DNA of 64,000 nt, taken from a virus (Duplodnaviria > Caudoviricetes). A program made the position numbers and the translations under genes. The stretch spans positions 1 through 64,000 of IMG/VR virus record IMGVR_UViG_3300042997_000757. One strand, written 5' to 3'. Below the pieces are notes generated by a model. It ran no database searches. It saw only the letters and a list, made by a program, of their open reading frames with translations, and had not been told where the DNA came from. Of the stretch, positions 1 through 64,000 are shown piece after piece. Positions within the stretch are counted from its first letter, which is position 1. Each line of letters opens with the position of its first letter.

Positions 1-621
1 AACAACGGTACTTGGTAGTTCCGTTGTTGTTGTTTGCAACATGGTGGTTGGGACCACGGTAGTAGTCGTTGGTTCCTGAGTAGTTGTTGTAGGTGGCACT
101 GTTGTCGTCGTTGTAGTTGTAGTGGTTGTAGAAGTAGTCGTGGTTGTACTACTAGTAGTTGTGGTCGGCTCTTCAGTTGTGGTCGTAACCTCTGGCTGAG
201 TGGTGCTTGTAGTTGTCGTGGGCACGTTTGTTGGGGCAGAGTCCGACTCCACCATGTAGAACTGGTTGTACCATCTATTAGGGTCGCCACAGCAAACACT
301 TGTGCGTAAACGATAAACACCCGATTCTTGAACATTATATGAAATGTATGAATCCAGACCAAACCAGTCGTCATTTACGGCTACAACGGTGTCGGCGCTG
401 TTGTACAGCCACAATTGGCTGTCAATTCCGTACTGTTGGGCGTAAGTCCTTAGGGTAAAGGTTGTGCCTGACTCTAATTCAAAATAGTAGTCATTGGCAC
501 CTTCCGTTCTAAAGGATGATGCATTTGCTGGAGATCCGGGGTAAAAAGCAACAATGCTAAGTAACAACGGGAGTAATGTTATGGGGCGACTGATTATCCT
601 ACGAAAATTAAATCGTAACAA
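1..621 (-). CDS. Secreted/surface protein (partial): signal peptide, PPC/DVUA0089-like beta domain, Thr-rich linker
   Basis: Translated by hand (absent from ORF track): TTG start after AGAGGAGA; hydrophobic N-terminus, DSQLWLYN..NDDWFGLDSYI, then poly-Thr running off the window edge. Confidence 0.7.
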   Translation of the reverse strand, partial: MLRFNFRRIISRPITLLPLLLSIVAFYPGSPANASSFRTEGANDYYFELESGTTFTLRTYAQQYGIDSQLWLYNSADTVVAVNDDWFGLDSYISYNVQESGVYRLRTSVCCGDPNRWYNQFYMVESDSAPTNVPTTTTSTTQPEVTTTTEEPTTTTSSTTTTTSTTTTTTTTTTVPPTTTTQEPTTTTVVPTTMLQTTTTELPSTVV

Positions 622-752
622 TCATTCTCCTCTAACTAACGGCATGTACTAATTTTACCACTAGACACGAAGAGGGACCGCTCGCAAGCAGCCCCTCTCG
701 GTGGGTTAGACCTCGTTAATAATTATACACAATTAGGTATAATTATTCTTTA

Positions 753-1496
753 TTACATACCTTTGAACTTTAATTGTTCAGGTTTCTTTTGTTTAGGGGC
801 TTTTTTCTTTGGTGGCACCCCATTAACCTTTGTTGCCCAATTAGGGATATCTACTGGAGCATTAGGAGGAAAATCTCCTGCATTTAAAACGTATGAGTTC
901 TGTGCCCTAGTTTCCGAAGCAAGAGCAGGAAGTGCTTTTTTGCTAAACATCTGGGCATGGCTTGCGTATGCCGCTTCTTCACCATGTTTAGAGAAGTCTC
1001 GTGCGGTAGCCAAGTGCCCAAAAGCGTCATGTACTGCTCGAAACATGTCATTTTCTTTATTAGAAAATAAAGAATGACTACCAGTGCTTTCAGTAGAAAG
1101 AACTTTTAGGCGACGATTCTCAGTAACATCTTTTGCTATTTCACTTGGGTGACTGTACGGATTCTCTTTTGTAAATTCAACGGAAATACCTAAACCACCC
1201 TGTTCTACTGGGGAAATTAGATGTTTGTAATGTGCAGGAATTTCGTTACGAAGAGCGCTATAACTTTTTTCCATACGCTTAGTCATGGGTTTACCAATGG
1301 ATTCTCTGACTACAGGGTAAAGAGCGTTGTGACCTTCACCAGCCCTAATGTTTTCAAACTGACTGGGGTTGTAGTTACGACCATACTTTTTAGCAAACTT
1401 TCCTGCCGCTTCTACGAACTCTGGTACTGGTGCGCCGAACCTACTGGTTCCTTGGCTTTCAGGAAACTCTAGGGGGAGTTCAGGCTGGGTTGACAT
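753..1496 (-). CDS. Hypothetical protein with FRAVHDAFGH motif (putative zincin-like metal-binding domain)
   Basis: NDMFRAVHDAFGH..GEEAAY..ETRAQNS; C-terminus KPEQLKFKGM. Confidence 0.55.
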   Translation of the reverse strand: MSTQPELPLEFPESQGTSRFGAPVPEFVEAAGKFAKKYGRNYNPSQFENIRAGEGHNALYPVVRESIGKPMTKRMEKSYSALRNEIPAHYKHLISPVEQGGLGISVEFTKENPYSHPSEIAKDVTENRRLKVLSTESTGSHSLFSNKENDMFRAVHDAFGHLATARDFSKHGEEAAYASHAQMFSKKALPALASETRAQNSYVLNAGDFPPNAPVDIPNWATKVNGVPPKKKAPKQKKPEQLKFKGM

Positions 1497-1645
1497 CAAT
1501 AAACTCCTTCACAGCAGGCATCTCTTTGCCCGCACTGGTTACAACGGTAGTGGGCATGTTCTTGTCGCATATCTCCACCACACCACACACATTGCTCTGA
1601 AAGGTCACAGGAGCGCTCTACATCACGCTCAGGGTTATTTCCCAT
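1496..1645 (-). CDS. Small Cys-rich zinc-finger protein (49 aa)
   Basis: Manual translation: CVWC...HAHYRCNQC...CCEG; TGATG coupling to next gene. Confidence 0.6.
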   Translation of the reverse strand: MGNNPERDVERSCDLSEQCVWCGGDMRQEHAHYRCNQCGQRDACCEGVY

Positions 1646-1773
1646 GCGCTGGCTCCCGCTTGTTTTACCTTCACAAGGATGCTCTGGTGGTAGCCACTTG
1701 CTTTTGCCAAATTCATGGCAATCTTGACCGCATCTGTCTGAAGAAAGGTATGTACGGGGTAAGTGACTAGCAC
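1618..1773 (-). CDS. Small hypothetical protein (51 aa)
   Basis: Manual translation MLVTYPVHTF...WEITLSVM; fills the gap on the same strand. Confidence 0.5.
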   Translation of the reverse strand: MLVTYPVHTFLQTDAVKIAMNLAKASGYHQSILVKVKQAGASAWEITLSVM

Positions 1774-1972
1774 CTACCCATAATACCCTACTAGTCGGGG
1801 GTCTTGGTTGATTTAAGGTATAAAGCCACTAATAGACGACGTAAAACGTCTAAAGGCTTATCTATCGTCTCACGGCTTTTCCGTATTTGGGCGCTCAACC
1901 GTAGAAGAAGACCAATGATAATTAAATTTTGCGCAACTATTAGCCAAGTAACCATTTACTTAGTATAAACGA

Positions 1973-2794
1973 TTAAGAGTTCTCCATGCCGGGGAATGAA
2001 GGTTGAGCAAATTGTGAAGATAGGTGCTGGGTAGTGTCTTTAGGAGGGTGTCCTAACATAGACCTCAAATGTTGTCTAGCACCCTTTACTTCATGTTCTG
2101 GTACAGGAGTAGCATTACGTTCTATAGCACTTACTTCATACCTCTTTTTTGTCATTGGGTAGTGCCCGTAATCAGCAATGTCATTAGTTTTATCCATATC
2201 AGGGTTACCTTCATGACCTACGATAGGTAATCCTTTTTTTCGTGCATTTTTACTTACTGCGCTACTCCATTGGGATAAGTCATCAGACGCTGTAATGGGC
2301 ACGCCATGTTCTTGGTGAAGTAACGCACCCATTGTTAAAAATGAAGATTTTAATGAAGGGTCAACAAATGCACTTGTGACTTCAACAGATTTAGGGATAG
2401 TAGTAAAAAGTTCTGTTGGTTCAAAATCTTTATCTTTTTTAAGATTCCTTATATGTTTTGCGTACCTAATTCCTGCGAATCGGGCAGCGGTTGAACCTCT
2501 GTTAGTACGCACATCGAGAGCATTGTCATTAGCAAAAAATACATTAGCCCCCTGCATTGGGTGACCTAGTGCGTATCTACTTGATACACCAAATTCTTTA
2601 GTAACCCCTCCCATGGCCCCACTTCTAGCAGAAGGACCAAAGTCAAAGTTAGGAAAAGTACGTCCGTCTCTAACAGTTGCGGTTATTTCACCATGCGGGG
2701 TCTCGCCTGCTGGATCGGGCTGGTCAGCAAGTGCATGGTACGTAACCCGCTCGCTCTCATACATTGGCATAGTTTCTTTAAAGTATCTAACCAT
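1973..2794 (-). CDS. Hypothetical protein, possibly GNAT-like; paralog of 10522-11127
   Basis: Shared AFxDPSL..TM(G/A)A..H....I..SDxLS..SS......KKxG(L/M)P and A(R/K)QHLR; C-terminus HLSSQFAQPSFPGMENS. Confidence 0.55.
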   Translation of the reverse strand: MVRYFKETMPMYESERVTYHALADQPDPAGETPHGEITATVRDGRTFPNFDFGPSARSGAMGGVTKEFGVSSRYALGHPMQGANVFFANDNALDVRTNRGSTAARFAGIRYAKHIRNLKKDKDFEPTELFTTIPKSVEVTSAFVDPSLKSSFLTMGALLHQEHGVPITASDDLSQWSSAVSKNARKKGLPIVGHEGNPDMDKTNDIADYGHYPMTKKRYEVSAIERNATPVPEHEVKGARQHLRSMLGHPPKDTTQHLSSQFAQPSFPGMENS

Positions 2795-4545
2795 TAGTAG
2801 TTTTCCAATCCGGGAAGTTGGAATTGCTCGCCTCTTTTACCTTTAGCACGCAATAGGTATTCCTCATGTGCGCTTTTAGCGGTGTCACCATAACCATGTG
2901 CGTCTAAGTGTTGTCGGATATGTGGCAGGTCTTCATACATTTTCCCAAGAGTTAAACGGTTAACTAATTCACCATGTTCTTTGGTGGGGCGCCCAAAATC
3001 ACCAATACCTTTATTGTGCTCTTCAGTAGTGATAAGGGATTGAGCAACATGACTGCGAGAAGGGATATCCTCAAAATTTCTGTCACTTAAACCACTATGA
3101 AAACGTGTTGCGGCGTAAAGGGCACGGTGTGTATTGTTTTCCCAACCACGGTACATAGTGCCGTACCCTTGCGATGTAATGTCAGCCACTCTTTCTTTTG
3201 AATGTCCTAACGTATCTTCAAATGAATCAGCATAACGTACATGCCGGTCACGGAATGCATCAGCAATGCCTTCGCTCATAGGGTCGGCACGTTTATTACT
3301 TTTTTGAAACCGTGTGATATCGTAACGTTCTCTAACGTATGGGTCACGGGTATGCCCAATTTCATGTAGCAATGTCCCTGCATCAACTGTTGGTGCTACT
3401 TTTTCTTTTTTGATTTCAGTAGTTGTTCCCTCAAGTGGGTTTGAAGGGTCTGGGGAAAAACGAGTATGGTACTTACTGCTGTTATAACCATAACCTCGTG
3501 ACTTGTACCCAGTTTCAATAGAAACATCACGACCTACAGAATGTTTATTTCCTGACTTACCTTTACCGGGGAATAAGTTAGGAACATATCCTTGTTTTCT
3601 AAGGCTTTCAACCGCATTAGAATGGGTTCGACGAGGTATTTGGGTAAAGGAACCATGCCATTCTTCTACCTCATGTTTTTGAAGAGTGTGTCCAGTTGTA
3701 GGATTATGCCAGTGAGTTGCATGTTCAAGTGCATCTTTGTCTGCGGAATGTTCATAAGATAATTTATCTTGTAACTGATCCCAGAACTTTGGGTTATGTA
3801 TAGGTTTGTGAGGATCTGCTTGATAACCACTTCTAGGGACTTCAACTCTAACTTCTCTCGTGGTGTACCCAATGGTGTTCATTTTAACACCACGGGAGCC
3901 TCCTATAGCATCCACTTCTGCGTGTGCCTGCCCCGGTTTAGGGTCAACTACTGCCCGTGCTTTAGTTCTTTCTAATTCATGAGTTGGGTAACCAGTATTA
4001 TCAAGGGTATCTGCCAACACGTTCATGTATTCTTGTGCTGATTTATCCCCCATTTTTGAAGTAATTTGGTTTTTAAACTGTGGGGTTGATACCGTTACCC
4101 TTTTGGTTTTCATACCAACTTCACCGTCAGGGTTGTATATAATTCGTTCTTCGTCTTTATGGACGTGTTTACCTTGTTTATCTAAAAGAGGTACTTGTTT
4201 GGAAGCACGTTGTGAAGGAACGATTTGCCCAAGATTACGGCGGTATTTCGTAACATCTTCTACATCGATGGCTTTGCGAACAGCAGCCATACGTTTTTCG
4301 TGTGGTACTAGTGGGTCGTGTCGACGACCCGTACCCGTGTCTGGGGGAAACAGCATTCCTTGGTAATAAGTTCCTGCGCCTTCTTCATAAGGCCATGTAT
4401 GTTTACTATGTGTCTCTACCTCATCGTCTGTGTAAGCACCCCACCGTCCTGAAGGTATAGGAGAACCTTTTTCTCTACCGTGGAAAACGGTACTACCCTC
4501 AGGGTGGTTGTAGTAGGTATTATCAAACTGTTTACCTAAAGGCAT
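2794..4545 (-). CDS. Putative zincin metallopeptidase (HExxH+E); paralog of 4545-6269
   Basis: TLLHEIGH...EGIADAF; collinear similarity to neighbour over full length. Confidence 0.65.
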   Translation of the reverse strand: MPLGKQFDNTYYNHPEGSTVFHGREKGSPIPSGRWGAYTDDEVETHSKHTWPYEEGAGTYYQGMLFPPDTGTGRRHDPLVPHEKRMAAVRKAIDVEDVTKYRRNLGQIVPSQRASKQVPLLDKQGKHVHKDEERIIYNPDGEVGMKTKRVTVSTPQFKNQITSKMGDKSAQEYMNVLADTLDNTGYPTHELERTKARAVVDPKPGQAHAEVDAIGGSRGVKMNTIGYTTREVRVEVPRSGYQADPHKPIHNPKFWDQLQDKLSYEHSADKDALEHATHWHNPTTGHTLQKHEVEEWHGSFTQIPRRTHSNAVESLRKQGYVPNLFPGKGKSGNKHSVGRDVSIETGYKSRGYGYNSSKYHTRFSPDPSNPLEGTTTEIKKEKVAPTVDAGTLLHEIGHTRDPYVRERYDITRFQKSNKRADPMSEGIADAFRDRHVRYADSFEDTLGHSKERVADITSQGYGTMYRGWENNTHRALYAATRFHSGLSDRNFEDIPSRSHVAQSLITTEEHNKGIGDFGRPTKEHGELVNRLTLGKMYEDLPHIRQHLDAHGYGDTAKSAHEEYLLRAKGKRGEQFQLPGLENY

Positions 4546-6269
4546 TAGTAGTTTTCCAATCCGGGAAGTTGAGAAGATTCAACTTTATGATCTTCAAACT
4601 GATTACCTGAAAGAAGTGTTCTTCTTTTTTTAGCACGATCAAGATATTCAGCATGTGCTTTTTTGGCAACGCCCCCGTAACCATGAGCATCTAAATGTTC
4701 ACGTACGTGTGGCTGATGTTCATAGATATGACCAAGGGCTAAGGTATTAACAAGATCACCATGTTTTCTACCGGCTTCAGTAGTGTTTCTAGTGCGCCCT
4801 CGGTGCCAATCAGCATCTGTTTCACGGTAAGTTAAATATTCCTCAGAAAGGTCTTCACGGGAAGGAATATCTTCAAAGTTTGTGTCACCTAGGGCGCTGT
4901 GAAAACGTGTTGCAGCATAAAGAGCACGGTGAGTGTTGTTTTTCCATCCGCCGTACGCAGTACTGTAACTTGTGCCTTTTATTGTCTCAACTCGGTTATC
5001 TGAGTGAGACAAGACGTCATCAAACTGACCTGCATAACGAGAATGCCGATCTTGAAAACCATCTGCAACTCCTTCCAACATAGGGTCAGCATAGGAATCT
5101 TTATGATGAGTCCAAATGTGGTATTTATCATCTGTGTTGGGATCACGATTATGCCCAATTTCATGAACAAGGGTGCCTTCGTTCAATCTTGGAGGATTAG
5201 TTTTGGTTACTGGTACTAACTCTGTTTCCTTAAGTGGGTTTGAAGAGTCTGGGGAAAAACGAGTATGGTATTTGCGGGTGCGGTACTGTTGATAATCGCT
5301 ATTTCCATAGCCAACTTCTATGTCATGTGTATCTCCAGCAGAATGTTTTACCCCATGTTCCCCTTTACCGGGGAATAGGTTAGGAAAATAACCTTGTTCT
5401 TTTAGTTTTGCAGCCGTTTCAATAAAAACACTACGACCGCTGGCTTCGGGGTGTTTTTCAGCCCAGTCTCCCACGTCATCTTGGTGAAGAGTGTGCCCAG
5501 TTGTGGGGTTATGCCAGTGGGTTGCCGTGCTTATTACTTGATCACTTGTATACGAATACTCGTCATCCATCTGTTTACCTAACTGCCCCCAAAACTTTGG
5601 GTTATGTACAGGCTTTGTGGTATCTGGCTCATACCTATTTGAAGGAGGGGCTTCCCAAGAAGTGACTTTACCCCCCGGTATGACGTTCATTTTAATGCCT
5701 TGACCAAAAGATTCGGCATGTGCTCGACCTTTTCTAGGGTCAACTACTGCCTGTGCGGTAGTTTTTTGTATTTCATGCGTTGGGTAGTCGGTATTATCAA
5801 GGGTGTCAGCCAACATCCCCATGTAACCTTGTGCTGATTTTGCACTTTGTTTTGAAGTAACTGTTCTATCTACATATGCCATCCCCGATTTTGGGTTAAT
5901 AACAGGGTTGCCTTCTTTATCTGTTCTATCTTTATAAGTATCTACTCGTTGGGAAGGAACAAGATATCCAAGGTTACGACGGTATTTAGTAACGTCATTT
6001 ATGTCTAAGGCTGTTCGGATAGCGCTCATGCGGGTTTCGTGAGGAACTAACGGATCGTCACGATGACCAGTGGCAGTGGATGGGTGAAACAACATTCCTT
6101 GAAGAGGAGTCCCTGAAACATTGGGATTCCCTGAGTCATTAGAGAGTTTTTGAATATGAGGTTTACTGGTCTTAAATGGTGGGATGGAACCTTCGTTCCT
6201 GACAGATGCAGTAGTTCCGCCATCATCGTCGTGCCAGAACGTGTTTTCAAACTGCTTGCCTAAAGTCAT
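4545..6269 (-). CDS. Putative zincin metallopeptidase (HExxH+E); tandem paralog
   Basis: TLVHEIGH...EGVADGF; both paralogs end QLPGLENY. Confidence 0.65.
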   Translation of the reverse strand: MTLGKQFENTFWHDDDGGTTASVRNEGSIPPFKTSKPHIQKLSNDSGNPNVSGTPLQGMLFHPSTATGHRDDPLVPHETRMSAIRTALDINDVTKYRRNLGYLVPSQRVDTYKDRTDKEGNPVINPKSGMAYVDRTVTSKQSAKSAQGYMGMLADTLDNTDYPTHEIQKTTAQAVVDPRKGRAHAESFGQGIKMNVIPGGKVTSWEAPPSNRYEPDTTKPVHNPKFWGQLGKQMDDEYSYTSDQVISTATHWHNPTTGHTLHQDDVGDWAEKHPEASGRSVFIETAAKLKEQGYFPNLFPGKGEHGVKHSAGDTHDIEVGYGNSDYQQYRTRKYHTRFSPDSSNPLKETELVPVTKTNPPRLNEGTLVHEIGHNRDPNTDDKYHIWTHHKDSYADPMLEGVADGFQDRHSRYAGQFDDVLSHSDNRVETIKGTSYSTAYGGWKNNTHRALYAATRFHSALGDTNFEDIPSREDLSEEYLTYRETDADWHRGRTRNTTEAGRKHGDLVNTLALGHIYEHQPHVREHLDAHGYGGVAKKAHAEYLDRAKKRRTLLSGNQFEDHKVESSQLPGLENY

Positions 6270-6284
6270 AGACTAATTATATAT

Positions 6285-6524
6285 CTAATCGCTGGAGGGG
6301 GTTCGCTTGTCAACCTTAGAGAAAACGTTGTTTATTTCATCTAAAGTGAGAACACCATCGTTCATGAATGCTCTGGCAAGACCTTCAACTACAAAGGCAA
6401 CTCCGCCGATACCTGCCATTAAAACCGCTTTCCATAAGGTAACACCGGCAAGAGCACCTGCTCCCACAACAGAAAGACCAGTAGCGGCAAAGGCTGCAAG
6501 GATTCTAAGAAGTATCTGTTTCAC
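6285..6524 (-). CDS. Small two-TM membrane protein
   Basis: Two hydrophobic segments; TAAAAT 7 nt before GTG. Confidence 0.6.
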   Translation of the reverse strand: MKQILLRILAAFAATGLSVVGAGALAGVTLWKAVLMAGIGGVAFVVEGLARAFMNDGVLTLDEINNVFSKVDKRTPSSD

Positions 6525-6539
6525 AAATACTATTTTACA

Positions 6540-6713
6540 TTATCCGCCGTTACGGTAAAAGCCTCTACCCACCAAGTTAACGGCTGGGGAGAAATAAACA
6601 CGCTTCATTACTTCTTCACAATTGGGGCATGTAATGGTGCGCTCTTTTGAGGTAATGCTTCGTTCTTCTTCGTACTGATGTTCGTTGTTGCATTTGTACT
6701 GGTATATAGGCAT
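6540..6713 (-). CDS. FmdB-family zinc-ribbon protein
   Basis: Manual translation MPIYQYKC..H..E...CPNC...MKRVY...GRGFY. Confidence 0.8.
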   Translation of the reverse strand: MPIYQYKCNNEHQYEEERSITSKERTITCPNCEEVMKRVYFSPAVNLVGRGFYRNGG

Positions 6714-6732
6714 TTTGTACTCCGTAAGTTAT

Positions 6733-7179
6733 TTAGCGCTTATACCTCTGCGTTTGGTTTAAGCGAACGACACCCATGTTAGATGATATGTCTTCTCCAG
6801 TTTTTGCATCAGTCATAGAACCGGGACGAATCTTCAATGGTTTAGCCCTAGGTGCTTTAATATGTGGACCAATTTCACCACGAACAAATGTATGCCTGTC
6901 TTTAGCACCTGTGGGGTTAGCCAGTGCTGCTCGTAGTTTACTTTTATCTACATGCATTCTGGCATTGTGTATAGAAATGTCATCAGTTTGTCCAAGCACA
7001 AGACGTTTATAGACAATGCTGTAAATTGGTCGCCCCAACTTTTCGGTTGCTGGGCTGTGCATGTGCACGTCTACTTTTTTACCTTCGTGACTAGCCAAAC
7101 CTTCATCACTAAAAATGCGTACTGGGCTGGGATATCCTTTAGGGTAAACTTCTTTAAATTGTTCGCTAAAAGTAGTCAT
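6733..7179 (-). CDS. Hypothetical protein
   Basis: 148-aa ORF with GGAAG RBS; N-terminal SEQF tag. Confidence 0.6.
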   Translation of the reverse strand: MTTFSEQFKEVYPKGYPSPVRIFSDEGLASHEGKKVDVHMHSPATEKLGRPIYSIVYKRLVLGQTDDISIHNARMHVDKSKLRAALANPTGAKDRHTFVRGEIGPHIKAPRAKPLKIRPGSMTDAKTGEDISSNMGVVRLNQTQRYKR

Positions 7180-7187
7180 TACACTTC

Positions 7188-8126
7188 CTAATCAAAAAGA
7201 TTGAGTTGTTCTGGTTTTTTAGTAGGAGCAGGTGGGTCTTCCATGTTTTCAAAATGGTGACCTGTAGCCTGTTTAAACGTATCATTGCGGGCTTGGACAA
7301 AAGTAGTGGTGCTTTCAGCGCTTGACCACTGGTTTGGGTTGTAGCCATAACCGGGGACAGTGCCTACATCACTACCAATCTGCCTTAACCCGTACACTCC
7401 ACCAGCGGCATCTTGGTCACGCCTTTTTTGACCACGGGTAACACGGGCATGCGCCAAACGATAACCTTCAGCAACACCTTCAGTACGGGGTAGAGACCTA
7501 GTTGGGTTTATTCCCCCATGCTTATACTTATTTGGATCTTTTTGAGCGGCTTCCCATTCGTCGTCGTATTCCTTTGGGTTTTGGGTAAGGTCTAAAGCAT
7601 GCCCAACTTCGTGCAGTAAGGTAGTTTGAATATTTGTAGACGTTGGTCCACTTTGATAAATACCTCTGTTCCCTATTTCAGCATCCGAAATATTTAAATT
7701 AACTTCATGGGTGTTAGTGTTGTACGTTGGGTTATACATACTTTTTCGTGCAATGATTGCTAATTGACCACTTGGTCGATGCAATTTCTTTAAATCTGAA
7801 ATGGGTGCGGTAGAACGTGCAATACTTTCTGTAACAAGAGATTTTGCAATTTTGTCACCTGCTGGGGTCATTCGGTGCAGCATGTCAGGTATAGGAGTGA
7901 CATTGTGCTCATACTCTGGGTGAAGGTTGGGGGAACCGTTAACAACGAAATGCATATTGTTAACGGCTTTAATGCGCTCAGGAGTGTAACCTTTAGGCCA
8001 TACATGCTCATGGAACAGTTTTAACTGCCCGCCCTTGCCTACAGGATGCTGTTGTCCTTCTTTGACTTCCGTGAACTTCTCCGCACGAGCAACTGGTACG
8101 GGAGTGAACTCTCTGAAGGATGCCAT
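7188..8126 (-). CDS. Putative zincin metallopeptidase (HExxH+E)
   Basis: TLLHEVGH...EGVAEGY; C-terminus KPEQLNLFD. Confidence 0.6.
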   Translation of the reverse strand: MASFREFTPVPVARAEKFTEVKEGQQHPVGKGGQLKLFHEHVWPKGYTPERIKAVNNMHFVVNGSPNLHPEYEHNVTPIPDMLHRMTPAGDKIAKSLVTESIARSTAPISDLKKLHRPSGQLAIIARKSMYNPTYNTNTHEVNLNISDAEIGNRGIYQSGPTSTNIQTTLLHEVGHALDLTQNPKEYDDEWEAAQKDPNKYKHGGINPTRSLPRTEGVAEGYRLAHARVTRGQKRRDQDAAGGVYGLRQIGSDVGTVPGYGYNPNQWSSAESTTTFVQARNDTFKQATGHHFENMEDPPAPTKKPEQLNLFD

Positions 8127-8177
8127 TAGACTAGTTTACACCGTTCAAAAAAAGAAATTTTACTCTGCAAACCTTAA

Positions 8178-8879
8178 CTAATCCTTATGCAGGTTATAGT
8201 CTCGCCAACCATAGGAGTTTGGTGACGACGGCTTAATGTTTGCTGCGTCCATGGAAAACTCAAAAGCGGTGCGGCGTACCCTCTTAAGATCATAGGAATC
8301 TGAGTCTTTAGGTGCTGCATTAACCTTTGTAGGATTTTTAAAGTATTCCGTTAAGTCATTCTCAGTTTGACGCAGGTTATTATGGTAAGCGTCTAAACGA
8401 TCCATGGTGTCAAAGTGGGACATGTGCTCTCCCTCATCAATGTAATGAATAGGCATATCAGGGTCAATAGCATGAGCAGCAGCGACTCTATGGTGACCTT
8501 CTGTTAAAAACACCTGCTTTGGGTTAAGGGGGTGCTTCATAACGTAGATAGCATTTGAACGATCAAGTCCATTTTTCTGAATGTGCCGGTAGAGGGAATC
8601 AGGTTCACCCCATTTAGCCCTTTGATACTTAATACCGAATGTACGGGGGGAGTGACGATATTGCACAAAGTCATCTAAAGAGGTCTCTCCACTTTCCCTT
8701 TCTTTCCAGTCGGTGCGCTTTAGGTCTCCTGTAGTAAAAATACGAGGATGTTCAGCAGTAACAAGATGCAAAGCATCAGAAGCAGAAATGGTTCCAGTAG
8801 ACTTCCATTTAGCAAGTGGTACGCCACTTCTCTCTTTGTCAGGAGTTGACGTAACAAACTGGTCAGGGTTAAGAGTCAT
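8178..8879 (-). CDS. ParB/Srx-like N-terminal domain protein
   Basis: HIQKNGL...LTEGHHRVAAA. Confidence 0.7.
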   Translation of the reverse strand: MTLNPDQFVTSTPDKERSGVPLAKWKSTGTISASDALHLVTAEHPRIFTTGDLKRTDWKERESGETSLDDFVQYRHSPRTFGIKYQRAKWGEPDSLYRHIQKNGLDRSNAIYVMKHPLNPKQVFLTEGHHRVAAAHAIDPDMPIHYIDEGEHMSHFDTMDRLDAYHNNLRQTENDLTEYFKNPTKVNAAPKDSDSYDLKRVRRTAFEFSMDAANIKPSSPNSYGWRDYNLHKD

Positions 8880-8883
8880 AAAA

Positions 8884-9525
8884 CTAGTTTACTTCTTTTG
8901 CTTCAATGTTTCTCTGCTGTGTACGGCTACGTGGTTTCTTGTTGAGTTGTGTACCACGACGGAAAAACACCTCATTCTCTGAGCCAGAGGCAGCAAGGAT
9001 GTCTTGGTGAGGTACAAGGAAGATATGCAACTTTCCTCGATTAATTGAAGGGTCTTTGCTTCTCCAGCCTGTTTTTACCTCTTCAGGCCATGTTGGTGAC
9101 ACTGAACCGCTGGCATAGCGGGAATCTTTGGGTGGGGCACCAAAATGGTAAACAGTGACATGTGGAGGTACGCCTGTACCTTCCATAGACTTGTGGAGGA
9201 ATTCAGCATGCTCTGTGTTCACTCTGTGTGACTCAGGTGCATCCTCGGGTAGTTTGCTGGGTGCTTTCTGTTTTCTTGCAATCTCAGGGTTAGGGTCCCA
9301 CTTTTTTGATGGTTCTGCCATCGTTGGGTCAATATGCATCAGACCAGTGGTAGGGAACTCTGCTTTACCAGTGAAAGGACCAGATTTAGACCAATTGGAG
9401 AGGTCTTCTCTCACTCCACTATCTAGTTTGCGTGGATCATCTGAGGGACCCCATTCTACGGAATGACGGTTCTGTTCCCAGTTTTCTGACCAATGCTTAA
9501 ACTGTGGACCGTTTGGAGTAGCCAT
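8884..9525 (-). CDS. Hypothetical protein, possibly ADP-ribosyltransferase-like fold
   Basis: VTVYH..., ASGSVS, GSENEVFF (H/SxS/ExE order). Confidence 0.4.
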   Translation of the reverse strand: MATPNGPQFKHWSENWEQNRHSVEWGPSDDPRKLDSGVREDLSNWSKSGPFTGKAEFPTTGLMHIDPTMAEPSKKWDPNPEIARKQKAPSKLPEDAPESHRVNTEHAEFLHKSMEGTGVPPHVTVYHFGAPPKDSRYASGSVSPTWPEEVKTGWRSKDPSINRGKLHIFLVPHQDILAASGSENEVFFRRGTQLNKKPRSRTQQRNIEAKEVN

Positions 9526-10077
9526 TTATTTCCACTCGCCTTTGTGATTAATGGTCTTCCTTACCGTTCCTATGTACTTCACACCTTTACCCACTATATT
9601 TTTAGGGATAATAAAAGAAGTAGAACCGTAATCTTCACCCATATTGCGATAAGGAATGGCTTTAGGTGCTTTTGACTCCGCATTGTCAGCAATCATCCCG
9701 CTACGGTACTCAACAGACTCAGACAACATTGGTTGGATACCTTTGAGACGTTTTTGAAAAGGAGGGTTCTCATGTTCCAAGTTGTCTCTCCACATCAGTG
9801 GATCGATGGTGTCTCGGTCAATCCGGTACACATGAGCGTATGTTGTGTCCGATTTCCAAGAAACTTTATCTGCCGCCGATTGTGGGGTACCGGCATGAAA
9901 AGAAGACCCATGAAGGTTTGTAAGGGAATGCCTAGGAATAGCAGGGTACTGTTCGTCAGGAATCTCATGAACAGGCACTTTGTTCTGTGAACCATGTATC
10001 ACGTAGGTAAATTGCCGACTCATATGGTCACGAGGGGGCTTTACACCTTCTGAATCATACTTATACGGAATAACCAT
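9526..10077 (-). CDS. Hypothetical protein, possibly ART-PolyVal-like
   Basis: VIHGS..FHAGT..A...HVY...PYRNMGEDYGSTSFII. Confidence 0.45.
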   Translation of the reverse strand: MVIPYKYDSEGVKPPRDHMSRQFTYVIHGSQNKVPVHEIPDEQYPAIPRHSLTNLHGSSFHAGTPQSAADKVSWKSDTTYAHVYRIDRDTIDPLMWRDNLEHENPPFQKRLKGIQPMLSESVEYRSGMIADNAESKAPKAIPYRNMGEDYGSTSFIIPKNIVGKGVKYIGTVRKTINHKGEWK

Positions 10078-10080
10078 ACC

Positions 10081-10518
10081 CTAAAAGTCCCCTGCATTCT
10101 TGTTTTTCCAATTTTTGTTTATAACATGGTTTTGTATAGGTACTTCCATGTCTGGATTAACATCATTAGCAGCGGCGACACGATGATGTCCATCCATAAT
10201 GTGTGGTGCAACATCATTAGAATAATGTGCAATTTGTACTGGCTCTAGAACGCCTTCTTTAGCAATTGCCTTGTGCAGACCGCCTGCTCGCCATCCTTCG
10301 GGGGAACCAGCCTCTTCTTTGGTATGAGCCAGTTTTACATCCCACATATATTGCTTTTCTTCTTCTGGGGTATGGCTAGGTGGAAGATCATCTGAGTCCC
10401 AGTAACGGTTGTGTGCCTCTTCTTGAACATCACCCGGGTTAGGTTGCATGTTATATAACTCTCTGGCGGGCATGAACATAGCCAGTTGTTTAGGGTGGAG
10501 ATGGGCTGAGGCTGCCAT
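10081..10518 (-). CDS. ParB/Srx-like domain protein
   Basis: IAKEGVLEPV..IMDGHHRVAAA. Confidence 0.75.
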   Translation of the reverse strand: MAASAHLHPKQLAMFMPARELYNMQPNPGDVQEEAHNRYWDSDDLPPSHTPEEEKQYMWDVKLAHTKEEAGSPEGWRAGGLHKAIAKEGVLEPVQIAHYSNDVAPHIMDGHHRVAAANDVNPDMEVPIQNHVINKNWKNKNAGDF

Positions 10519-10521
10519 AGG

Positions 10522-11127
10522 CTAAAAAGTCTCCATACCGGGCAAAGGAACGTTTTTTACTGGGGCAGATGTTGCCTTTTGAGTTGTTTTCCCACGTAAT
10601 TCTCTTAGATGTTGTTTTGCACGGCGCATTGTGTTTGCTGGCATTTCATGCATGTTGGGATCTTTCTTAAAATCGTCAAGTTCACCGGCGTTCATAGTGT
10701 TTGCATCTAACCGCATGCCATTAAATGTGTTAACTGGCTCACTAACTACAGGCATCCCCAGTTTTTTAGCGTGTTCTACTAGTTGACTGCTGTATTTAGA
10801 CAAATTATCACTAGGAATAATATGTGCGTTGTATTTTTGGTGTATATGTGCAGCCATTGTCGGCGCATGAATACGTAAACTAGGGTCAAATGCCGTGTAG
10901 TGCACATTAATTTGCGCCGGGTGATGACCAAAAAGGGTACGATTGCCAGTACCGTCTGTAGCATGCTGGTAACTGTAATGATCTTTATGGTATACCCCAG
11001 AAATACTACCGAATGGTGTTTCACGTTTGCCAGAAGAACCTTTTACAGAACGAGAACCGAGCACAAAATGCTCAAAGCGTTTTGAGCCTTCACTCCCAGC
11101 AACTTCGCTTTCGTAGAAAATACTCAT
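10522..11127 (-). CDS. Hypothetical protein, possibly GNAT-like; paralog of 1973-2794
   Basis: Motifs shared with 1973-2794; C-terminus PLPGMETF. Confidence 0.55.
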   Translation of the reverse strand: MSIFYESEVAGSEGSKRFEHFVLGSRSVKGSSGKRETPFGSISGVYHKDHYSYQHATDGTGNRTLFGHHPAQINVHYTAFDPSLRIHAPTMAAHIHQKYNAHIIPSDNLSKYSSQLVEHAKKLGMPVVSEPVNTFNGMRLDANTMNAGELDDFKKDPNMHEMPANTMRRAKQHLRELRGKTTQKATSAPVKNVPLPGMETF

Positions 11128-11137
11128 ATCTACTAGT

Positions 11138-11776
11138 TTACTTTACATTTACAATCTTATAGTCGTAGGAGTTGTCGTCAGAGGTAAGCCACTTGCTACC
11201 GTCTTCAACACCCCATACCCTGTCGCTTACTAACCGCTCAATGAGCGTTTCACCCTTTTTGGTCGTATGTGAAGGGTCCCATAGTTTTATTCTATTGTTT
11301 GGCTGGATTGCAAAGTTGCCGTCTTCTCGCTCAATAACGTGACCACACTTGTGGTTGGCAGAGTCCTCTGAGTAGTTTGTGTTCGGGATGTTGTTGTCTG
11401 GGTGGTGCCAGTCAAGAGTAAACAGGTAGGAGCCGTTTACGTCCTTCTTATGCCTGTCAATGTACGTGACAGACCGACCTCTCATGTGCTCAAATGTCGT
11501 TACCGCTATATAAGGGGAGAAGCAGTTCCACATGACCAAATCGTGGATGTCCACTTCAGGGCTGTCTTCTCTCATGCAAAACGCATTTATTGGTGCTCTC
11601 CACCAAACTCCACCATCTTCCATCAAAAAGTGGAACACAGGCGCTCTATCCGTTACCGAGGCGACTCCAAAGATAACAACTGGAAACTTTAATTCATGAC
11701 TGTCCTCTTGGTTGCGAAGGAAGTTTCCTCTAACAAAACAATGAACTGGAGGAACATTGGCGTTAAGTTCAGGCAT
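11138..11776 (-). CDS. Conserved phage hypothetical protein
   Basis: 212-aa ORF (LNANVPP..HKCGHV..QPNNR); leaderless-type -10. Confidence 0.7.
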   Translation of the reverse strand: MPELNANVPPVHCFVRGNFLRNQEDSHELKFPVVIFGVASVTDRAPVFHFLMEDGGVWWRAPINAFCMREDSPEVDIHDLVMWNCFSPYIAVTTFEHMRGRSVTYIDRHKKDVNGSYLFTLDWHHPDNNIPNTNYSEDSANHKCGHVIEREDGNFAIQPNNRIKLWDPSHTTKKGETLIERLVSDRVWGVEDGSKWLTSDDNSYDYKIVNVK

Positions 11777-11793
11777 AAACCCAGTATAGGTGT

Positions 11794-12183
11794 TTAGCAG
11801 ACACCATTACGGCAGTAGCCTGTACCCTCTGGGACTTCTTTTCCACAACTAGAGCATTCGTTGTCTTCACGGATATGGCTTACATGGTCCATAGCGGAAG
11901 CACGGAGGGAACTAGCAGAACGTGCAGGACGGTATGTAGGGTCGTTACGCATCAATAGTGCTTCATTGGACAAGTAACCCAAATACGCATGGTACTTGTT
12001 TGGTTTACCTTCATACGGGTTCATGACGTCTGCACCCTCTATTGTCCTTTTCATCAGGTAAGCAGCGGTTACCTCGGAATCAGATAATTCGTGACCAAAA
12101 TGTTCACGCAAGGCATCGGGATGTGGAATAACACTTGCACGGGGATGGAAAGAGACTTGATTGAAGGCTTTGTTGCGACTCAT
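11794..12183 (-). CDS. Hypothetical protein with C-terminal Zn ribbon
   Basis: CSSCG...YCRNGVC. Confidence 0.6.
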   Translation of the reverse strand: MSRNKAFNQVSFHPRASVIPHPDALREHFGHELSDSEVTAAYLMKRTIEGADVMNPYEGKPNKYHAYLGYLSNEALLMRNDPTYRPARSASSLRASAMDHVSHIREDNECSSCGKEVPEGTGYCRNGVC

Positions 12184-12197
12184 GTATCTAGTATAGG

Positions 12198-12605
12198 TTA
12201 GTCTCGTTCATGAAGGTAGGTTTCATCTTCACGGTGTACATGTCCCGGTAGGCGGTCAGATTGTGCTTCTGGGTCATTGACAGACTCTGTATAGGTCACA
12301 GGAACCATCCATGAGGGGTCAATATCATGTGCGGCGGCAATACGGTGAGCGCCATTGATCAATGTTGTCTGCCCACGACTTCTACTTAAACGAATAGGGT
12401 TAACCATACCCTCTTTGCGAAGACTTTTATGCAAACCTATGGCTTGCGCCTCGTCCCCTTTGCGGTTCCAGAAGGCTTCTTCAGAGGGATGCCCAGATCT
12501 AGTGACATCTTTAGTGGTCATTTCTAGGTCTGACCCTTCAAGTTCTTCACGAAGCATACGCACAGGCATGAACAGTTGTCCGTTAAGGTGATGCCATGTA
12601 GCCAT
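12198..12605 (-). CDS. ParB/Srx-like domain protein
   Basis: LRKEGMVNPI..LINGAHRIAAA; paralog of 10081-10518. Confidence 0.7.
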   Translation of the reverse strand: MATWHHLNGQLFMPVRMLREELEGSDLEMTTKDVTRSGHPSEEAFWNRKGDEAQAIGLHKSLRKEGMVNPIRLSRSRGQTTLINGAHRIAAAHDIDPSWMVPVTYTESVNDPEAQSDRLPGHVHREDETYLHERD

Positions 12606-12715
12606 ACACCCAGTATAGGGCTATTTGGTGCGATTTTCAGGGTAACCCATTGTTGGAATAGGTCTATTGCGTCATTTTTTCGTGTTGTCGCTGACTCGAC
12701 CCTACCCCCCACCCC

Positions 12716-13492
12716 TGTGACGAACGTCACTTAACCATGGGGGGGTGCCTTTCGTCACACCTCGGCGCCTGCACCGTGGGTGCCTCGCCCCCCGTGGCGC
12801 CCTGAGCGCCCCCCAGTGCCCCGTGTGACCTCCGATGGCATGGTTATATGTCACACCCCCCCTCTGTGGCTTGACTGGAGGGGAAATTTGTGCGCAATTA
12901 CGAAAGCCTTATGTTATAAGGGTTTCCCGAGGTCTGAATTTCCCTACTACATGGCGCCACCCTTTGTCAAGTCATAGCGAAATAGGGCGAAAGCCTTATG
13001 GCACAAGGGGTTGAGGGGTGTTGTGACGAACGTCACGTACCTCAAGCCCTTTAAAATAGCGGATATGCCTTTTTATTGGCGCCTAAGGGGGGTTTCCCTC
13101 TGATATTGACTCGTTATCCCCGAGGAGGGGGTAGATCGCTGAGAACGGCGTACAGGGCTGTCTCAGGGGCAAACAGATTATTTAAAGGAAATGTGTGTTT
13201 TCGCCCCTAGAAATGGGGCTATGTGACGAACGACACACACAGGAGGGCGTACGGGGTAGGTATTCCCACTACCTCCCAGCCCCCAGTACCAATGTTGCAC
13301 CTGAGCACCACACATCAGGCGTAGCACCCCCTGTCTCCCCTCCTGTCTCCCTTGGTGAATCCATGGGAGGTCTGTCGGTTTGGCGCCCTTTTCTTCGCCC
13401 ATAAAGCCCTCGGAGCCTTATTCCGTACGGGTTTGAGCCATTTCCAGCGCATACCTCTTATATGCACTTATGCATATGTGACGAAGGTCACA
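12716..13492. promoter_or_regulatory. Five CRP-type operator sites (TGTGA-CGAAnG-TCACA-like)
   Basis: 12716-12731, 12744-12759 (reverse), 13022-13037, 13222-13237, 13477-13492 (perfect consensus). Confidence 0.65.
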
Positions 13493-13545
13493 CCCATGGA
13501 TGCATCCACAATGCGCATTTAATCCATCAGCCGTGCCTACAATGG

Positions 13546-13945
13546 CGCTGGAGGCACATATCCCTCCAGCGGTTGACACCGCTCCTCGGTCAATTAATTG
13601 TTAGGCGCCACGAACGGCAGGCATCGCTCCCGAGGAGATCCGCAAGCAACAGAGGTGAAGGCAACACGGCAAAGTGCTGTGATAACGCTTGCGAAATACT
13701 CCGACCCCTTAGACGACGGATGACCGCAGGAAAGCACACAGCGCCCCGTGGGTGGAGCAACCACCGCTAACAATTCAAGCCTGTCTCAGTGGCAACTGAG
13801 GCTGATCGGCGCTCACATAAAAAGAGCGCCCCAACGCATACCTGCACTTCTCTTCGGATGAGAACTTCTCGGGCAACCCCGAGATGTCAGAGCAACACTG
13901 AGCGCAGGTTCTACGCCTTTGGCGTTTTACAACAAGCAATTAATT
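13546..13945 (+). ncRNA. Large structured non-coding RNA or leader of unknown class
   Basis: About ten helices found by eye, GCAA/UUCG-type loops, G-U pairs on + strand; TACAAT at 13538-13543 just upstream. Confidence 0.65.
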
Positions 13946-13964
13946 CTCTTGAAAGGGGAACGCA

Positions 13965-14975
13965 ATGTCCGCACCAACCATCAACCTTGAAGCCCTCACT
14001 CCTGTTGAGCATGACCTGCTCTACTGCGAACGGCTCATCCTTCTCTCCAACGTCCGCTGGAACCATAAATGTTCATCTGAGAACGTCGTGCGCTACTTCG
14101 GCAAGGACGTCTACTTGCCAACGGGCGAATTTTCCTACGGTCGTGAACGTCACTCATCGGTGTACATCGCACCGAACACAGTGGTTGAGCCAACACACCT
14201 CAGTGAGGCTGTGGTTCTCACCGCTGATGAGGCTGTGCGTCTCTACGAGTTAGGCGTGGCTTGCCACAAGTCGTACCTCGCTGAGTCACTTGCTGAAACC
14301 ATCGTCCAGTTCAAAAAGGACGTGAAGACACTGGCATGGGCTGAGGCGCTCGTCGCTGACTGCGAACTTGAGTACAGCCGACGCCAGTGGGCACGCTTTT
14401 ATCTAGTGACGTCGTCTGACGGTCACATCCACAAGTCAACGTGGTGCTCCACATGCAACAAGGGTCAGTACGCCACCTCGTTCGCCTTGGTGCCTTACCT
14501 GAGTGGTGCAAGCGTCGCTGACGCTGTCGCAGACCTCGGGTGCGCATTGTGCTCGGTGTGTTTCCCCGATGCCCCTGTTGAATCCAAGGAGCAGGTCAAG
14601 ATCAGCGCTCGTGTTGCACTGGTGCTCGCAGAGCGTGGTGTGGAGGCATTCCAAGAGGCACGAGCCAAGGCTCAGGCTGACGCACAAAAGCGTGCCAGCG
14701 ACCGCTGTGAAGGCAGTGGCACTGAGTCTGCAAGAGGCGAGCGCTACGGCTACGCCTGCACGGTGTGTGGCAACACTCAGCGCAACGCTGGCAAGGTGCG
14801 TGCACATCGTCGTCCTCGGTTCTACGCAGTCAAGGAAAACTGGCAGGGGTACAACGACGGCTGGTGGAACGGCACCGACTGGGCACCAAGCACCAAGAAG
14901 TTGGCATTGTCCAGCAGAGAAGAAGCACAAGCCATCGTGGAGGCTCACGGTGGTGACCGAGTCCGCTCGGAGTAA
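13965..14975 (+). CDS. Early hypothetical protein with Cys/His metal-binding motifs
   Basis: GHIHKSTWCSTC, LCSVCFP, CTVCG; RBS GAAAGGGG. Confidence 0.75.
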   Translation: MSAPTINLEALTPVEHDLLYCERLILLSNVRWNHKCSSENVVRYFGKDVYLPTGEFSYGRERHSSVYIAPNTVVEPTHLSEAVVLTADEAVRLYELGVACHKSYLAESLAETIVQFKKDVKTLAWAEALVADCELEYSRRQWARFYLVTSSDGHIHKSTWCSTCNKGQYATSFALVPYLSGASVADAVADLGCALCSVCFPDAPVESKEQVKISARVALVLAERGVEAFQEARAKAQADAQKRASDRCEGSGTESARGERYGYACTVCGNTQRNAGKVRAHRRPRFYAVKENWQGYNDGWWNGTDWAPSTKKLALSSREEAQAIVEAHGGDRVRSE

Positions 14976-14981
14976 TCAACG

Positions 14982-15055
14982 GCATCAGCGCTTCGGCGCT
15001 GGTGCTCACAGAGGGCATCGGGTTCACGCTCGGTGCCTTCTGTGAGCATTCGCTC
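14982..15055 (+). ncRNA. Three-hairpin intergenic element, copy A
   Basis: GCATCAGCGC-TTCG-GCGCTGGTGC; ~17-19-bp second stem; GAGC-ATTC-GCTC. Confidence 0.7.
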
Positions 15056-15088
15056 AACCAACCATTCTCTTGAAAGGGGAAATAAAAA

Positions 15089-15661
15089 ATGAAAACCATT
15101 GAGATCACATGGAAAGCATTCGGTAGACCAACCACCGCCGTTTTCCAATACGACACCGCACTGGATGACCTCGCAATCTGCGCTAAGGCGTTCCGTGAGA
15201 CGAACCTGTATGAAGGCTTCTTGTGGGCATCACTGCAAGCGCAGTTGCCTGAAGAGCGCACACACACGGCGCTGTCGGTCGGTGACGAGGTCACCATTGA
15301 CGACAACACATACGAGTGCCGTGGCGCAGGCTGGAGCAAGGTGGAAGACATTCCACATCGTTGGTGTCACATATGCGAGAACTTTCTCACTGAGTGGAAC
15401 TTGGCGCCTGTCGGGTGCAGTGACGCTCTCAACCGCAAGCGTGTCTATGCGGACGGGGTGTACTTGTGCGACGACTGCTACGACCACTGGTGCACCGAGA
15501 ATGACATCCAGCCCGAAGGCTTCATTGAGCCTGCTACGGCTGTTCAAGAAGACGTGCAGACAGTCCTCAACTGGTTGCCACAAGGCTTCCCCGAGGCTGA
15601 CATCGCCTACGACGCACTTAACCGCTTGGCTGAGGCTCTCGGTCTCAAGCCCTACGTATAA
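15089..15661 (+). CDS. Early hypothetical protein (Zn finger)
   Basis: HTALSVGDEV; CHIC..CDDC; RBS GAAAGGGG. Confidence 0.75.
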   Translation: MKTIEITWKAFGRPTTAVFQYDTALDDLAICAKAFRETNLYEGFLWASLQAQLPEERTHTALSVGDEVTIDDNTYECRGAGWSKVEDIPHRWCHICENFLTEWNLAPVGCSDALNRKRVYADGVYLCDDCYDHWCTENDIQPEGFIEPATAVQEDVQTVLNWLPQGFPEADIAYDALNRLAEALGLKPYV

Positions 15662-15689
15662 CCAACCCAACCGACCACTGGAGGTCAAC

Positions 15690-15914
15690 ATGTACAACAT
15701 TCAACTCACCTACTCAAACACACGCCAAGTCAAGTACCTGAAAGCGCACCTGTTGCGTGGAGGCAGAATCGTCTCCACTCGTTGGCAACAGAGTGCACGC
15801 AGGTTCAAGTCTGAAGCAGAGGCGCAAGAGTTCATCAACAAGGTCAGCCCGTATTTTCACGGTACGTGGACGGCTGTCCCATACACACCCATCAAGCAAG
15901 CAAGCAACGCCTAG
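15690..15914 (+). CDS. Early hypothetical protein; paralog of N-half of 15927-16448
   Basis: GGAGG RBS; MYNIQL..ARRFKSEAEA..GTWTAVP. Confidence 0.7.
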   Translation: MYNIQLTYSNTRQVKYLKAHLLRGGRIVSTRWQQSARRFKSEAEAQEFINKVSPYFHGTWTAVPYTPIKQASNA

Positions 15915-15926
15915 GAGGCACACATC

Positions 15927-16448
15927 ATGAAGTACAACATTCAATTCGTATACACAGGAACACGCCACGACGGCACTTTTTATCTTGCCAACACTGGAGA
16001 CGCTGTGGTGAGAGCATCCACTACACCGCATCAAGATATTGCTAAGAGGTTTGCCAGTGAAGAGGAGGCTCTTGCTTTTGCAAAACGGCATACCAGTAGC
16101 GAAAAGTACAACCCGTTTAGTGTCGGCACATGGACAGTCGTCCCAGCACCTACGAGGTACACAACATCAATAAAAATTGAAACCACCACAAAAGTTGCCT
16201 ACGGCACCGAGTGCGTCTACCTCAAGTACGACGTTTTCACTGCCGAAGAATTGCCATGGCAATGGAGCCAGTTGTCATTGGACGAGAAATACGACCACGT
16301 CAACAACTACTGCCACTGGCACTCAGGTGAGTCTGACATCAGTGGTCAGAATGATTACTGGCTGGAGAACAACCCACAAGAGCACGGCAACCAAACTGAG
16401 GTCGTCATAGAAGTAGTTGAGACATACCGATTAGAGGAGGAAATTTAA
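15927..16448 (+). CDS. Early hypothetical protein
   Basis: TAGGAGG RBS; MKYNIQF..AKRFASEEEA..GTWTVVP. Confidence 0.75.
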   Translation: MKYNIQFVYTGTRHDGTFYLANTGDAVVRASTTPHQDIAKRFASEEEALAFAKRHTSSEKYNPFSVGTWTVVPAPTRYTTSIKIETTTKVAYGTECVYLKYDVFTAEELPWQWSQLSLDEKYDHVNNYCHWHSGESDISGQNDYWLENNPQEHGNQTEVVIEVVETYRLEEEI

Positions 16449-17171
16449 GTGTCTGCATCAACCATCACCGTCAAGCAACAGTCATTTGTGCGCTCGCTTT
16501 TACTGGAGCGCTTAGATGCACTTGAGATCACCGACCTTGACGAGTACATCAAGGCACAGTCCATCAACACCCTCACGGGTCAAGGTGCGAGCAAACTCAT
16601 TGAGGCTTTGAAGAGCATCCCTTGCTCCAAGAAGTCCGAGCATGCACACCTTCCCGAGGGGCGTGTCATCGCCAACCGATACGGCAACAAGTGCACCCTG
16701 TGCAACTCGTACGTGGAGGCTGGCGACGGCTGGGCAGTTCAGACCAGCGCAGGCTGGCGCACCTTCCACAGCGCTGGTCAGTGCGTCACAGTTGACGTCA
16801 GTGCCCCGAGCATTGAGGTCGAGAGTGGCAAGACCTATCGCCTTGAAGACGGCACCATCGCTGTTGCGTACACCACACAGAATGGTCGCCTTGCTTCACG
16901 TCGTCTCATCATTGATGAGGACGGCACAGGGCACCTTGAGTACTGGCAAGGTGGCGTCGCCAAGATCAAGGCGTACGGCGCTCTGCTCACGCAGGAGGAG
17001 GCGTCACGCATTGGTCGCCTGCATCGCTTCTGCGTCTCGTGCTGTCGTGACCTCACCGACGACCGCTCGTTGTCTGCTGGCTACGGTCAGACCTGCGCCT
17101 CTAACAATGGCTGGTGGTACCCCAGCCTCAAGGAGGCGAAAGAAATACTTCAGCGTGACATCACGCTCTGA
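16449..17171 (+). CDS. DUF6011-like Zn-binding domain protein
   Basis: C-terminal CVSCCRDLTDDRS..AGYGQTCA. Confidence 0.65.
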   Translation: MSASTITVKQQSFVRSLLLERLDALEITDLDEYIKAQSINTLTGQGASKLIEALKSIPCSKKSEHAHLPEGRVIANRYGNKCTLCNSYVEAGDGWAVQTSAGWRTFHSAGQCVTVDVSAPSIEVESGKTYRLEDGTIAVAYTTQNGRLASRRLIIDEDGTGHLEYWQGGVAKIKAYGALLTQEEASRIGRLHRFCVSCCRDLTDDRSLSAGYGQTCASNNGWWYPSLKEAKEILQRDITL

Positions 17172-17245
17172 GATCTAGGGGCGTCACTCCCCCGAGACAC
17201 GTCACCTGCTACTGCTCGGCAGGTGCGTGAGTTAAATGGGCAGGA

Positions 17246-17318
17246 GCGTCACCACTTCGGTGGTGGCGTCCTCAGAGGTCATCAGCGTCCTGCTGGTGGC
17301 TTCTGAGGGCGTAAGCCC
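17246..17318 (+). ncRNA. Three-hairpin intergenic element, copy B
   Basis: GCGTCACCAC-TTCG-GTGGTGGCGT; 17-bp second stem; GGGC-GTAA-GCCC. Confidence 0.7.
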
Positions 17319-17357
17319 GAGCACCAACCCAAACCATCAAGCCTTAGGAGGCACACA

Positions 17358-18944
17358 ATGAATGCACACCGCTCCACCCTTGACTCGTTGCTCACGCAAT
17401 TGCCACGAGTCGCCAACGCCATTGTCATTGATCAAGATCGTGCGAACCTCTCAGGTGCGCATGATGCTGACCTTGACTTTGACCTATCACTGCCACTGCT
17501 CCCGTACCAACGTGCTGGCGTCAAGTACATCCTTGAGCACAAGCATGAGGGCATCGGTCACCGTGCACTGCTCGGTGATGAGGCTGGTTTAGGTAAGACA
17601 GCGCAATTAATCGCTGTGGCACTCCATGCGAAGCGCAACGGCAAGCGCTCGCTCATCGTGGTGCCACCATCGCTTCGTGAGAACTGGCGCCGTGAGTTGT
17701 TGAAGTTCACTGCTGGCGAGTTGTCAGTTGAAGTCATCGCAGGTGCCAAGCCATACAAGTTGAGCAACGCTGACGTCATTGTCATCGGTGATGCAACGCT
17801 CGTCTCGTGGGCTGTAGCGCTCGGCAAGGTTGGCTTCGGCTCCTTGCTGGTTGATGAGTCACACCGTGCCAAGAACCCTCGTGCACAGCGCACCAAGGCT
17901 CTACAGGCTCTTGCGTTGACCATTGACAAGGATGGCTACATCGTCCTCGCTTCAGGCACTCCATGCCTCAACAAGCCACTAGAACTTGTCGCACAGTTAG
18001 ACATACTCGGTGTGCTCGCTCCAGTGTTCGGCTCTGCTGGCTCGTTCAAGTTTCGCTACTGCGATCCACAGCCAGTCAACATCGGACGTCGCATTGTCTA
18101 CACATACAACGGTGCGAGCAACACCGCTGAGTTGCACGACAAGTTGCGTGGCACGGTGTACATCCGACGTCGCAAGTTGGACGTGCTCACTGAGTTGCCA
18201 CCAAAGCGTCGTGCTCAACTGGCTATCGCATTGAGTGATGCGACACTGCGTGAGTACAACCGCATTGAGGCAGACTTCCTCGCTTGGGTATTTGACAAGG
18301 GTGGACGTGAAGCAGTGCTCAAGGCATCCAATGCCGAGACCATCACACGCCTCACAGCGCTCTTGCAGGAACTTGGCAAGGCAAAGGTGGAGGCAGGAAT
18401 TGAGCATGTTGAGAGCCTCATTGACGGCGACCAGCCTGTTGTGGTGTTCGCTCACCACCGTGCAGTCATTGACGCATTCATCGCTGAGTGCGACAAGCGT
18501 GCCGAGACAGATCCACGCTGGCGTGCGGTCAAGGTTGTCGGTGGTCTTGGTGATGAAGCCAAGCAAAAGGCTGTAGACGCTTTCCGCTCGGGTGAAGCCA
18601 ACATCTTCGTTGGCAACTACCAAGCCTCAGGTGTCGGTCTCACGCTCACCTCCAGTGGCGACAAAGCATGCACCCAGTGGGTGTCGCTTCAACTGCCATG
18701 GGAGCCAAGCACACTCAGCCAAGCAGAAGATCGCATTCACCGCATCGGTCAGACCGAGTCGGTCACCTGCTGGCACATCACAGCCGTCAAGAAGGACTCC
18801 AGCGAGACGCTGGACGGTCGCTTGTATGCACTGCTCAACCACAAGAGTGAAGTCGTCTCCAGCGTGCTGGATGGCTTCGCTAGTGACCTCGGTGCAGAGG
18901 CTGGTTCAATCATCGCTTCCCTACTTGAAGAGTGGGTCGGCTAA
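17358..18944 (+). CDS. SNF2/HARP-like SF2 helicase (early region)
   Basis: DEAGLGKT, DESH, SGTP, QAEDRIHRIGQ. Confidence 0.9.
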   Translation: MNAHRSTLDSLLTQLPRVANAIVIDQDRANLSGAHDADLDFDLSLPLLPYQRAGVKYILEHKHEGIGHRALLGDEAGLGKTAQLIAVALHAKRNGKRSLIVVPPSLRENWRRELLKFTAGELSVEVIAGAKPYKLSNADVIVIGDATLVSWAVALGKVGFGSLLVDESHRAKNPRAQRTKALQALALTIDKDGYIVLASGTPCLNKPLELVAQLDILGVLAPVFGSAGSFKFRYCDPQPVNIGRRIVYTYNGASNTAELHDKLRGTVYIRRRKLDVLTELPPKRRAQLAIALSDATLREYNRIEADFLAWVFDKGGREAVLKASNAETITRLTALLQELGKAKVEAGIEHVESLIDGDQPVVVFAHHRAVIDAFIAECDKRAETDPRWRAVKVVGGLGDEAKQKAVDAFRSGEANIFVGNYQASGVGLTLTSSGDKACTQWVSLQLPWEPSTLSQAEDRIHRIGQTESVTCWHITAVKKDSSETLDGRLYALLNHKSEVVSSVLDGFASDLGAEAGSIIASLLEEWVG

Positions 18945-18965
18945 CAATCTGAGGTGGTGCTCAGG

Positions 18966-19059
18966 ACGTCACAGAGGCAACTCTGTGGCGTGCCATGGGC
19001 ACTGCGGTGTGGGTCTTCCCCTTTCACAACACATCGCAGTGCTCATGGGACGCAAGTCC
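18966..19059 (+). ncRNA. Three-hairpin element, copy C; loop antisense to the TGAAAGGGGAA RBS
   Basis: ACGTCACAGAG-GCAA-CTCTGTGGCGT; 19-bp stem with loop TTCCCCTTTCA (19016-19026); GGAC-GCAA-GTCC. Confidence 0.7.
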
Positions 19060-19096
19060 AAGCAACCAACTACTAATGCCTTAGGAGGCACACATC

Positions 19097-19477
19097 ATGA
19101 AGACCCATGTACTAATCACAATCACACATCCCGACGACAGCCTTTCAAGGAGCCTCGTTGACTTCGCCGTTAGTAGCATCTTTGATGCCATCGGCGGAAA
19201 CACTGAAGAAGGCTGGGGTGTCACCACGTCCAGTCCGAAAGCACTACAGATCAAAGAACTCGCACTGGCTGTGGCATTGCGCTACCACCTGTCCGACTTT
19301 GACGGTGACAAAACATCCGACGAGACGTTCTCCGCTATCGGGGAGAGTGAAGACATCGTGGTGTGGGAGCCATTTGAAAGATGGGAAAGTTACGAGATCA
19401 CCAATTCAGTATGGAATCTCGCCCACGATATTGAGACAACATTTAATGAAGCCCTAGGTTTGGAGGAATCAGAATGA
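19097..19477 (+). CDS. Early hypothetical protein
   Basis: TTAGGAGG RBS; acidic 126-aa ORF. Confidence 0.7.
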   Translation: MKTHVLITITHPDDSLSRSLVDFAVSSIFDAIGGNTEEGWGVTTSSPKALQIKELALAVALRYHLSDFDGDKTSDETFSAIGESEDIVVWEPFERWESYEITNSVWNLAHDIETTFNEALGLEESE

Positions 19478-19656
19478 AATACACAATTGAAGTTACTGAA
19501 ACAATCAACCACTCATACGAAGTGGAGGCTGGATCGGAAGAGGAAGCGTTAGAAATTTACTACTCGTACGACGACGACCAGTTGAAAGACCTTGATCTTG
19601 ACGGGCAATCAACATGGGATACATCGCCATGGGACATATCAACGGAGGAATCATAA
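19474..19656 (+). CDS. Small DpnD/PcfM-like protein
   Basis: MKYTIEVTE..YEVEAGSEEEA. Confidence 0.6.
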   Translation: MKYTIEVTETINHSYEVEAGSEEEALEIYYSYDDDQLKDLDLDGQSTWDTSPWDISTEES

Positions 19657-19817
19657 TGAAGTACACACTCACCTACGAGAACGTGATCCATCACCGCCAT
19701 GAAGTGGAGGCTGGATCATTAGAAGAAGCACGCAGACTGTTTGACACAAACGAATCAGTATGTGTGGACACACAAGAAACATGGAACACCACCGACATAG
19801 AGGAAGTAAAACAATGA
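19656..19817 (+). CDS. Small protein, tandem paralog of 19474-19656
   Basis: MKYTLTYE..HEVEAGSLEEA; GGAGG RBS, TAATG coupling. Confidence 0.65.
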   Translation: MKYTLTYENVIHHRHEVEAGSLEEARRLFDTNESVCVDTQETWNTTDIEEVKQ

Positions 19818-20077
19818 GCGCTACACACACACATTACTTTGTTGTCTCGTACAACTCAGCAACCAGCAAATGGGAATGGGATACCGAAGCAGAAGAACTT
19901 CATTTCCACGAAGGCACCGTCGTCCACAACGAGACCAACGAGTGGGGTTACGCCTACCTCGGTGACGGTGAGTACATAGACAACGAGGACGAACTGTCCT
20001 CACAACTTGGCAACGCAATTGACTTGTTGAATTGCGGAATCATCCCATCAGACAGAATAATTAATGGAGGTATATAA
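19814..20077 (+). CDS. Early hypothetical protein
   Basis: ATGA overlap with previous gene. Confidence 0.65.
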   Translation: MSATHTHYFVVSYNSATSKWEWDTEAEELHFHEGTVVHNETNEWGYAYLGDGEYIDNEDELSSQLGNAIDLLNCGIIPSDRIINGGI

Positions 20078-20078
20078 A

Positions 20079-20423
20079 ATGAGTGAACTCATCGGATATT
20101 TTGGGGTTGACAGTGGGCAGATCATTATCGGTGATCCTTGCTACCTAGACCAGTTCATCACGGAGGAGTTGTTCAGCGCCGACCTGCCACAGCCTTACCC
20201 GTACTCTTACAACGGTGCGTGCTCTGCAACGTGCTCTAAGAAGGGTGCTGGTGTGCTTGCTAATGGCAATGCAATCGCTGTGTCTACTGGCTACGGAGAT
20301 GGTTCTTATCCCGTCTACATTGAGCGTGACCACAACGGTCGGATCATCGAGATCACGATCTCATTTGATGGCTCACACGAGACCGACGAAGACGAATACG
20401 AAACCGACGAAGACGAATACTGA
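20079..20423 (+). CDS. DUF4241-like protein
   Basis: GVDSGQIIIGDPCY...STGYGDGSYPVY. Confidence 0.65.
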   Translation: MSELIGYFGVDSGQIIIGDPCYLDQFITEELFSADLPQPYPYSYNGACSATCSKKGAGVLANGNAIAVSTGYGDGSYPVYIERDHNGRIIEITISFDGSHETDEDEYETDEDEY

Positions 20424-20438
20424 GCAATCAACCACGGG

Positions 20439-20533
20439 GCATCACGGGCGAGAGTCCGTGGTGCGCTCAGGGTGCATGGGGCTTTTGCCTCCTAAGTTCC
20501 AGTCCCCATGCACTCTGAGGGCACTTACTGCCC
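20439..20533 (+). ncRNA. Three-hairpin element, copy D; loop antisense to the CTTAGGAGGCA RBS
   Basis: GCATCACGGGC-GAGA-GTCCGTGGTGC; 16-bp stem with loop TGCCTCCTAAG (20486-20496); GGGCA-CTTAC-TGCCC. Confidence 0.7.
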
Positions 20534-20574
20534 GAGCACCAATTAACCAACCAACAACGACCTAGGAGGTCACA

Positions 20575-20907
20575 GTGAAAACATCAACCCTTGAAGACAT
20601 CCTTCAACACAAGACAGTGCTTGTTAAGCATGCACGAAAAATAATTAATGCAGATACCTACTGCAACGACATTGATGCGTGGGAGTCACTCATCATTGAA
20701 GACCAAGCCTTTGACTTCAACGTGTTCATATGGGAAGAAGACAACGGAGACGAAGTCACGCACATCAGCGTGTACCCAGTTGAGTTCAAAGACTCCCAAG
20801 AGTATGGCGATACCGACTACAGCACGTACTTACGACTGGTCACATTCAATCCCAAGACAGGCAAGATCACCGACGTATCAAACAACTCCGTGGAGGAAAA
20901 ACAATGA
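20575..20907 (+). CDS. Early hypothetical protein
   Basis: TAGGAGG RBS, GTG start. Confidence 0.7.
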   Translation: MKTSTLEDILQHKTVLVKHARKIINADTYCNDIDAWESLIIEDQAFDFNVFIWEEDNGDEVTHISVYPVEFKDSQEYGDTDYSTYLRLVTFNPKTGKITDVSNNSVEEKQ

Positions 20908-21419
20908 AGAAGACAGCGCTAGACAAACTTAAAAATGGAGACATCGTCTCTCGTAAATATCGTGGAACCATCACTCGCCACGTTGTGACATCACGCACCA
21001 ATTCAGGTACGCACTTTTGGGTGCGAGACCTCAAGTGGGGCGATGATGGCTACTACGACGAGAACCACGACCTCACCGAGCCAAAGTGGTTTGCTGTGGA
21101 ATACATCAAGCGTGTTGAAGAGGAAGAAGTCGTGGCACGAGGTCAATCACAAACCATCGGCGCTTGGGTATGGGTCATATGGAATGACTCCTACAAGCCC
21201 GAGAGCCAGTACATCTCATTCGGCACTGAAGTGTACGAGGGCGAAGACGTCATCTCTGACTCCTTTGGTATCGGAGACGATCAGATCTTCTACTACGCCA
21301 CTGAGCAAGAGTGGTTTGACTTGAATGACGGCATTGAACACAACGATGGCTGGAAGATTGACCTATCAAGAATTAATTACAACATCGCAATCATTATCCA
21401 AGAAGGAGCACTGCAATGA
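20904..21419 (+). CDS. Early hypothetical protein
   Basis: GGAGG RBS, ATGA overlap. Confidence 0.7.
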   Translation: MKKTALDKLKNGDIVSRKYRGTITRHVVTSRTNSGTHFWVRDLKWGDDGYYDENHDLTEPKWFAVEYIKRVEEEEVVARGQSQTIGAWVWVIWNDSYKPESQYISFGTEVYEGEDVISDSFGIGDDQIFYYATEQEWFDLNDGIEHNDGWKIDLSRINYNIAIIIQEGALQ

Positions 21420-21709
21420 ATACCTATGAGAAGACAACCCATTTCCTAGAGCAGTTAGATATCAACGCACTGTCACAGAGCGCAGTGCTCAGTGCAGTCG
21501 CTGACTTCTTTGAACTGGTCATCTGTCCGCACGACAGGCAAGAAGCAGAGAACGTGGCTGGGAGGGCGCTCACTGAAGAAGAGTGGGCGACCCTTCAGAT
21601 CGACATCTACTGGCTCTCTCTTGGCTGGTCAACCGAGGCAGATGTCTTGTCCATCGCAGAAGCGTTGAACAAGCAAGGCATCTCCAGTTCCTATGTACCA
21701 CCCTTTTGA
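21416..21709 (+). CDS. Early hypothetical protein
   Basis: AAGGAG RBS, ATGA overlap. Confidence 0.7.
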   Translation: MNTYEKTTHFLEQLDINALSQSAVLSAVADFFELVICPHDRQEAENVAGRALTEEEWATLQIDIYWLSLGWSTEADVLSIAEALNKQGISSSYVPPF

Positions 21710-21745
21710 TAGATCACTAACCACTCAATGACCAAGGAGGTCAAC

Positions 21746-22324
21746 ATGAATACCGAAGTAGACATTGATGCTCTTGAAGAGCACCTGTGCGTTGAATGCA
21801 AAGAGACAGTAGACCCTGAAGGCAACGACGACAGTCGCTGGTCATCCGTCAAGGAGGACTACGTCTGTTACTCGTGCTATGAGAGTGACATCCAGTCATG
21901 CTCAACCATCCACCTCATTGAAGGCGACCTCGTAGTGAAGATCTACGTTGGCGACCTTGACATCTTCAATGAGTACGGAGACCCCGTTGACGGAGGTCTC
22001 AGGATCAGGCGTGAGTGGGTATCCAGCGATATATGGCGTGGTTACCACAACACAGTCATCGCTGGCTGGGTTGACGTGCTCAGTGGCTGGACGACAGGTG
22101 GCTGGGGTGACCCAGTTGCTGACCGCAAGGCAAACTTCAATGAGTGGGCTGAGGCTTTACTCACCCAAGAGATATATCCACCCTGTTCAGTTGCTATCGT
22201 GACTGACCCAACATCCAACCTGTTTTCAACGGCGATCACTGTTCTCGTAAAAGAGAGAGACGTTAAGTCTTTCCGAGAATGGCTCTCCGACGAATACGAC
22301 GACCTCAATTCATCACTTAGTTAG
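21746..22324 (+). CDS. Early hypothetical protein with N-terminal Zn finger
   Basis: CVEC..CYSC; AAGGAGG RBS before ATG 21746. Confidence 0.7.
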   Translation: MNTEVDIDALEEHLCVECKETVDPEGNDDSRWSSVKEDYVCYSCYESDIQSCSTIHLIEGDLVVKIYVGDLDIFNEYGDPVDGGLRIRREWVSSDIWRGYHNTVIAGWVDVLSGWTTGGWGDPVADRKANFNEWAEALLTQEIYPPCSVAIVTDPTSNLFSTAITVLVKERDVKSFREWLSDEYDDLNSSLS

Positions 22325-22334
22325 GAAAAACAAA

Positions 22335-22586
22335 ATGTCAGAACCAATCAACCAACCACCATTGTGGTGTCGCAACTCTACTTGCCCTGCCACTCACGAA
22401 GCCTTTGATGATGAAGGCGTATGTCAATCATGCGAGACGCACAACATTCTGCGTGAATGGAATATCACTATTCAATTCCCAGTGTTGCGTGCGTACACAG
22501 AAGCCGAGGCGCTCGCACGTTTCATACATGCTGTTGGCACGGACAGCAGAGACATACTCCACCACATCCATGCAGAAAGGGTATAG
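22335..22586 (+). CDS. Early hypothetical protein
   Basis: Cys pairs; in operon. Confidence 0.6.
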   Translation: MSEPINQPPLWCRNSTCPATHEAFDDEGVCQSCETHNILREWNITIQFPVLRAYTEAEALARFIHAVGTDSRDILHHIHAERV

Positions 22587-22588
22587 CC

Positions 22589-23044
22589 ATGAACAACCTG
22601 TTAAATATCAATATCGTCAAGACCGAGGTAGCAACACTGCCATACATCTTGGAGTTCACTAACGTCAATAATTCCCGATCCGAGAAGTACGCCTTTGAGA
22701 ATTGGGACGGCGTGGTGGAGTTCATACAAGATCAGGGGCACTGGTGGCTCAACAATGTAGACGTCAGTCCTTACACCAAGGCGTACTACCGTGGGCGCCT
22801 CAGCGCCTTCTATGACGCCGTTGATGGATGGTACTGCCCGTCACCTCTCTCGGGTGAATGGGCTGGGGAGTCCATCCCTGAGTTGTTGGGCGATCTCATC
22901 AGGCAGGCAGAAGCCACCAGCGACGATGAGTTTGAAGACATAGACCCCAATGAGAAGTCCAGTGCTGTGCTTGACGCATACATCGCTGGCTACGACACAT
23001 ACTTTGTGAAGCATGCTCCCGACCTCATCGAGGTTGAAGCGTGA
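22589..23044 (+). CDS. Early hypothetical protein
   Basis: GAAAGGG RBS before ATG 22589; PLSGEWAGES motif. Confidence 0.65.
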   Translation: MNNLLNINIVKTEVATLPYILEFTNVNNSRSEKYAFENWDGVVEFIQDQGHWWLNNVDVSPYTKAYYRGRLSAFYDAVDGWYCPSPLSGEWAGESIPELLGDLIRQAEATSDDEFEDIDPNEKSSAVLDAYIAGYDTYFVKHAPDLIEVEA

Positions 23045-23208
23045 ACACAATTGAATTCACCAACTGCATTTGGTGCGAGCAACCAGTAGACGGCATCCCA
23101 CATGCAGGTGTGGATGTCAACACCACGCTCGGGCGTGTGTTCGGTTATGTATGCCGAGCATGCGACCGTGCATTCTCAGACCAACCAACGTCCAAGGAGG
23201 ACATTTAA
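23041..23208 (+). CDS. Small Zn-finger protein (55 aa)
   Basis: Manual translation: CIWC...CRAC; GTGA overlap. Confidence 0.55.
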   Translation: MNTIEFTNCIWCEQPVDGIPHAGVDVNTTLGRVFGYVCRACDRAFSDQPTSKEDI

Positions 23209-23209
23209 C

Positions 23210-23482
23210 ATGGGTTACCAAACAGCACTCGGCATTGCCGAGACCGACATCAGCCTTGAGCAACAACTCTCATGGCACTTCACCACCAACTGCTACCCAC
23301 CAGTATCAACACTGATGATTCCACTTGCTGTTGAAGCAATAGACCTTGCCAATGAAGACCTATGGGATGAATACATCTCGTGCCCTGAGGGCGTGACATA
23401 CAGAGGCAGGACGTTAGTTAGTGCCTCAGAAGTTATTGAACATCTTTACCTTTCCGCATTTATTACACAGGAGGAAGAATAA
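23210..23482 (+). CDS. Early hypothetical protein
   Basis: AAGGAGG RBS; WHFTTNCYPPV. Confidence 0.7.
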   Translation: MGYQTALGIAETDISLEQQLSWHFTTNCYPPVSTLMIPLAVEAIDLANEDLWDEYISCPEGVTYRGRTLVSASEVIEHLYLSAFITQEEE

Positions 23483-23715
23483 TGAAAGTCACAGACTGGA
23501 GCAGGTGGCAACGTACGAAAGCACTCACTGCTGGAGCGTTGTTCGCTATCGGAATCATATTGATCGGTGGGCTGGAAGGCGTTGACTTTCCACCCACTAC
23601 CTCATGGGGACTGTTGTGTGGGATCTTCTCTGTGATCCTTTTCAAGAACGTGCTACGCCATGACCAACGCATCAACCCTGACCGATACATCGTTGAAGAA
23701 GAGGAGTGGCAATAA
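23482..23715 (+). CDS. Small two-TM membrane protein
   Basis: Two hydrophobic segments; AGGAGG RBS. Confidence 0.65.
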   Translation: MKVTDWSRWQRTKALTAGALFAIGIILIGGLEGVDFPPTTSWGLLCGIFSVILFKNVLRHDQRINPDRYIVEEEEWQ

Positions 23716-24173
23716 TGGACGCATATCAACAAAAGCAATGGGAAGCCATCAATGCTGTAGTCGAAGCAGGGGGTGGAGTCATGGAACTCTTGAAAGACCC
23801 CATCAAGGTAGAGGTGCTTGATACCCCACAGGCAATTTTCAAGGCAGGTGCGAGCACCAAAGAGGCGCATGGCAAGACTTGGATAATTCCCCAACGGGAC
23901 TTACCCGAGTACTTGGAGCGAGAACTCCTTGCCCGTGGACAGAAGAGGCACGACTACTACTTCATCGCCGTGCGTGAACCAATCGGTGGTCAGGCTGGTG
24001 GTGGTGGGAACATCCAGTTCATCTGTAATCCCTACGCCCACGACGACGGGGTTTTCTTCCGTGTCACCGTCGGCTGTAGGCACACCATGGAAGGTACCCA
24101 ACTGGGTAACTGCTACTGGTCATACAAATGCACCAAATGTGACTACCACTACAAAGTGGATTCAGGCGATTAA
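23715..24173 (+). CDS. Hypothetical protein with C-terminal Zn ribbon
   Basis: GCRH..GNC...CTKC. Confidence 0.65.
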   Translation: MDAYQQKQWEAINAVVEAGGGVMELLKDPIKVEVLDTPQAIFKAGASTKEAHGKTWIIPQRDLPEYLERELLARGQKRHDYYFIAVREPIGGQAGGGGNIQFICNPYAHDDGVFFRVTVGCRHTMEGTQLGNCYWSYKCTKCDYHYKVDSGD

Positions 24174-24182
24174 TTAATTAGT

Positions 24183-24212
24183 TTGCAATATCCGTATTTA
24201 CGGGGATAGATT
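24183..24212 (+). promoter_or_regulatory. Sigma70/SigA-like promoter
   Basis: TTGCAA-18 nt-TAGATT upstream of the DUF932 gene. Confidence 0.5.
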
Positions 24213-24258
24213 AATCCTCGTAACTCAACCAATCAACCAACCAAAGAAAGAGAATACA

Positions 24259-25299
24259 ATGTCCGCAGAATCAGCAGAGGTGCTTAATACCTTCCAATTA
24301 ATTGGATTCACTGACCCGACCTATGGTCGTGGCAATGCATGGCACAACAACCCCGTCTTGCGTCAGCAACTCGGTATTGAAGACAACCACTATGCACACG
24401 CCATCCCAGTAGACGACGTCCTGCGTCGTCTCTTCAACTGGGAAGCCATTGAAGCGCCAGTGTTCGTAGGTGTCCCACACAATGGTGGCACTCGTTACAT
24501 CGCTGACCCTGACCGCAAGGCAATCGTGCGCAGTGATGACGACACCGTCTTCAATGTGTTCAAGTCGGGGTACCAAGTCCACTCATACAAGAAGTGGCTC
24601 TTGGACACCGTGTCCAACATCATTGACGATGACAACCTCGCTATCGGTACCGCAGGTCTCTTGCGCCGTGGTGGCAAGGCATACGTCACGGTGGAGTTGC
24701 CCGACACGGTCAAGACTCCGTCAGGCTTCAATGTCCGCCCACACTTGCTCGCATGCACCTCGCATGATGGCACGCTGTCAACCACCTACAAGGCAATTGC
24801 CACCATCGTGGTGTGCGACAACACCCTTGCTGGTGCTCTCGGTGAATCCACCGCACAGCACAAGGTACGTCACAGCAAGCACAGCATCGGTCGCTTGCAG
24901 AACGTGCGTGATGCTCTTGGCATCGTGCATGAGTTCACTGATGACCTCGTGGCTGAGATTGAGCGCCTGTCCTCACAGGTGGTCACTGACAACGAGTTCC
25001 AAGCCATCATTGAGCAACTGATCCCTGTTGACCTCAGCATTGAGGTTCGCCCACAGGTGCAGGCTCGTGTGCAGAACAAGCGTGAACTCATCCGCCACAT
25101 CTACAAGACAGATGAGCGTGTGAAGGACTGGACAGGCACCAAGTTGGGTGTGCTTCAAGCATTCAACACCTACCAGCATCACTTTGCAGGTACCGACGTC
25201 TCACGCTCGGAGCGCAATGCTTTGAACGCCATCATCGGCAAGGCAGAAGCCAGCGACCGTCTTGTGCTCAACACCATTGACCAACTGGTGTCTGCATGA
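24259..25299 (+). CDS. DUF932 family (phage/plasmid-like TIGR03299) protein
   Basis: TAGLLRRG, LLACTSHDGT, VVCDNTL, KVRHSK. Confidence 0.85.
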   Translation: MSAESAEVLNTFQLIGFTDPTYGRGNAWHNNPVLRQQLGIEDNHYAHAIPVDDVLRRLFNWEAIEAPVFVGVPHNGGTRYIADPDRKAIVRSDDDTVFNVFKSGYQVHSYKKWLLDTVSNIIDDDNLAIGTAGLLRRGGKAYVTVELPDTVKTPSGFNVRPHLLACTSHDGTLSTTYKAIATIVVCDNTLAGALGESTAQHKVRHSKHSIGRLQNVRDALGIVHEFTDDLVAEIERLSSQVVTDNEFQAIIEQLIPVDLSIEVRPQVQARVQNKRELIRHIYKTDERVKDWTGTKLGVLQAFNTYQHHFAGTDVSRSERNALNAIIGKAEASDRLVLNTIDQLVSA

Positions 25300-25598
25300 C
25301 CGATCAGCACCGTGGGGAGGGGGAAACCTCTCCCCACACGCTGGAAGTTTGGTTACCCACTGTGAAGTACATTGACCCTGATAGCGACTGGAGAGAACAC
25401 GCCAACTGCCGTCAAAATGGGAGCACAATGTTCTTTGCTTCTCGTAGCATTAAACAGCAAAAGGAAGCCATCAGCGTCTGCACCGCTTGTGAAGTGCGCC
25501 TCCAGTGCTTGAACTTTGCGATACGTAATGAAGAGAAAAATGGCATATGGGGAGGGGTTAATTTCCACTCCTCCAAGCGCAAAAAAGTTAACAATTAA
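25296..25598 (+). CDS. WhiB-family transcription factor (true start may be later)
   Basis: WREHANC..FF..CTAC.V..QC...GIWGG. Confidence 0.85.
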   Translation: MTDQHRGEGETSPHTLEVWLPTVKYIDPDSDWREHANCRQNGSTMFFASRSIKQQKEAISVCTACEVRLQCLNFAIRNEEKNGIWGGVNFHSSKRKKVNN

Positions 25599-25648
25599 AA
25601 AGACCCACCTTCACTGCGTCATTGCGGTGAGGGTGGGTCTTTTTTTTT
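25598..25648. terminator. Bidirectional intrinsic terminator at convergence point
   Basis: AAAAGACCCACC...GGTGGGTCTTTTTTTTT. Confidence 0.85.
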
Positions 25649-25772
25649 GCTTTATCCCTTGTCGGTGATCTCTTCCAGCAACTTTGGCTTGTCGAGGTTC
25701 TTCTTGCACCTGTGCGATGGTGGGCTGGAGGGGTTAACGAACAAGGTCACCTTCTGTCCACATGACTTGCAT

Positions 25773-26003
25773 TCATAAATTCGTTTGGTCATCTCCGAGT
25801 ACCTTCCATGGTCGCCACACTGCAAGAAAAGACATTATCTCCGACTTATCCCAAATAGGTGTTGAAGCGAGAACTTTTACTGGATCAGGAAATTCCGGCA
25901 TCTGCCGAAGAGAATGTATGCGTTGCTTGCTCACTCCCAGCACAGAGGCAACCTCGGCGGTGCCAAGGATGGCATCTACTGGTAGTGCTGTATTGTTCAT
26001 CAT
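25773..26003 (-). CDS. AlpA/excisionase-like HTH protein
   Basis: GTAEVASVLGVSKQRI..FPDP...PIW. Confidence 0.75.
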   Translation of the reverse strand: MMNNTALPVDAILGTAEVASVLGVSKQRIHSLRQMPEFPDPVKVLASTPIWDKSEIMSFLAVWRPWKVLGDDQTNL

Positions 26004-26512
26004 TTTATTTTAGATGCTTTTTGTGCTTTATGTTTCTTTAGCCATACCTCGGGGTGCAGGTAGCGGTTGTTTTTAATACAGCCCCAACCAAAATACGAAA
26101 CTGTTCCCTGATCTTTGTAACCAAAGACCGTGATCCTGTTTGCAATGGTTATCTGTTCTGCTTTGGTGGCTTTGTTCGGTACTGGTGCAAAGTCAGTACC
26201 ACCAAAAGTTCTCCACGTACCAACGTAGATACCTAGCCCTCCTGCCCAGCGACCACCGTCTTTCCATCCACGTCTAGTGGCGTCTGTTTCACAAACAGCG
26301 ACGTCTTCCCAATATTTCACTGGCATTACTTTGCGACTCTTTATTTGCAATTCAAGTTCGGTGTAAACGATTGCAGGCTGTTTCTCTATGGATTGCTCCT
26401 TTACAAGTACCTCTATTGGTGAGGGTGTGTTTGGTCTTGATTGCTCGTGTACGTGTGTGTTAGTGGATGGGACAAAAAGTGTGGTGATTAAACCGATCTT
26501 TATGAGTAACAA
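26000..26512 (-). CDS. Resuscitation-promoting-factor (Rpf)-like lytic transglycosylase, secreted
   Basis: WEDVAVCET..GGLGI..TWRTFGGTDFAP..ATKAEQI; TTG start after GAAAGAGG. Confidence 0.8.
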   Translation of the reverse strand: MLLIKIGLITTLFVPSTNTHVHEQSRPNTPSPIEVLVKEQSIEKQPAIVYTELELQIKSRKVMPVKYWEDVAVCETDATRRGWKDGGRWAGGLGIYVGTWRTFGGTDFAPVPNKATKAEQITIANRITVFGYKDQGTVSYFGWGCIKNNRYLHPEVWLKKHKAQKASKIK

Positions 26513-26618
26513 ATTTCCTCTTTCGCCGTCGGATAAAACAAAGCACCCATACCAAGAGAGACAGGGGGATGTCTCGGGGGTAAGCCTTGGTATGGGCGCT
26601 AGAACAAGTTTATACGGG

Positions 26619-27035
26619 TTATGAGAGCAAGCCAAACCTTATTGCGTCTAAATCTCCCAATGATTCGTGCATGTACGGAATAACATTCATATTCACATTC
26701 GGCAAACTATTGTTGTGAGCGTCTACACAAGAAGTGCAACGGCATCCTTGGCGGTATCTCACCCATGATCCATGTGCTCTCATGATAGAAGGCTTTGGTG
26801 TGGGGTTATTTAGCGCTCCACGCTCCTGTGGAGTGAGACCGCCCCACATTCCCCATGTTTCAAGTGGGGGCTTCTGAGAGTCTTCTAGGCATGTCTCCCA
26901 TACTGGACAGCGACGGCATAATTCTCGGGCAATTGAGTAGTACTGCTCGGGGACGTCCGCATCCATTGGGGGGTACCAAAGATTATTGTTGCGTGTTCGG
27001 CATAAGGCTTTTAAGCGCCATTCAGTGTGCATCAT
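26619..27035 (-). CDS. WhiB-family factor with extra C-terminal HG..GCRC..C Zn module
   Basis: WRLKALC..CRRCPV..C..GMWGGLT.QER. Confidence 0.85.
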   Translation of the reverse strand: MMHTEWRLKALCRTRNNNLWYPPMDADVPEQYYSIARELCRRCPVWETCLEDSQKPPLETWGMWGGLTPQERGALNNPTPKPSIMRAHGSWVRYRQGCRCTSCVDAHNNSLPNVNMNVIPYMHESLGDLDAIRFGLLS

Positions 27036-27088
27036 TCTCCATTTAAAGATTCTTGTACTTGGTACACCCACCTGCTAGGGTGGCATGT

Positions 27089-27478
27089 ATGGCAACCAAA
27101 ACCAAAACCGACCGCACTGCGGAGGTAACCCAGCCCCTGTCCACCCTCGTCAACGAGCGTCTTCGCTTGAAGGCGGAACTTGATGATCTCGCAGAGCGCC
27201 TCAAAGCGCTCGATGAAATTGTTATTACCGAGTTCCAGTCCGCTGGCGTCAGCAAGGTTGAGACCGACCTTGGGAAACTGAATCTCATTCAATCCAGCAC
27301 CACGGTGTGGAATGAAGAAGTTCTTCAGGAGTACCTGAGCACGGCTCAATGGAACCGAGTATCGGTTCGCAAACTTGACAAGAGCAGGCTTGAAGCCGAA
27401 CTCCTTGTTGGGCGTATTGAAGAAAGCGATGTCATCGGTGCCAAAGGCACCAAGCAGTCCAAGCCCTTCCTTCGCTAA
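27089..27478 (+). CDS. Hypothetical coiled-coil protein resembling 43201-43617
   Basis: Lone + strand ORF; TAGGGT 7 nt before ATG. Confidence 0.6.
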   Translation: MATKTKTDRTAEVTQPLSTLVNERLRLKAELDDLAERLKALDEIVITEFQSAGVSKVETDLGKLNLIQSSTTVWNEEVLQEYLSTAQWNRVSVRKLDKSRLEAELLVGRIEESDVIGAKGTKQSKPFLR

Positions 27479-27480
27479 CG

Positions 27481-27675
27481 TCACAAGTCAACACTCCGTT
27501 GGTCTATATCTGCTAACTGCAAGGTTCGCAGGTGTAGGGCAACGGAGTTGTTTGCATCTTCTAGGACGTCCAGCACCACACGGAGAGACTGCTCCAGTTT
27601 GATGCGCATGGACTCTAACTCTTCTTGAAGTTTTGTTACCTCTTCTTGAAGTTCTGCATTAGTTTTTCTAGACAT
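27481..27675 (-). CDS. Small coiled-coil protein
   Basis: Overlaps previous gene in operon. Confidence 0.55.
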   Translation of the reverse strand: MSRKTNAELQEEVTKLQEELESMRIKLEQSLRVVLDVLEDANNSVALHLRTLQLADIDQRSVDL

Positions 27676-27985
27676 CTTGGCGCTCTACGCAGTCCCAACC
27701 ACAGGCTCCGTATCCAATGGCGTCAACCCAGTGGTCACGCTTCTCAGGAGACCACGTCAACCGAGATACTTTTAACAGCATCATCATTGCGGCTACATCA
27801 TGTGGCTTTAATTCATAGTTCTGTCGTCGGTCAAAGATACGACGGATGTAGGTAGTCCACATCTCCGCTGTGGTGGCGAAGTCGTCTATGGGGTCACCGT
27901 AAGTGTCGTTGCGATCACCGTTGACAAGACTGTCTGCCTCGGTGAGAACATCAGTGCGGTTGTTTACTTGTTCTGTTTCTCTCAT
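27668..27985 (-). CDS. DUF6378-like protein
   Basis: GDRNDTYGDP..F..W..DVAAMM.LLKVSR..DHWVD.IGY. Confidence 0.8.
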   Translation of the reverse strand: MRETEQVNNRTDVLTEADSLVNGDRNDTYGDPIDDFATTAEMWTTYIRRIFDRRQNYELKPHDVAAMMMLLKVSRLTWSPEKRDHWVDAIGYGACGWDCVERQDV

Positions 27986-28662
27986 TGCAACTCTTTGGGG
28001 TAGTGGGTGGTGACCAAGAAAGATGGTGGCTGGGTGTAGTCCCTGTTGTCTAGGAGGCTAGGTTTTCTTGGCTTGGTGCCAATAGAGAGTTTCTCCATAC
28101 CGTGGTACTCGTTGTGGATCTCGACAGCACGAGCAAACCCCAACAGGTCAGGAACACGCCTTCCAGCAAAACCTTTATTCCATTCTTGTGTTCGGATAAA
28201 TGCCTTGACTCCTACGTCCTCGTAGTCTCGGTAGTACTTGGGGTAGTCATCAATAGCCGCCCCTTCATCACGTACGTAAGTTTCCAAAATTACTTTCTCG
28301 TCACCAAAGTGCAGGCTGTCAGGAATGAACCCAAAGCCTTCTATCCAGTCAAGCGTTTGCTTGTAGGCGTATGGTTCTCGGTGAGTCATGATATGTATGC
28401 GCAGATCCATGGTGCGCAACTTTGCCCAACCTTCAACAGAGTTATGGTATGGAAACTGTGAATTGAAGAGGTCGACTTCTTGTGTGGCTTCTTCTACCCA
28501 TACTTCAAAGGTCTCTTTGTCCAATCCCCAGTCTTCGTAGAAAAGCCAAGAAGATGGGTATGGCAAGTCTGTCCTGCCGAGACGTGCGGAGCAGTAGTTA
28601 CGAAATGCATGAACGAAGTCGTAAAGGACGCCGTCCATGTCAATACCAACATCGGTAATCAT
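27982..28662 (-). CDS. HAD 5'(3')-deoxyribonucleotidase-like protein
   Basis: IDMDGVLYD, IMTHR, IDDYP, EWN. Confidence 0.8.
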   Translation of the reverse strand: MITDVGIDMDGVLYDFVHAFRNYCSARLGRTDLPYPSSWLFYEDWGLDKETFEVWVEEATQEVDLFNSQFPYHNSVEGWAKLRTMDLRIHIMTHREPYAYKQTLDWIEGFGFIPDSLHFGDEKVILETYVRDEGAAIDDYPKYYRDYEDVGVKAFIRTQEWNKGFAGRRVPDLLGFARAVEIHNEYHGMEKLSIGTKPRKPSLLDNRDYTQPPSFLVTTHYPKELQ

Positions 28663-28898
28663 TTGTTTAGCGCTCCCACAATCTCTCGTGCTTCATGATG
28701 GTTGGCGCATAATGCAACGTAGTCGTAGTCAAGAGAGCCGAGGCGCACTGACCGCACAACTAGGTACGCACCATCAGGCATGCGCACAATCCCGTAGTCG
28801 CAATCGCTGTTGGCGATATCAATATTCTCAGACCCTTCTCGGTAGGTGTCTGTAGATATTGCACGGGCGTAAGCGCCCTTCATTTCATCAAAATCCAT
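28659..28898 (-). CDS. Hypothetical protein
   Basis: AAAGGAG RBS before MDFDEM. Confidence 0.55.
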   Translation of the reverse strand: MDFDEMKGAYARAISTDTYREGSENIDIANSDCDYGIVRMPDGAYLVVRSVRLGSLDYDYVALCANHHEAREIVGALNK

Positions 28899-28954
28899 TT
28901 GTGCTCCTTTAGTAAATCCTGTGAATTCTACGGGCACTTATTGACAACTGTCAA

Positions 28955-30388
28955 TCAATCACCCGATAAATCAATAATTTCTGCGTACAAGTTATTTGTG
29001 CCTTCTTCGCTGAGACCACCGTTGGGGAGCATGCGTGCTTGCTCTCCTGCCTTAGCGCCAAACAAACGAGACAGCACTCCCGACGATCCACGGGCTTCAA
29101 CCTCAAAGCGAACAAGGTCACGGTTATCAGAAATGTTCTTTAGTTTTTCTACCATGGTAAATACCCTGTCCATCTCTGTAGACAATGTGGTGTCGATGCC
29201 TTGACCTTCTAGTTCTTCAGCAAACCTAGCGAACATCACACGACCTACTTGCATCTCCACCATGGCTCTCATAGCAGCATTAAGTTGATCTTTGGTGCGG
29301 ATCTCAATAGGCAAAGAAAACGCACACTCAGAATTCTCTTGAAACTGCGGACAACGGCTTGCCAAGTAACAATGATTGCATTGACGTAATGGGTCTGCGT
29401 TGTAACGCAAAACGTTTACACGTTCAGGGTCAATTTCTATTGATTCTCCTGAGTTTTCTGCATCATGTGAACCAAAAGAAGTGATGGTTTCAACACCCAT
29501 AACTGGTAACAATGTTCTGTCACTTGGGTGCCGTTTCTCAGGGATGTTAGTAACAATGTTTGACCCCCTAGAAACCGGAGATAGCACATTATCGGTACCC
29601 CCCGAAATCATAATGTTTTGGACATCTTCAGAGTTAGAAAACTCTTGCTCGTCATCATCTTTCATAAGGTCATAGCCCCCAAAATTCTTTGTTTCCCATG
29701 CTTGCCATGACCTAATAGAAAGAAGTGCTACCGCATTTACTTCATCATCCATAACAGCGTCAAAGTTGATGCCAAGACGTGTGATGTCATTTCTGTGTCG
29801 CCGTCTAGCGCTCTCTTTTTGTTGTGCTGGGTATCGGTGAAGTGTGTGACCATCCCATACCTGTGTTTCTCCGTAACGGATGGCGCTAGACCATGAACCC
29901 ACTACAACAGACTCCCATGGCATCTTCTCGATGAGGTCGGGCTTAGAGGTCATCCCAATAAGTTGTGACTGCCAACGCAAGGCAATCTGACCAATGCGAG
30001 CCATGTTCTTTCCTGTGATCGCTTTATCACTGATGGCTACACGAGGATACTTTTGGCAGAGCCACGTTAAACGCTCAAGGTCTGACTCGTCATTCCAAAT
30101 GGGAACGTATTTCTCCCCCATCCATGCACCGTCATAGTCAGGGCGACCAATCACATAAGTCAAACTATCTATGTGATCACGCACAAAAGAATCGTAACGA
30201 GCAAGATCCTCGTCTCCTTCTGAGGTGTACAAAACTATTTCATTGTTCTGAAACACCTGTGTGAGATCAAGAACCTTTTTCTTGGGGATGGGAAAGTGGG
30301 TGAGGTTGATACCAAACCTCTCTACGCCAGCCCCAAGAAGGATTGAACGGTGTGAGCCTTTCTCGGCTCCGCCAAAGAAAACTTTCAC
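28955..30388 (-). CDS. Hypothetical protein; possible TGT/DpdA-like barrel plus C-terminal Cys cluster
   Basis: KVFFGGAE..; SWSSAIRYG; CNHC...CP...C; fold assignment is a guess. Confidence 0.45.
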   Translation of the reverse strand: MKVFFGGAEKGSHRSILLGAGVERFGINLTHFPIPKKKVLDLTQVFQNNEIVLYTSEGDEDLARYDSFVRDHIDSLTYVIGRPDYDGAWMGEKYVPIWNDESDLERLTWLCQKYPRVAISDKAITGKNMARIGQIALRWQSQLIGMTSKPDLIEKMPWESVVVGSWSSAIRYGETQVWDGHTLHRYPAQQKESARRRHRNDITRLGINFDAVMDDEVNAVALLSIRSWQAWETKNFGGYDLMKDDDEQEFSNSEDVQNIMISGGTDNVLSPVSRGSNIVTNIPEKRHPSDRTLLPVMGVETITSFGSHDAENSGESIEIDPERVNVLRYNADPLRQCNHCYLASRCPQFQENSECAFSLPIEIRTKDQLNAAMRAMVEMQVGRVMFARFAEELEGQGIDTTLSTEMDRVFTMVEKLKNISDNRDLVRFEVEARGSSGVLSRLFGAKAGEQARMLPNGGLSEEGTNNLYAEIIDLSGD

Positions 30389-30633
30389 TACCAGCCGTGT
30401 TTACGCCATTGAGAAGGAGAGTGCGATTCTTCTACTGCGTCTTGGTGCTCAGGGCTGTCATAAAGTCTGAGCATGTGCATGCAGGGCGCTTCGCCGTGCT
30501 CGTCAAACTCTTCGGCTTCTTCTTCTGACATGGGGAATCCGTCATGGGTTTCACAAATTGGAGGTCCGCACCATCCCTGTGTCATCCCAAAAAGCATCCA
30601 TTCAGTAAAAGTTGTTTCATCTGTGTATTCCAT
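30388..30633 (-). CDS. Small conserved hypothetical protein
   Basis: GWCGPPICETHDG..PCMH. Confidence 0.6.
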   Translation of the reverse strand: MEYTDETTFTEWMLFGMTQGWCGPPICETHDGFPMSEEEAEEFDEHGEAPCMHMLRLYDSPEHQDAVEESHSPSQWRKHGW

Positions 30634-30637
30634 GCCG

Positions 30638-31114
30638 TTAATCTTTCCATGCCCTTTCGGCTTTGGCAAGCGCTTGGGCATCAAGTTCTTTAGAAATTTC
30701 GCCCCAGCCTTTGATCCCTCGTGACTGTTGCCATTCGGGTCGGGCAATTTGTGGGATAGATACGAGGAGGGATGAGATCCCTTCATGGATGGTCTTGGCA
30801 ATCGTGGAGGGATCAATGTCGACGAACCAGTCGACTCTTCCATATCCTGCTTGGATAGAACGAATACGTTCCAGTTTGGCATCGGCATCTGTTTCATGGG
30901 TGATATCTAGCGATCCAGCCTTGAAGCCTTCACGCTTTAACCATTCCATCAATATTGGTGTTTTGTGTTTTTCTATCCCAGTTCCGAGAATGCATATGCG
31001 TCCTTGGTATTGTGTAAAAAACATGTTCCATAATTTCCGACTTTCTAATACGGGTTGACGAGCGCCGAGTTCATCCCCCGAGTGTGCGAGCACATCGAGA
31101 GCAATGACGATCAT
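30638..31114 (-). CDS. HAD-fold-like hypothetical protein
   Basis: MIVIALDVL..WFVDIDP. Confidence 0.5.
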   Translation of the reverse strand: MIVIALDVLAHSGDELGARQPVLESRKLWNMFFTQYQGRICILGTGIEKHKTPILMEWLKREGFKAGSLDITHETDADAKLERIRSIQAGYGRVDWFVDIDPSTIAKTIHEGISSLLVSIPQIARPEWQQSRGIKGWGEISKELDAQALAKAERAWKD

Positions 31115-31578
31115 TTGCCGTACATACCCATTGCGATTCGTTCTTGTTCTGCTACCCACGACCCCACAGGGCAGTACATGCAGAGGTATTGGCGCTTATC
31201 AGGTGCTACCCCAATTTTGCGACCGATTGTTTTACCTTCTGTGCACCAGTCAATGCAACCTTGTTTAGGACGATCATGTTTGCTGTAGCACTTCAGTGCA
31301 TCAACTTTTAACTCATCACGGAAGTCACGTATATAGACGTCTTGTTCTTTTAGTTCGTTTTTGAGCGCCGTTTCAATATCAAGTTTTTTAGCGGTCTCAG
31401 GATCAGTGCGGTAGATAAGTGCTTTGCAATTATCGGGGTCGGGAACTTGAGCATTATGACGATCACAGAGTTCAATCAACTCTTGGTCATACTCAGGAGG
31501 TCCGTCATACGGACGCATTTTGTACATGACTCCATGAGTCTTGCAAACTAATAAACGATCAAAGCCAGTTTCAGCCAT
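31111..31578 (-). CDS. Cys-rich hypothetical protein
   Basis: CKTH, C..H.RP..GCIDW, LCMYCP; AGGAG RBS. Confidence 0.7.
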   Translation of the reverse strand: MAETGFDRLLVCKTHGVMYKMRPYDGPPEYDQELIELCDRHNAQVPDPDNCKALIYRTDPETAKKLDIETALKNELKEQDVYIRDFRDELKVDALKCYSKHDRPKQGCIDWCTEGKTIGRKIGVAPDKRQYLCMYCPVGSWVAEQERIAMGMYGK

Positions 31579-31622
31579 TTGGTACTCCTAGTGTGTTTGT
31601 AGGAATACTAGCACTAATTAAA

Positions 31623-31841
31623 TTAGTGAAACATCCCATCGGGTGCATCTGCGAGGGAGGGGCGCTCCATGATGCTGTACATCTCTCCTGTGGGGAAAGG
31701 TGCCTTAAGTGACGCCATGCGGTAGGTGGCGTGTGTGGGATCAACGTCTCCACCACGGTCAGGGGTAAGAGACTTGAACATCCCGTCACGGGCGCCAAGC
31801 CTTAAATCATTGTTCATTGAGCGTGCGTCATTTACTGCCAT
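31623..31841 (-). CDS. Small hypothetical protein
   Basis: MAVNDARSMN..; in gene chain. Confidence 0.6.
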   Translation of the reverse strand: MAVNDARSMNNDLRLGARDGMFKSLTPDRGGDVDPTHATYRMASLKAPFPTGEMYSIMERPSLADAPDGMFH

Positions 31842-31861
31842 ATCAATCTCTATTCTATCAG

Positions 31862-32569
31862 TTAAGTGAATGGGTCAAAATTATCATCGAGCAACCCCGG
31901 CGCTGGAGGCTGGGGGGAATTAGAAGAGTTTCGTGAAGAGCCTCTACGACGTCCGAGTCTCTCTGTAACAGCCTCTTTAGCACGTCGTGCTCCTCTACCA
32001 GCCAAGTCCAAAGTGGCGTCTTTAGCAAGACCAAGACCTAAACCAGCGAGGCTTCCAGTGCCTTCGTCGTTTTCAACACGCCTTGCACGACGTGCAGTGC
32101 GCTCCATGCCTTTTCCTTGTAACCAGTCAGAGACTTGCTCATCAGGCTTAGTGTTTTCTTCCATACCCCAAATAGGGTCAGTGTTCGCTGTGTGGCTGTA
32201 GTCAGGGCTTAAAACATCTGTAGATGCTTTATAACTACCTTGGGGTAAAGAATCGTTACTCTTAACGTGTTGAAAAGGTTTAGGTTTAGGTTTGTCGTCT
32301 GAATCCTCGTCCTCGTCCTCCTTGGGACCAAGTTTTTTCATCATTTTGTTTATAGGGTTAAGGATAGAACCCTGTGTGTCTCGTTGCAGAACGGGTGGGC
32401 GACCACCAAAATTCTGTTGAACTCCTGCGTTAGGTGGTTGAAACCTATTTTGTGCAGGAGCCTGCCCACGGAAGATCTGTCCTTGTTTGTAAGGAACACT
32501 ACTTACACGAGTAAAACTGTTTTGTGTGTTTGATGACCCTGAAACATCAGAGTTGAAATTGTCAGGCAT
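31862..32569 (-). CDS. Low-complexity hypothetical protein
   Basis: Q/P/G/D-rich; TAATG coupling. Confidence 0.6.
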   Translation of the reverse strand: MPDNFNSDVSGSSNTQNSFTRVSSVPYKQGQIFRGQAPAQNRFQPPNAGVQQNFGGRPPVLQRDTQGSILNPINKMMKKLGPKEDEDEDSDDKPKPKPFQHVKSNDSLPQGSYKASTDVLSPDYSHTANTDPIWGMEENTKPDEQVSDWLQGKGMERTARRARRVENDEGTGSLAGLGLGLAKDATLDLAGRGARRAKEAVTERLGRRRGSSRNSSNSPQPPAPGLLDDNFDPFT

Positions 32570-32877
32570 TATGCTCCCAAACTTTGCATGGAGTAACGGC
32601 TAGAGCCTTCCCAACTATCATCCACAAAACCATTGCGAAACATCACTGGAGCGCCTGACAACCATGAGCGGTTTGTAGGAAAGTTGCGGTCGATAGTGAG
32701 TACATCCATAATGCTCAAACTTTGTTTAGAAAAACCGTGTCTTGGTGGCATCAATTGCTGTGGTGAAGATGGGCGAATATTCCTAATAGTCTCAGGGTCA
32801 GAAATAGCAGACATCAATGCTTGGTCAACAAGCATCTCTGAATGGTTCTGATTGGGCTTATAGGGATACTGAGGCAC
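32569..32877 (-). CDS. Hypothetical protein
   Basis: 102-aa ORF in chain. Confidence 0.6.
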   Translation of the reverse strand: MPQYPYKPNQNHSEMLVDQALMSAISDPETIRNIRPSSPQQLMPPRHGFSKQSLSIMDVLTIDRNFPTNRSWLSGAPVMFRNGFVDDSWEGSSRYSMQSLGA

Positions 32878-32880
32878 TAT

Positions 32881-33066
32881 TTAATCGTCGTACTTAGATG
32901 ATGAGTAACCATGGTTTTCAACAATTTCGGCAGGGTCTTTACCTTGGTATGACTCCTCCATATGTGAATTTTCACTATCTGCCAAACCTGCATTTTGGTT
33001 ATCCGTCCACCTACTGCGGTGTACTTTGCGATTGGGATGATGTGCGGTGTTTTCGCCTCTAGCCAT
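32881..33066 (-). CDS. Small protein with MARGENTAHHPNRKV leader
   Basis: AGAGGA RBS before ATG 33066. Confidence 0.65.
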   Translation of the reverse strand: MARGENTAHHPNRKVHRSRWTDNQNAGLADSENSHMEESYQGKDPAEIVENHGYSSSKYDD

Positions 33067-33304
33067 TAGTGAATATCCTCTTAAATCCAGCCCGATCAAG
33101 GGCGTTACCGATACCTTCAACAACATGACTGCTATCTGCAAGACCACTAGCAGGATCTACTCCAATATTGCCGTGGTAATTTACGGCAGATTGTAATCCT
33201 TGTGCCATTGCTTTACCCATATCAGAGCCAGTGCTGTCTTTTCCTCGCATAGGGATAATAGGGCGACGATTCGGGTGATGGCGAGTGTCTTCTCCACGAG
33301 GCAT
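33059..33304 (-). CDS. Small protein with MPRGEDTRHHPNRRP leader
   Basis: Variant of the repeated N-terminal peptide. Confidence 0.65.
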   Translation of the reverse strand: MPRGEDTRHHPNRRPIIPMRGKDSTGSDMGKAMAQGLQSAVNYHGNIGVDPASGLADSSHVVEGIGNALDRAGFKRIFTNG

Positions 33305-33306
33305 GA

Positions 33307-33636
33307 TTAATAGATCCGTTCTTTAGAAGAAGGTGTGTGTGGGTTCTTCTTACCTGAAGAGCCTGTTTTTTTATCATTAATCTTTTTAGAGTCAACTGGT
33401 TTAGCAATTACTTTTTTAGGCGTTGGCTTGTGCTTATCTTCTGGTGCCATTGTTTCTTTTGAATAATTCTTATCAGAATTTTTACGAGGAACAGACGGGA
33501 ACTCATACTTTGAAGTTTTCTCTTTAGGTTCGTTTTGCTTTTCTTTAGATTCTGTTTTTTTTGAATAATTTTTATCAGAATCTTTACGAGGGGCAGGACT
33601 CCACTCATTCTTTGAAGTTTTCTTTTTATGTTCCAT
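33307..33636 (-). CDS. Lys-rich protein with internal duplication
   Basis: KTSKxExxxxPRKxSDKNYSK twice; AAGGAG RBS. Confidence 0.65.
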   Translation of the reverse strand: MEHKKKTSKNEWSPAPRKDSDKNYSKKTESKEKQNEPKEKTSKYEFPSVPRKNSDKNYSKETMAPEDKHKPTPKKVIAKPVDSKKINDKKTGSSGKKNPHTPSSKERIY

Positions 33637-33644
33637 GACTCTCC

Positions 33645-33950
33645 TTACGAATCTTTCCGTGCAACTTGAATACGCTCCATGGTGGATTCTGCGTATTGAC
33701 CTTTTGCTTTTTTAGCGGTTTCTTTCAGGTGCTTAATACGCACCTGCTTACCATAATACGGTGATGAGTCATCATCATGGACAAGTTGATCCAATGGGAA
33801 TGACTCATGGTCACCTGTAGCCCAGTCCATACCTACTTGGTACCCTGTGGCATCTTTTGTCAAACTGTGGATATCGGTGTACCCATAGTTGTTACGATCT
33901 CGACCAACTTTGCGGTTGGGATGATGTGCGGTGTTTTCGCCTCTAGCCAT
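33645..33950 (-). CDS. Small protein with MARGENTAHHPNRKV leader
   Basis: GAAAGG RBS. Confidence 0.65.
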   Translation of the reverse strand: MARGENTAHHPNRKVGRDRNNYGYTDIHSLTKDATGYQVGMDWATGDHESFPLDQLVHDDDSSPYYGKQVRIKHLKETAKKAKGQYAESTMERIQVARKDS

Positions 33951-33967
33951 GATTAATCGCCTTTCAC

Positions 33968-34162
33968 TTAGCCTTGGTAACGACCATAGTCGTAGCCGTC
34001 AGTATATTCGGGAACATTAGTGCTTGGGTACACCAAAGGAAGTTGGTCATCCCGAGCAGACTCTAAGCCACTTTTAAAATGGTCTACACGATTAGGTTTA
34101 TTGGTCTGTTGAAACATCCGCTTAAAGTCTTCTTTTGCTTCGGAATAGCGATCTTTATCCAT
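33968..34162 (-). CDS. Small hypothetical protein (leaderless-type)
   Basis: TAAAAT 6 nt before ATG. Confidence 0.6.
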   Translation of the reverse strand: MDKDRYSEAKEDFKRMFQQTNKPNRVDHFKSGLESARDDQLPLVYPSTNVPEYTDGYDYGRYQG

Positions 34163-34178
34163 ACAAACATTTTACCAG

Positions 34179-34676
34179 TTATCGCCAACGTGGAGCGAGA
34201 GACTTAAGCATAGAACGACGTTCAGGGCTGATCTCCTGTGCATCTTCCCAACTAGTTTGAGGGCTAGGGATGCCTCGTGGACCGACTTTGCCATCATTGG
34301 TGAGGCGTACAGGTTCGGCTCCTACAGGGGCAAACTTTTTACCTTTTGCTTGAAGTTCAAGAGCAGTATAAAGATTGAACTCGTCAGGCCAAATGTAGTC
34401 TCCTGCGTTGATGCGTTCGCCTTTGTGCACACCACGGCTGTACTGCCGAGCGTTCATGCGACTTAACGTGCCAAGAACCTTGTCTTGACGCCTGTTAGAA
34501 GACATGGTGCCAAGGTAACCATCAGGGTACTGAGCATCAGGGCTGTTACGGTAGCCCGTAAGCATCTGATCTTTAGCGTTACGGAACACTGGAGAAGGAC
34601 CGTAGGTTACAGCGCTACCACCTTCTACGGCGGTGTTGTTACTCCATTGGTTAAAAGTTTGGGTTTGTTGACTCAT
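34179..34676 (-). CDS. Conserved hypothetical protein
   Basis: YPDGYLGT..RR..YSRGVHKGERI..Y.WP. Confidence 0.7.
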   Translation of the reverse strand: MSQQTQTFNQWSNNTAVEGGSAVTYGPSPVFRNAKDQMLTGYRNSPDAQYPDGYLGTMSSNRRQDKVLGTLSRMNARQYSRGVHKGERINAGDYIWPDEFNLYTALELQAKGKKFAPVGAEPVRLTNDGKVGPRGIPSPQTSWEDAQEISPERRSMLKSLAPRWR

Positions 34677-34831
34677 TAGCCCCAAGCACTTCCTGCGTTA
34701 CCTGAAGGAGACATAAGCCCACCCTGTCCACCACCTATGTTTGAGATAGGGCGCATTGATTGCTGAACAGCACGCTTGCGTGCATAGCGTTGCTGTGTGC
34801 GTGAGCGGTAAGGCTTACGTGTTGTCATTAA

Positions 34832-35251
34832 TTAATCAAAAATTGATGGTTGAGGGGCACCGATTCCACCACCTTCAGGCTTAATGCCTTTGCGAGCAGT
34901 TTTACGAGCGTTATGACGAGCACCCATTTTTGTTTTAAAACCAATGTTGCCAGTTGCAACGGTGCCTTCATCATAGTCAACAATGCTTGGATGATAACCT
35001 TTAGAAGATTTAATTGCACCAACCGCCATATTGCTACCTTGCGGAGCACCTAAACCCCTGTATGGTTTAGTATTTTCATTTTGATGGTTAAAACCTCGTG
35101 GGTTTTCGTGCAGTTGCTCCATTTTGTCACTGCCCCACTCAACAATAGGGACTCCATAAGCCTTAGACCTGTTGCTTCCAAACATGCTTCCACCACGACC
35201 ATGCTCATGGTGTGATCGATCATCGTCGTACTGCCCTCTATGCTTAATCAT
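34832..35251 (-). CDS. Gly-rich hypothetical protein
   Basis: GAGG RBS. Confidence 0.6.
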   Translation of the reverse strand: MIKHRGQYDDDRSHHEHGRGGSMFGSNRSKAYGVPIVEWGSDKMEQLHENPRGFNHQNENTKPYRGLGAPQGSNMAVGAIKSSKGYHPSIVDYDEGTVATGNIGFKTKMGARHNARKTARKGIKPEGGGIGAPQPSIFD

Positions 35252-35257
35252 CGTGCC

Positions 35258-35548
35258 TCACTTAAGTATTGGTCGGAAAGAAATAGCGGAAATAGTTTCT
35301 CCGTTTTCACCGACAATATCGTCAAAACCAATTATAAACGATAAATCGATGCCACGGGGAGCAACAAATCCACGGGAAATTGCTGCCGCTTTAGCGGCTT
35401 GGTTTACGGCAGATGCACCAATAGCACGCATTTTAGGCAATTGACCTTGGTTAATTGCACGAGCCATGATTGATCCAACTGACTGTGGGTTGCTAGACCC
35501 TGACACTTTTAAGACGTCGTCAATTGTAGTATTTAATTCTTGTGACAT
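35258..35548 (-). CDS. spoVS: Stage V sporulation protein S family (Alba-like)
   Basis: LKVS..SNP.SV..AIGASAVNQA.KA.AI.RGFVAP.GIDL. Confidence 0.9.
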   Translation of the reverse strand: MSQELNTTIDDVLKVSGSSNPQSVGSIMARAINQGQLPKMRAIGASAVNQAAKAAAISRGFVAPRGIDLSFIIGFDDIVGENGETISAISFRPILK

Positions 35549-35583
35549 TTAGGAACTCCTTGTAGAAAGATTGTCCCCTTATT

Positions 35584-35949
35584 TTACGAGTAATCGGCTT
35601 CCTGTAGTAGGTCAACTAGGTCGCCTAATCTCATCACAACGTACGTATCATCCAACGCTTTTTCGCCTTTACCAGCACGTTTGACGACTAAAACGGGAAG
35701 CGCCCCATTGAGGCGTTCAGCCTGCTCCACGGTGTCATTCAACCACTGGCTCAATTGAAACTGCTTTTGGTTCTTGCACTGTACGGCTACTTTTCGGAGG
35801 GTAGATCGACGAGCAAGACCATTGATGTCTCCCGTGTCATTACCCCCCGATAAAGCAGGGCGGTGGGCGTGTATAAAACCTTTAGAAATTAAATAGTCTC
35901 TGATGAGTACTTCAAAGGATGTTCCTTTGGCTTTTGCTTTGTTTCCCAT
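35584..35949 (-). CDS. Holliday-junction resolvase (PD-(D/E)xK)
   Basis: KAKGTSFE..DTGDI..VQCKN. Confidence 0.8.
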   Translation of the reverse strand: MGNKAKAKGTSFEVLIRDYLISKGFIHAHRPALSGGNDTGDINGLARRSTLRKVAVQCKNQKQFQLSQWLNDTVEQAERLNGALPVLVVKRAGKGEKALDDTYVVMRLGDLVDLLQEADYS

Positions 35950-36255
35950 TTTGCCTACTTTTAAGATGTTTCGTAATCGTAATCATCAAGTATTCTTTGA
36001 ACCCAATAAATAAGGTCGGTAACAACTTTACGTATTCCTTGAAAAGCAAAATAATAAATAGTAAATATGAAAAAACTGTTAAAAGACAACACTATCCCTA
36101 TCTACTTACTTTGTATGTAGCACCCGTAAAAGAAGTCAACTTATACCTAAGTTCTTCATTTTCTTTTTCTAACTCCTGACAGCGTTGTACCCAAAACTTG
36201 ATAACACGGCGTTGTTCTTGAATGGTTTCAGCCATCGACAGGTCTGGCATGTGGC

Positions 36256-36750
36256 TCATGGGTTGAACCTTGCGTTACGGCGCTCCTGTGGAGCAAGACC
36301 AATGCGACGGCTAAGTTCACGGCTTAACACTTGAGCGCCACGTTCACAACGTTCAAATACAGATTCAACTAGTTTGCGGTATGCCCGTGATTCCGAGTAG
36401 GCATTGCGAGCGTTAATAACTGACGTATCAACATCTCGTTTAGCCTTAGCAAGAGTTACGGTGTCACCTTTGGTCTTATCATTCCACTGACCAATGAGAG
36501 TCAATGACTCAGTGACACGCATGTCATTCTCTGCTCGTTCTTCTGCAATCTCCGCCTGTACGTACTCCGCTTTAGCGTAAGACACCCACGCCATAAACTC
36601 GTTATAGAGCGCCATCAATCTGCTGTCGGACAATTCGTCGAGAAGGGCGGGGATCGTTGGAATCTCCATCGGGGGTCGTGATGGTAGGTCGAACTTCTGC
36701 TTGAAATTTGTCATCACCTGATCCGTCGGACGACTTTGTACTACTCTCAT
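36256..36750 (-). CDS. Helical hypothetical protein (possible recombination mediator)
   Basis: Coiled coil ending LSRELSRR; next to exonuclease and RecA. Confidence 0.55.
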   Translation of the reverse strand: MRVVQSRPTDQVMTNFKQKFDLPSRPPMEIPTIPALLDELSDSRLMALYNEFMAWVSYAKAEYVQAEIAEERAENDMRVTESLTLIGQWNDKTKGDTVTLAKAKRDVDTSVINARNAYSESRAYRKLVESVFERCERGAQVLSRELSRRIGLAPQERRNARFNP

Positions 36751-37513
36751 TCCAACACTCCGTTTTAAAGGGACATGCCTTGCATATCCGATGCTCTTGT
36801 GACAACCACACTGGGCGGTTGGGGGGGACTTGTTCTTCTAATGCCCTTACCACGCTGTGGCATGAAGCAAGTATAGAGTCGACAATATCAGGTTGAAACT
36901 TAACCACAAATTCTTTTACATCTTGTGTGGGTTTCCACTCATACAAAATCAATGCGTCTTCAATTTTTAGGCATGACATGTACAACTGCACTTGCCGAAC
37001 GTGTGAATCAAATGGAAACTTAACCCGATTCCATAGTTCATCAATTGTAATTTCTTTTTTAGCGTAGGGAGCAAAGAGTCCGTAATCTTCCATGCGGATA
37101 GTACCCACACCAACGCTCTTGATTTCTACTACTGCTTTGCCGTGCTTGTCTTCAATGATGGCATCTGCATGACCAATGATGCGGTGCATCTCATCTAGTA
37201 CAGGTACTTCATCTTGAACAAGAATTCCGGCGTCTTTAAACCACTTCTGCCATTTACGATGAATGGAGTGACCCTCTTCAAAAATGTTCATGCGCTGTAA
37301 TGACAGGCGCTCAGGTGGCGTTGGTAGCCCTGAGATTTTGTAATAAGACGAACGTGGGCACCAATCACGTTTACATATCTCAGATGGGTGCAGGTGTGCT
37401 TTATCTCGTTCTGCGTTTTTAGTTTGGTAGTCGCCTATCAAAAACTTTTCAACAGGGGCAAGCAGTCGAAATGGGCTGTTTAAAAGCCTCTTCATATCTT
37501 CAGAATTAATCAT
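36602..37513 (-). CDS. Cas4-like PD-(D/E)xK exonuclease
   Basis: HPSEIC..WCPR, GHADA, EIKS, QVQLYM, CKACPF...C. Confidence 0.8.
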   Translation of the reverse strand: MINSEDMKRLLNSPFRLLAPVEKFLIGDYQTKNAERDKAHLHPSEICKRDWCPRSSYYKISGLPTPPERLSLQRMNIFEEGHSIHRKWQKWFKDAGILVQDEVPVLDEMHRIIGHADAIIEDKHGKAVVEIKSVGVGTIRMEDYGLFAPYAKKEITIDELWNRVKFPFDSHVRQVQLYMSCLKIEDALILYEWKPTQDVKEFVVKFQPDIVDSILASCHSVVRALEEQVPPNRPVWLSQEHRICKACPFKTECWNESSTKSSDGSGDDKFQAEVRPTITTPDGDSNDPRPSRRIVRQQIDGAL

Positions 37514-37886
37514 CTAATGTCTTTTCGTATAAAGCCAGTGCTTCGTCCCATTGTTCATTTGTGGTATCAATATTAGTCATTGCTTCATAAAGAGTATGAG
37601 CAACTTTGAGCCATTTAGATTTTCTAATTTTGTCTTTACGTTCTGATGCTAAAAATTTAGACTTGTATTTAATATGGAAATACGGAAGGCACCCATCTTC
37701 TGCTCTAATCAACAAAGAAAAAACATCCCCACGTTCATGCAATTTAGATAAAGAACCACTAATAGTTCCATGATCTTTTTTTATACCTATAGTAAGTAAA
37801 TCTTCTTCTAGTTGTCTCCATGTGCGCCCTTTTTCTGCATCAATCAAAAAAGACTCTAAAATAATGTCTTCTAAACTATTCATCAT
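37506..37886 (-). CDS. wHTH-like hypothetical protein
   Basis: TW.QL..HGTISGSLSKLH. Confidence 0.55.
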   Translation of the reverse strand: MMNSLEDIILESFLIDAEKGRTWRQLEEDLLTIGIKKDHGTISGSLSKLHERGDVFSLLIRAEDGCLPYFHIKYKSKFLASERKDKIRKSKWLKVAHTLYEAMTNIDTTNEQWDEALALYEKTLDD

Positions 37887-38209
37887 TCACCAATAATTTC
37901 TAAAAAATCCGACTCAACAAGTACCACGTAATTACGACCAGCGAGGTCAAATTGCAACACAGGTATACGGTCTTCCAAGATTGCACGTTCTCTCAATTCC
38001 ACTAAATCTACATTCTTTAAAGTAATACTCTTTGTTGCGACCGTTAACTTGTTTTCAATAAGAAAAGTTTCTGACCGAACGTCGTTCTTGCGAAGCCACC
38101 CTGAACCTGAGCCAGCGTTACGGCTACCTCTGTAGGATTTTGCTGAACGCTTCTCTTGTTTAACAGATTTCTTTAATATGTCTCTGCGGTCGTCCGCACC
38201 AAACGTCAT
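37883..38209 (-). CDS. Small PD-(D/E)xK nuclease or resolvase
   Basis: QEKR.AK..GSGSG..KNDV...IENK. Confidence 0.7.
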   Translation of the reverse strand: MTFGADDRRDILKKSVKQEKRSAKSYRGSRNAGSGSGWLRKNDVRSETFLIENKLTVATKSITLKNVDLVELRERAILEDRIPVLQFDLAGRNYVVLVESDFLEIIGE

Positions 38210-39225
38210 GCTTCAATACCGTAACGCTCAAACACTGCGGTACGCATCTTGCTCTGAAGTTCTAGGTCTTCTCTAACAGCATCAAGCACCTTGTCCTTGC
38301 CCTGCCACTTTTGATCCCCGTAAGAATAGAAAGCGCCAGCACGAGTAACTAGGTCAGAGGCTATTGCAATGTTCACAATGTCTTTCACTGTGTCAAATGA
38401 GCCAAAACTAAAACCATGAGCATCAGTGAAGTAGAAGTCAACAACTGCTGTTTGTTGTGGTCGATGTGTTTTGTTCTTGATGGTGCGTCCCTTAATAGAC
38501 TGACCAACAGTTTCATCCTTCTCTTTGATCCACTCATCACGTTTTACTTCAACACGACAGAAGTAATGGAAGTTCTTTGCTTTACCGCCGGGAGTTGTGC
38601 GGTTGTCTCCCCACATCACACCAATCTTTTCACGCCACTGGTTAATGATAAGACCAGTACACCCACGGTCTTCGTCAATCAATGAACGTTTCTGTGACTT
38701 AGAAGACTTACGGAAAAACTTTCCAGTAAGACGAGCGCCAAGACCAACAGTGAACTCTTGCATCATCTTCTCTGCTTCGTCGTCGGGGACAAGAGCAGGC
38801 AATGAGTCAATGACAATCATGTCTACTGCACGGTTGTCTAGGGCACGGATAGCAAGGTCGTACACTTCTTCCATGATGTTGTTCTCAACAATCCAAAGAC
38901 GGTCAAGGTCAACACCAATGGCTTTTGCGTAGTCGGGAACAAAATCTTCAGCAGCAATCCATAGTGCGCAAAACTCAGGGTCAAGTGCTTGATTAGCCGC
39001 AATAGTTTTATATGCCATTGCAGTTTTTCCTGAAGACTCTTCACCAATGATCTCACTCCATTGGTTGACAGGCCACCCTCCACCAAGCATGAGGTCAAAA
39101 GCGAGAACACCTGTAGTGATGCGTGGCATCATCTCTTTAACATCAGAACCTTTTACAAGAGTTCCGTCACCGTGCTTTTTGTTGATAGATGAAATAATTG
39201 ATTGAAGTGATTCATAGTTGGACAT
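38206..39225 (-). CDS. recA: RecA recombinase
   Basis: GEESSGKT, VIDSLPAL, INQWREKIGVMWG..TTPGG. Confidence 0.92.
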   Translation of the reverse strand: MSNYESLQSIISSINKKHGDGTLVKGSDVKEMMPRITTGVLAFDLMLGGGWPVNQWSEIIGEESSGKTAMAYKTIAANQALDPEFCALWIAAEDFVPDYAKAIGVDLDRLWIVENNIMEEVYDLAIRALDNRAVDMIVIDSLPALVPDDEAEKMMQEFTVGLGARLTGKFFRKSSKSQKRSLIDEDRGCTGLIINQWREKIGVMWGDNRTTPGGKAKNFHYFCRVEVKRDEWIKEKDETVGQSIKGRTIKNKTHRPQQTAVVDFYFTDAHGFSFGSFDTVKDIVNIAIASDLVTRAGAFYSYGDQKWQGKDKVLDAVREDLELQSKMRTAVFERYGIEA

Positions 39226-39627
39226 TTAAACTCCCCAGTTGCCTTGTGATGCTTGATCGTACATACCATTCCAACCGCATTCATAGCAGCGTGGTGCAGG
39301 TGTTGCCCCGTTAATTGTTGTTCCTGCACCTCTACCAGTTCGGCTAAAGACATAGATACTTCCGCAGTCAGGGCAGGTCACGTTACCATCTTTACGGTGC
39401 GCTTCCCCCCCTTTCCACAAACGAAGTGCTTCTCCCATAGTTATTTGATCTGTGGGTGAACGGCTTGGGTCAAGTACATCTTGTTTCTGTTGTTGTTGCT
39501 GTTGTACAGGCGTTTGTGGTTGTTCTGTATAGGGAATGCGCATAGGAGGTGATGTAGGCGGAGTTTGATACGTCCGCTGTGGGGTGGGCTGTTGCCCTGT
39601 AAGTTTTTTTGACCACCAGTCACTCAT
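39226..39627 (-). CDS. Zn-ribbon hypothetical protein
   Basis: CPDCGS..RCYECGW. Confidence 0.7.
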   Translation of the reverse strand: MSDWWSKKLTGQQPTPQRTYQTPPTSPPMRIPYTEQPQTPVQQQQQQKQDVLDPSRSPTDQITMGEALRLWKGGEAHRKDGNVTCPDCGSIYVFSRTGRGAGTTINGATPAPRCYECGWNGMYDQASQGNWGV

Positions 39628-39964
39628 CTACAACCTCCGTCAACATGAGTAGCGCTACTTTGTCCGAATCTAAAAGTTTATTCATAAACGCTAAAGTATG
39701 CGCAATAAGTAAACGCTTAAAATTATCCTGCAAAGAATCGGGGATGTCAATGAATCCCTCAATTTCCATAAGCCAATCTGAAGTTTCTATGGCGTCTTCT
39801 AGTACCCCTGCGGTTGCCAAAAGAGACCATCTAGAAATAATGTCGTAAGTTTCTGCTTCTTGAACTTCTTCTGAAGGTTTAGAAAACCCAACGTTGTTTG
39901 CGAAGTCTTGTCCTTCAGAAGGGGAAAGCATTAGATAGTACATGCGCTTATCGACGGCACTCAT
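39620..39964 (-). CDS. Hypothetical protein
   Basis: ATGA overlap with polymerase gene. Confidence 0.6.
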   Translation of the reverse strand: MSAVDKRMYYLMLSPSEGQDFANNVGFSKPSEEVQEAETYDIISRWSLLATAGVLEDAIETSDWLMEIEGFIDIPDSLQDNFKRLLIAHTLAFMNKLLDSDKVALLMLTEVVDE

Positions 39965-42012
39965 CCTTTGGCTTCTGCCCAACTGTAGGCAGAGTCACAT
40001 GAAACCATTAAAGGTACCCCGTCAATGATGCGTCCGTGACCCATGGCTTCCATAAAGCGTGGAGTTATTTCTTCAATAAGGTCTTCGGGCACGGATACCA
40101 CCAATTCGTCATGTACTTGGACTAATAGACTAGCACCAGTACCTTTTAGCAGATCGTGGATGTCCAGCATGGCTTGCTTGCAGATATCAGCGGCTGATCC
40201 TTGTACGACGGCGTTTACAGCCTGCCGTTCGGCACGGGAGCGCTCCATGTCATCATTAGATTTGAGGTCAGGAAGACGACGTCTACGCCCTGCCATAGTC
40301 TCTACATAGCCCCGTATGCGTCCGTTTGCTACGACTTGGCGCTTCCACTCCGTAATGCCTGAAAACTGCCTGTAGTAGTTGTCAATAATCTCTCGGGCTT
40401 CATCAACAGAGATGCCAGTGGTGGTAGCCAACTTGCCAGCGCCACCACCGTAGGCAGTAAGGAAGTTAACCCCTTTTCCTACCTGCCGTTCATCACTGGT
40501 TACTTCTGCGATGGGCTTTTTAAAAATAAGAGCGGCTGCTCCGGCGTGAATGTCTTCTTCATTTCTGAAGATACGGCTCATCTGTTTGTCATGAGAGAAC
40601 ATCGCCATGACCCGCAACTCAATTTGGTCATAGTCAGCCACAAGCAATTTGTACCCCTCGGGGGCAACAAACAAACTTCTAATACTGGATGAGCGTGGAA
40701 TGTTCTGAAGGTTTGGGTTGCTAGAAGACAAACGCCCTGTGGCGGTGCGGTGAAGGTGAAAGGATGGATGCAGTCTGTGGTTATTCAACTTAGGGATAAG
40801 ACCCTCAACATACGTTGATTTAAGTTTCTGCATTTCCGAGTATTCCAACAACAAAGGAACAACGGGGTGTTCTCCCTTTAACTTCTGTAAGGATTCTTCA
40901 TCTACCGACGGAGCACCTTTAGCGGTTTTCTTTACTGGCTTAAGCGATAAGCCACCTTCACGCTTTTTGTTAAACAGGAGCGCTTGTTTGTGTGGGTTTG
41001 AATCAGGGTTGAAACCTACGAAGGCGTGTTCCGAGATGGCGAGAATAGTTTCCCTAATTTTTCCATCAAGTTCCCTGCCCAATACTTTGAGCGCACGACT
41101 ATCCACCAAAATGCCATTGTCTTCCATTTCCATTAGTACACGCAAAACTTTTGCGTCAAGGTTAAAACACTCAAGTAAGTCATCTTTGGCGCTGATCATC
41201 CGCCACATGCGAGTGTAAAGCATCCATGTCCACCGAGCATCTAAGTGCACATAGCGAACTGCTTTATCAAACGGCACGTTGTCAATAATCTTGCCTATCT
41301 TGCCTTCACGAGAGTAGGGATTGTAACCACCGTAGTTCTTCATAATAACTTGCTCAAGAGAGTAAGACATCAAGTTTTCATCAAGCACATGTTGCATCAA
41401 GATGGTGTCTGCGAATGGACCATGAGGCAATTCTCCGTAGTACTTGCCAATAGACCGAGCGTCAAACTTAACGTTGTGCCCGACCTTTACAAGGTCACTA
41501 AAGAACAGTGGGCGTAGTGCTTCTAAAACTTCAGAACGATTCAACTGCACCGGAACGGTGTCGTAAACAGCAGGAATGGTGTAACGGGCTTTTGCTAACG
41601 ACTCTTGCCCATTCTTTAACATCTTGCGATAACCCTCAGGTGGGACAGTAGAACCATCGCCATTCTCTTCAGGTGTCAAAATAATACCAAGTTTGTGACC
41701 CATAGGAATAGCCCATGAATGACCGTGTGTGGCTAAAGAAATCCAAAACACCTCGTTGCGCATTGGGTCTAAAGCAAGGTTTCCCCGATGTTTGTCTTCA
41801 ATGTTTTGACGTGCCTTTAAAGCAATGTCAGGTGAAGGGGACTTTAATTTCGTGAGGTGTTCTTTCCAGTCACGATCAACAAATCCTTGCACATCGGGGT
41901 GCCGTTCCAGCACGCCACGGGTTTCGACGTCAAAGACGAAAGCACCGTGACGCTGGATTTCGGCAACTGCTTCATGCACCTCAGCAATAGAGGAGATGAC
42001 GCTATAACCCAT
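39961..42012 (-). CDS. polA: Family A DNA polymerase (3'-5' exonuclease plus polymerase)
   Basis: FDVET, HNVKFD, TGRLSSSNPNLQNIP, DYDQIELR, K.VNF..YG, QVHDE. Confidence 0.95.
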   Translation of the reverse strand: MGYSVISSIAEVHEAVAEIQRHGAFVFDVETRGVLERHPDVQGFVDRDWKEHLTKLKSPSPDIALKARQNIEDKHRGNLALDPMRNEVFWISLATHGHSWAIPMGHKLGIILTPEENGDGSTVPPEGYRKMLKNGQESLAKARYTIPAVYDTVPVQLNRSEVLEALRPLFFSDLVKVGHNVKFDARSIGKYYGELPHGPFADTILMQHVLDENLMSYSLEQVIMKNYGGYNPYSREGKIGKIIDNVPFDKAVRYVHLDARWTWMLYTRMWRMISAKDDLLECFNLDAKVLRVLMEMEDNGILVDSRALKVLGRELDGKIRETILAISEHAFVGFNPDSNPHKQALLFNKKREGGLSLKPVKKTAKGAPSVDEESLQKLKGEHPVVPLLLEYSEMQKLKSTYVEGLIPKLNNHRLHPSFHLHRTATGRLSSSNPNLQNIPRSSSIRSLFVAPEGYKLLVADYDQIELRVMAMFSHDKQMSRIFRNEEDIHAGAAALIFKKPIAEVTSDERQVGKGVNFLTAYGGGAGKLATTTGISVDEAREIIDNYYRQFSGITEWKRQVVANGRIRGYVETMAGRRRRLPDLKSNDDMERSRAERQAVNAVVQGSAADICKQAMLDIHDLLKGTGASLLVQVHDELVVSVPEDLIEEITPRFMEAMGHGRIIDGVPLMVSCDSAYSWAEAKG

Positions 42013-42737
42013 CAGTCAGTTTGTAATTCAAGTGCTACCGCTGCAAGTGTTTTACGAGCAGGGGTGCGAATGATGTCATCGGTATAAGCAACACCTGAGA
42101 AGTAGTGAAGCGACTCAATGCTAAGAGCCTCTAGACCCCAATCAGAAAGGTCGTCTTTCTTGACCATCTGATGATTGGTTGCTGTAGTTGCGCCTTTACC
42201 GCTACGAGACACTGTCCAGTAATGCTTTGACAGTGGACCCATTGCAGGATGATCATTGAAGTTCTTCAACTGGTCAATAACTCGTGCGCCAACTTCATAT
42301 GAACGAAGAACTGGTTCTTCACCAACGGTGAGGAGAACTACGTTGAAGTTAAAGCGCCATGCGGCACGACTACCTGCTTCACAAAGTGGACATGATGTGC
42401 CCGACTCAATGTCAGCAATGCAAGTAAAGGACTTCTGTCCTGAGCGCTCTACCCAGTGTTGGCGGTAGCGAGCGTATGGTTGATCTTCAAGAAATTTGAT
42501 GATCTGTGTTTCTTCAGTGACCTTTAGACGCTTTGCAAAGTCGTCGCTTGATGTTGCTGTCGTGCGGTCGGGGCTACCCCAACCACTGCGAACAACACGT
42601 CCTACAACAGGCTTGTCGTCTTCATCGTCATCGGTAATAATTGGGCGTGCTTTACGAGTAAGCCCTTCTTTTGGTGATTGCGCTGGCTTGGCGAACTCTT
42701 GCTCGTCGTCCTCGAAATCTTCGTCCCATCGTCCCAT
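42012..42737 (-). CDS. Single-stranded DNA-binding protein (gp32-like)
   Basis: IKFL..YRQHW..C...CPLC; between Pol and helicases. Confidence 0.65.
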   Translation of the reverse strand: MGRWDEDFEDDEQEFAKPAQSPKEGLTRKARPIITDDDEDDKPVVGRVVRSGWGSPDRTTATSSDDFAKRLKVTEETQIIKFLEDQPYARYRQHWVERSGQKSFTCIADIESGTSCPLCEAGSRAAWRFNFNVVLLTVGEEPVLRSYEVGARVIDQLKNFNDHPAMGPLSKHYWTVSRSGKGATTATNHQMVKKDDLSDWGLEALSIESLHYFSGVAYTDDIIRTPARKTLAAVALELQTD

Positions 42738-42751
42738 GTGGTTGCTCCTTA

Positions 42752-43204
42752 TTATTTAGGCCAATTAGCCTTGATATATTGAATGAAATTAACCCAACTA
42801 TTAGCATCTTGCCAGTTGGGGGTTCTAGTCCCATCAAGGTTGAAGCGTACCAGTGCTTCCATCAGCACGTCAACCTGTTCACGGGAATAAAGACGATACC
42901 CCTTTTGTTTGGCATTTAACAACTCGGCACCACTAGGTTTTAAAGTTCTATATGTGGGGGCTGGAATCCAGCCTTTTCTTTCCCACTTACGAATAGTCTG
43001 CGCCTGCCTGTTTAAGATGCGAGCAACATTGCCAATTGTGTATAAATGCTTTTCTTCACCTTTAATAATTACTTTTTTAAAGGGAACTCCAGCAAAAGGG
43101 TTATCTACATTTTTAGCCCCCTTCTTCCCTGTCTCACGGTTTTTAGGCAAGCGTGAGCCGGGAAAATCAGGAAGGTCTCCAAAAACGTCAAGAATGTCTC
43201 TCAT
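42752..43204 (-). CDS. MerR-like HTH DNA-binding protein
   Basis: YTIGNVARIL..TIRKWERKG..RLYS. Confidence 0.8.
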   Translation of the reverse strand: MRDILDVFGDLPDFPGSRLPKNRETGKKGAKNVDNPFAGVPFKKVIIKGEEKHLYTIGNVARILNRQAQTIRKWERKGWIPAPTYRTLKPSGAELLNAKQKGYRLYSREQVDVLMEALVRFNLDGTRTPNWQDANSWVNFIQYIKANWPK

Positions 43205-43617
43205 GCTTTAAAAGCCCAAGATTCTTTCTCTATATAAAAAGTTTGAATTTGTTTGGCAATTTCTTCATCGTTCCATGCCAAACCAAGAAGTTTGTCTTCG
43301 CTAAGAACTTCCACAACTTCTTTGACGTCATCCCATTTGTTTGTTGCCTTCGCCCATGTTTCGGCAGATGCAGAGTCAAATGACTTCATAACACGACGCT
43401 CACGCTTAAGTTTGATATCCCCAACCTCAAGCCATAGGTGTCCGTTGTTATCTGCAACACCTGCATTGTCAACAATGTCAGACAGTTCTTTTTTTAAGTC
43501 GTTAGTGCGCTTCTCAATAGAGTTAAGCGCTTCTTTTGACTTCTTGTACTCTTCTGCAAGACGGGCAAGGTACGTAGGGTCAACACCATTGTTGCTATCT
43601 CTTTGAACTACTCTCAT
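43201..43617 (-). CDS. Hypothetical coiled-coil protein
   Basis: 138-aa ORF in replication operon. Confidence 0.6.
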   Translation of the reverse strand: MRVVQRDSNNGVDPTYLARLAEEYKKSKEALNSIEKRTNDLKKELSDIVDNAGVADNNGHLWLEVGDIKLKRERRVMKSFDSASAETWAKATNKWDDVKEVVEVLSEDKLLGLAWNDEEIAKQIQTFYIEKESWAFKA

Positions 43618-43619
43618 AT

Positions 43620-45164
43620 TTATACCTCTGTGTTTTTTAAGAAATCGGATAGGGTGCCCAAGGAAAGTTCAAACTTACCCTGCTGGTCATACCCTTTGTC
43701 AAGGAACGCTTCATTAATTCCTCGTTTTTGTTGAAGCATCTCGTATTGGCGTTCTTCAATGCTTCCTTTCATAACGAAGGCTGTAATCGTAACATGGGGG
43801 TGTACAGATGACAGTCTGATTATTCGGGCTTCTCGTTGGTCCAGTTTACCGGCAGACCATGGGAGGTCATAAGAAATGAGATAGTTGGCTTGGGGAAGGT
43901 CAACTCCATACCCTCCGGCGTCGGAAGATAAAAAGATACGACAATTGGGGTCTGTTTGAAACCGTTGTTTAGCAACGTCTCGTTCTTCTGATCCCATTCC
44001 TCCCATGAAGAGGACACTGTCCGCAATATTTGCAGTTGCGTCTTTGATAAGCCGTAGGTTCTTTTTAAAGAACGAAAATAAAACCACTTTGTTAGTCGGG
44101 TCTTCACTGAGAACATCTTCTATGTACTTGATAACTGCGTCTAGTTTGGGTGCCTTAGCGGTCGAGGAAATCCAGTTGGCTTTGACGATTGCTGAAGCAT
44201 ATGCACTACCTTCTGTACTTTGAGAGGGGTCGTCAAACGCTTGTGCCGAAGCCGTAACAAGTGCAGGGTTATCACAAAGCATACGTAGAACAGTAAGGCG
44301 AGCCATAATCTGCCCTTGCGCTTCATTGCCCGTACCATCGTGATAATGCGACCATAGGTCAAACCCTTTCCCATGCTGAGTTAACGCTTTTTGAATTTCG
44401 TTTAGCAAGTCTGCGGATATCTTCTCATAGGCAGATGCGCCTGCGTTATCAAATAATACAGGAATTACTTGAGTGATTACCTGAGGTAATTGGTCGGCAA
44501 TATCAGCACGGGTTTTACGCACCATAGATTCCGACATGGTGTCATTCAAAGATTTGAGGTTGCGGTATCTAGTAGCAGCACCAAAATGATTACGCACAAT
44601 AAAGGTGCGATCAAACACATCAAAGCGCCCCAACACCGCAGGGTCAACAAACTCCATAATAGAGAACAATTCTTCAGGGCGGTTCTCAATAGGTTGACCT
44701 GTAAGAGCAAAACGGTAATGAAATTTCTTACCCAGTTTTTTAAGCATCTTTGAGCGTTTTGCGCTAAACGATTTAATGATGGTTGCTTCATCTATAACAA
44801 TGCAGTTCATATTTAAAGAAGTTAAATATTTTTCATCATGGGAAAGTACTTCAGAGTTAACAATTACATAACGGCTATGTAGTGCAGAACGCCACAATAT
44901 TTCACGCTGTTTTGGTGTGCCATCAATAACTACCGCAGAAGAGTTTGTAAACTTTTTAATTTCTCTGAGCCACTGATATTTAAGACTGCTGGGAACTACT
45001 ACCAGCACACGGCTTATCTCGTCTTGGTCAAAGAGAGCCTCTACTGCTGAAATGGTTGTAGGAGTTTTACCAGCACCCATAACCATGGCAAGGAGCATCT
45101 GCCCACGATCAACCATGCGGTTTCTTGCTTCTTCTTGAAAAGGGTAAAGAGTACCTGTAAACAT
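43620..45164 (-). CDS. SNF2-family helicase
   Basis: MGAGKT, DEAT, LTGQP, QREARIIR. Confidence 0.9.
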   Translation of the reverse strand: MFTGTLYPFQEEARNRMVDRGQMLLAMVMGAGKTPTTISAVEALFDQDEISRVLVVVPSSLKYQWLREIKKFTNSSAVVIDGTPKQREILWRSALHSRYVIVNSEVLSHDEKYLTSLNMNCIVIDEATIIKSFSAKRSKMLKKLGKKFHYRFALTGQPIENRPEELFSIMEFVDPAVLGRFDVFDRTFIVRNHFGAATRYRNLKSLNDTMSESMVRKTRADIADQLPQVITQVIPVLFDNAGASAYEKISADLLNEIQKALTQHGKGFDLWSHYHDGTGNEAQGQIMARLTVLRMLCDNPALVTASAQAFDDPSQSTEGSAYASAIVKANWISSTAKAPKLDAVIKYIEDVLSEDPTNKVVLFSFFKKNLRLIKDATANIADSVLFMGGMGSEERDVAKQRFQTDPNCRIFLSSDAGGYGVDLPQANYLISYDLPWSAGKLDQREARIIRLSSVHPHVTITAFVMKGSIEERQYEMLQQKRGINEAFLDKGYDQQGKFELSLGTLSDFLKNTEV

Positions 45165-46069
45165 TAGAGCCACCACGGAATTACGGAAGCGCCAGTTACA
45201 GCCTCTTCAATCTCGTTGTCTGTCATTTCCCCAATATCCTTTGCCTTGGTGTGGGAATACTTTAACCAATATAACCCGTGCTTAACGAGAGGCATTGATT
45301 TAAAAATGTTCTTTGCGCTATTAATCCCTGCGTTGTCGTTATCCATAGCAATGATTACCTTTTCAGATACATCAAATAACATATGCAATTGTTCAGAAGT
45401 AATCGATGCCCCAAAAGAGGCAAGGCATTGAATACCCTCAAAAGAAGAAGCAAACCGAACTACGTCCAAAGGTGACTCAACCAATATTGACGTCTTAGAA
45501 GTAAAGTTCTCAATTCCAAATAACGTGTGGCGCATCTTGATTCCTGTTGGGTGGTTAACAACAAAGTTAGAACCTTTTTCTTGCCACCCAAGCAATACGC
45601 CGTCAGCAGATACCACTGGAATAATCCATGACTTCTTTTCAGCATTCCAACGAATACCGTACTGGCGAGCCGCTTCTACAGAAATGTTGCGACTGTTTAA
45701 ATACTTGAGTGGAACGTCGTCGTAGTACAGGTACATGTTGTTATCCACTGTAGGAATCTTTTCCCACTTAGGAGCAGACATTTGATTGACGTTGTGGTTC
45801 ATCAAAGTAAGCAATACCGCAGGGTCATCTGACTGTGCACCAGTGACCTCGTAAATCAAATGAGCCAATGTACCTTTAGCACCACATGACCAGCACAACC
45901 AAAGACCACTTTCGGCATTGATATAGAAGGAAGGGTTGGCGTCTTCTTTGCCTGTGCGCTTAACGTGTACTGGGCAACGACACTGGATTTCTTGTCCAGA
46001 CTTAATAACGTCTACGCCAATAGACAACAGGAAATCAGCGAGGTCAGTAGTCCCAGTCACTGTGCTCAC
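45164..46069 (-). CDS. DNA primase (CHC2 Zn finger plus TOPRIM)
   Basis: CPVH..CWSC; VESPLD; MDNDNAG. Confidence 0.9.
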   Translation of the reverse strand: MSTVTGTTDLADFLLSIGVDVIKSGQEIQCRCPVHVKRTGKEDANPSFYINAESGLWLCWSCGAKGTLAHLIYEVTGAQSDDPAVLLTLMNHNVNQMSAPKWEKIPTVDNNMYLYYDDVPLKYLNSRNISVEAARQYGIRWNAEKKSWIIPVVSADGVLLGWQEKGSNFVVNHPTGIKMRHTLFGIENFTSKTSILVESPLDVVRFASSFEGIQCLASFGASITSEQLHMLFDVSEKVIIAMDNDNAGINSAKNIFKSMPLVKHGLYWLKYSHTKAKDIGEMTDNEIEEAVTGASVIPWWL

Positions 46070-47306
46070 GTTCTTCTCCTACCTCTGTAAAGTCCATGTT
46101 CTCCCAGTCCCATTTAATCCGTACTTCACCTTTAGGAGCAGCACGAGCCAAGATAACTCGGATGATGGATTGATTGTCAATATCAGGGTCGGACTCAACA
46201 CCAAGTACTAAGTCTGAGTCTTGAACAAACGAAGAGGAGTAACCAATAGCGTCCGATGTGATTGCACGAGATTTCTTGTTACCGAGTTTCCATGCAAGTA
46301 CTTGGGTGGTGCCAATGATGGGCACATCAAAACGCTGTGCAAGGCGCTTCAATCCCCGTGTAATGCTCGTAAGTGCTTGTGGGCTACCTTTAGGTTCACC
46401 ATTCTCATCATCCATGAGATACACGCCGTCAACAATTACTAGACCCGGCCTGTACTGCTGGATCTTTCCAGCGATAGCGCTGATAGTTGTAAGCGATGAA
46501 GCGTCTTCAGTCATGATGAACTGTTGCATGTTCTTGCGAACTTTGATGGCATCTTCAATACGTTGCAACTCACTTAGGTTCAAGTCGCCACGCATAATCT
46601 TTGTGTGCGCTACACCTGCAATAAGAGAGTCGTAACGTGCTTCTTGTTCTTCAATACTCATTTCAAAAGAGATGTACAAAGGAACAATGCCGTGTGCGTG
46701 AGCGGCTTGAGCCATGATGAGAGTCATCAATGATTTACCTTTTTTGGCTTCACCTACAAACGTGATCAACTGTTGTGGTCTAAAGCCTGCGGTAATTCTG
46801 TCAAGACCATTGAAACCTGATGGGATACCACGAAGACCATTAGGTGTTTCTCGCATAACCTTGTAACGCTCAATGCGCTTTTCCCATGTGTCAATAAGGT
46901 TGACGTCACGAAGGTGCGCAACTTCAAGAGCCGCTTTCTGCAAACCCTCACTAAGTATCTGTATTGCCTCATCAGTTTTAAGATCGTTAAGAGCAGGTGT
47001 TGCGGCTGCGACCGAGATAACAAGGTGCTTGTGTTTGTATGCCGAGTACAACTCGTCAATGAGTCGTGGGAAGGGTTCTGCTTCTGCGTTGAGAAGTTGG
47101 ATATCACCAAACTGTTGCTTCAATACACGGGGTGTAGGTACTGCGCTGTAGTCACGCCAGTAACCAAGAATCCAAATAAGCATTTCTGCCCAGTCTTTAG
47201 AAAGATGGTCAGGGCGTACACCTGCTTCAATGATCTCGGTAACGGATGCCGTCTGAATAATTTTGCTTATTAAAAGATGCTCACTACTTGCCACTACGGT
47301 GCCCAC
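46044..47306 (-). CDS. dnaB: DnaB-like replicative helicase
   Basis: GEAKKGKS, SFEMS, IVDGVYL, QDSD. Confidence 0.9.
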   Translation of the reverse strand: MGTVVASSEHLLISKIIQTASVTEIIEAGVRPDHLSKDWAEMLIWILGYWRDYSAVPTPRVLKQQFGDIQLLNAEAEPFPRLIDELYSAYKHKHLVISVAAATPALNDLKTDEAIQILSEGLQKAALEVAHLRDVNLIDTWEKRIERYKVMRETPNGLRGIPSGFNGLDRITAGFRPQQLITFVGEAKKGKSLMTLIMAQAAHAHGIVPLYISFEMSIEEQEARYDSLIAGVAHTKIMRGDLNLSELQRIEDAIKVRKNMQQFIMTEDASSLTTISAIAGKIQQYRPGLVIVDGVYLMDDENGEPKGSPQALTSITRGLKRLAQRFDVPIIGTTQVLAWKLGNKKSRAITSDAIGYSSSFVQDSDLVLGVESDPDIDNQSIIRVILARAAPKGEVRIKWDWENMDFTEVGEEREHSDWDY

Positions 47307-47734
47307 GCCCTGTCTGAACTAACGACTGTGGAGCGCATTCCCAATACTTTTGCATGTTCTTCATTAGTGACATATATGGTCCTGATTGCTCGTTGAAATC
47401 TAAGGTCGTACTCAAGTAGTTCGACGCTGTCGTAAAAATATACGGGAGTAGATATTCCCTTACGCATGAGCCAGTTGTCAATGACTGGTACTGCATCTTC
47501 TGAGAGAAAAGTGTAAACGTCAGTACCAAGTCCTAAACGGTTTACCGAATCTGCCAATGCTTTTAAAGGAAGAGTGTGTGGTTCCCACAAAGAAATTGCT
47601 CGCTCCCAATTATTTCGTTTGCGGTGAATGTTTTCTAAAAGATTCTTTGCACCTTGTGGTGGAGAAGCAAGCAATCCCTCAAAGATTAACGCTTGTGCTA
47701 ATGGAGCATAGGAACTGAGATCATTCCCCTGCAT
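47294..47734 (-). CDS. Hypothetical protein (HAD-like fold possible)
   Basis: MQGNDLS..LIFEGLL. Confidence 0.55.
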   Translation of the reverse strand: MQGNDLSSYAPLAQALIFEGLLASPPQGAKNLLENIHRKRNNWERAISLWEPHTLPLKALADSVNRLGLGTDVYTFLSEDAVPVIDNWLMRKGISTPVYFYDSVELLEYDLRFQRAIRTIYVTNEEHAKVLGMRSTVVSSDRAWAP

Positions 47735-48383
47735 GTTCGTCCATCCATTTGTTAATACGGTAGTCCTCATTACGAAGAGGTGCTACGTAACAACACGCTG
47801 AAAGTATTGAAGAAACACTCTTGCTGTACATGGTTGTGAGACTATCGGGTTTGTATGTGCTGGTGACGATAGTGGTTAACTTTTCGTGATAACGAGATTC
47901 AATAAGTGAACAAATTGCTTTGCGTGTGAAATCAGTAGGTCGCTCGGTACCAAGTGAATCTAATACGACGATGTCGTAGACCTCTTGCATGTATTTAAGC
48001 GTGTTTGGGTCTTCATACCCCTCAGGTAACTCCCCTGAAAACTTAACTTCGTTGTAAGCCATCTGGATGTACTTGTCTGCTGTGACAAAGACTCCGCAAA
48101 GATTGTGTTTGTAAACAGCCCGTTTAAGTGCTGCTTGAGCAAGGTGCGTTTTACCTGAACCTGTTGCGCCAACAATGTATAAACCTTGACCATCTTCAAC
48201 ATGTTTCTCTGAGTCGTTAACCCAACTTTCAATTAAAGCAAAAGTTTTCTCATCTCCTTTTTGAACCTTAAAAGTATCAAGAGTGTCTTGTCGAAAACGG
48301 CGTGGAATCAAAGTGTTCTGCGCACGTTCTTCATCAGAACGGTTGCGCCAGTAACGTCGGCTACGAAGTTCAGTCATTGTCAA
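47721..48383 (-). CDS. DnaC/IstB-like AAA+ helicase loader
   Basis: IPRRF; GATGSGKT; VLDSLGTE; RY..L.TIVTS. Confidence 0.85.
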   Translation of the reverse strand: MTMTELRSRRYWRNRSDEERAQNTLIPRRFRQDTLDTFKVQKGDEKTFALIESWVNDSEKHVEDGQGLYIVGATGSGKTHLAQAALKRAVYKHNLCGVFVTADKYIQMAYNEVKFSGELPEGYEDPNTLKYMQEVYDIVVLDSLGTERPTDFTRKAICSLIESRYHEKLTTIVTSTYKPDSLTTMYSKSVSSILSACCYVAPLRNEDYRINKWMDEHAGE

Positions 48384-48505
48384 AAAAGTCCTTTAAACAT
48401 TTGGTTGCTAGGTGCTCATACATATCTTCAATATCCTCGAAGATTTCATCACAGATTCTGCAACGAAACCCAATACCCTCTTCTTCTTCTCTATAGCACT
48501 CCTGC

Positions 48506-48919
48506 TTAGTCCGGTAGGAGCCGGATGTCCACTTGCAAGTCATCGTAAGTGGTCTCCTTAGGTGCTGTAGGCGTGTTACTGAGGTGGTCTAGGTTAGCGA
48601 GGAAAGCACGCCACGGTGCAACACCATTAGGCAAAGGTTTACGAACAAGATCCTCTGCAAATGTTTTCATCATGGTACGAATTTCTTCAGGCGTTTTACC
48701 TGAGTCACGTAGTTTCTTTACGCCAACCATGAGTGCTTTCCCATTTACTGGAGAATTAAGTTTACCCCATGCGTCTACAGGCAATATTGTGGCAAAGTAC
48801 CCCACCAACCCTGACAGGGTGTCTTGTCGGGGAGTTTTCTTCGGGGACGCAGTGGCGTGTTCCTTCTCAGGGTCAGCACCAAGGGGGGTACCCCAATCGT
48901 CTGCTGGTTGCTTCCTCAT
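48506..48919 (-). CDS. Hypothetical replication-associated protein
   Basis: Between initiator and loader; C-terminus YDDLQVDIRL. Confidence 0.6.
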   Translation of the reverse strand: MRKQPADDWGTPLGADPEKEHATASPKKTPRQDTLSGLVGYFATILPVDAWGKLNSPVNGKALMVGVKKLRDSGKTPEEIRTMMKTFAEDLVRKPLPNGVAPWRAFLANLDHLSNTPTAPKETTYDDLQVDIRLLPD

Positions 48920-49419
48920 TTGAGCCTCTCATCTACCTCAAGGTCGTCGTACTCGGATTTTCGTTTCTTGGTATGGGTACTCTTATTAATACTCTTATTA
49001 CTTAACTCTTTATTGGGTGTCACCCGTGTCACTAGGGTAGTGTCACCAGTGTCACCACTAGTAGTGTCATGGGTGACACTAGGTAGTGTCATGGGTGTCA
49101 CTACCCCTAAGGCTTCAGGGTTATTGAAGTTGATGATAAAGGCATTGGACATGTTCCGATTATTGGTGCCTCGGTGGCGTCGTACAAGCACCCCAGTAGC
49201 CACTAAACGGTTGACCGCACGAATAACCGTTCGCCTATCAACGCCCACCTGTTCAGCGATGTACTGGTAGGACGTTGTCGTGGTCTGTGTCTCGGGCTTC
49301 ATGTAGACGAGGAGTTCAAGAAGGACGGCTTTAGCAGTTGAGTCGTTCTTCAGATACGGGAGTACCCATCGAGGAAACCCTAGGAAGGCCCCCCCAAATT
49401 TTGTGGCTGGTTTGCTCAT
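48916..49419 (-). CDS. HTH replication initiator-like protein
   Basis: SYQYIAEQVGVDRRTVIRAVNRL..G; internal DNA repeats; GGAG RBS. Confidence 0.75.
   Translation of the reverse strand: MSKPATKFGGAFLGFPRWVLPYLKNDSTAKAVLLELLVYMKPETQTTTTSYQYIAEQVGVDRRTVIRAVNRLVATGVLVRRHRGTNNRNMSNAFIINFNNPEALGVVTPMTLPSVTHDTTSGDTGDTTLVTRVTPNKELSNKSINKSTHTKKRKSEYDDLEVDERLK
49017..49106. repeat. Iteron-like GTGTCA(C/T) cluster; candidate replication origin
   Basis: Seven direct GTGTCA copies plus one inverted TGACAC in ~90 bp inside the initiator gene, beside an AT-rich tract. Confidence 0.7.
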
Positions 49420-49469
49420 TTATTGCTCCATTGTTTGCGACTGTGGAATGACGATGATACACTGCTTTT

Positions 49470-49595
49470 GCTGTCATGTACACCTACTTGAGTGTAAGTA
49501 CGGTGTGATAGTACCTCCATTGGTTGGTCCCTTTGGTTGGTTGCTCAGGTAAATGGCTGGATATGGCAGAAACTGTATCCAGCCATTTGCTGTTT
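49470..49595 (+). ncRNA. Putative sRNA antisense to early-gene leaders
   Basis: TGn-TACACT at 49455-49463; 5' hairpin; unpaired CCTCCATTGGTTGGT..CTTTGGTTGGTTG; 3' long hairpin 49546-49592 with G-U pairs on + strand. Confidence 0.6.
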
Positions 49596-49612
49596 ATAGG
49601 GTAAAATAGGGC

Positions 49613-49789
49613 ATGGCTGAAAAGAAACCCACCAAAAAAGAAGTATGGGACACACCAGACCCTTCTAAAAAAGATAAGAAGTTGACTCCTGAACAAAAGT
49701 CTGAAGCAAAATCTCGTGCTAAAAAAGCAGGACGTCCTTACCCAAATCTTGTAGACAATATGGCTGTGTCCAAGAAAGGAAAGAAGTAA
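49613..49789 (+). CDS. Small basic protein (58 aa)
   Basis: Manual translation ..AKKAGRPYPNLVDNM..; TAAAAT 5 nt before ATG. Confidence 0.7.
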   Translation: MAEKKPTKKEVWDTPDPSKKDKKLTPEQKSEAKSRAKKAGRPYPNLVDNMAVSKKGKK

Positions 49790-50070
49790 TGGCTGCCAAG
49801 AAATCTGATGCGTGGCAACGCAAAGAAGGAAAGAACAAAGAGGGTGGGCTAAACGAAAAAGGACGCAAGTCTTACGAAAAAGCCAACCCCGGCAGTGACC
49901 TTAAGCCTCCTGTATCTAAAGAACAGGCTAAGAAGTCTCCTAAGTCTGCCGCTCGTCGTGATTCTTTCTGTGCTCGCATGGAAGGTATGAAGAAGAAAAA
50001 CACTTCATCTAAAACTGCAAATGATCCTGATTCTCGTATTAACAAGTCTCTTAAAAAGTGGGACTGCTAA
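49789..50070 (+). CDS. DUF6321-like basic protein
   Basis: WQRKEGKN.EGGLN.KGR..SFCARM..WDC. Confidence 0.75.
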   Translation: MAAKKSDAWQRKEGKNKEGGLNEKGRKSYEKANPGSDLKPPVSKEQAKKSPKSAARRDSFCARMEGMKKKNTSSKTANDPDSRINKSLKKWDC

Positions 50071-50504
50071 TGAGCGCTCTTACCAATGACCTTAAAACCC
50101 TTTTGGCTGACTCTGTCACAATGTATTTTGTTGCACATGGTTATCATTGGAACGTAGAAGGTTCTGACTTTAGTCAGTACCATGCACTCTTTGCAGAAAT
50201 TTATGAAGATGTCTACAGCGCTATTGATCCTTTGGCAGAAGATTTACGCAAACTAGATGAGTATGCACCTTTTACTTTGAGCAAGTTTATTGATCTTAGA
50301 ACAGTTGAAAGTGTTGAAGTAGCACCTAATCCTAAAGCAATGGCAAAAGCCTTGCTAAAGGTTAATCAAGGTGTTCTTGAAACCATCAGCAAGGCTTTTG
50401 TTTCGGCTAATAAAGCCAATGAGCAGGGTATTGCTAACTTTCTCGCAGAGCGAGACAACATGCACAAGAAGTGGGCATGGCAACTAACTGCTTCAACTAA
50501 GTAG
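50070..50504 (+). CDS. dps: Dps/ferritin-like DNA-protection protein
   Basis: HGYHWNVEG.DF..YH.LF..IYED..D.LAE; HKKWAWQL. Confidence 0.9.
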   Translation: MSALTNDLKTLLADSVTMYFVAHGYHWNVEGSDFSQYHALFAEIYEDVYSAIDPLAEDLRKLDEYAPFTLSKFIDLRTVESVEVAPNPKAMAKALLKVNQGVLETISKAFVSANKANEQGIANFLAERDNMHKKWAWQLTASTK

Positions 50505-51269
50505 TTCTTTAACTTTTTCTAGAGGAACGGTAGTGGAATGAATACTGCTTCCATCACTCCAAACAATCACTGCAATTTGCACTAAATTATCAGCAGAAGG
50601 TTCTGCGTATACGTGCACATCAGCGGCTACTTCAGGCATGTCTTCACCAAGAATGATGTCAACGATTTCTTCTTTAGAGATTCTGCCAATGTTCTCGATA
50701 CCAAATGATTTTGCTTGACGACGTAGAACACCAATGTTCATGTTCATCAGTTCATCACGAGTGAAACCCACAATGGCGTACTCATCCTCTGTATCCACTT
50801 TTACAGGGGCAGTTTCTTCTTTTGCTGGTGCACTTCCCTCAACCACAATTGGCGCAAGTCCATCGGTCAAGTCTTTAATGGGAACGCCAACATCTGATGC
50901 CATAATTGCAAACTTCTCTGATGATTCAGGGTTTTCTTCATCCCACAATAAGAGAAGTGTTCCTTTGTTAGCGCTAAGTGCTTTAAGCATTTCTTTTGCT
51001 GGGTCGTCAGTAGTAAATGTTTCTTCCGCCAATGCCAACAATGCCTTAGGTGCGTTGTCATCTATGCGATGGTATGCGCAAAAACTTGCTTCGTTGTCAG
51101 CAAGAAAATCGTACACCGTGGTAACAGCGCCTTGAGGTTTGCGACGAGCGTGTACTAAAAATTGAGTGTTGTCACCAAAAACATCTGCAAGTCCGTCAAT
51201 GACAATCTTGGAGTTAGCGCTTCCGCTACCCAAGATTCCATAAACTTGTTGGTCCCTATTGTTTGTCAT
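50493..51269 (-). CDS. Hypothetical protein with possible Rho-N-like helical motif
   Basis: ELMNMN..LR..AK..GI.....KEE.VD.I; AAGGAAG RBS. Confidence 0.55.
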   Translation of the reverse strand: MTNNRDQQVYGILGSGSANSKIVIDGLADVFGDNTQFLVHARRKPQGAVTTVYDFLADNEASFCAYHRIDDNAPKALLALAEETFTTDDPAKEMLKALSANKGTLLLLWDEENPESSEKFAIMASDVGVPIKDLTDGLAPIVVEGSAPAKEETAPVKVDTEDEYAIVGFTRDELMNMNIGVLRRQAKSFGIENIGRISKEEIVDIILGEDMPEVAADVHVYAEPSADNLVQIAVIVWSDGSSIHSTTVPLEKVKELLS

Positions 51270-51279
51270 ATTGCTTCCT

Positions 51280-51534
51280 TTATCTACTAGATTTACGGGC
51301 AGCAACGTCTCCTAGAAGGGTTATCAATCTGAGAATTCCGTGTACTGCACCTGCGAGTGTAGCGACTACTAACCCTGATGTCCACATATCTTCAATGCGA
51401 AGAACAGCGCTAACTGCATACCCCAATATAATACCAACACTAACTTTTACCCAAGGCATTGCTTCTTTTGGCAACATGGCATCTAAAAATTGAATCAGTT
51501 TATAAACGGCTAGTGCACTTATTATGTAGGTCAT
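51280..51534 (-). CDS. Small membrane protein (holin-like)
   Basis: Three hydrophobic segments, basic C-terminus. Confidence 0.5.
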   Translation of the reverse strand: MTYIISALAVYKLIQFLDAMLPKEAMPWVKVSVGIILGYAVSAVLRIEDMWTSGLVVATLAGAVHGILRLITLLGDVAARKSSR

Positions 51535-53192
51535 GTTTTTCCGGGAATCCAATCAAACTTTAGTTGTCCAGATGAGGAAGGGTCAAAAGTAATGTTAACG
51601 GGAATAATAGAAGAACACACTTTTTTAATTGCTTCTTGTGTTTTCTTACGCTGAACCATGAAGGTGCTGTAAGAAGTGTTTATAGTTCCAGACCATGCAT
51701 AATCATTGAAGTTGCTTTGATACAAGAACCCACCAAAGTCACTTGACCCATCAAAATATGCACCAAATGAATACGGTTCTAACATCCAACGAGTAATAGT
51801 CACTGTGGTATTTGCTGGTATATAGAATAATAAAACAGGATATTTAGTTGTTCCTTGGTTTGAAGGGTTACCTACTTCAAACACACGTCGAGTAACCGTA
51901 GAACTATTAATTGTTTCTTGATAATCTAAACCACTAACAGGAAGTTCAGGCTGTGCTGTCCATCCAGTACCTGTCCAAGTTGACCATGCGGCACTACTTG
52001 CAATTTGGCACCCATAAGGAATTGCGCCGCTATTGGAAGATAACCACCCAAAAGACGTGTAATACCCAGCATCAGTGCTAATTGGAACGGCAACTTTTGA
52101 TATAAGAGCAACTTTTGTAGCAGTTGCTCCAGTAACCAGTTGAATACCATTAGTTACTTGGGTAACTGTTGCTGCTCCAGCATTCTCTTGAGTAACACCC
52201 CATGTGGGTGTAGTTGCCCCTAAAGAGGTTACAAGTCGAGGATCACCAATTAAGTTTGCACGTTGTGCGTATACAGTGGCTATCCATGTTGAACTAGGTT
52301 TTGTAAAAGTCGCTTTAGCCCCACTAAGTGCAGACAGGTACCCTTCAATGGATTGCACGGTTCCTTTGCGCCTGCGCAAAAACCCAATGTCACGTAACAA
52401 TGCTCGTGTGCGGGTTACCCCAATATCAGCAACACCAACTTCAAGACCAACTAGGTTGGCTAACTGCCCAATACCTTCAGCCTCTGCTCTTTCAGGGTCA
52501 TACCCAGCAATTACTGATGCTATTAAAGAACGGGTGCGGTCTAACTCAAAACCAAAAATATCTAAAAATTTGTATAAATCTCCGGAGGTGTCACGGTCTT
52601 TATAGTACTGAGGAATTCGTGCCCACAAATCTTTAAGTGAGTTGTAGTCAGTAGGGGATAAAGTTTCTACACTAGAAAGTTTTTCATACCAATAACTACC
52701 ATTACCACCAGCGTCTTGGTAATAACGACCAAACAAAGAATAATAACCCCATGAACCACTAGATACATTTTGATGGGTAATTTCCTGTATGGCAATGTTT
52801 CGTTCTGTTGGGTCTACGTTATTTTCATCATAAATGGTTGTTCCATCGTTGGCAGATTCTGGGTACCCTGTTAAAGAATAAACAACTTTTATACCTATAA
52901 GACCGCTGTCATTTGTTTCAATAGCACTAACTGTTGTTGGTACTTCTGTTAAAGACCAGCGAAGAATGTTAGCGGTATGTTCAATTGCAAAGGCTTCAAA
53001 GAAAGAAGTTCCACCAACGTCTGCGGCTAGTACTAGGTTTCTTGACCGAAGACCACGGTCGTTATCTTGCACATTGGCAGCAACTCCAGCAACTCCTTGC
53101 CACGCAGGAGTACCACGGGTAAATGAACCAGCATTAACTAATTCACCTGAAACATTGGAGTCACGACGAAGTCTAAAAGAAACTCTACCCAT
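51531..53192 (-). CDS. Baseplate wedge/tail protein (P2 gpI-like domain)
   Basis: LW..IP.YY..L.KFL..FG..L.QLA..RRKGT. Confidence 0.75.
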   Translation of the reverse strand: MGRVSFRLRRDSNVSGELVNAGSFTRGTPAWQGVAGVAANVQDNDRGLRSRNLVLAADVGGTSFFEAFAIEHTANILRWSLTEVPTTVSAIETNDSGLIGIKVVYSLTGYPESANDGTTIYDENNVDPTERNIAIQEITHQNVSSGSWGYYSLFGRYYQDAGGNGSYWYEKLSSVETLSPTDYNSLKDLWARIPQYYKDRDTSGDLYKFLDIFGFELDRTRSLIASVIAGYDPERAEAEGIGQLANLVGLEVGVADIGVTRTRALLRDIGFLRRRKGTVQSIEGYLSALSGAKATFTKPSSTWIATVYAQRANLIGDPRLVTSLGATTPTWGVTQENAGAATVTQVTNGIQLVTGATATKVALISKVAVPISTDAGYYTSFGWLSSNSGAIPYGCQIASSAAWSTWTGTGWTAQPELPVSGLDYQETINSSTVTRRVFEVGNPSNQGTTKYPVLLFYIPANTTVTITRWMLEPYSFGAYFDGSSDFGGFLYQSNFNDYAWSGTINTSYSTFMVQRKKTQEAIKKVCSSIIPVNITFDPSSSGQLKFDWIPGKT

Positions 53193-53194
53193 TA

Positions 53195-54790
53195 CTATGC
53201 CCCTCCACTAGCCACGATGCCACCTGTTGCGGTAATTGACGGCTTATTATCAGATGGAATAAATAATAAAGTATCAGCAGTTGCAGATATTCCACTAAAG
53301 GTTCCACTAGACGCAATGTTGTTTGCAGTTCCTATGGTATTAAACCTAGTTACTTGCGTGTAATCCACACCCTCAACTGCCAAGATTGTTCTATAGAGCG
53401 CTCCTAAAGAAACACTTCCACCAAATTCAACGTTTTCAAAAGAAAACAAATCAAGTATTGCAGTGTTAACGGCATTAACCACGGTTTCCCGAACGTAGCC
53501 ACCAAGTACTGCCATGTTTATAGTTATATAAGCAGGGGTCAAAGTAACAGAGGTGGCAACTGAATAGGAAACTCCCGCCACTGTTCTTGTAGATAAGTAA
53601 GTATTAACGTCTGTAACAATACTATTTGTAGTTAAATCAATTGAGTTTGCGGCTAGTGCTCTTGAGGCATAATCCCCTTGTAAAGGAAGCACAGAAACCA
53701 CAACAGCACTACCCGATAACTTTGATTGTGCTTTAACAACTCCCGGAACACGTAAAGCAAGATCTTTGTAGTCTTGCAAAGACACAGCACGGTCTTGTGT
53801 GCGGTATGCCAGAGGGATGTTTACTTTCATAGACATCATTGATTCGGCATCTGACCCACCAGTTGTTGCAGTTGTGTTTCCTACCACAACCACTCCTGTT
53901 AAAGAGGTTCCGCTAGGGAGAATAGTTGAATCAAAGGCAGTTATTGATCGGGCAGGAAGGTTTCCTGCTGATCCACGGCTTCGACGGTAACTGATACGTA
54001 TTTGAGCATTAGGAATGGGGATATTACCGTTAACACCATTACCAAAGTAAACGTACAAATAATCGTCAGAGGTGTATTGGGTGGTATACACATTAGATGA
54101 ACTTACTGCGTCTAGTAGGCGATCCACATAGGTGTATTCCACATAGGCACCGCCAACCCCTTCAGCCACGTCTACGGCAAGGGAGTAGTTCGCAATACCC
54201 GTGTTAGCAAGTTTAATTCTTTGTCCTGCACTACCCGTAGCACTGAAAAACTCAGTGTAACGTTCTCCCTCAGTTACATTTAATGCAACACCTGTTCCAG
54301 CAGTTGCCCCCTTGGAGTAGGTAGCATATGTGACGTTATTACTGTCAGTGTACGCTGCCCCTGTTTCGTTAAAAGCAACAGGAAAATCAAGTGTAAAAAT
54401 TACACTACTAGCCGAAGATACTTTTGGAGTAGCCGTAAAACGCCAATATTTAGGAAGAATAATAGGTGACGCATCAGTTGCAGCAGATTGTGACGCATCT
54501 ACATAAACTGATCCTCTTGCAGGGATACGTCCACTAGGAATGTAGTCAAGAAGGTTAGCAATAGATAAAACGCTTTCCCGTTGTGTAGCCGTGGCAAGGT
54601 TGGATTCTCCAGCCGCACGGTCAACATAGTAATGGAGAACGTCACCCATATATGCCCACAGATCGACCATGACCATACCAAAGTCCGATGGATCACGAGA
54701 TGTCCAACTAGGGATAACTACTGAGGCACGTTCCAAAAGATCATTTTGAATAGACGTATAGTCTCGGCTGGTGTAATCAAAAGTGGTCAT
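53195..54790 (-). CDS. Baseplate J-like wedge protein
   Basis: DYTSRDY, D.G..MVDL.AY.GD, FGNG.NG, RAVSLQDY. Confidence 0.9.
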   Translation of the reverse strand: MTTFDYTSRDYTSIQNDLLERASVVIPSWTSRDPSDFGMVMVDLWAYMGDVLHYYVDRAAGESNLATATQRESVLSIANLLDYIPSGRIPARGSVYVDASQSAATDASPIILPKYWRFTATPKVSSASSVIFTLDFPVAFNETGAAYTDSNNVTYATYSKGATAGTGVALNVTEGERYTEFFSATGSAGQRIKLANTGIANYSLAVDVAEGVGGAYVEYTYVDRLLDAVSSSNVYTTQYTSDDYLYVYFGNGVNGNIPIPNAQIRISYRRSRGSAGNLPARSITAFDSTILPSGTSLTGVVVVGNTTATTGGSDAESMMSMKVNIPLAYRTQDRAVSLQDYKDLALRVPGVVKAQSKLSGSAVVVSVLPLQGDYASRALAANSIDLTTNSIVTDVNTYLSTRTVAGVSYSVATSVTLTPAYITINMAVLGGYVRETVVNAVNTAILDLFSFENVEFGGSVSLGALYRTILAVEGVDYTQVTRFNTIGTANNIASSGTFSGISATADTLLFIPSDNKPSITATGGIVASGGA

Positions 54791-55197
54791 AATGTTGACT
54801 CCTGTGTCAATATGTTGGGGTCACCCAAATAGAAAGAAAAAGTTTGGCGGTCAAAAGGTCCTACGCTATATCGTACCCCAATGTTTAAAGTCGTTTCATA
54901 ATCATCTGAGGAAAATGAGTTAGCGGGGCTAACTACTAGGTCTTCAATATTTACACCACTAGTAAAACGAGAAAGTTCATTTAAAGCATCTACCCTGAAT
55001 TCGCCATAAAGAAGATCATCAACAGGCTCAAAGAGTAGTTCCATGGCGTTACCTCCATACGATGGGCGCATCACCCGTTCCCCTTTAGTAGTAACGAGGA
55101 CATCAATAATACGTTGTTCGGCGGCTTTCTTTTGATCGGTTATTTCACCGACTTTGCCATTTTCTTTAATTTTAAAAGGAACTGCAATAGTTGTCAT
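54787..55197 (-). CDS. gp25/GPW-like baseplate protein
   Basis: T.KGERVMRP.YG...LLFEP. Confidence 0.9.
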   Translation of the reverse strand: MTTIAVPFKIKENGKVGEITDQKKAAEQRIIDVLVTTKGERVMRPSYGGNAMELLFEPVDDLLYGEFRVDALNELSRFTSGVNIEDLVVSPANSFSSDDYETTLNIGVRYSVGPFDRQTFSFYLGDPNILTQESTL

Positions 55198-55203
55198 TGT
55201 TAG

Positions 55204-55923
55204 TTAAAATCTCCTTACCGGACGAACATATTGGTTTTGCGACTTGCCTTGCGTATCTAAAAGTGCTGTATGAAAACTGTGGTACCAAGCAGCGTTTGCA
55301 GCGCTCTCAGTTGAACTCCAATATCCGCCATTGATAAAAGAGCCAACGTCCAATTGATTGTATACAACATTGCGAATTAGTTGTAATTCTGAAATACTTG
55401 GGAGATACCAATCAGATTGACCACCCGATACTAGGTCGGCACAATATTTTGCGGCACAGGTTGCGGCGACATTGCCCGATTGAGAAACTATATCTATTGT
55501 GTTCTGATAACCAGCACCCAATGCCCTTGAATCAGCACCAGAAACGGTTGTTGATTGGTTTGAGTTAACATTGGTAGCCCAACTTCTTGGAACTTGTGTA
55601 CTAACTGGGGCTACTTCAAGGTACGTAAACCCTGCATATTCATCATACCTATCAACAAAAAAGATAACGCCACCACCGGGTCCTGTATCCCCAACTTTGT
55701 ACGTAAAGGTTGGGACAGCGTCTGTTTGTATCCAAAATACGTTAGTAAAGTTAGAGTCATCAGAAGTAATTAATATTTGTTCCCCTATATCAGGAACAAC
55801 CCACGGTGCTTTGCGCCCAATCTTTGAAAGGGCAATAACAGAGTTAAGTCCAGTTACCGAAGGAATCTTTACATGGATGTCCCCAGTAGTGGAGTTACTG
55901 TAGTTAACAATTGCTCTATGCAT
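55204..55923 (-). CDS. Baseplate spike OB-fold fused to DUF1566/C-type-lectin-like domain
   Basis: HRAIV..G.I.VKIP..VP.IGEQI; GDTGPGGG, DWYLPS..EL, YWSS.E, VRPVRRF. Confidence 0.7.
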   Translation of the reverse strand: MHRAIVNYSNSTTGDIHVKIPSVTGLNSVIALSKIGRKAPWVVPDIGEQILITSDDSNFTNVFWIQTDAVPTFTYKVGDTGPGGGVIFFVDRYDEYAGFTYLEVAPVSTQVPRSWATNVNSNQSTTVSGADSRALGAGYQNTIDIVSQSGNVAATCAAKYCADLVSGGQSDWYLPSISELQLIRNVVYNQLDVGSFINGGYWSSTESAANAAWYHSFHTALLDTQGKSQNQYVRPVRRF

Positions 55924-57082
55924 ATACGTTTTCTGTCCTTGTTTCAGCAACCCAAACACCCTGTTTTAGCACAGGTGGAGCAGGGAATACATAAGGTTGA
56001 CCATTAGCAATAACAGGGTTACTCTCATTGGTCGAATCTCTTACAATACATAATTCAGTAATGTAATTAGATCTTGTTACTTTTTGGGTTACTTTTTGTA
56101 CCATCCAAAAACCATCAAAGCGGCTGTCGTATTTAGATAATTTTATAAGTGAACCGGGAACTATTTCAGGAATACCTGTGACTACTACTTCTGCATGAAA
56201 AGGGGCACGGTTTTTCTTGGTGGCTAATGCATACTTTTCTAAAGCCTCTTTAGAAGTTGTATTAAAAGTTACTGTGTCATTAAACCGAGCGGGAAAGACT
56301 AAACCCAATCCCATGGACTCCCCATCAGTGGAGTATGTTAATAACTTTCCATCATTGTCAAGCGTTTCAAAAGTAAATGTGTTTGACGACCCCAGTGGAG
56401 TGAGGGAACCAAAGGTACCCCTAAACTCCATAACACGTCCGGGATAGTACGAAGCATTTCCCTGCTCATCGGAAAGGGTTGTTAACTCTGCGTAAGGCAT
56501 TGCCCGAGAGATTGTTTTATATGGGTCGTAGACATGTATGTGCCCACCGCTAGTAGTAACACGGTAACCAAGCATGTTGCATGCTTTAACTAACAGTTCC
56601 CAGTCAGACTCTTGGGATTGAACTAATCTAGAAATAATAAATGAATCGTCTGGAACAGCATAAGAATACCCATATTCCATGGCAACAGTAGAAACAATGT
56701 TTTTGATGTTTTGCAAATCCCATGAACGGCTTTTCTTTGCCTTCATGTCATAACTTGCGCCAAAGCAAACAACATGTGCTTTTTGTATAGGGCTTTTGTT
56801 TATGTACCCTTTACGGGTTATAGCCTCAGGTTCAACAAAAGCAATATAACCATAAAAGTTAGAAACTTGTGTGGGACTGTATTGAATAGAGATAAACACA
56901 GGGCGGTTGAGGTAGTCAGTGACCGCTTTTGGCACAAGACCTGTAAAAGTAAACTCAGCAAAATCGTGTTCATTTTCAGAAAATGAAAATTGAATAGACT
57001 CTATAGAGGTGTAATCAACGGGCACTCCGTCAATGGTTATTTTAACGGTTGGCGAGTTAGGGAAAGAACTTTTAAATATCAT
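55916..57082 (-). CDS. Baseplate hub (gp27/GPD-like)
   Basis: Q.QESDW.LL; position after LysM gene. Confidence 0.75.
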   Translation of the reverse strand: MIFKSSFPNSPTVKITIDGVPVDYTSIESIQFSFSENEHDFAEFTFTGLVPKAVTDYLNRPVFISIQYSPTQVSNFYGYIAFVEPEAITRKGYINKSPIQKAHVVCFGASYDMKAKKSRSWDLQNIKNIVSTVAMEYGYSYAVPDDSFIISRLVQSQESDWELLVKACNMLGYRVTTSGGHIHVYDPYKTISRAMPYAELTTLSDEQGNASYYPGRVMEFRGTFGSLTPLGSSNTFTFETLDNDGKLLTYSTDGESMGLGLVFPARFNDTVTFNTTSKEALEKYALATKKNRAPFHAEVVVTGIPEIVPGSLIKLSKYDSRFDGFWMVQKVTQKVTRSNYITELCIVRDSTNESNPVIANGQPYVFPAPPVLKQGVWVAETRTENVYA

Positions 57083-57324
57083 TCAGGAAGTCTCAGTACA
57101 TCCCCAAAATGTATTGCGTTAGGAAAAACAATATGGGGGTTCATATCGGCAATACGCCAATACAAAGAAGGGTCGCCGTAAAGTTCGGTTGCAATAAGAT
57201 CCAACGTGTCGCCTTCACGAACTGTATACACAGAATACTTTTCCGTATACTTTGGTTTGCGAACAGCAACAACTGTTCCATCAGCCGCTACCGATGTTGT
57301 ATACCGTGAAGCAAAAGTAATCAT
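57079..57324 (-). CDS. LysM/tail X baseplate protein
   Basis: [24 protein letters not shown]. Confidence 0.9.
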
Positions 57325-59258
57325 TTAACTTTATTTCCTTTAGGATTAGCGGCAGTTGCTGCGGGGGCTGGGTCTACCAGTATTCCCCCTACGTCTTGAA
57401 ATCTTAAGTTGTTATTAAAACTAATTGTTTTTGGGGTCATTTTTGCGTATTGCAAAGATTCTACAGAGTTACCAGAAGAAGTAGTTATGGTAAACCGTAC
57501 TTCGTAGTTAATCTCATATTGACTAGTAGATGTTTTGTCCACATCTTGCCCTGCTTCAGGGCGACCGCTTTCAAGAGTGTATTTTAATAAAATAGTATCT
57601 TGTCCATCTTTTATGCTTTGTGGGTTAAATTCAGAGGTTTGTGATAAAGACCACACGGTGCCAACGTCAAATTTGGTAGCCCCCGGTGGCAATGATGCCG
57701 TGTATGCCGAACCACCAGCAGTGTTTCCTTTATAGGTAATTGTCCACTCACCTCTTTGGGAGATGGATTTAATAGAACCTTTTTTATATTCATTTCTTAA
57801 AACGGGATTTGCCTTTACTTGGAAAGCAACTGTTTGTGTGTAGTCACCATTATCAAATATTAGTTTTGGGCTGAGATTGTTTTCTTCTCCAGAGGCCCCC
57901 ACAACATGGGAATCAAACATTTTTCTACTGATTTCTTTTGTTGCGCTAAGTTCAGCGGCTTCAGTTACTGCTTGTTCTTCTAACGCTTCATCGGCGGCTT
58001 TCATACCTGCGGCTAGTTGCAAAGTTAAATAAGTATCTTTTCTAGCAAAACCTATGTACAAGGCTTGCATAGTTACACCAACAACGCATTGTGTTGGAAC
58101 CATGTGCGGATTAAACTTATTAAATGTTACTTGTGTTGAAGTAATAAACCCTTCAACCATAAACAAAGAAGAAAATACAATACGTACTGGTAAAGAAACA
58201 AGGAAAGCAGAGTTTCCAAAGTTGCTTGTCATAGCCGTACGTGCTGCAATCTCATCAAACGTTCCGGGGTCTTGGTCTTGCGCATCTTTTTCTGAACTAC
58301 TTGATGAAGTACCGCCACCGCCACCTTCAAACTTTACGGTAGGGGCTTGGGTATAACCCGAGCCTTTAGCAAGTACTTTAATTTCAGTTACTTTTCCATC
58401 AAGTACTATGGCTTCAAGTGAACCACCTGTACCACCACCGCCACCTTCTAGGGTGACTACAGGAGCAGATGTATAACCGCTTCCCCCGCCATTGGTTCCT
58501 TGGATCTTTACTTCTTTAATTTCGTTTCCGTCTAAAGTAACGGTTGCGGTAGCCAAGGAAGTAGGTTGATCCGATACAGTAAATTTTGCAGCGTAGTCTG
58601 CACGTTTTTTTGCGTTAAGGGCAGCAGCATTTTTAATTACTTGGTTAATGAGACTGGTGTTAACACCTTGTCCAATAATTTCGTCAAAAACAATTAGGTC
58701 TGCAAGAACACCAATATCAGTAACAGCGCTGTGAGGGATAGACAAAGATTGGGATGTCTCACTTCCGGCTGTTTGCAAATTAAGGTTTGCCGGAGCAGTG
58801 GATTTAATTACACTTGATCCCGCTTTGTAAGAACTAGTAACTATTTCTGCTTCACGATTAAACAACAATTCAAAAGAAAAGTTGGCATCACCCGGAATTG
58901 CTTGGGTTAGTTGCAAGGGATCTTGGTTCATCCATTGTTGAATATCATTACGAGCAGTTACGGCACGTACAAGAGTGTCAGGATTAAACTGAAAATGTAA
59001 ACGTTTTCTAGATAATGCTGAACCACCTTTAACACCATCTGAAAGCATACGCATATAACCACGCTGTATTTTTACCGATGTACCAACAGGGGCATTGCGT
59101 AAACTTTTTCCGGGATATAGAAAGTCGGGGTTGTCCCCAGAGATAACACTGTCTGTACGCCCGGTGAAAGAACCAAAAGCAGGTCCTGCGGATGTTCCGA
59201 TCCCACTACCAATATCACTAAAGTTTGCAAAGGCGTTTGTTGAATAACGTTCAGCCAT
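57321..59258 (-). CDS. Tail tube initiator-like protein with GSGYT.AP.V repeats
   Basis: LHFQFNP; FELLFNR; position after tape measure. Confidence 0.6.
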
Positions 59259-61975
59259 TAGTTTCTCCTCATCAAAGCAATTTTAAGTTCTCGTTCAATC
59301 GCTCTAGCGGCATCTTGAGAAACCTTGTGTGCGTCTACTCCACCACCATTAATTGTTATTGGCACATTAATGTTAATAGAAGCGCCTTCAACATAAGTTC
59401 CCCCACCACCACTCATCTGCATTGAGCGAACAGGCATAGGGTCGCCCGTAGTGGGGTACCCCGCTGCCTTTACATATTTAGTAGCAGCGGTGGTGTTTGT
59501 ATTTTTAGACGAATCCATCCCCCGGTATTCACCCCACATATGGAATGTTTTATTGGTGGACTTATAAATAGCATAGGCAGCCCGAGCGTTTACGTCAGGA
59601 TCGTAAAGTTCTTCGTTTGATTTAATACCAAATTGTTTAAGACGGGAAGGACCTAAGTTTCCACGCATGTTGATTTGCATTAAACCGTAGGACAAGTCTT
59701 TTGTTTTAGCATCGGGGTTAAATGCCCCTGTCACAAACCTAGATTCACGCTGTGCAATTGCCACGGCTTTTACAAGGTCAGCGCCACGGAAACCTGCTTT
59801 ATAGAATATTCGAGCGACTTCAGTGCCACTTAATGTTCTGCTTTTCCTATTTGCGGCAGTTGTGGCAGAACTGCTTCCAAGTTTAGAAACTGTTCCTCCC
59901 GATGCATCTTGCCCACCGCTACCAAGGTTCATGCGATTGGCTGTTCTTGCTCCGAGAATGCTGTCCGTAATAGAACTTTGAGAGAACGAAAGGATAGAGT
60001 TACCACCACCGCCACCAGATTTGCCCCCTAGAGACTGGTCAGAGACGATTCCGTCTTTCATGCCAGCAATGACCGCACCGGGGTCTAGACGCTCTGTAGC
60101 GCCATTTAAACCCCATTTGGCGCCCTCTCGTTCGTATGCGCTACGACCGTCAGGTAACTCCGCTGGCTGTACGTGCCAAGGCTCTCCATTGACCCCAGCA
60201 AAAGTCTTCAAACCGTATTTGGATGCGTTCTTTTGAACCCAATCAAGGTCACCCGTAAGGTCAGCCGCAAGACCAATTTCGTGCATTGACATCCCCGGAG
60301 GGGTCATGGGTGCAACACCGGATTTCTTCTTCCAGTACGAACCTTCCCAAAAGATGTCCGTTTTGTCAGAAGTTTTACTGTACCGTTGCAAAAAACCTTG
60401 TCGTTGAGTGGCGCTACTGCGGTAACCTTCACCAACACCCACGGCGGGGTTGTCTTGCATCATTTTAAGAATACGTTCACGGAACTTAGGGTTTAATTTT
60501 GATACGGTTGGAATGTTTGCAGCCTCGGCAAGGGATTTCTTTTTACCGCCGTAGCCAACGCTGTAGTCTCGTTTGCTTGAGGGCATTGGGTCACCACTAG
60601 GACCAGAGAACCCAGATGCACCAGAAGTAATAAGGGGTATTCCAGCAGCGGTTAGAGCAAGACTGGTACCCCCTGTAAACGGTGCAGCGGCAATGCCACC
60701 AACAGCCAAAAGCCCACCAAGGATGGTTTTACCAATTGCCACATTTTTGTTGTTACGGGTACCCATACGAGCACCAATAACAGCCTGCATTCTTTCTTCA
60801 AGTGCTCCAAAGGCTTTAATCAACCCTTGTGTGTTCTTTTCTAATTGGGCGTAGTTATCGTTTTGTCTTTTATAAAACTGTACGTCACGTTGTTCTTGCA
60901 CTTGTTGTGTTTTTTCTTGTTGGTTAGCAAAATTATCTTTGATCCCCATAAGTTTTTGTTGGGAAGGATCATCAGGGTTGTACATTCCCTTCCCACCCTT
61001 TTTCTGAAATTGCACATTTTGTTGTGCGTATTGCAAAACCATGTTTTGCATGTCTTCAGGAAGACCCATTGCGCTAAGGCGGGCACGACTAATCGACCCA
61101 AGTTGCATGGCGCCTTTAACCATGCCCTCATTAGTTAGCCCAGAGGAACGAACTACTTGCTGGACAACTTCCATCATATTTCGTTGACTACCACCGGGAC
61201 CATACATACCCGTTCCCATGGTCATGGTCATACGATTGTTTACTTGTGGAGATGCCAAAGTCGCCATCATCTGAGCCATGTCTTGGGTGCTATAGGAGAA
61301 CCCCGAAGAAGCACGAAGACCCGCAATTCCTCGTGCGTTCCCTTGTGCGCTAAGACCTGTTTGGGCTTGTAGTGCTAGAAGAGAAGACGCTCCACCCGTA
61401 CCCAGTTTGTACTGTGTCAATGGCTGTAGAACAGCACTAGCAAATCTATTTTGAGAAATTCCTTGTGTTTGCTGGTAGAGCATGGACAATTTGTCATAGG
61501 ACAATGCTTGCCCGTACATATTGTCAGTGCGCTTATCAATGCCAGCAACAGCCATGGAACCAAGTTGCATGACTGCTCCGGCAGCAGCACCGTAGGCTCC
61601 TGCTTTACCGGCACCACCACTGCCAGTGAAGCCCCCAGCAAAGTTAGTAAAACCACCACCAGCAGGACGCTGTGCATCTTTTTGCTGAACTGTGTTTGCG
61701 TGGTCTTTCGCCCGGTCGGCTCCGCTATTGCTAGAACCCCCACTACCGCCATCGGTACTTCTTCGTAAGTTTGCAATCGCTTTAGCCATACGCTCAAGGT
61801 TTGACACCAGTTTGGAGTCAGCAAATGAACGAAGAAGAGTACCTACGGAAGCAATACCTTTACTGGTGCCCCGAGCATCACTAGAAGCAGAAGAGGTTCC
61901 CAAAGGACCGGGCGCACCAAGTTGCCCGCCAAAAGGGTCACCACCAAGTCCCCCACCTAAAGATGTTTCAGCCAT
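59258..61975 (-). CDS. Tape measure protein with M15-like peptidase and lysozyme/SLT domains
   Basis: [23 protein letters not shown]; [15 protein letters not shown]. Confidence 0.85.
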
Positions 61976-61980
61976 AAAAA

Positions 61981-62133
61981 TTAATCTCCACTATTATGCC
62001 ATTTTCCCATAGATGCCCAGAACTTTCTTTGACGTTTGGACATTGTGCGTATATCTGACAAAGTGAATCCACTGTATGCGGAGGCTATGAAGTCATATTC
62101 CCAATATAGGTTATTCAGATTAACCGAATAAAA
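61981..62133 (-). CDS. Tail assembly chaperone C-terminal extension (probable frameshift product)
   Basis: LYWEY..I...Y.GFTL.DIR.M..RQR..W; no convincing start of its own. Confidence 0.55.
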   Translation of the reverse strand, partial: FYSVNLNNLYWEYDFIASAYSGFTLSDIRTMSKRQRKFWASMGKWHNSGD

Positions 62134-62899
62134 GTGAGGCCCAATCGAGAACCATCGCAAACTTTTCCTCGCAATGGGCACACTGGGCATTCACCTCCCC
62201 AATCTCAGGACCCGGCTGGCTGTCCAGCAAGGCTTTTACAAGATTGGAGCGGTCTCCCATATTAAGAGATTTAGCCCAGTCAACTGGGTTTCCTTCAATG
62301 CCAACGGCACAGCGTGCCAGCATTAACGTATTTTGCTCTGCGGTGGTTTTAGCGGATTTCATGGTGGCAAGACTGTCCGCATTAGTAGGAAGTCTTAACT
62401 CAACACTTGTGCCGTTTTTCAAGGAGGTCGTGATGGTATTTTTAATACCTTTTTTCAAAGGCTTTTCTGGAAAGGTAGTGATGTCTACAAAGACATCATT
62501 TGGTTCTCCACAAGAAGTACAAGCAACTTCGTACTCCCTTACTTTTCCGTAAGTGGCTTCAACAATTGCCATAAACAATTTGTCTCGGTCACCCACAATA
62601 AGGTTGTCTACAACGTTTTTGTTTTGTGAGATATGGATAGATCCAATAGATTCAACGGCTCGTTTTAACAAAAATGACATGTAGTCTGCATAACTACTTC
62701 CATTTTTTGCTTCCAAAGAAGCCAAAGCCTCTTCGTCAGAACCATTCAATTCACGGACAATTGCAGTTGTTTGCCACTCCCCATCACTGTCTTGCAAACC
62801 TACATAGAGTTCAACAACACTTTCTGGGTGAGTGTCCATTCGTGGTACAGGGTCTTCTAGCGCTTTGTTAAGCGCCGACGCCTCAGAGGCGATGTCCAT
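62120..62899 (-). CDS. Tail assembly chaperone
   Basis: VRELNG.DEE; L.VGDRD; two CxxC; between tube and tape measure. Confidence 0.75.
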   Translation of the reverse strand: MDIASEASALNKALEDPVPRMDTHPESVVELYVGLQDSDGEWQTTAIVRELNGSDEEALASLEAKNGSSYADYMSFLLKRAVESIGSIHISQNKNVVDNLIVGDRDKLFMAIVEATYGKVREYEVACTSCGEPNDVFVDITTFPEKPLKKGIKNTITTSLKNGTSVELRLPTNADSLATMKSAKTTAEQNTLMLARCAVGIEGNPVDWAKSLNMGDRSNLVKALLDSQPGPEIGEVNAQCAHCEEKFAMVLDWASLLFG

Positions 62900-62929
62900 A
62901 TTATTCTCCTATTTTATATTTTAAATTAT

Positions 62930-63610
62930 TTATTTTAGAGCAAGGTTTTCTTCGCCGGTCCAGTCAATGTAAAAACCTTCGTGGTGTACATTCAATGTTT
63001 GAACCATGATACCTGTGGTATCCCCTGCGGAAAGGTCACTCAATGAGTATGAACCGGGCCAGCAGTTGTATAACTTATATTGCAACTTAACTCGACCGGG
63101 GGTAACAGTGTTACTTGTGCCATTAAGAGCAGCACCATCGTAAGCATAACGCAAAGGAAGAGCACCGTCAATGGTGCCACCTACAGGTCCACTACCAGTG
63201 TGTGGGTGGTCATATACTTTAACAAGAATGTTGCAACGGTAATCACCGTCTTTTGCAAGGTCTGCGTCTCCTGAGATTCCGCCACCAACCCATGCGTGCA
63301 TGAATCGTTGCCATTGCCACAGTTGATCTTGCCCAGAAAATGCACCACGAGCAAACGCTACAGGGGCAAAATCAGACTGACCAACAAACTTGTGAGCATG
63401 GGTGTTCATTCCACCTTCACGGTATGTGATGACTTCGTTGTTTACAGACAAACCGCTAACTTGGGCAAAACCAATTTGACCGATGTTTTTAAGGGTTTTA
63501 CCAAGACCTTTTGTAGTATCACCATTAATAGGCAAAATTTCTACACGAAATTTAAAGTTACGTAGAGGGTCTGTCCGCTGTGTTAAAACAGTAGTGGTAG
63601 GCGTAGTCAT
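62930..63610 (-). CDS. Tail tube protein (T4 gp19-like)
   Basis: DPLRNFKFRV, GF..VSGL, YREGG, YNCWP, HEG. Confidence 0.9.
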   Translation of the reverse strand: MTTPTTTVLTQRTDPLRNFKFRVEILPINGDTTKGLGKTLKNIGQIGFAQVSGLSVNNEVITYREGGMNTHAHKFVGQSDFAPVAFARGAFSGQDQLWQWQRFMHAWVGGGISGDADLAKDGDYRCNILVKVYDHPHTGSGPVGGTIDGALPLRYAYDGAALNGTSNTVTPGRVKLQYKLYNCWPGSYSLSDLSAGDTTGIMVQTLNVHHEGFYIDWTGEENLALK

Positions 63611-63622
63611 ATTTCTCCTTAA

Positions 63623-64000
63623 TTAGGCGTTCTCGCCAGCCCATTGGCTGACGTTGATAACAATAAATTCGGCTGGGCTAAGTAATGACACACCAATTTC
63701 AACGTTGACAAAACCATCGCCAATAGTTGTAGAGGTGTTGTTAGTGTCATCACAAATAATGTAAAAGGCTTCACTAGCGCTTGATCCTTTGAGGTTTCCG
63801 GTTGCCCAGAAATTGGTAAGAGTTTGTGAAAGGGTGTTGTTAATTTTTGCCCACAACCGTGAATCGTTTGGTTCAAATACGGCAAATGCAGTTTGTGCTT
63901 CAACAATTGATTTAACAAAGTTCAGTGAGCGACGAATTGTGATGTACTTGTCTGGGCGATTTGCTGCCAATGTGCGAGCACCATTGATCACGTAAATACC
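63623..64000 (-). CDS. Contractile tail sheath (C-terminal part)
   Basis: GARTL, YI.IRR, FEPND..LW, PAEFI. Confidence 0.92.
   Translation of the reverse strand, partial: GIYVINGARTLAANRPDKYITIRRSLNFVKSIVEAQTAFAVFEPNDSRLWAKINNTLSQTLTNFWATGNLKGSSASEAFYIICDDTNNTSTTIGDGFVNVEIGVSLLSPAEFIVINVSQWAGENA

What the first reader, a model, noticed from the sequence alone, without database searches (positions are those of the whole stretch)
13546..13945. ~400-nt multi-domain RNA heading the early operon, with a possible switch helix
Seen helices: 13546-13554/13563-13571; a nested arm (13665-13669/13746-13750, 13674-13681/13737-13744, 13700-13703/13717-13720); hairpins 13751-13765, 13783-13802 and 13808-13830; and a four-way junction closed by ACCTGC/GCAGGT (13840-13845/13904-13909) holding three hairpins. 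Several loops contain GCAA or UUCG. Segment 13592-13604 can pair either with 13767-13775 (9 bp) or with 13935-13945 (11 bp, adjoining the RBS hairpin of the first gene), and these are mutually exclusive. CTCCTCGG/CCGAGGAG offers a further alternative pairing. I recognise no RNase P, tmRNA, 6S, SRP or intron signature. Inference: an undescribed large ncRNA or switching leader, probably among the first transcripts.
Basis: partly seen in the sequence, partly recalled or inferred. Interest (0 to 1): 0.8.

Follow-up and report, generated by a model that had tools for sequence, protein, structure and literature searches.

The report
New structured phage early RNA family
The gene-free stretch in front of this actinobacterial phage's first early gene encodes a real, intricately folded RNA of about 380 bases that is kept by compensatory mutations in two distant phages and matches no catalogued RNA family; the proposed on/off switch is not conserved, and what the RNA does is still unknown.

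Summary
The RNA (about 13550-13932, + strand) starts 6 nt after a -10 box and ends ~30 nt before the first early gene of a 94.9-kb WhiB-encoding phage. Rfam finds nothing. Two distant phages (L109, L306; ~70% identical) carry it ahead of a different first gene; 16 of 72 pairs change on both sides, 98% of cells pair. The 76-nt arm is replaced there by a GNRA loop. Both switch helices break in the homologs; the 11-bp one arises from a repeated palindrome. CTCCTCGG/CCGAGGAG is the real helix. Both rival ORFs break. In other family members the same slot holds two unrelated larger RNAs or a short leader, usually opened by a hairpin plus rRNA-type boxA; here boxA is degenerate. Best reading: an exchangeable ncRNA cargo gene made first in infection, probably binding a host protein (0.4); cis antitermination is the main rival (0.3). 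No expression data. The scan has reported similar boxA-led early RNAs in other phages.

The parts
13477..13492 (.). CRP/GlxR-like palindromic site, last of 4-5 similar boxes in the intergenic region; possible activator site for a promoter that lacks a good -35 (inference)
   Evidence: similar boxes lie in the same intergenic region of L109, L215 and L306
13538..13543 (+). Likely -10 hexamer TACAAT of the early promoter; start of transcription inferred at about 13549-13550
   Evidence: 6 nt before the first hairpin, the same spacing as TTGACG-17 nt-GAGACT in L109 and TTGACG-17 nt-AAGACT in L306
13550..13932 (+). The conserved structured RNA (about 380 nt here, about 315 nt in L109 and L306)
   Evidence: Model R1 built without L306 scores it 244.5 bits, E 1e-75; 16 of 72 pairs change on both sides, 98.4% of cells pair
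13550..13567 (+). P1, 5' hairpin with conserved CACAUA loop (boxB-like position)
   Evidence: Stem changes from GGAGG/CCUCC to GGAGC/GCUCC in L306 with the loop kept; the same loop opens the unrelated leader of L297
13573..13593 (+). Invariant UUGAC at the boxA position of relatives (degenerate here); can pair with invariant GUCAA (13589-93) as a pseudoknot crossing P2 (candidate only)
   Evidence: 5/5 pairs in all four sequences, never varying, so no covariation; boxA matrix score -2.9 here, 6.3 and 4.8 in homologs, 15-22 in relatives
13582..13637 (+). P2 (13582-89 with 13630-37), enclosing an AU-rich strand and hairpin P3 (13607-09 with 13616-18)
   Evidence: U-A to A-U in L109 and C-G to U-A in L306; one U-U mismatch in L306
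13648..13661 (+). Nearly invariant purine-rich linker; can pair weakly with 13831-38 or, 10/10, with 13841-51 (alternative helix P4, unproven)
   Evidence: shuffle test p about 0.09
13665..13750 (+). P5 helix with a 76-nt strain-specific arm (13670-13745) that is a GNRA tetraloop in L109 (GUGA) and L306 (GCGA)
   Evidence: C-G to U-A in P5; alignment
13751..13830 (+). Hairpins P6 (13751-65, GCAAC loop), P7 (13783-802) and P8 (13808-30)
   Evidence: P7: 4 compensatory pairs; P8: 2
13841..13908 (+). Four-way junction P9 with P9a (UUCG loop, within a 22-nt invariant block), P9b and P9c (GCAAC-type loops)
   Evidence: P9b: 5 compensatory pairs; P9c: 2; P9 and P9a invariant
13913..13932 (+). P10, small 3' hairpin followed by 3-4 U; weak terminator or processing boundary (inference)
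   Evidence: A hairpin at this place in the window, L109, L306 and L136, with changed stem and loop
13965..14975 (+). First early gene (336 aa, conserved Cys/His residues, no Pfam family); not fixed to the RNA
   Evidence: 137 homologs; homologs in L002, L003, L006 and others lack the RNA upstream; L109 and L306 have a different first gene

Best explanation
A non-coding RNA cargo gene placed directly behind the phage's early host-type promoter. Shown: a conserved RNA structure on the + strand, non-coding, independent of the gene that follows, sitting in a slot that other members of the phage family fill with unrelated RNAs or leave nearly empty. Inferred: host RNA polymerase makes it as the first ~315-380 nt of the early transcript; it folds while being made into a 5' domain (P1-P3), a central multi-hairpin domain (P5-P8) and a 3' four-way junction (P9); it is freed or left as a stable piece by weak termination at P10 or by processing; and it acts like the small early proteins around it, as an exchangeable host-takeover or counter-defence factor, most likely by binding a host protein through its invariant unpaired faces (CACAUA loop, three GCAAC loops, the purine linker, the P9/P9a block). 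The partner is not identified.
For: Covariation: 16 of 72 pairs change on both sides, 0/500 shuffles reach this, slid controls give 0-2. RNA-type features: one-sided changes to G-U, an invariant C(UUCG)G loop, GNRA loops at P5, and + strand folding better than -. In the 1.36-kb intergenic region only the left junction and the RNA align with G038, at 70-80%, above the neighbouring SNF2 gene at 66%. 196 of 312 shared columns are invariant and most of them are unpaired in the model. First gene differs between carriers. The same slot holds family B (L129, L132, L137, L152, L215) or family C (L272, L279, L282; 30 compensatory of 205 predicted pairs), neither alignable to this RNA, and A and B carriers are interleaved on the SNF2 tree, as expected for swapped cargo. 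Most B and C RNAs sit behind an rRNA-type boxA, the signal hosts use to transcribe long untranslated RNA (PMC8632103). Relatives carry hammerhead ribozymes between early genes, so this family does cut up its early transcript.
Against: No reads, so neither transcription nor a discrete RNA species is shown. No strong terminator or known cleavage motif separates the RNA from the first gene. No antisense target is shared by two genomes and no protein partner is known. Only three independent lineages, two of them 85% alike, so 'invariant' is weak evidence. Position alone fits a cis role equally well.
Confidence: 0.42

Rival explanations
1. A cis-acting early leader that makes host RNA polymerase processive (antitermination) and protects the ~12-kb early transcript: P1 plus the degenerate boxA act as an rrn/nut-like loading site, or the folded RNA itself binds polymerase as HK022 put does, replacing the canonical boxA of relatives.
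For: Starts at the inferred transcription start. 16 of 28 family loci have a boxA-type motif shortly after the promoter, and the matrix built from them scores an Acidimicrobiales rrn leader boxA at 15.3, above every position of the window's genome. UUGAC is invariant at that position. putL lies just downstream of the early PL promoter and acts over 10 kb (PMC9378689).
Against: boxA is degenerate here (score -2.9; 3.5% of genome positions score as high). Many relatives manage with a short hairpin-boxA leader, so 300 further conserved bases are not needed for this job. put is about 70 nt with two stems; no likeness to this RNA.
Confidence: 0.3
2. A conformational switch, but not the one first proposed: the purine linker 13651-61 pairs with 13841-51 while the RNA is being made (P4), and is later displaced when the four-way junction P9/P9a forms; a ligand, protein or pausing sets the ratio and controls read-through into the early genes.
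For: P4 keeps 10/10 pairs in all four sequences, and its only substitution is A-U to G-U. P4 and P9 are within 1-3 kcal/mol in the window, L122 and L109, and P4 dominates until P9's 3' strand appears. Both strands are almost invariant, as double constraint would give.
Against: No compensatory change. Shuffled linkers pair as well in both RNAs in 9% of trials. No terminator or RBS change is coupled to either state; the downstream gene is not conserved; no Rfam riboswitch matches.
Confidence: 0.12
3. One reading: 13592-13604 alternates between 13767-75 and 13935-45 and controls the RBS of the first gene.
For: Both helices exist in this genome; the 11-bp helix has p 0.86-0.96 in the predicted ensemble of the full leader.
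Against: Neither helix is kept in L109 or L306. The 11-bp helix follows from the palindrome CAATTAATTG at 13591 being repeated at 13937. When it forms it displaces P2, which covariation shows to be real. The Shine-Dalgarno core is predicted paired in both states.
Confidence: 0.04
4. A DNA-level element (single-stranded origin, injection or packaging signal) next to the iteron-like repeats at the strand switch.
For: It lies beside an origin-like region with repeated boxes, and many related contigs break near here.
Against: G-U-preserving changes, UUCG and GNRA loops, strand asymmetry, and a start fixed 6 nt after a -10 box all point to RNA. Most relatives share the junction motif but lack this element.
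Confidence: 0.04

Closest known systems
ROOL, GOLLD and OLE large ornate RNAs (PMC12286853)
   Same: Large, multi-domain, covarying non-coding RNA of unknown function; ROOL and GOLLD also occur in phages and prophages.
   Different: No match to their Rfam models; smaller (315-380 nt against 659 nt for the ROOL solved); no tRNA genes in the window; heads the early operon; no conserved palindromic loop found (the palindrome breaks in L306).
rrn leader / nut-like antitermination element (boxB hairpin, boxA, boxC; PMC8632103, PMC10250234)
   Same: Order promoter, hairpin, TTGA-containing box, long structured RNA; relatives carry a near-perfect copy of the Acidimicrobiales rrn boxA at this place.
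   Different: The box is degenerate in this RNA (score -2.9 to 6.3 against 15-22); no boxC seen; the RNA that follows is not ribosomal.
HK022 putL/putR antiterminator RNA (PMC9378689)
   Same: Structured phage RNA immediately downstream of an early promoter read by host RNA polymerase.
   Different: put is about 70 nt with two stems in a lambdoid coliphage; this RNA is 4-5 times larger with about ten helices, and polymerase binding is untested.
Type II hammerhead ribozymes flanking phage genes (RF02276; PMC3088659)
   Same: Found between early genes of relatives L215 and L297, showing RNA-based processing of the same operon.
   Different: This RNA has no hammerhead core and no Rfam ribozyme match.
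Candidate structured RNAs from IMG/VR (PMC10690425)
   Same: Same source collection and same kind of evidence (covariation in intergenic regions).
   Different: Those candidates are at most 151 nt; a fragment of this RNA could be among them, which could not be checked (no supplements held).

Membership tests
ROOL / GOLLD / OLE | Match to the family covariance model | tested here: not met
   No Rfam hit at gathering score in the window, at E<=10 in 12600-14100, or at E<=2 for the L109 copy in L299
ROOL / GOLLD / OLE | Extensive multi-helix structure supported by covariation | tested here: met
   16 of 72 pairs with changes on both sides, in 7 helices
ROOL / GOLLD / OLE | Location near tRNA genes (ROOL) | tested here: not met
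   ARAGORN finds none in the 64-kb window; the last 31 kb of the contig were not scanned
ROOL / GOLLD / OLE | Homo-oligomer formed through kissing or palindromic loops | not testable with these tools
   The one candidate, palindrome 13591-13600, is broken in L306
rrn-type antitermination leader | Hairpin (boxB) just after the transcription start | tested here: met
   P1 with compensatory change and conserved loop
rrn-type antitermination leader | boxA consensus after the hairpin | tested here: inconclusive
   Window -2.9 (3.5% of genome positions as high); L109 6.3 and L306 4.8 (0.1-0.2%); relatives 15.6-22; host-type rrn site 15.3
rrn-type antitermination leader | NusB/NusE-dependent read-through | not testable with these tools
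   Needs transcription assays
HK022 put | Directly downstream of an early promoter | tested here: met
   -10 box 6 nt upstream in three lineages; promoter activity itself is inferred
HK022 put | About 70 nt, two stem-loops | tested here: not met
   315-380 nt, about ten helices
Riboswitch / attenuator | Conserved mutually exclusive helices coupled to a terminator or RBS | tested here: inconclusive
Riboswitch / attenuator | Consistent association with one downstream gene function | tested here: not met
   First gene differs between the window and L109/L306; homologs of the window's first gene lack the RNA
Small self-cleaving ribozymes (hammerhead, HDV-like, hairpin, twister, pistol, hatchet) | Catalytic core sequence in its fold | tested here: not met
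   No Rfam match. By eye: UCCNCG resembles the HDV L3 loop but has no P3 stem and is paired in P2 with compensation; the AGAA/GUC pair of the hairpin ribozyme is not kept in L109
RNase P, tmRNA, SRP, 6S/Ms1, group I/II intron | Match to family models | tested here: not met

The most novel reading that the evidence does not exclude
This actinophage family has a dedicated, exchangeable RNA-gene slot at the head of its early operon, opened by a copy of the host's rRNA transcription signal and filled by at least three unrelated large RNAs (this one, B and C). They would be RNA-only host-takeover or counter-defence effectors traded between phages like early protein genes, and this one may also have taken over antitermination as its boxA decayed.
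Probability: 0.3. Interest if true: 0.85.

Novelty: new variant of a known kind. Interest (0 to 1): 0.6.

Why it matters
Large structured bacterial and phage RNAs are rare and the function of most is an open question. This adds an uncatalogued family with a covariation-backed model, defined ends, a removable 76-nt arm and a compact 315-nt natural form suited to probing and cryo-EM. The comparison adds more: one genomic slot holds three unrelated RNAs or almost nothing in sister phages, which gives natural swaps for telling a cis antitermination role from a trans effector role. The limit is that the family is narrow so far (three lineages), no host is confirmed beyond the phylum, and nothing shows expression.

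Tried and rejected
Rfam at gathering and E-value thresholds: nothing. blastn against GenBank phages: two chance 44-nt hits. No second copy in the own genome. Homologs of the first gene as a route to the RNA: they lack it. Exact and gapped DNA pattern scans: only L109 and L136, the sequences the patterns were built from; all other viral and GTDB hits were chance, with no profile match. Model searches of 38 and 67 related records: only L109's record (many are fragments). L136 1669-1990 as a distant member: same position, same order of hairpins, z -4.2 folding, global alignment z 3.7-4.0, but only 8.4 bits with R1 and not detected at its expected place by R2 or R3; left as possible and not counted. 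Homodimer through the palindrome: broken in L306. Anti-Shine-Dalgarno pairing of CUCC in P2: p 0.006-0.21, not consistent. Antisense targets shared by two genomes: none. HDV-like, hairpin, hammerhead, RNase P, T-box, SAM-I and c-di-AMP likenesses noticed from memory: no model match, dropped. The closest first-gene homolog (P0002) had no DNA available.

Full report
Setting. The window is the first 64 kb of a 94,926-nt virus record. It encodes a DNA polymerase, helicases and baseplate proteins and WhiB, the marker used to assign freshwater phages to Actinobacteria (PMC6802176). The finding lies in a 1.36-kb gene-free gap where the leftward genes (to 12605) meet a rightward run of small genes from 13965, which I take to be the early operon (inference from gene content and position).

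Observation. The + strand folds better than all 100 shuffles (z -5.6), the - strand less so (z -2.6). Against 40 other windows of the genome this is strong but not unique. Rfam gives nothing at any threshold tried and ARAGORN finds no tRNA or tmRNA.

Homologs. Relatives of the first gene do not carry the RNA. Following the SNF2 gene instead gave L109 (94-kb IMG/VR record, SNF2 61% identical), where 13553-13670 and 13746-13908 align at 80% and 70%. A model built from the window, strain L122 and L109 (R1) then found L306 (ENA contig, SNF2 62%) at 244.5 bits, E 1e-75. The window is 69-70% identical to both over 312 shared columns; they are 85% identical to each other. On a plain MAFFT alignment, 98.4% of cells pair and 16 of 72 pairs change on both sides, in P2, P5, P7, P8, P9b and P9c and none in slid controls beyond 2 (the structure was derived from these sequences, so the percentage is favoured, but the double changes are not). 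Between the two full genomes only the left junction and the RNA align within the gap, and the RNA is as conserved as or more conserved than neighbouring genes. One-sided changes go to G-U, the UUCG loop of P9a is invariant, and P5 is capped by GNRA loops in L109 and L306 where the window has a 76-nt arm. These are RNA features. ORF 13462-13770 is frameshifted in L121/L122 and stopped in L109; ORF 13789-14253 is stopped in L109.

Ends. A -10 hexamer lies exactly 6 nt before the first hairpin in the window, L109 and L306; the latter two have a TTGACG -35 box at 17 nt, while the window has none and instead a CRP-like site about 65 nt upstream. Similarity ends after a small hairpin and 3-4 U at about 13932. 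The first gene that follows differs between the window and L109/L306.

The switch. The 9-bp helix keeps about 4 of 9 pairs in the homologs in the aligned register and is rare in the predicted ensemble; the 11-bp helix has no partner in the homologs. It exists here because CAATTAATTG at 13591 is a palindrome that recurs at 13937. It also competes with P2, which covariation supports. A different alternative is conserved: 13651-61 can pair 10/10 with 13841-51 in all four sequences, excluding the four-way junction, and the two states are within 1-3 kcal/mol. It has no compensatory change, a shuffle test gives p about 0.09, and I found no output tied to it, so it remains a lead.

The slot. A motif at the strand switch pulled out 28 viral stretches, most of them members of the same phage family. 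Most lack this RNA. At the same place L129, L132, L137, L152 and L215 share a different, longer non-coding family (B), L272, L279 and L282 share a third of about 830 nt (C), and L002, L003, L274-277, L286, L295 and L296 have short leaders. None aligns to this RNA or to Rfam. Carriers of this RNA and of B are interleaved on the SNF2 tree, which suggests exchange of the slot or of SNF2; no formal test of clades was run. In 16 of 28 loci a boxA-type motif follows the promoter, nearly the same as the boxA in an Acidimicrobiales rrn leader; a matrix from nine distinct phage sites scores that host site 15.3, L109 and L306 at 6.3 and 4.8, and the window at -2.9. So the family uses the rrn arrangement of hairpin then boxA (PMC8632103), and in this RNA only UUGAC remains, possibly held by pairing with GUCAA. 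L215 and L297 have type II hammerheads between early genes, as described for other phages (PMC3088659).

How it most likely works. Shown: a conserved, non-coding, + strand RNA structure at the head of the early operon, exchangeable and not tied to its downstream gene. Inferred: it is the first product of infection. I favour a cargo RNA that acts by binding a host protein (0.42), because unrelated large RNAs occupy the slot behind an intact boxA, short leaders suffice in sister phages, and much of the invariant sequence is unpaired. A cis antitermination or protection role like rrn leaders or HK022 put (PMC9378689) is the main rival (0.30), then the P4/P9 switch (0.12). That it is a real structured RNA I put at about 0.95.

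Novelty. It is not a member of ROOL, GOLLD, OLE (PMC12286853), put, or any Rfam family by the tests run. It is a new family of a known kind, large phage RNAs of unknown function. The published IMG/VR screen reported candidates of at most 151 nt (PMC10690425) and its tables could not be checked. Earlier notes of this scan describe similar boxA-led early RNAs in unrelated phages; I had reached the boxA reading before that look-up and did not test those notes. Interest 0.6: solid and testable, but narrow in distribution and without expression or function.

Noticed in passing
L129:~210-1214, L137:~450-1507, L152:~4450-5275, L215:~1250-2114, L132:1-392: Family B: a second uncatalogued large non-coding leader (about 800-1000 nt) in the same slot, with a conserved 3' domain in which CCAUAACGG/CGUUAUCGG changes together to CCAUGACGG/CGUCAUCGG; L152 has two boxA motifs. 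No Rfam hit.
   Followed up: partly
L272, L284, L291 (identical), L282, L279: about 700-1490 nt downstream of the junction motif: Family C: a third uncatalogued RNA of about 830 nt in the same slot, about 81% identical between members, 30 compensatory among 205 predicted pairs, opened by a hairpin and a boxA-like motif.
   Followed up: partly
L215:3226-3281; L297:13019-13080 and 13627-13688: Type II hammerhead ribozymes (RF02276) between early genes of two relatives.
   Followed up: no
L136:1669-1990: Structured leader (z -4.2) with the same order of hairpins, two CACAUA-like loops and the same motif spacing as this RNA; possible distant member, not confirmed by the models.
   Followed up: yes
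L297:12362-12430: Leader unrelated to this RNA but opening with the same CACAUAUC hairpin loop, followed by a canonical boxA; the loop may bind a shared factor.
   Followed up: partly
window 12603-12747: Family-wide junction motif (TAGGGCTAT repeats, then ACTTAACCATGGGGGG) conserved in over 20 related phages; candidate origin, packaging site or genome end. Many related contigs break near it.
   Followed up: partly
window 12716-13492: Four to five TGTGACGAA-type boxes; L215 and L293 carry many more copies of similar repeats, like iterons or CRP sites.
   Followed up: partly
window 14976-15060, 17243-17360, 18966-19059, 20439-20533: Long intergenic hairpin elements between early genes; the first two align with G038 at 74-82%, and two carry loops antisense to RBS sequences. 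They look like RNase III or regulatory sites.
   Followed up: partly
window 13591-13600, 13937-13945, 24295-24304: Palindrome CAATTAATTG occurs in the RNA, again just before the first RBS, and at 24295; could be a strain-specific operator.
   Followed up: no
ENA ERZ28612991 contig carrying P0002 (no DNA available): A small reverse gene call lies 75-85 nt closer to the first gene than its counterpart in L105, as expected if that phage has this RNA without the 76-nt arm; unverified.
   Followed up: no
window 28955-30388 (-): Queuine tRNA-ribosyltransferase-like gene (phrog_887), possibly for 7-deazaguanine DNA modification.
   Followed up: no

Follow-up and report, generated by a model that had tools for sequence, protein, structure and literature searches.

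The early operon of a myovirus-like phage of ~95 kb, known from metagenomes only, carries four intergenic elements (A–D) that are copies of a conserved, + strand-specific three-hairpin RNA module, and the enlarged loops of two of them are perfect complements of ribosome-binding sites (RBSs) located upstream. The explanation that we prefer, and hold with evenly balanced confidence, is that A–D are conserved RNA punctuation modules and that the loops of C and D are anti-Shine–Dalgarno (anti-SD) sequences of a generic type, rather than the parts of an ordered timer. All positions refer to the window, that is, the whole 64,000-nt stretch of DNA that was analysed, where the operon lies on the + strand and covers ~12 kb (about 13.9–25.6 kb). 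The four elements and the terminator of the operon are as follows.

14981–15055, + strand: element A, a three-hairpin module (fold -56.1 kcal/mol, z = -7.8)
17248–17325, + strand: element B, a three-hairpin module with H2 at 17268–17310 and a 5-nt GUCCU loop
18964–19059, + strand: element C (fold -61.0 kcal/mol on the + strand vs. -49.4 on the - strand)
20437–20533, + strand: element D (fold -62.1 kcal/mol on the + strand vs. -50.6 on the - strand)
25597–25644, + strand: canonical intrinsic terminator that closes the + strand operon, with a 20-bp stem, a U-run, and an A-run upstream

Each module opens with a small tetraloop hairpin, followed by an H2 of 16–21 bp, a small third hairpin, and an A/C-rich unstructured linker that leads to a strong SD site within a weak mini-hairpin. 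In element A, these are H1 at 14981–15006 (UUCG loop), H2 at 15008–15043, and H3 at 15044–15055. Element C has H1 at 18970–18987 (GCAA loop) and H2 at 18988–19053, whose arms (18988–19011 and 19030–19053) enclose an 18-nt loop (19012–19029) containing TTCCCCTTTCA at 19016–19026. Element D has H1 at 20443–20460 (GAGA loop) and H2 at 20461–20524, whose arms (20461–20481 and 20504–20524) enclose a 22-nt apical region (20482–20503) containing TGCCTCCTAAG at 20486–20496; H3 and a closing helix extend the structure to 20533. The H2 apical loop is enlarged only in C and D among the four, and its sequence there is C-rich or CCUCC-containing. A reading made earlier from the sequence only had given loops of 5–6 nt to A and B; they are indeed small, but their exact sizes are 4 and 5 nt. 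Folding of A–D yields z-scores of -4.4 to -7.8, with strong folds confined to the + strand, and for C and D the + strand fold is more stable than its - strand counterpart by ~11.5 kcal/mol. None of the four has the U-run that follows the G+C-rich hairpin of an intrinsic terminator, and they are absent from the terminator-like sites, while the structure at 25597–25644 is the sole strong terminator of the operon. A–D are therefore not ordinary terminators. By analogy, the modules may serve instead as processing or stability punctuation of the long early + strand transcript, and they would also present the next RBS.

Conservation in relatives supports the structured nature of these RNAs. Element A has an orthologue in G002 with compensatory changes, and B has orthologues in five relatives (G002, G006, G007, L100, and L119), across which A, B, and further modules recur. 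Orthologues of C from four lineages keep 37 base pairs, 10 of them by compensatory changes, around a hypervariable loop. Such compensatory pairing, together with strand-specific folding, is the mark of a conserved structured RNA. A loop census of 27 related early operons, covering 149 distinct intergenic hairpins, found 39 GNRA or UNCG loops, 19 with C-runs of at least four, and 4 with CCUCC. The C-run and CCUCC loops thus make up 23 of the 149, and their enrichment is strand-specific. The census supports anti-SD-type loop sequence as a family-wide feature. Since the signature recurs across the family, the loops would appear to be complementary to G-rich SD sites in general.

The RBSs that concern loops C and D fall into two classes. 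Class 1 (TGAAAGGGGAA) occurs at 13950–13960 and 15071–15081, in both cases inside an identical 18-mer that starts at 13943 and 15064; class 2 (CTTAGGAGGCA) also occurs twice, and a shorter, related site lies upstream of it.

13943–13960, + strand: class-1 RBS hairpin, copy 1 (ATTCTCTTGAAAGGGGAA), 4 nt 5′ of the ATG at 13965
15064–15081, + strand: class-1 RBS hairpin, copy 2, 7 nt 5′ of the ATG at 15089
15912–15920, + strand: class-2-like RBS TAGGAGGCA, complementary to loop D over 9 nt; its gene starts at 15927
17343–17353, + strand: class-2 RBS CTTAGGAGGCA of the SNF2-type helicase gene (17358–18944), with a loop D duplex of -20.1 kcal/mol
19080–19090, + strand: class-2 RBS CTTAGGAGGCA, complementary to loop D over 11 nt; its gene starts at 19097
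20560–20569, + strand: RBS ACCTAGGAGG of the gene immediately 3′ of element D, with a GTG start at 20575

Loop C (TTCCCCTTTCA) is a perfect 11-nt complement of both class-1 copies, and loop D (TGCCTCCTAAG) of both class-2 copies, so that all of the RBS and loop coordinates and the 11-nt complementarity first noticed from the letters proved correct. The first class-1 copy is predicted to fold into a weak 7-bp hairpin in which the SD is masked, and the second pairs with loop C at -18.2 kcal/mol. Of 138 start regions, those with the cognate RBS classes have the best duplex energies; their hybrids reach -18 to -20 kcal/mol, compared with about -10 to -12 kcal/mol when a generic 16S tail pairs with these sites. 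In the predicted folds both loops stay unpaired, and opening them costs just 0.6–1.8 kcal/mol, as would suit the accessible seed of an antisense regulator. After opening costs, the net energy is ~-12 to -14 kcal/mol, which exceeds the predicted 16S pairing.

Shuffled loops seldom reach a match of at least 11 nt. Against 22 curated operon start regions, the probability is P = 0.0016 for C and P = 0.0037 for D; with 82 candidate start regions, chosen liberally and independently of annotation, it is P = 0.0047 and P = 0.0072, respectively. When the shuffling spares the anti-SD-like cores (CCCCTTT and CCTCC), these values rise to 0.024 (C) and 0.04–0.05 (D), and the surprise therefore lies mainly in the presence of anti-SD-type cores on both large loops. 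In other words, the perfect 11-nt matches shed most of their statistical weight once anti-SD loop composition is allowed for, a result that calls for caution. The joint probability of both matches with cores fixed is ~1e-3, leaving room for lineage-specific selection on the exact pairings as a secondary component of the preferred explanation. Taken together, these results support a pairing potential of loops C and D that is real, non-random, and thermodynamically strong.

An origin at the level of DNA would mean either that an inverted duplication left the matches behind or that the loops serve small - strand genes as RBSs. On that strand, loop D does read CTTAGGAGGCA, and an ATG 8 nt further on, 10 nt past the AGGAGG, starts a frame of 11 codons. 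Yet this frame is very short and lies within the stem, and the nearest - strand ATG to loop C is 19 nt distant. Moreover, loop/RBS identity covers 11 nt and no more, the flanks being unrelated, which largely refutes the duplication relic that the sequence-only reading had named as a possible source, and G-U pairs and fold energies indicate that selection acts on the + strand RNA. We consider a DNA-level origin extremely improbable.

That earlier reading had interpreted the matches as an ordered, class-specific shut-off cascade, an RNA timer in which loop C would silence the two class-1 genes and loop D the class-2 genes, during transcription or after processing. In its favor, the only two large loops both have perfect complements at upstream RBSs, with a shuffle P of 0.002–0.007 per loop and cognate sites that come out best in net and ranked energy; in G001, moreover, loop D has a 10-nt match to a third RBS in a different register. 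The relatives argue otherwise. The C loop of three other lineages has between 6 and 14 nt, shrinking in G007/G008 to a GGGACA hexaloop devoid of anti-SD character, and the C loops of G002, G004/6, and G007 have RBS complements of at most 6–7 nt, no better than shuffles (P = 0.67–0.93). Conversely, the H2 of D is nearly identical (~93%) in a distant lineage (L100, G018, and G038), with no change in the 5′ arm or in the loop core GCCUCCUAAGUU, even though the downstream protein has just 31% identity there and a different gene lies upstream. With the RBSs of that lineage (CCTGAGGAGG), 7 nt of the loop D match remain, which is also indistinguishable from shuffles (P = 0.67–0.93, the range for the relatives jointly).

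Neither conservation of seed and target nor their co-variation was thus found in the C and D relatives; the check for co-variation, which had been set beforehand, fails, as loops vary in one case and RBSs in the other. Loss of the match in related phages makes an ordered timer unlikely. Several further observations speak against it. The class-1 RBS is a 17-nt motif common to many unrelated viral contigs, with 90 exact matches in IMG/VR that span ~35 gene contexts and place the start codon 4–5 nt 3′, and no cognate loop was found near these matches. A single loop would face two or three cognate RBSs in cis, the 11-nt matches reach only P = 0.02–0.05 each with cores fixed, and the window also holds a separate candidate trans-acting sRNA at 49455–49595, as judged from its CCUCC and anti-linker sequence. 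The ordered cascade is left unsupported, and we regard it as very unlikely.

Another way that loop D could act is in cis, through a pseudoknot that joins it to the SD of the gene that follows (20560–20569, ~65 nt away) and would gate that gene's translation until cleavage or melting of the hairpin. Between this RBS and loop D, 8 bp can form, including one G-U; in L100 the corresponding pairing comprises 7 bp plus 2 bp past one mismatch (longest exact match, 7 nt). The position of D ahead of the orthologous gene is conserved, and the A/C-rich unstructured linker could serve as the connecting strand. Against this, the own RBS of D is the weaker partner (-15.3 vs. -20.1 kcal/mol) and costly to open (9.4 kcal/mol), loop C has no comparable complement at its own downstream RBS, and any strong SD of the operon would be an equally good partner. 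The claim that the loops fit upstream RBSs better than their own therefore holds, and the pseudoknot appears distinctly unlikely.

It is also conceivable that the loops have no RNA–RNA function at all, and that enlarged or C-run loops are sites of protein binding or tertiary contacts, with pyrimidine-rich loops simply meeting purine-rich RBSs. The modest conditional P per loop, the chance 11-mer complement of loop C elsewhere in the genome (one, at 63824), and the absence of the matches in relatives would all fit this possibility. Protein recognition or a mobile cassette typically leaves primary sequence conserved without compensatory change, and the whole H2 of D, stem included, is kept in just that manner. 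Furthermore, no G-run RBS partner was found in the relatives for their C5–C7 loops, which pair poorly with the GGAGG-type SDs present there, so C-run loops may bind something else. On the other hand, anti-SD-type cores sit on both large loops, the strand-specific excess of C-run and CCUCC loops would need another cause, the joint conditional probability is low, and in other systems such loops have SD pairing as their established role (PMC2790875). We consider an absence of RNA–RNA function possible without being probable.

Under the preferred explanation, that of punctuation modules with generic anti-SD loops, the 11-nt match at D would represent the encounter of a conserved loop with a lineage-specific RBS variant (CTTAGGAGGCA), and the match at C that of a variable C-rich loop with a widespread viral RBS hairpin (TTCTCTTGAAAGGGGAA). 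If active on RNA, the loops would most likely be generic SD-masking seeds, working in cis or as processed hairpins, with an effect strongest at the four cognate RBSs; generic masking by loops C and D is plausible by analogy with known loops. Whereas the structure of the modules, their strand bias and conservation, the make-up of their loops, and the pairing potential are results of the analysis, we infer both the processing at A–D and any translational effect. A more elaborate version, which we think unlikely, is an anti-SD network embedded in the early operons of this whole family of ~95-kb phages, where processed C-rich and CCUCC loops would titrate or mask early RBSs as an RNA-only early shut-off, sharpened in this lineage into two loop/RBS specificity classes.

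Should the loops mask RBSs, the phage operon would control its own translation by means of hairpins in its intergenic spacers. Regardless of such a function, the conserved three-hairpin punctuation module, the strong strand-specific excess of C-run loops, and the 17-nt RBS hairpin found in many unrelated viral contigs may all aid the annotation of uncultured phages.

The intergenic-hairpin layout is absent from the Rfam catalogue, although P1 c4 and the C-rich-loop sRNAs are its relatives in principle. In the latter, unpaired UCCC or C-rich loop motifs bind SD sequences and block initiation, and for the C-rich-loop sRNAs of low-GC Gram-positive bacteria, blocked 30S binding is the established mechanism (PMC2790875). 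Loops C and D resemble those of S. aureus RNAIII, RsaE/RoxS, and other Rsa RNAs, which are unpaired C-rich hairpin loops complementary to G-rich SDs (PMC2790875). Unlike Rsa-type RNAs, which come from separate bacterial genes for trans-acting sRNAs with their own promoter and terminator, the phage loops reside on intercistronic hairpins within a polycistronic mRNA, and their binding is predicted only. The hairpin arrays and C/U-rich anti-SD loops of the Cuckoo-type RNAs of Alphaproteobacteria (ar14/CcsR family) are similar as well, whereas their architecture and genomic context differ. An Rfam scan of the 64 kb gave no match at gathering thresholds and, at E ≤ 5, generic hairpin matches only, with no RsaE, RNAIII, or ar14/CcsR-type family among them. 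In T4, early genes are shut off by the RegB endoribonuclease, which attacks the Shine–Dalgarno GGAG (PMC1702504, PMC3014915). As RegB is a protein nuclease and not an RNA loop, its analogy to loops C and D is functional only.

In phages P1 and P7, the c4 antisense RNA lies in its target's own operon, is cut from the transcript, and pairs through its loops with sequences that cover an RBS there; its target gene (icd/ant) lies downstream, and the RNA belongs to an immunity switch. The statement that no phage system with such a layout had been described overlooked this RNA (Citron and Schuster 1990, as cited in PMC8201110). The c4 RNA is a single dedicated molecule, whereas A–D are a repeated intercistronic module, and the sequence comparison, by Rfam scans alone, found nothing in common. 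In the early mRNA of T7, the intercistronic RNase III processing sites R0.3–R1.3 are single hairpins with an internal loop. The modules differ from these in their three hairpins, perfect 16–21-bp stems, and C-rich loops. Like them, they are stable intergenic hairpins repeated along a long early transcript, without a U-tract and each followed by the next RBS. Their intergenic position, stem length, and lack of a U-tract are consistent with T7-type RNase III sites, and by this analogy we infer that the modules may undergo RNase III-type processing.

The full IMG/VR record is 94.9 kb in length and is rated 100% complete, and the window covers its first 64 kb. The genome has a G+C content of 46%, carries the majority of its genes on the - strand, and encodes, among other products, a family-A DNA polymerase, baseplate proteins, and a queuine-tRNA-ribosyltransferase-like protein. 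We infer that a block of + strand genes, whose starts were called within this analysis and which encodes a SNF2-type helicase, a DUF6011 protein, and numerous small ORFs, constitutes an early operon:

13965 to ~25600, + strand: gene block, 52-56% G+C, with strong Shine-Dalgarno (SD) sites
25597-25644, + strand: the one canonical intrinsic terminator, closing the block

The G+C content of the operon exceeds that of the remaining genome by 6-10 points. A sigma-70 promoter scan of 12300-26200 gave a single match, versus 9.6 +/- 3.1 in shuffles, and did not locate the operon's promoter. The leader (13825-13910; 82960-83040 in the related contig G002) contains a three-hairpin junction with a CCTGC/GCAGG closing helix; the junction's stems differ between the window and G002 by compensatory changes, and it is a portion of a leader RNA of ~400 nt. 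Further upstream, in a divergent control region, lies a box, CTTAACCATGGGGGGG (12731-12751), with exact copies in 33 IMG/VR contigs, of which many measure 92-97 kb; it is a convenient marker for this phage group.

Four intergenic + strand elements, A (14981-15055), B (17248-17325), C (18964-19059), and D (20437-20533), share an architecture that begins with a small hairpin, whose loop is UUCG, GCAA, or GAGA, and continues with a main hairpin of 16-21 bp (H2), a third hairpin that is again small, a linker rich in A and C, and an SD site set within a 4-5-bp mini-hairpin. Imperfect positions in the stems are G-U pairs on the + strand, and a sliding fold detects the elements on that strand only. 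For C and D, folding of the + strand is favoured over folding of the - strand by ~11.5 kcal/mol. A reading in terms of - strand micro-ORFs was rejected. None of the four has a U-tract, whereas the operon's true terminator does. When element C was aligned over four lineages, 37 pairs were kept, 10 of them via compensatory changes on both sides, which indicates a genuine conserved RNA structure. Rfam had no match to the window at gathering thresholds, and none for the elements even at E<=5.

The sequence-only reading had held that the loops of C and D are exact antisense copies of upstream ribosome-binding sites (RBSs). On checking the window, its coordinates were all correct, and sequence comparison confirmed perfect 11-nt complements of C to class 1 and of D to class 2:

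13950-13960 and 15071-15081, + strand: class-1 RBS TGAAAGGGGAA, both within one identical 18-mer
17343-17353 and 19080-19090, + strand: class-2 RBS CTTAGGAGGCA
15912-15920, + strand: class-2-like RBS TAGGAGGCA
19012-19029, + strand: loop of long hairpin C, holding the exact 11-nt complement of the class-1 RBS
20482-20503, + strand: apical region of long hairpin D, holding the exact 11-nt complement of the class-2 RBS

Shuffled loops reached at least 11 nt against the operon's 22 curated start regions at P=0.0016 for C and P=0.0037 for D. Automatic start calling overlooked the class-1 starts; 82 annotation-free candidate start regions, used in its place, gave P=0.0047 (C) and P=0.0072 (D). When only the sequence outside the anti-SD-like cores (CCCCTTT for C, CCTCC for D) was shuffled, P rose to 0.024 (C) and 0.04-0.05 (D), so that the main non-random fact is the presence of anti-SD-type cores in both of the only two large loops; given these cores, the extension to 11 nt is just mildly surprising. 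Loop C has one further 11-mer complement in the window, at 63824, which is put down to chance. As identity ends at 11 nt in every loop/RBS match, the matches are not leftovers of a longer inverted duplication; such a relic was rejected, and an origin of the matches at the DNA level is highly improbable.

Among 138 genome start regions, ranking by predicted duplex energy with loop C puts the class-1 RBSs in first and third place (-19.7 and -18.2 kcal/mol, against a median of -8.1), and ranking with loop D puts the class-2 RBSs in joint first place (-20.1 kcal/mol each, against a median of -10.0). Opening is predicted to cost 0.6 and 1.8 kcal/mol for the loops and 4.0-6.7 kcal/mol for the RBSs, which lie in weak mini-hairpins. 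With a generic 16S 3' tail these RBSs are predicted to reach -10 to -12 kcal/mol; the net energy with the loops, about -12 to -14 kcal/mol, is stronger, and pairing of loop and RBS is thus physically plausible. If the loops do act on RNA, they would probably serve as generic SD-masking seeds, with their strongest effect on the four cognate RBSs. Loop D could also pair with the SD of its own module in a cis pseudoknot, which we consider unlikely.

GenBank phages offered no close relative by megablast and, by protein, matches to helicases alone at <32% identity. Some 30 related contigs, many of 92-97 kb, were retrieved via a 15-mer from the 5' side of C (where a 19-mer, CAATCTGAGGTGGTGCTCA, is conserved), a helicase search, and the control-region box CTTAACCATGGGGGG. 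Their helicases show 37-63% identity (100% in G001, a near-identical fragment), and the three-hairpin module is found throughout. A metagenome scan with the helicase alignment used patterns that proved too generic, its useful yield being the loci L100 and L119 only. The neighbours of D (20079-20423 and 20575-20907), used as queries, returned nothing beyond G001; the upstream gene of G006, used to extend the G004 lineage, returned G006 alone; and a scan with a D-stem 17-mer found the known D elements and one chance coding match. In G001, an additional gene separates element C from the orthologue of the gene starting at 19097 (window 19080-19100 compared with locus L002), and its junctions lie within the RBS cassette GCCTWAGGAGGCA, which suggests that such cassettes may be recombination joints in gene gain and loss.

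In element C, the lineages carry hypervariable H2 loops:

This phage and G001: GGUCUUCCCCUUUCACAA
Contigs G004, G005, and G006: UUUCCCCCUUUC
Contigs G002 and G003: ACACCCCCCCGUGC
Contigs G007 and G008: a GGGACA hexaloop

The G002 loop is a 10-nt complement of box CTTAACCATGGGGGGG, which may well be chance. In relatives with other C loops, the RBSs at equivalent positions are AAAGGAG, AAGGAG, or CCTAGGAGG, and no candidate start region there has an exact loop complement longer than 6-7 nt, which does not surpass shuffles (P=0.67-0.93); for the G004 lineage, whose contigs end 3-4 kb upstream of C, this comparison covers the operon without its first genes. These relatives therefore show no co-variation of loop and RBS. 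The sequence-only reading had proposed an RNA timer in which later hairpins silence earlier RBS classes in order, and had made co-variation its own test. The outcome in relatives speaks against such a class-specific cascade, as do the two or three targets that each loop has in cis, and we now hold it to be quite unlikely.

Outside this lineage, element D occurs only in L100, G018, and G038, whose helicases are ~48-51% identical. There the 5' arm of H2 is identical, and the loop is UUCGCCUCCUAAGUUUU versus UUUGCCUCCUAAGUUCC in this phage. The RBSs of that lineage are CCTGAGGAGG(C/T), reducing the exact complement of the D loop to the 7-nt SD core; the loop was kept, with no matching conservation in the flanks of the RBSs. 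The D hairpin (window 20461-20524; L100 6165-6235) is ~93% identical despite a downstream protein merely 31% identical and a different, unrelated upstream gene, which points to primary-sequence constraint or a mobile cassette. Conservation of primary sequence, stem included, favours another explanation, in which the loops have no RNA-RNA function and serve protein binding or tertiary contacts instead; this is possible, if on the doubtful side.

The class-1 motif has a wider distribution. The 17-mer TTCTCTTGAAAGGGGAA (window 13943-13960 and 15064-15081) forms a weak hairpin masking an AAAGGGG SD site, and has 90 exact matches in IMG/VR (L235-L324), in ~35 unrelated gene contexts on contigs of 30-71% G+C; of 91 occurrences, 77 have a start codon 4-5 nt further on. 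Roughly every second viral copy sits before one homologous gene of 205-228 aa. In 596 Gb of prokaryote genomes there are 104 occurrences in very diverse taxa, near the ~70 expected by chance on our own estimate, and hence no clue to the host. No hairpin loop with the complement was found in 814 kb around the viral copies, where the few TTCCCCTTT strings inspected looked like RBSs of opposite-strand genes. The motif, widespread without such a loop nearby, is thus conserved on grounds that have nothing to do with loop C.

A census of 149 distinct intergenic hairpins from 27 related early operons (e.g., L094, L098, L100, and L214-L233) found GNRA or UNCG tetraloops in 39, C-runs of at least 4 in the loop in 19 (CCCCC, CCCCCA, UCCCCC, CUUCCCCC, and others), and CCUCC loops in 4. 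Loop C falls into the C-run class, as one of its long members; loop D belongs to the CCUCC class. C-run apical loops show a strand-specific excess on intergenic hairpins. In S. aureus RNAIII, RsaE, and related sRNAs, unpaired UCCC or C-rich loops are established SD-binding seeds (PMC2790875), a precedent for the generic anti-SD reading. Loops of the C5-C7 type, however, are poor pairing partners for the GGAGG SDs found in relatives; no G-run RBS complementary to C-run loops was found in the related genomes, most of whose G-runs are located upstream, within the control and leader region.

A candidate small RNA (49455-49600, + strand) could shut off early genes in a more conventional way. It carries ACCUCCA together with a pair of UUGGUUGGU repeats, and a terminator-like hairpin comes next. 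Its CTTTGGTTGGTTG (49531-49543) is perfectly complementary to the CAACCAACCAAAG linker at 24234-24246, and several early RBSs have AACCAACC linkers ahead of them.

The reading we favour, with roughly even confidence, is that A-D are conserved intercistronic punctuation modules with enlarged loops of anti-SD type and lineage-specific 11-nt matches, and not a built-in ordered timer. RNase III sites act as punctuation in T7 early mRNA, and by this analogy A-D might have processing or stability functions. In their putative way of working, the elements are nearest to the C-rich-loop sRNAs (PMC2790875), although those are separate sRNA genes and the present elements are not. The c4 antisense RNA of P1/P7 has a similar operon-embedded layout (Citron and Schuster 1990, cited in PMC8201110), and T4 RegB offers a parallel, at the protein level, for early shut-off directed at SD sites (PMC1702504). 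With no Rfam match and no separate sRNA gene, A-D are members of none of these four systems.

Follow-up and report, generated by a model that had tools for sequence, protein, structure and literature searches.

The stretch of viral DNA analysed here (the window, 64,000 nucleotides) is part of a 94.9-kb phage genome whose host is taken to be actinobacterial because the phage carries a WhiB gene. The window contains a single early operon of ~12 kb which is closed by a canonical terminator, and between the genes of this operon, all on the + strand and 1.5-7 kb into it, lie four genuine copies, within ~5.5 kb of one another, of a structured, strongly covarying RNA element of ~90 nt that occupies the same setting in a group of ~95-kb actinobacterial phages (Table 1). 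No internal sigma-70-like promoter was found in the transcription unit which holds the four copies, and terminator prediction gives no intrinsic terminator within the operon, the sole strong terminator being the one at 25.6 kb. The stop codon upstream of copy 1 ends at 14975, copy 2 precedes the SNF2 helicase gene (ATG at 17358), and a sequence identical to the helicase ribosome-binding site (RBS) is found at 19080-19090. Searches with a regular expression and a covariance model return these four + strand sites and no others in the window, and a covariance search of the whole genome lists three of the four and no further copies.

Table 1. The four copies of the element and neighbouring features of the window.
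Feature	Position	Strand	Details
Gene 1 RBS	13950..13960	+	UGAAAGGGGAA; 11-nt antisense match to copy 3 loop
Copy 1	14982..15055	+	Stem 1 14982-15005 (UUCG loop), stem 2 15006-15045; 91.4 bits
Copy 1, stem 3	15044-15055	+	GAGC-AUUC-GCUC
Start region of gene after copy 1	15056..15091	+	CA-rich leader, SD (GAAAGGGGAA), ATG (15089)
Orphan stem-1-like hairpin upstream of copy 2	17199..17228	+	ACGUCACCUGC ... GCAGGUGCGU; U bulged, not paired to G
Copy 2	17246..17318	+	Stem 1 17246-17269 (UUCG loop), stem 2 17270-17308; 97.3 bits
Copy 2, stem 3	17307-17318	+	GGGC-GUAA-GCCC
Helicase RBS	17343..17353	+	CUUAGGAGGCA; 11-nt antisense match to copy 4 loop
Small accessory hairpin just before copy 3	18949..18964	+	CUGAG-GUGGUG-CUCAG
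Copy 3	18966..19059	+	Stem 1 18966-18991 (GCAA loop), stem 2 18993-19048; 46.3 bits, outside model seed
Copy 3, stem-2 loop	19012-19029	+	18 nt, C-rich
Copy 3, stem 3	19048-19059	+	GGAC-GCAA-GUCC
Copy 4	20439..20533	+	Stem 1 20439-20464 (GAGA loop), stem 2 20466-20519; 69.4 bits
Copy 4, stem-2 loop	20482-20503	+	22 nt, contains GCCUCCUAAG
Copy 4, stem 3	20519-20533	+	Arms GGGCA/UGCCC
Canonical intrinsic terminator, end of early operon	25597..25654		20-bp stem and U-tract (U8); terminator scan

A sequence-only reading of the window had described three hairpins at each of the four sites, and all four sites fold as it described. Stem 1 has 10-11 bp, with loops UUCG, UUCG, GCAA and GAGA in the four copies, and pairs RCRUCA with UGGYGY, with a U.G pair at position 4; stem 2, of 16-19 bp in these copies, begins 0-1 nt after stem 1; and its foot overlaps stem 3 by 1-2 bases, with a CA-rich tract coming after stem 3. 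The folding energies of copies 1 to 4 lie at z-scores of -7.9, -5.5, -7.1 and -5.2 relative to dinucleotide shuffles, of which 0/200 were as stable. The strand assignment is borne out as well, since the G.U pairs occur on the sense strand only and the + strand scores 44-97 bits, compared with 17-25 bits for the same loci on the - strand.

The covariance model was seeded with 8 consistent copies, and the others were realigned by Infernal; MAFFT alignments (A1-A3) were set aside because they shifted the group-3 copies by two columns, and a two-hairpin detector was dropped as too noisy. Among the matches listed, the covariance search yields at least 115 copies (at least 87 distinct) in about 30 other viral contigs, with up to 7 copies per locus, all co-oriented. 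Covariation was scored by pair counts with shuffled and slid controls. In a set of 22 distinct members 97.9% of the cells are paired and 25/28 pairs show double changes; for 87 distinct members the corresponding values are 95.7% and 26/28, compared with 30-46% paired in the slid controls. Stem 3 is present in 87/87 members and its arms covary.

The element is previously uncatalogued and forms a large RNA family without an Rfam counterpart. Rfam 15 gives 0 matches in the window at the gathering threshold, and a permissive search of the window and six related loci returns only generic miRNA-precursor hairpins at 20-25 bits, against thresholds of 58-100. A blastn search of the region against the GenBank phage collection produced no match, a search of genome contigs revealed no close relative and no prophage, and the element is absent from phages with helicases at about 30% identity.

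The U.G pair of stem 1, which had been called invariant, is present but only near-invariant, occurring in 21/22 and 80/87 members that were collected with a U.G-biased pattern; in 6/7 of the exceptions the position still holds a standard pair. The pair that never varies is the adjoining C-G (87/87), and the A-U at position 6 of stem 1 can turn into C-G. Stems 1 and 3 carry extra-stable UUCG or GNRA loops and these, together with the sense-only G.U pairs and the heavy covariation, support the reading of the element as one that acts at the RNA level from the sense strand. The core of the sequence-only reading, that of a cis-acting + strand RNA element which is not a terminator, is thus retained; the alternative pairing, the coupling to stop and start codons and the size of the family had escaped it.

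Gene-cassette breakpoints fall at the elements, and a single small gene can be enclosed between two of them, spaced as closely as 320-380 nt. The breakpoints of gene gain and loss match the element, the leader and the RBS: an insert in a related locus (L003) is flanked by a duplicated leader/RBS, and gene 1 of the window is flanked by a duplicated 18-nt RBS segment which recurs at 15068-15081. This arrangement would be produced by a DNA-level repeat which serves as a junction for cassette shuffling by recombination, like the PeSLs of T4-type phages, where repeated intergenic motifs also flank small variable genes at shuffling breakpoints (PMC2839356, PMC4122927). PeSLs, however, are composite promoter-terminator DNA motifs (PMC2839356, PMC4122927), whereas the present element has no promoter or terminator signature, contains no early promoter motif within the repeat and is selected at the RNA level, as indicated by compensatory changes that maintain one-strand G.U pairs and RNA tetraloops. 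Cassette shuffling is more plausibly a by-product of conserved junctions than the purpose they serve.

The DNA-level reading also takes the form of single-stranded hairpin promoters, which the sequence-only reading had offered and which are rejected here. An N4-type system employs a giant virion RNA polymerase of ~3500 aa and a short hairpin promoter with a 3-nt loop, while the stems of the element have 10-19 bp with RNA-type tetraloops and the largest ORF of the genome has 910 codons, so that an N4-like giant polymerase is absent; a PF00940 search for a T7-like RNA polymerase gave no match, with a control that was uninformative. Hexamers resembling a -10 box (TANNNT) are depleted in the 60 nt upstream of the element (0.06 per member, compared with about 0.86 expected) and follow stem 3 in a minority sub-family only. 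The DNA-level readings, taken together, are highly improbable.

The earlier conclusion that the elements are not ordinary terminators is upheld by the sequence which follows them, in which there is no U-tract (mean of 2.7 T in 12 nt), and by a terminator scan which omits the sites but finds the terminator at the end of the operon. Stable GC-rich hairpins at gene boundaries could still function as factor-dependent or weak attenuators that do without a U-tract and lower transcription stepwise along the operon, but this is very unlikely, since the same operon is closed by a textbook hairpin-plus-U8 terminator and since three hairpins with a conserved alternative pairing exceed what a terminator needs.

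Processive antitermination, or some other binding of RNA polymerase or protein as at HK022 put or lambda nut, is somewhat less improbable. The nascent two-hairpin RNA, or a protein bound at the U.G/C-G step, would make elongation resistant to Rho or pausing across untranslated gaps. The put RNA, which acts in cis as nascent RNA, likewise consists of two adjacent stem-loops in about 70 nt of a phage early operon (PMC9378689); stems 1 and 2 of the element abut directly and span about 65-85 nt, or about 70-95 nt in the comparison with put, the nucleotides of stem 1 are conserved in a sequence-specific manner, and in one locus (L004) copy 1 directly follows the leader RNA with no gene between. The put site, however, occurs once per operon, just past the early promoter, and works through contacts with RNA polymerase of the E. 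coli type, whereas the element lies kilobases into the operon, in four copies here and up to 7 in relatives (4-7 copies over up to 7-8 kb), each linked to a stop codon on one side and a start codon on the other. The lack of predicted terminators within the operon and of any recognisable N-like or RNA-binding product encoded by it further weakens the antitermination proposal of the earlier reading.

The core of the element has two exclusive folds, because the 3' base of stem 1 has a second partner in the bases immediately beyond stem 2. Three-way covariation is seen at columns 12, 51 and 127 (A/U/A in 50 members and G/C/G in 30), and the pairs that extend stem 2 can form in 79-87 of the 87 members, so that stem 2 (14-19 bp across the family) and its covarying 3-4-bp extension amount to about 20-24 bp. 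A closing helix, P0, has a modest signal (12/21, compared with 7.4 +/- 1.8 in shuffles), is absent from members of the copy-1 type and is treated as optional. The CA tract shows no covariation with the R/Y state of stem 1, and the idea that it pairs with the 3' arm of that stem was therefore rejected. The U.G/C-G step in combination with a three-way junction presumably resembles the site of ribosomal protein S15, where the order of the pairs is reversed.

Each copy is closely tied to the genes on both sides of it. Stem 1 begins a median of 9 nt (typically 7-9) beyond the stop codon of the preceding gene, the interval staying within 20 nt in 60/84 members. On the other side stem 3 gives way to an unstructured leader, and a Shine-Dalgarno (SD) sequence and start codon lie 19-43 nt further on in 87/87. 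The SDs are embedded in small palindromes, giving RBSs of the type GCC-UAGGA-GGC or GACC-UAGGA-GGUC. A module for the coupling or control of translation, which is a close rival of the reading preferred below and a possibility even though somewhat unlikely in itself, would account for these spacings and for the maintenance of two exclusive pairings. A ribosome terminating 7-9 nt before stem 1 would melt the 5' strand of the stem-1 base and flip the bistable core between a fold with the stem-1 base and stem 3 and one with the stem-2 extension and P0, and the compact fold would bring the stop codon near the next start, so that initiation is either coupled to, or insulated from, upstream translation.

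Sequestration of SDs by the loops of stem 2 could be added in some copies, since enlarged loops are C-rich or anti-SD-like in 13/13 cases. Long, 11-nt antisense matches between loop and RBS in the same operon are confined to three copies (two in the window and one in the related genome G005), so the general property is the C-richness of the enlarged loops and not the specific match, and 74/87 copies have small loops without an anti-SD sequence. Two further observations count against translational control: neither conformer touches the leader or the SD, which leaves no obvious gating of initiation, and the same leader and SD precede other early genes that lack the hairpins.

In function such a module would be akin to the SAS/ESAS of Cluster K mycobacteriophages. 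The SAS is a 13-bp sequence, GGGATAGGAGCCC, located 3-7 bp ahead of the start codon and allowing up to 2 mismatches, and the ESAS consists of imperfect 17-bp inverted repeats with a 4-13-bp spacer immediately upstream of it (PMC3203893, PMC12699233). Both systems occur in actinophages, in a region of non-structural genes, in a single orientation and in unusually long intergenic gaps; both place an imperfect inverted repeat of ~17 bp, its arms separated by a short variable spacer, ahead of an SD in a small palindrome (PMC3203893), and both are conserved across related phages at cassette boundaries (PMC3203893, PMC12699233). The ESAS, however, is a single inverted repeat that directly adjoins the SAS, whereas the element has three hairpins and a leader of 19-43 nt. 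Identity with the ESAS was rejected for want of a match in sequence or structure: the covariance model reaches at most 15.4 bits on phage Anaya (25-60.8 kb), compared with 33-97 bits for members, and the SAS consensus is absent, the element-associated RBSs sharing its outer symmetry but differing at more than 2 positions.

The most probable role of the element is to divide or insulate the long early transcript, and the best explanation, favoured tentatively and with a probability somewhat short of even, is that the copies are punctuation sites of the RNase III type, like those of the T7 early mRNA. Before any processing, stem 2 would borrow 3-4 pairs from the base of stem 1 to form a helix of 20-24 bp, matching bacterial RNase III substrates in size; the extended stem 2 would be cut by a double-strand endonuclease of the host, most likely RNase III. 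The freed strands would refold, stem 1 closing fully to cap the 3' end of the upstream mRNA and stem 3, its 5' arm released from the foot of stem 2, closing to cap the 5' end of the downstream mRNA. The mosaic operon would in this way be resolved into gene cassettes that are independently stable and independently translated, and some copies would release a stem-2 hairpin with a C-rich loop able to pair with SD sequences.

We infer the cleavage, the enzyme and the protection of the ends from the following comparisons. Stem 2 with its extension provides the helix of about two turns (~20-22 bp) that is typical of RNase III sites, and the idealised substrate has 22 bp (PMC3867540). The T7 early precursor of ~7000 nt carries five RNase III signals (PMC3867540), a similar arrangement of several structured signals between co-transcribed early genes of a lytic-type operon to the four in ~5.5 kb found here. 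As at the T7 signals, where cuts leave stabilising 3' hairpins, there is a two-turn helix, no U-tract and an expectation of hairpins at the new ends (PMC3867540); the extra-stable loops of stems 1 and 3 fit such protective hairpins as expected. Also in favour are the placement of all copies within one transcription unit, the depletion of -10-like hexamers upstream of them, the maintenance of both alternative helices and the coincidence with cassette breakpoints, and likewise the lack of an RNase III gene in the phage genome, while an actinobacterial control genome has one. Each T7 site differs in being one irregular hairpin interrupted by an internal loop, and the T7 sites have little sequence in common; the element has three hairpins, a bistable core, a near-invariant U.G/C-G and an actinobacterial host.

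Several observations argue against RNase III. The near-invariant U.G/C-G and the conserved pairs of stem 2 indicate recognition of a specific sequence, of which bacterial RNase III has no need. A translational role would account just as well for the tight stop-codon spacing and the constant distance to the start codon. In some registers of the E. coli boxes the conserved C-G pairs would be antideterminants; the E. coli proximal-box and distal-box rules find no unique register on stem 2 and were given no weight.

An improbable combination of these ideas is a bistable device for operon punctuation with two jobs, in which a flip of the fold, triggered by termination of the upstream ribosome or by cleavage of the extended stem 2, would determine the translation or stability of the next cistron, and the excised C-rich stem-2 hairpin would become an anti-SD RNA. 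The actinobacterial 6C sRNA is comparable to such a small anti-SD RNA. Genes lying earlier in the same operon would be shut off by it, giving a self-timed cascade written entirely in intergenic RNA.

The importance of the family lies in its size (87 or more distinct copies from about 30 viral contigs), its unusually clean covariation and its conserved two-state core, and in its carriers, phages of uncultivated actinobacteria in which gene regulation is almost uncharted. If the elements are processing sites, they would parallel, in actinobacteria, the classic RNase III punctuation of T7 and could explain how each inserted gene is properly expressed in highly mosaic early operons; if their role lies in coupling or gating translation, they could help to explain the SAS/ESAS of mycobacteriophages, long a puzzle. 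Either way, such a compact modular element could serve as an insulator part in synthetic operons for actinobacteria.

Two smaller hairpins accompany the copies in the window (Table 1), one of them the orphan hairpin upstream of copy 2. The other, the accessory hairpin which precedes copy 3, is also conserved in a third lineage, where its arms covary (CCGAG/CUCGG).

The sequence-only reading had described a repeated, structured intergenic RNA motif at four sites, and this is confirmed, and considerably enlarged, by the family of related elements described here; a re-reading of the sequence gives an identical layout at all four. Stem 1 has 10-11 bp and is capped by UUCG, UUCG, GCAA and GAGA in copies 1 to 4, stem 2 (16-19 bp) begins 0-1 nt past it, and stem 3 (4-5 bp) has a 5' arm overlapping the foot of stem 2 by 1-2 bases; 3' of stem 3 come a CA-rich tract poor in G, a Shine-Dalgarno (SD) sequence and a start codon, in that order. 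Compared with dinucleotide shuffles, the predicted folding energies are lower by 5.2-7.9 standard deviations, and 0/200 shuffles are equally stable. A regular expression for the stem-1 signature has only + strand matches, namely the four copies and, at 9792, a short match that is not a hairpin. An orphan hairpin similar to stem 1 (ACGUCAC.../...GUG-CGU) lies 5' of copy 2; its U is bulged rather than wobble-paired and it has no stem 2, and it is perhaps a degenerate or incomplete copy. Another small hairpin, with the loop GUGGUG, lies 5' of copy 3 and covaries across three lineages (CUGAG/CUCAG vs CCGAG/CUCGG); its loop and 3' flank (GGUGGUGC) show complementarity to that element's own downstream CA tract (GCAMCCAC).

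Coordinates of the elements and associated features (window positions unless a related locus or record is named)
Feature	Position	Strand	Remark
Copy 1	14982-15055	+	between genes 1 and 2
Copy 2	17246-17318	+	precedes helicase gene (ATG 17358)
Copy 3	18966-19059	+	
Copy 4	20439-20533	+	
Orphan hairpin	17199-17228		
GUGGUG-loop hairpin	18949-18964; L004 ~11552-11567; L017 ~1702-1717		
18-nt RBS segment	13947-13964, 15068-15085		5' of gene 1 and of gene 2
SD palindromes	15912-15926, 17345-17357, 19082-19096, 20563-20574, 21734-21750, 23194-23212		predicted 4-5-bp hairpins
+ strand block	12000-26000	+	
Intrinsic terminator	25597-25654		end of + strand block; textbook 20-bp stem and U-tract
Insert 3' of copy 3	L003:3204-3362 vs window 19061-19091		~160 nt
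Copy with three CCCCCA	L059:1551-1653		also L064, L162
Isolated divergent copy	L053:1501-1594; G002 5025-5118	- (of locus)	

The search proposed in the sequence-only reading, with a covariance model, Rfam and phage and metagenome sequences, produced relatives and no Rfam match: Rfam gave 0 matches at the gathering threshold and only generic miRNA-hairpin noise in permissive mode. With the SNF2 helicase gene, which lies between copies 2 and 3, as the anchor for finding related phages in IMG/VR and JGI metagenomes, the element was found at the same junctions in lineages with a 60-63% identical helicase, and was absent from phages in which the helicase is ~30% identical. A covariance model seeded with eight copies retrieved non-seed copies at 38-70 bits; in this genome a window search returned only the four known copies (44-97 bits on the + strand, 17-25 bits on the - strand of the same loci), and a search of the whole record listed three of these four and nothing further. 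A wider scan of the viral collection, applying a structure-derived pattern first and the covariance model second, gave at least 115 copies (at least 87 distinct) in at least 30 loci; among the matches listed, each locus has 1-7 copies, which always share one orientation and lie 320 nt to 3.7 kb apart. The elements make up a new family of structured RNAs whose general kind, repeats between the cistrons of phage early operons, is known; its bistable core is unusual. One isolated, divergent copy without a recognisable stem 3 is found between a SprT-like gene and a 105-aa ORF, ~35 kb away from the early cluster, so the element is not strictly limited to the helicase operon.

In alignments of 22 and 87 distinct members, both fitted to the covariance model, 97.9% and 95.7% of cells respectively are paired, and 25/28 and 26/28 pairs have changes on both sides; slid controls reach 33-50% and 30-46%, and 0/500 shuffles match the observed values in either set. 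The stem-1 U.G wobble, formerly taken to be invariant, proves near-constant rather than absolute, occurring in 80/87 members with 6/7 exceptions still standard pairs, a frequency which is probably somewhat inflated because the search pattern and the covariance model both favour U.G. The adjoining C-G pair is present in 87/87 members, and G.U pairs recur at fixed stem-2 positions across the family.

The window covers the first 64 kb of a complete viral record of 94,926 bp, and the copies sit in a + strand block with a G+C content of 0.52-0.56, compared with 0.42-0.47 (~0.44) elsewhere; nearly all large genes outside it are on the - strand. Its products include SNF2 helicase, DUF6011, DUF4241 and DUF932/TIGR03299 proteins and many unknowns, and its final gene encodes a WhiB protein, which points to an actinobacterial host. 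Since no sigma-70-like promoter is predicted within the block and a textbook terminator closes it, the four copies lie in the first 7 kb of a single ~12-kb transcription unit and are not themselves terminators. That terminator, a symmetrical A-run/hairpin/U-run at the junction with the - strand genes, could be active in both directions. Tests of the element against known classes ruled out the terminator, promoter and ssDNA promoter readings. Three candidates are left: a site of processing or stability, coupling or control of translation, and antitermination. The last, in the manner of the HK022 put RNA, with which the element shares a two-hairpin shape (PMC9378689), is improbable, being a poor fit to the copy number, the positions and the lack of internal terminators.

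Stem 3 starts at one alignment column in 87/87 members, is present in 21 of the 22-member set (shuffled tails averaged 0.48), and has covarying arms (GGGC/GCCC 33, GGAC/GUCC 25, GAAC/GUUC 10, GAGC/GCUC 9). The SD and start codon lie 19-43 nt (median 30) past it in 87/87, and the upstream stop codon lies a median of 9 nt 5' of stem 1 (20 nt or less in 60/84); the module is thus a fixed unit that runs from the stop codon through three hairpins and an unstructured leader to the SD and start codon. The same leader and a palindrome-embedded SD also occur, without the hairpins, at other early genes; such palindromes enclose the SD of many early genes and include GCC-UAGGA-GGC, GACC-UAGGA-GGUC, GACC-AAGGA-GGUC and GUCC-AAGGA-GGAC. 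In ten members with GAAC/GUUC arms the stem-3 loop, UACAAU, is as DNA a perfect TANNNT -10 hexamer, which is not general (24 in 86 members, confined to two sub-families). A stop codon 7-9 nt from stem 1, a start codon at a fixed distance and anti-SD loops suggest a role in translational coupling or control, a close rival, itself on the unlikely side, to the favoured reading. It parallels the SAS/ESAS of Cluster K mycobacteriophages, an unexplained class of elements (PMC3203893) whose function was untested as of 2025 (PMC12699233); the SD palindromes recall the GGG...CCC symmetry of SAS, and the covariance model did not recognise ESAS in phage Anaya.

Stem-2 loops are mostly 2-6 nt, and 13/13 of those of at least 9 nt carry a C-run or CCUCC. 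The copy 3 loop has an 11-nt antisense match to the ribosome-binding site (RBS) that gene 1 shares in identical form with gene 2, the loop of copy 4 another to that of the helicase and the following gene, and the last-copy loop of an independent lineage (G005) a different one to the RBS 3' of its own first copy; no comparably long match occurs in the other lineages compared, and such matches are an accessory feature rather than the element's core function. One copy in a related locus (L059) carries CCCCCA three times, in the 5' flank, stem-1 loop (CUCCCCCAG) and stem-2 loop (ACUCCCCCAAGU), with no target found in the DNA examined.

Several minimum-energy folds leave stem 1 partly unused. In the alternative, the four 3'-most stem-1 bases (GYGY) can pair with the four bases past stem 2 (RCRY), which gives a stem 2 of about 20-24 bp and abolishes stem 3, whose released 3' arm is in many copies able to form an optional closing helix, P0, with the GG-rich 5' flank (12/21 vs 7.4 +/- 1.8 in shuffles; only modest support). 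Among the 22 members, columns 36-117 are C-G in 11 and U-A in 9, 37-116 are G-C in 21/21 and 38-115 are paired in 21/21; in the larger set the four pairs form in 81, 87, 85 and 79 members, and the column common to both folds covaries with both partners (A/U/A 50, G/C/G 30, 7 others). Because the extension and stem 1 both covary, two mutually exclusive pairings are both under selection, which is the most informative new fact on mechanism.

The candidate tentatively favoured on this analysis is an RNase III-type punctuation site. Four points speak for it: with its extension, stem 2 is as long as an RNase III substrate; the T7 early precursor offers a direct precedent; hairpins with a stabilising effect are known to remain after RNase III cleavage (PMC3867540); and the model accounts for the retention of both folds. 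The long helix would be the substrate for the cut, after which complete closure of stems 1 and 3, with their extra-stable UUCG/GNRA loops, would cap the ends; no RNase III was found in the phage genome, and a host enzyme would therefore act. Counting against RNase III punctuation, the conserved nucleotides suggest a sequence-specific partner, and the E. coli RNase III box rules give no reliable placement on the element.

Comparison of near and far relatives shows that breakpoints of gene gain and loss coincide with the element, leader and RBS. In a near-identical variant of this phage (L003) the insert 3' of copy 3 is flanked by a duplicated CA-leader/RBS, and the junctions behave as cassette boundaries. 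A further relative (L004) lacks gene 1 and has copy 1 directly 3' of the leader RNA; together with the identical RBS segment (AUUCUCUUGAAAGGGGAA) preceding genes 1 and 2, this suggests that gene 1 arrived by recombination at the RBS junction.

Follow-up and report, generated by a model that had tools for sequence, protein, structure and literature searches.

Only a few cultured phages, of enterobacteria, Vibrio, Pseudomonas, and staphylococci, are known to encode regulatory RNAs, and the small RNAs (sRNAs) with C-rich loops of the 6C and RsaE type belong to Hfq-less Gram-positives and actinobacteria. The OOP RNA of phage lambda, which forms two hairpins, begins beside the start codon of O and runs away from it, and the promoter pO matters for replication control independently of priming (PMC12197685). 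The sRNAs PreS and VpdS are Hfq dependent and best known for their host targets, and the review from which these details are taken makes no mention of actinobacteria or mycobacteriophages (PMC12197685).

The locus described here, like that of OOP, lies beside a replication initiator gene. The window, that is, the whole stretch of 64,000 nt that was analyzed, comes from one phage contig of 94,926 bp, of which it takes up the first 64 kb, and the genes flanking the intergenic region from 49420 to 49612 are divergent (Table 1). Leftward, on the - strand, the replication operon consists of the O-like initiator, an unknown gene, a DnaC-like loader, and a DnaB-like helicase; rightward, three small genes (49613 to 50504) encode a PHROG 34011 protein, a DUF6321 protein, and a Dps/ferritin-like protein. 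The initiator protein had no match in the phage collection searched for cultured relatives. In this collection, the best matches of the DnaB-like and DUF932 proteins were found in phages of Streptomyces, Rhodococcus, Gordonia, and Mycobacterium, at 25 to 42% identity only, so that the host is probably an actinobacterium. The ACCAACC repeats were ruled out as iterons, the actual iterons being the GTGTCAC repeats within the initiator gene, which are likely the origin of replication and lie about 350 nt from the sRNA promoter.

Table 1. Positions of the predicted sRNA, its surroundings, and its candidate target leaders in the window
Feature	Position	Strand	Basis or remark
O-like replication initiator gene, HTH_36	48916..49419	-	Matches O-like PHROGs
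Four ~22-bp iterons, eight GTGTCAC half-sites, tandem, partly palindromic	49017..49105	.	Inside initiator gene
-35-like TTGCGA, within the initiator's leader DNA	49435..49440	+	TTG core kept in class A
Extended -10, TG-A-TACACT	49455..49463	+	Conserved over ~45 loci
Predicted small RNA, ~128 nt	49470..49597	+	Start inferred from -10, end from hairpin and U-rich tail
5' hairpin	49470..49512	+	Fold; equivalent hairpin in relatives
Weakly structured seed region	49513..49547	+	Fold, class A conservation
Anti-SD-like ACCTCC	49513-49518	+	In seed region
Conserved single-stranded linker TTGCTCA	49541-49547	+	3' part of seed region
19-bp terminator-like hairpin	49548..49591	+	Structure kept, sequence changes in relatives
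G-TTTAT tail	49592-49597	+	Directly 3' of long hairpin
TAAAAT -10, 5 nt before rightward gene's ATG	49602..49615	+	Class A sequences
Candidate target leader, gene at 15089	15055..15083	+	Seed match
Similar leaders	15660-15689, 19061-19096, 20533-20574, 23179-23209	+	Seed matches
Candidate target, SNF2 helicase leader	17318..17357	+	Short tetraloop hairpin, then GAGCACCAAC, then SD
Candidate target, 13-nt perfect complement in DUF932 leader	24234..24246	+	Pairs with 49531-49543

A search with the initiator protein gathered about 45 related loci, which fall into two layouts. In class A, to which the window belongs, the initiators are 55 to 97% identical and the neighbor gene is divergent; in the more distant class B, the initiators are 42 to 58% identical and the upstream gene is codirectional, ending just before the element. 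The related contigs bear IMG/VR and JGI metagenome names. Within class A, most loci with a close start codon for the rightward gene present the TAAAAT box at 5 to 9 nt, mostly 6, from the ATG, and the gene has no Shine-Dalgarno (SD) sequence; its start lies about 40 to 60 nt downstream in loci L018 and L025, and no rightward gene is found nearby in L006 and L007. This arrangement suggests that the rightward gene is probably transcribed from a promoter of its own into a leaderless mRNA, which would fit an actinobacterial host. In L001, the RNA, the TAAAAT promoter, and the first two codons are kept, and the gene behind them differs.

In the intergenic region of the window, we found all the elements that a preliminary description of this DNA had pointed out, namely, the extended -10, a hairpin at the 5' end, a long one at the 3' end, and a weakly paired stretch between the two. 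The predicted fold of the complete RNA has an energy of -52.6 kcal/mol (z = -4.8), and the seed region contains two TTGGTTGG repeats. The wobbles of the long hairpin had been described as G-U on the + strand; four such pairs occur in the window, owing to which the + strand fold is better than the - strand fold by 6.5 kcal/mol, and in all relatives they fall on the same strand. The T run after this hairpin is short, and a simple terminator scan called none, while the only ATG open reading frame (ORF) inside the RNA has about 10 codons. Rfam gave no relevant match for the window region at E values up to 1 and none for five class B loci at E values up to 0.1; two weak matches to miRNA models at 49031 to 49111 correspond to the iteron palindromes.

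As for the promoter, the TTGCGA sequence sits 17 nt upstream of the -10 hexamer in the window, and the TTG core occurs 16 to 18 nt upstream of the hexamer in all class A loci, the general form in the related loci being TTG-N16-18-TGnTAnAnT. Over the approximately 45 loci, the TG is conserved, as are the T and A with which the hexamer opens and the T with which it closes, and the n (A, C, G, or T, depending on the locus) and the inner bases of the hexamer vary; the exception is represented by the subgroup of L005, L013-15, L022, and L024, where the T of TG is lost and GG is present instead. If the conserved 9-mer were read on the opposite strand, that of the initiator, the last base of the hexamer would vary among T, A, C, and G, which a -10 box does not tolerate; the conservation pattern fits the + strand only. 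In the related loci, the promoter lies 36 to 45 nt (about 40 nt) upstream of the initiator ATG and is directed away from the initiator. It looks like an ordinary host-type promoter, which could be active from the onset of infection; the middle or late timing and the place in a cascade that the preliminary description had proposed find no support here. The conserved 10-mer of class A was also considered as a coding sequence (Ser-Val-Ser-Ser in several - strand ORFs), a possibility that was rejected since neither the flanking codons nor the frames are conserved.

The RNA gene is conserved in some thirty related uncultured phages, and its architecture recurs in 12 distinct class A loci, whose folds comprise 372 pairs (63 of them G-U) on the RNA strand versus 310 pairs (8 G-U) on the opposite one. 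In all 12 of them the whole RNA is more stable on the RNA strand, by 8 to 20 kcal/mol, and in the relatives the long hairpin alone favors the + strand by 6 to 19 kcal/mol, with double changes at 9 of its 13 aligned pairs. The 5' hairpin shows compensatory changes between L010 and L011 and G-U pairs on the + strand only. In the short class A forms (75 to 90 nt), the 5' hairpin has an invariant 3' arm and a variable 5' arm, the pairing of which is held through G-U, and its loop is pyrimidine rich, with CCUCC in most cases; a linker of 6 to 8 nt follows (UUGCUYAG in most loci), and then the long hairpin and G-UUUAU. The longer form, present in the window, L001, L004, and L006/7, features an extra 5' hairpin and a duplicated UUGGUUGG. 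As regards the seed, conservation extends to the relatives: UGUUGGUUGCU is kept in class A, the linker is unpaired in all 12 folds, and TGTTGGTTGCT or a near variant of it is present in every class A locus.

In class B (see, for example, L027:2870-2970, on the - strand of the locus), the RNA opens with a small hairpin, which is followed by a long, bulged one, and it runs towards the stop codon of the codirectional upstream gene and ends about there. The long hairpin pairs in 219 of 221 aligned cells on the RNA strand versus 190 on the other strand, with 29 G-U cells and 0 A-C cells on the RNA strand and double compensatory changes at 9 of 17 pairs. Its apical loop of 17 to 18 nt contains ACCUCCUUUC; of the 16 loci extracted, 15 carry it intact, and L026 has one inserted C. 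We take this motif to match, letter for letter, the anti-SD tail of the 16S rRNA of Gram-positive bacteria and actinobacteria. Moreover, an IMG/VR scan with the RNA motif by itself returned 16 stretches, 9 of which are structured and all lie beside this initiator family; the other 7, without hairpins and without the initiator, are chance matches.

The locus is thus a conserved, strand-specific structured element with a promoter, and three independent lines, the promoter pattern, the wobbles of class A, and those of class B, place the RNA on the + strand, antisense to the initiator. The preliminary description had likewise proposed a + strand sRNA, and its alternative, a - strand leader only, is disfavored by the promoter conservation and by all the wobble pairs. 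On the grounds of sequence and fold, we consider it highly probable that the small RNA gene is real, and very likely that it is a discrete + strand gene with its own promoter and a terminator-like hairpin.

Regarding the possible partners of the RNA, the perfect 13-nt complementarity that had first drawn attention to the locus, between 49531-49543 and the leader of the gene at 24259 (confirmed to encode a DUF932 protein), is present, but a match of this length somewhere in the 95-kb genome is obtained with 10% of the dinucleotide shuffles of the seed (P ~0.10), and thus it proves nothing alone. The other pairings that had been listed also occur: one of 16 nt with 15668-15683, before gene 15690, contains one mismatch and one G-U when checked by hand, and matches of 9 to 10 nt are found in the leaders at 15055, 19061, 20545, and 23179. 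When complements of 9 nt or more to the seed (here 49511-49548) were counted within 45 nt upstream of SD-preceded starts, we obtained 12 versus 2.3 expected (0 of 200 shuffles reached this number) and 4 in the reverse-complement control. Furthermore, CAACCAA is the top enriched non-SD 7-mer in the leaders of this genome and of two relatives. The order of the elements also fits a pairing, since the leaders present AGCAACCAAC and, about 10 to 20 nt later, GGAGG, and in the RNA CCUCC comes first and UUGGUUGCU second. In addition, the SD region of the initiator itself (49426-49437) is complementary in 11 of 12 positions to the RNA at 49515-49526.

The preliminary description had gone on to propose that early genes are repressed through their shared leader. 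In this genome, with the seed alone, the start regions of the GC-rich + strand block (13.4 to 25.7 kb) are better partners than the other start regions by 3.8 kcal/mol (Mann-Whitney P = 7e-4; shuffled seeds, -0.16 +/- 1.0, 0 of 40), in terms of duplex energies that ignore accessibility. With the whole RNA bodies, for which unrestricted duplex folding is too permissive, the duplex energies of each RNA against all start regions showed no preference for the RNA of the own genome. The leaders are generally A/C rich, and GGAGCAAC is a common form of the ribosome binding site (RBS) in these genomes, so that part of the complementarity may be compositional. 

The + strand block from 13400 to 25700 has a G+C content of 49 to 56%, versus 40 to 49% across most of the remaining genome; four relatives show this local rise as well in their orthologous blocks, and thus it is a property of the module rather than the trace of a recent insertion. 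In the early operon (17300-17330, 19045-19070, and 20518-20545), we could also notice a tetraloop hairpin, e.g., GGAC-GCAA-GTCC, directly followed by (A/G)AGCA(A/C)C(C)AAC and then by the SD. The pair of hairpin and word is kept in the orthologous intergenic regions of five genomes, the leaders of G001-G004 included, and looks like a conserved RNA signal, which could be a processing site or the site of a protein or of an sRNA.

The comparison of targets was extended to the window genome plus four relatives, fetched whole or in large part. Of the proposed action on early leaders, what holds is the preference for the early block in this genome; as a class effect it is weak in the four relatives, where early and other start regions differ by only about 1 kcal/mol, in most cases without significance. 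The orthologous DUF932 leaders of the compared relatives do not preserve the 13-nt match, and in the four relatives a degenerate 9-mer, with one mismatch allowed, was no commoner than its reversed control. The SNF2 helicase leader persists: it ranks 4 of 166 here, and its orthologues, confronted with their own RNAs, rank 32 of 153, 1 of 171, 1 of 115, and 13 of 203, this leader being among the top matches in four of the five genomes compared.

The RBS of the own initiator, which the preliminary description had not considered, is a further recurrent candidate, to which the RNA is complementary over 11 nt in L003 and 10 in L005, in addition to the 11 of 12 in the window. In class B, the match covers 13 nt (with G-U) in L020/L042, 10 in L026, and 11 in L028, always in the loop of the first hairpin. 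No significant match to the own initiator RBS was found in L010, L011, L018, L025, L032, L034, L037, and L046. The complementary sequences differ from lineage to lineage, as would be expected if a pairing coevolved. The case for early genes as a class being the main targets is weaker, and the initiator and the SNF2 helicase appear at least as likely.

It is possible to hypothesize that the locus produces a conserved, independently transcribed + strand RNA that acts by pairing with phage leaders, a mechanism that is better supported than the others considered and for which, on present comparisons, we judge the case evenly balanced. We infer that transcription would start from the host-type extended -10 and proceed from about 49470 to about 49597, away from the initiator gene, ending at the long hairpin with its poor U tail. 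Between the 5' hairpin and the terminator, the RNA would expose the anti-SD-like CCUCC and the conserved UUGGUUGCU, with which it could pair with the A/C-rich leader and the SD of phage mRNAs and lower their translation. Candidate partners would be the RBS of the initiator itself and the leader of the SNF2 helicase gene, to which several other genes from the GC-rich + strand block would be added in this phage. A more ambitious version, which we offer only tentatively and hold to be rather doubtful, is that of a family of "anti-leader" RNAs in the position of OOP, probably in actinobacterial phages, in which a mimic of the 16S anti-SD is joined to a seed that reads AGCAACCAAC, so that one RNA could both reduce translation from the early operon and control the amount of initiator.

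A different explanation accepts the RNA as real and assigns the function to the act of transcription or to the promoter, which, like pO of lambda, would modulate replication or compete with the promoter of the initiator, the complementarity with the leaders being incidental. The invariant position beside the initiator and the proximity of the iterons agree with it, and so does the role of pO in lambda, which is stated to be independent of priming (PMC12197685). Moreover, the conserved 10-mer of class A is the exact union of the + strand TGnTACACT and the - strand TATCAT, the latter being called as a - strand promoter by the scan and overlapping the + strand -10 by two bases. However, a promoter effect leaves unexplained the compensatory changes in the hairpins, the invariant single-stranded stretch of 9 to 11 nt in class A, and the nearly invariant 10-nt loop sequence in class B, and we regard it as unlikely.

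The loops could also be directed to the host: with their CCUCC-type sequences, they would mimic the 3' tail of 16S rRNA and bind host SD sequences or titrate a host factor. The apical loop of class B, with ACCUCCUUUC almost throughout, and the CCUCC in most 5'-hairpin loops of class A speak for such a decoy or host-directed pairing; class A, however, also keeps UUGGUUGCU, which matches a word of the phage leaders, and this explanation seems to us quite improbable.

According to another explanation, there would be no small RNA, and the region would be the - strand 5' leader of the initiator operon, a copy of the arrangement hairpin, AGCAACCAAC, SD, whose complementarity to the other leaders follows from the opposite orientation of the operon. 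All six AACCAACC copies are indeed sense to the downstream gene, in the early intergenic elements GAGCA(A/C)CCAAC comes after a hairpin, and the same letters, on the - strand of this locus, read as a typical leader; L006 and L007 even read SD-ATG in frame with the initiator. On the other hand, the early hairpins are 11 to 17 kcal/mol more stable on the sense strand, and at this locus it is the antisense strand that gives the more stable hairpins, in all relatives, so that the locus is not simply an inverted copy of the early elements. Neither does a conserved - strand promoter lie upstream, the conserved 9-mer fits a + strand -10, and the 34-codon - strand ORF of the window is absent from L001, which is 97% identical, all of which makes a mere leader very improbable. 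In L006 (2896-3030) and, at the same coordinates, in L007, the - strand presents a strong SD, five bases, and an in-frame ATG that adds 26 codons; this frame may be open by chance or may encode a longer alternative form of the initiator, which would overlap the RNA gene.

That the + strand transcript instead serves the rightward genes as an attenuator or 5' untranslated leader would agree with the shared orientation, with the distance of only 16 nt, and with a weak U tail that could permit read-through, but we give it hardly any credence in view of the separate leaderless promoter that the TAAAAT box and the lack of an SD indicate in most class A loci, of class B, which lacks the rightward gene, and of L001, which keeps the RNA though its downstream gene differs.

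The RNA represents a structurally well-supported family, absent from Rfam and tied to the replication module of a group of presumably freshwater phages of about 70 to 95 kb. If the pairing with the initiator RBS and the early leaders is true, the position of pO and OOP in lambda would be a recurrent site for RNA control of replication timing, and, if the RNA is an "anti-leader," it would represent an RNA-based temporal switch in a host group without Hfq. It would also offer a concrete case of a phage RNA that regulates the early genes of the phage itself, testable by compensatory mutation.

With respect to known systems, lambda OOP is similar in being a small two-hairpin RNA (77 nt in lambda versus 75 to 130 nt here) transcribed away from an O-type initiator gene, from a promoter directly upstream of that gene, and the four ori iterons inside the O gene correspond to the four inside the initiator gene here. 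Different from OOP, which acts in cis as an antisense RNA and covers the 3' end of the convergent gene cII, the RNA of the window and of class A has a divergent neighbor, so that no gene is overlapped, and the class B RNA ends about at the stop codon of the upstream gene. Furthermore, a single-stranded seed and loops resembling an anti-SD are conserved in the RNA described here, unlike in OOP, and its host is probably an actinobacterium and not an enterobacterium. No sequence relationship was seen, as judged from Rfam scans without a relevant match. Since the cis-antisense overlap with the upstream gene that defines OOP is lacking in the window, the RNA is OOP-like in position only and is not filed as OOP.

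The trans-acting phage sRNAs (PreS of lambda and VpdS of VP882) and the sRNAs with C-rich loops of the 6C and RsaE type share with this RNA an independent gene that has a promoter and a 3' end of its own, a short conserved seed, pyrimidine-rich loops, and a predicted pairing at or beside RBSs. Different from PreS and VpdS, the predicted partners here are leaders of the phage itself, and, different from all of these sRNAs, the RNA has no homology to any Rfam family.

Finally, the plasmid countertranscripts (CopA of R1, with its tap leader peptide, and RNA I of ColE1) overlap their target in antisense, whereas here the RBS of the initiator lies outside the RNA gene and only 8 to 13 nt are matched. 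As a counterpart of tap, we considered the 34-codon ORF, the stop of which overlaps the initiator ATG, and discarded it, given its absence from L001 and the lack of a consistent counterpart elsewhere. What the plasmid systems and this locus have in common is a small structured RNA beside an initiator gene, complementary to the translation initiation region of that gene, and, by analogy, the phage RNA could set the level of its initiator.
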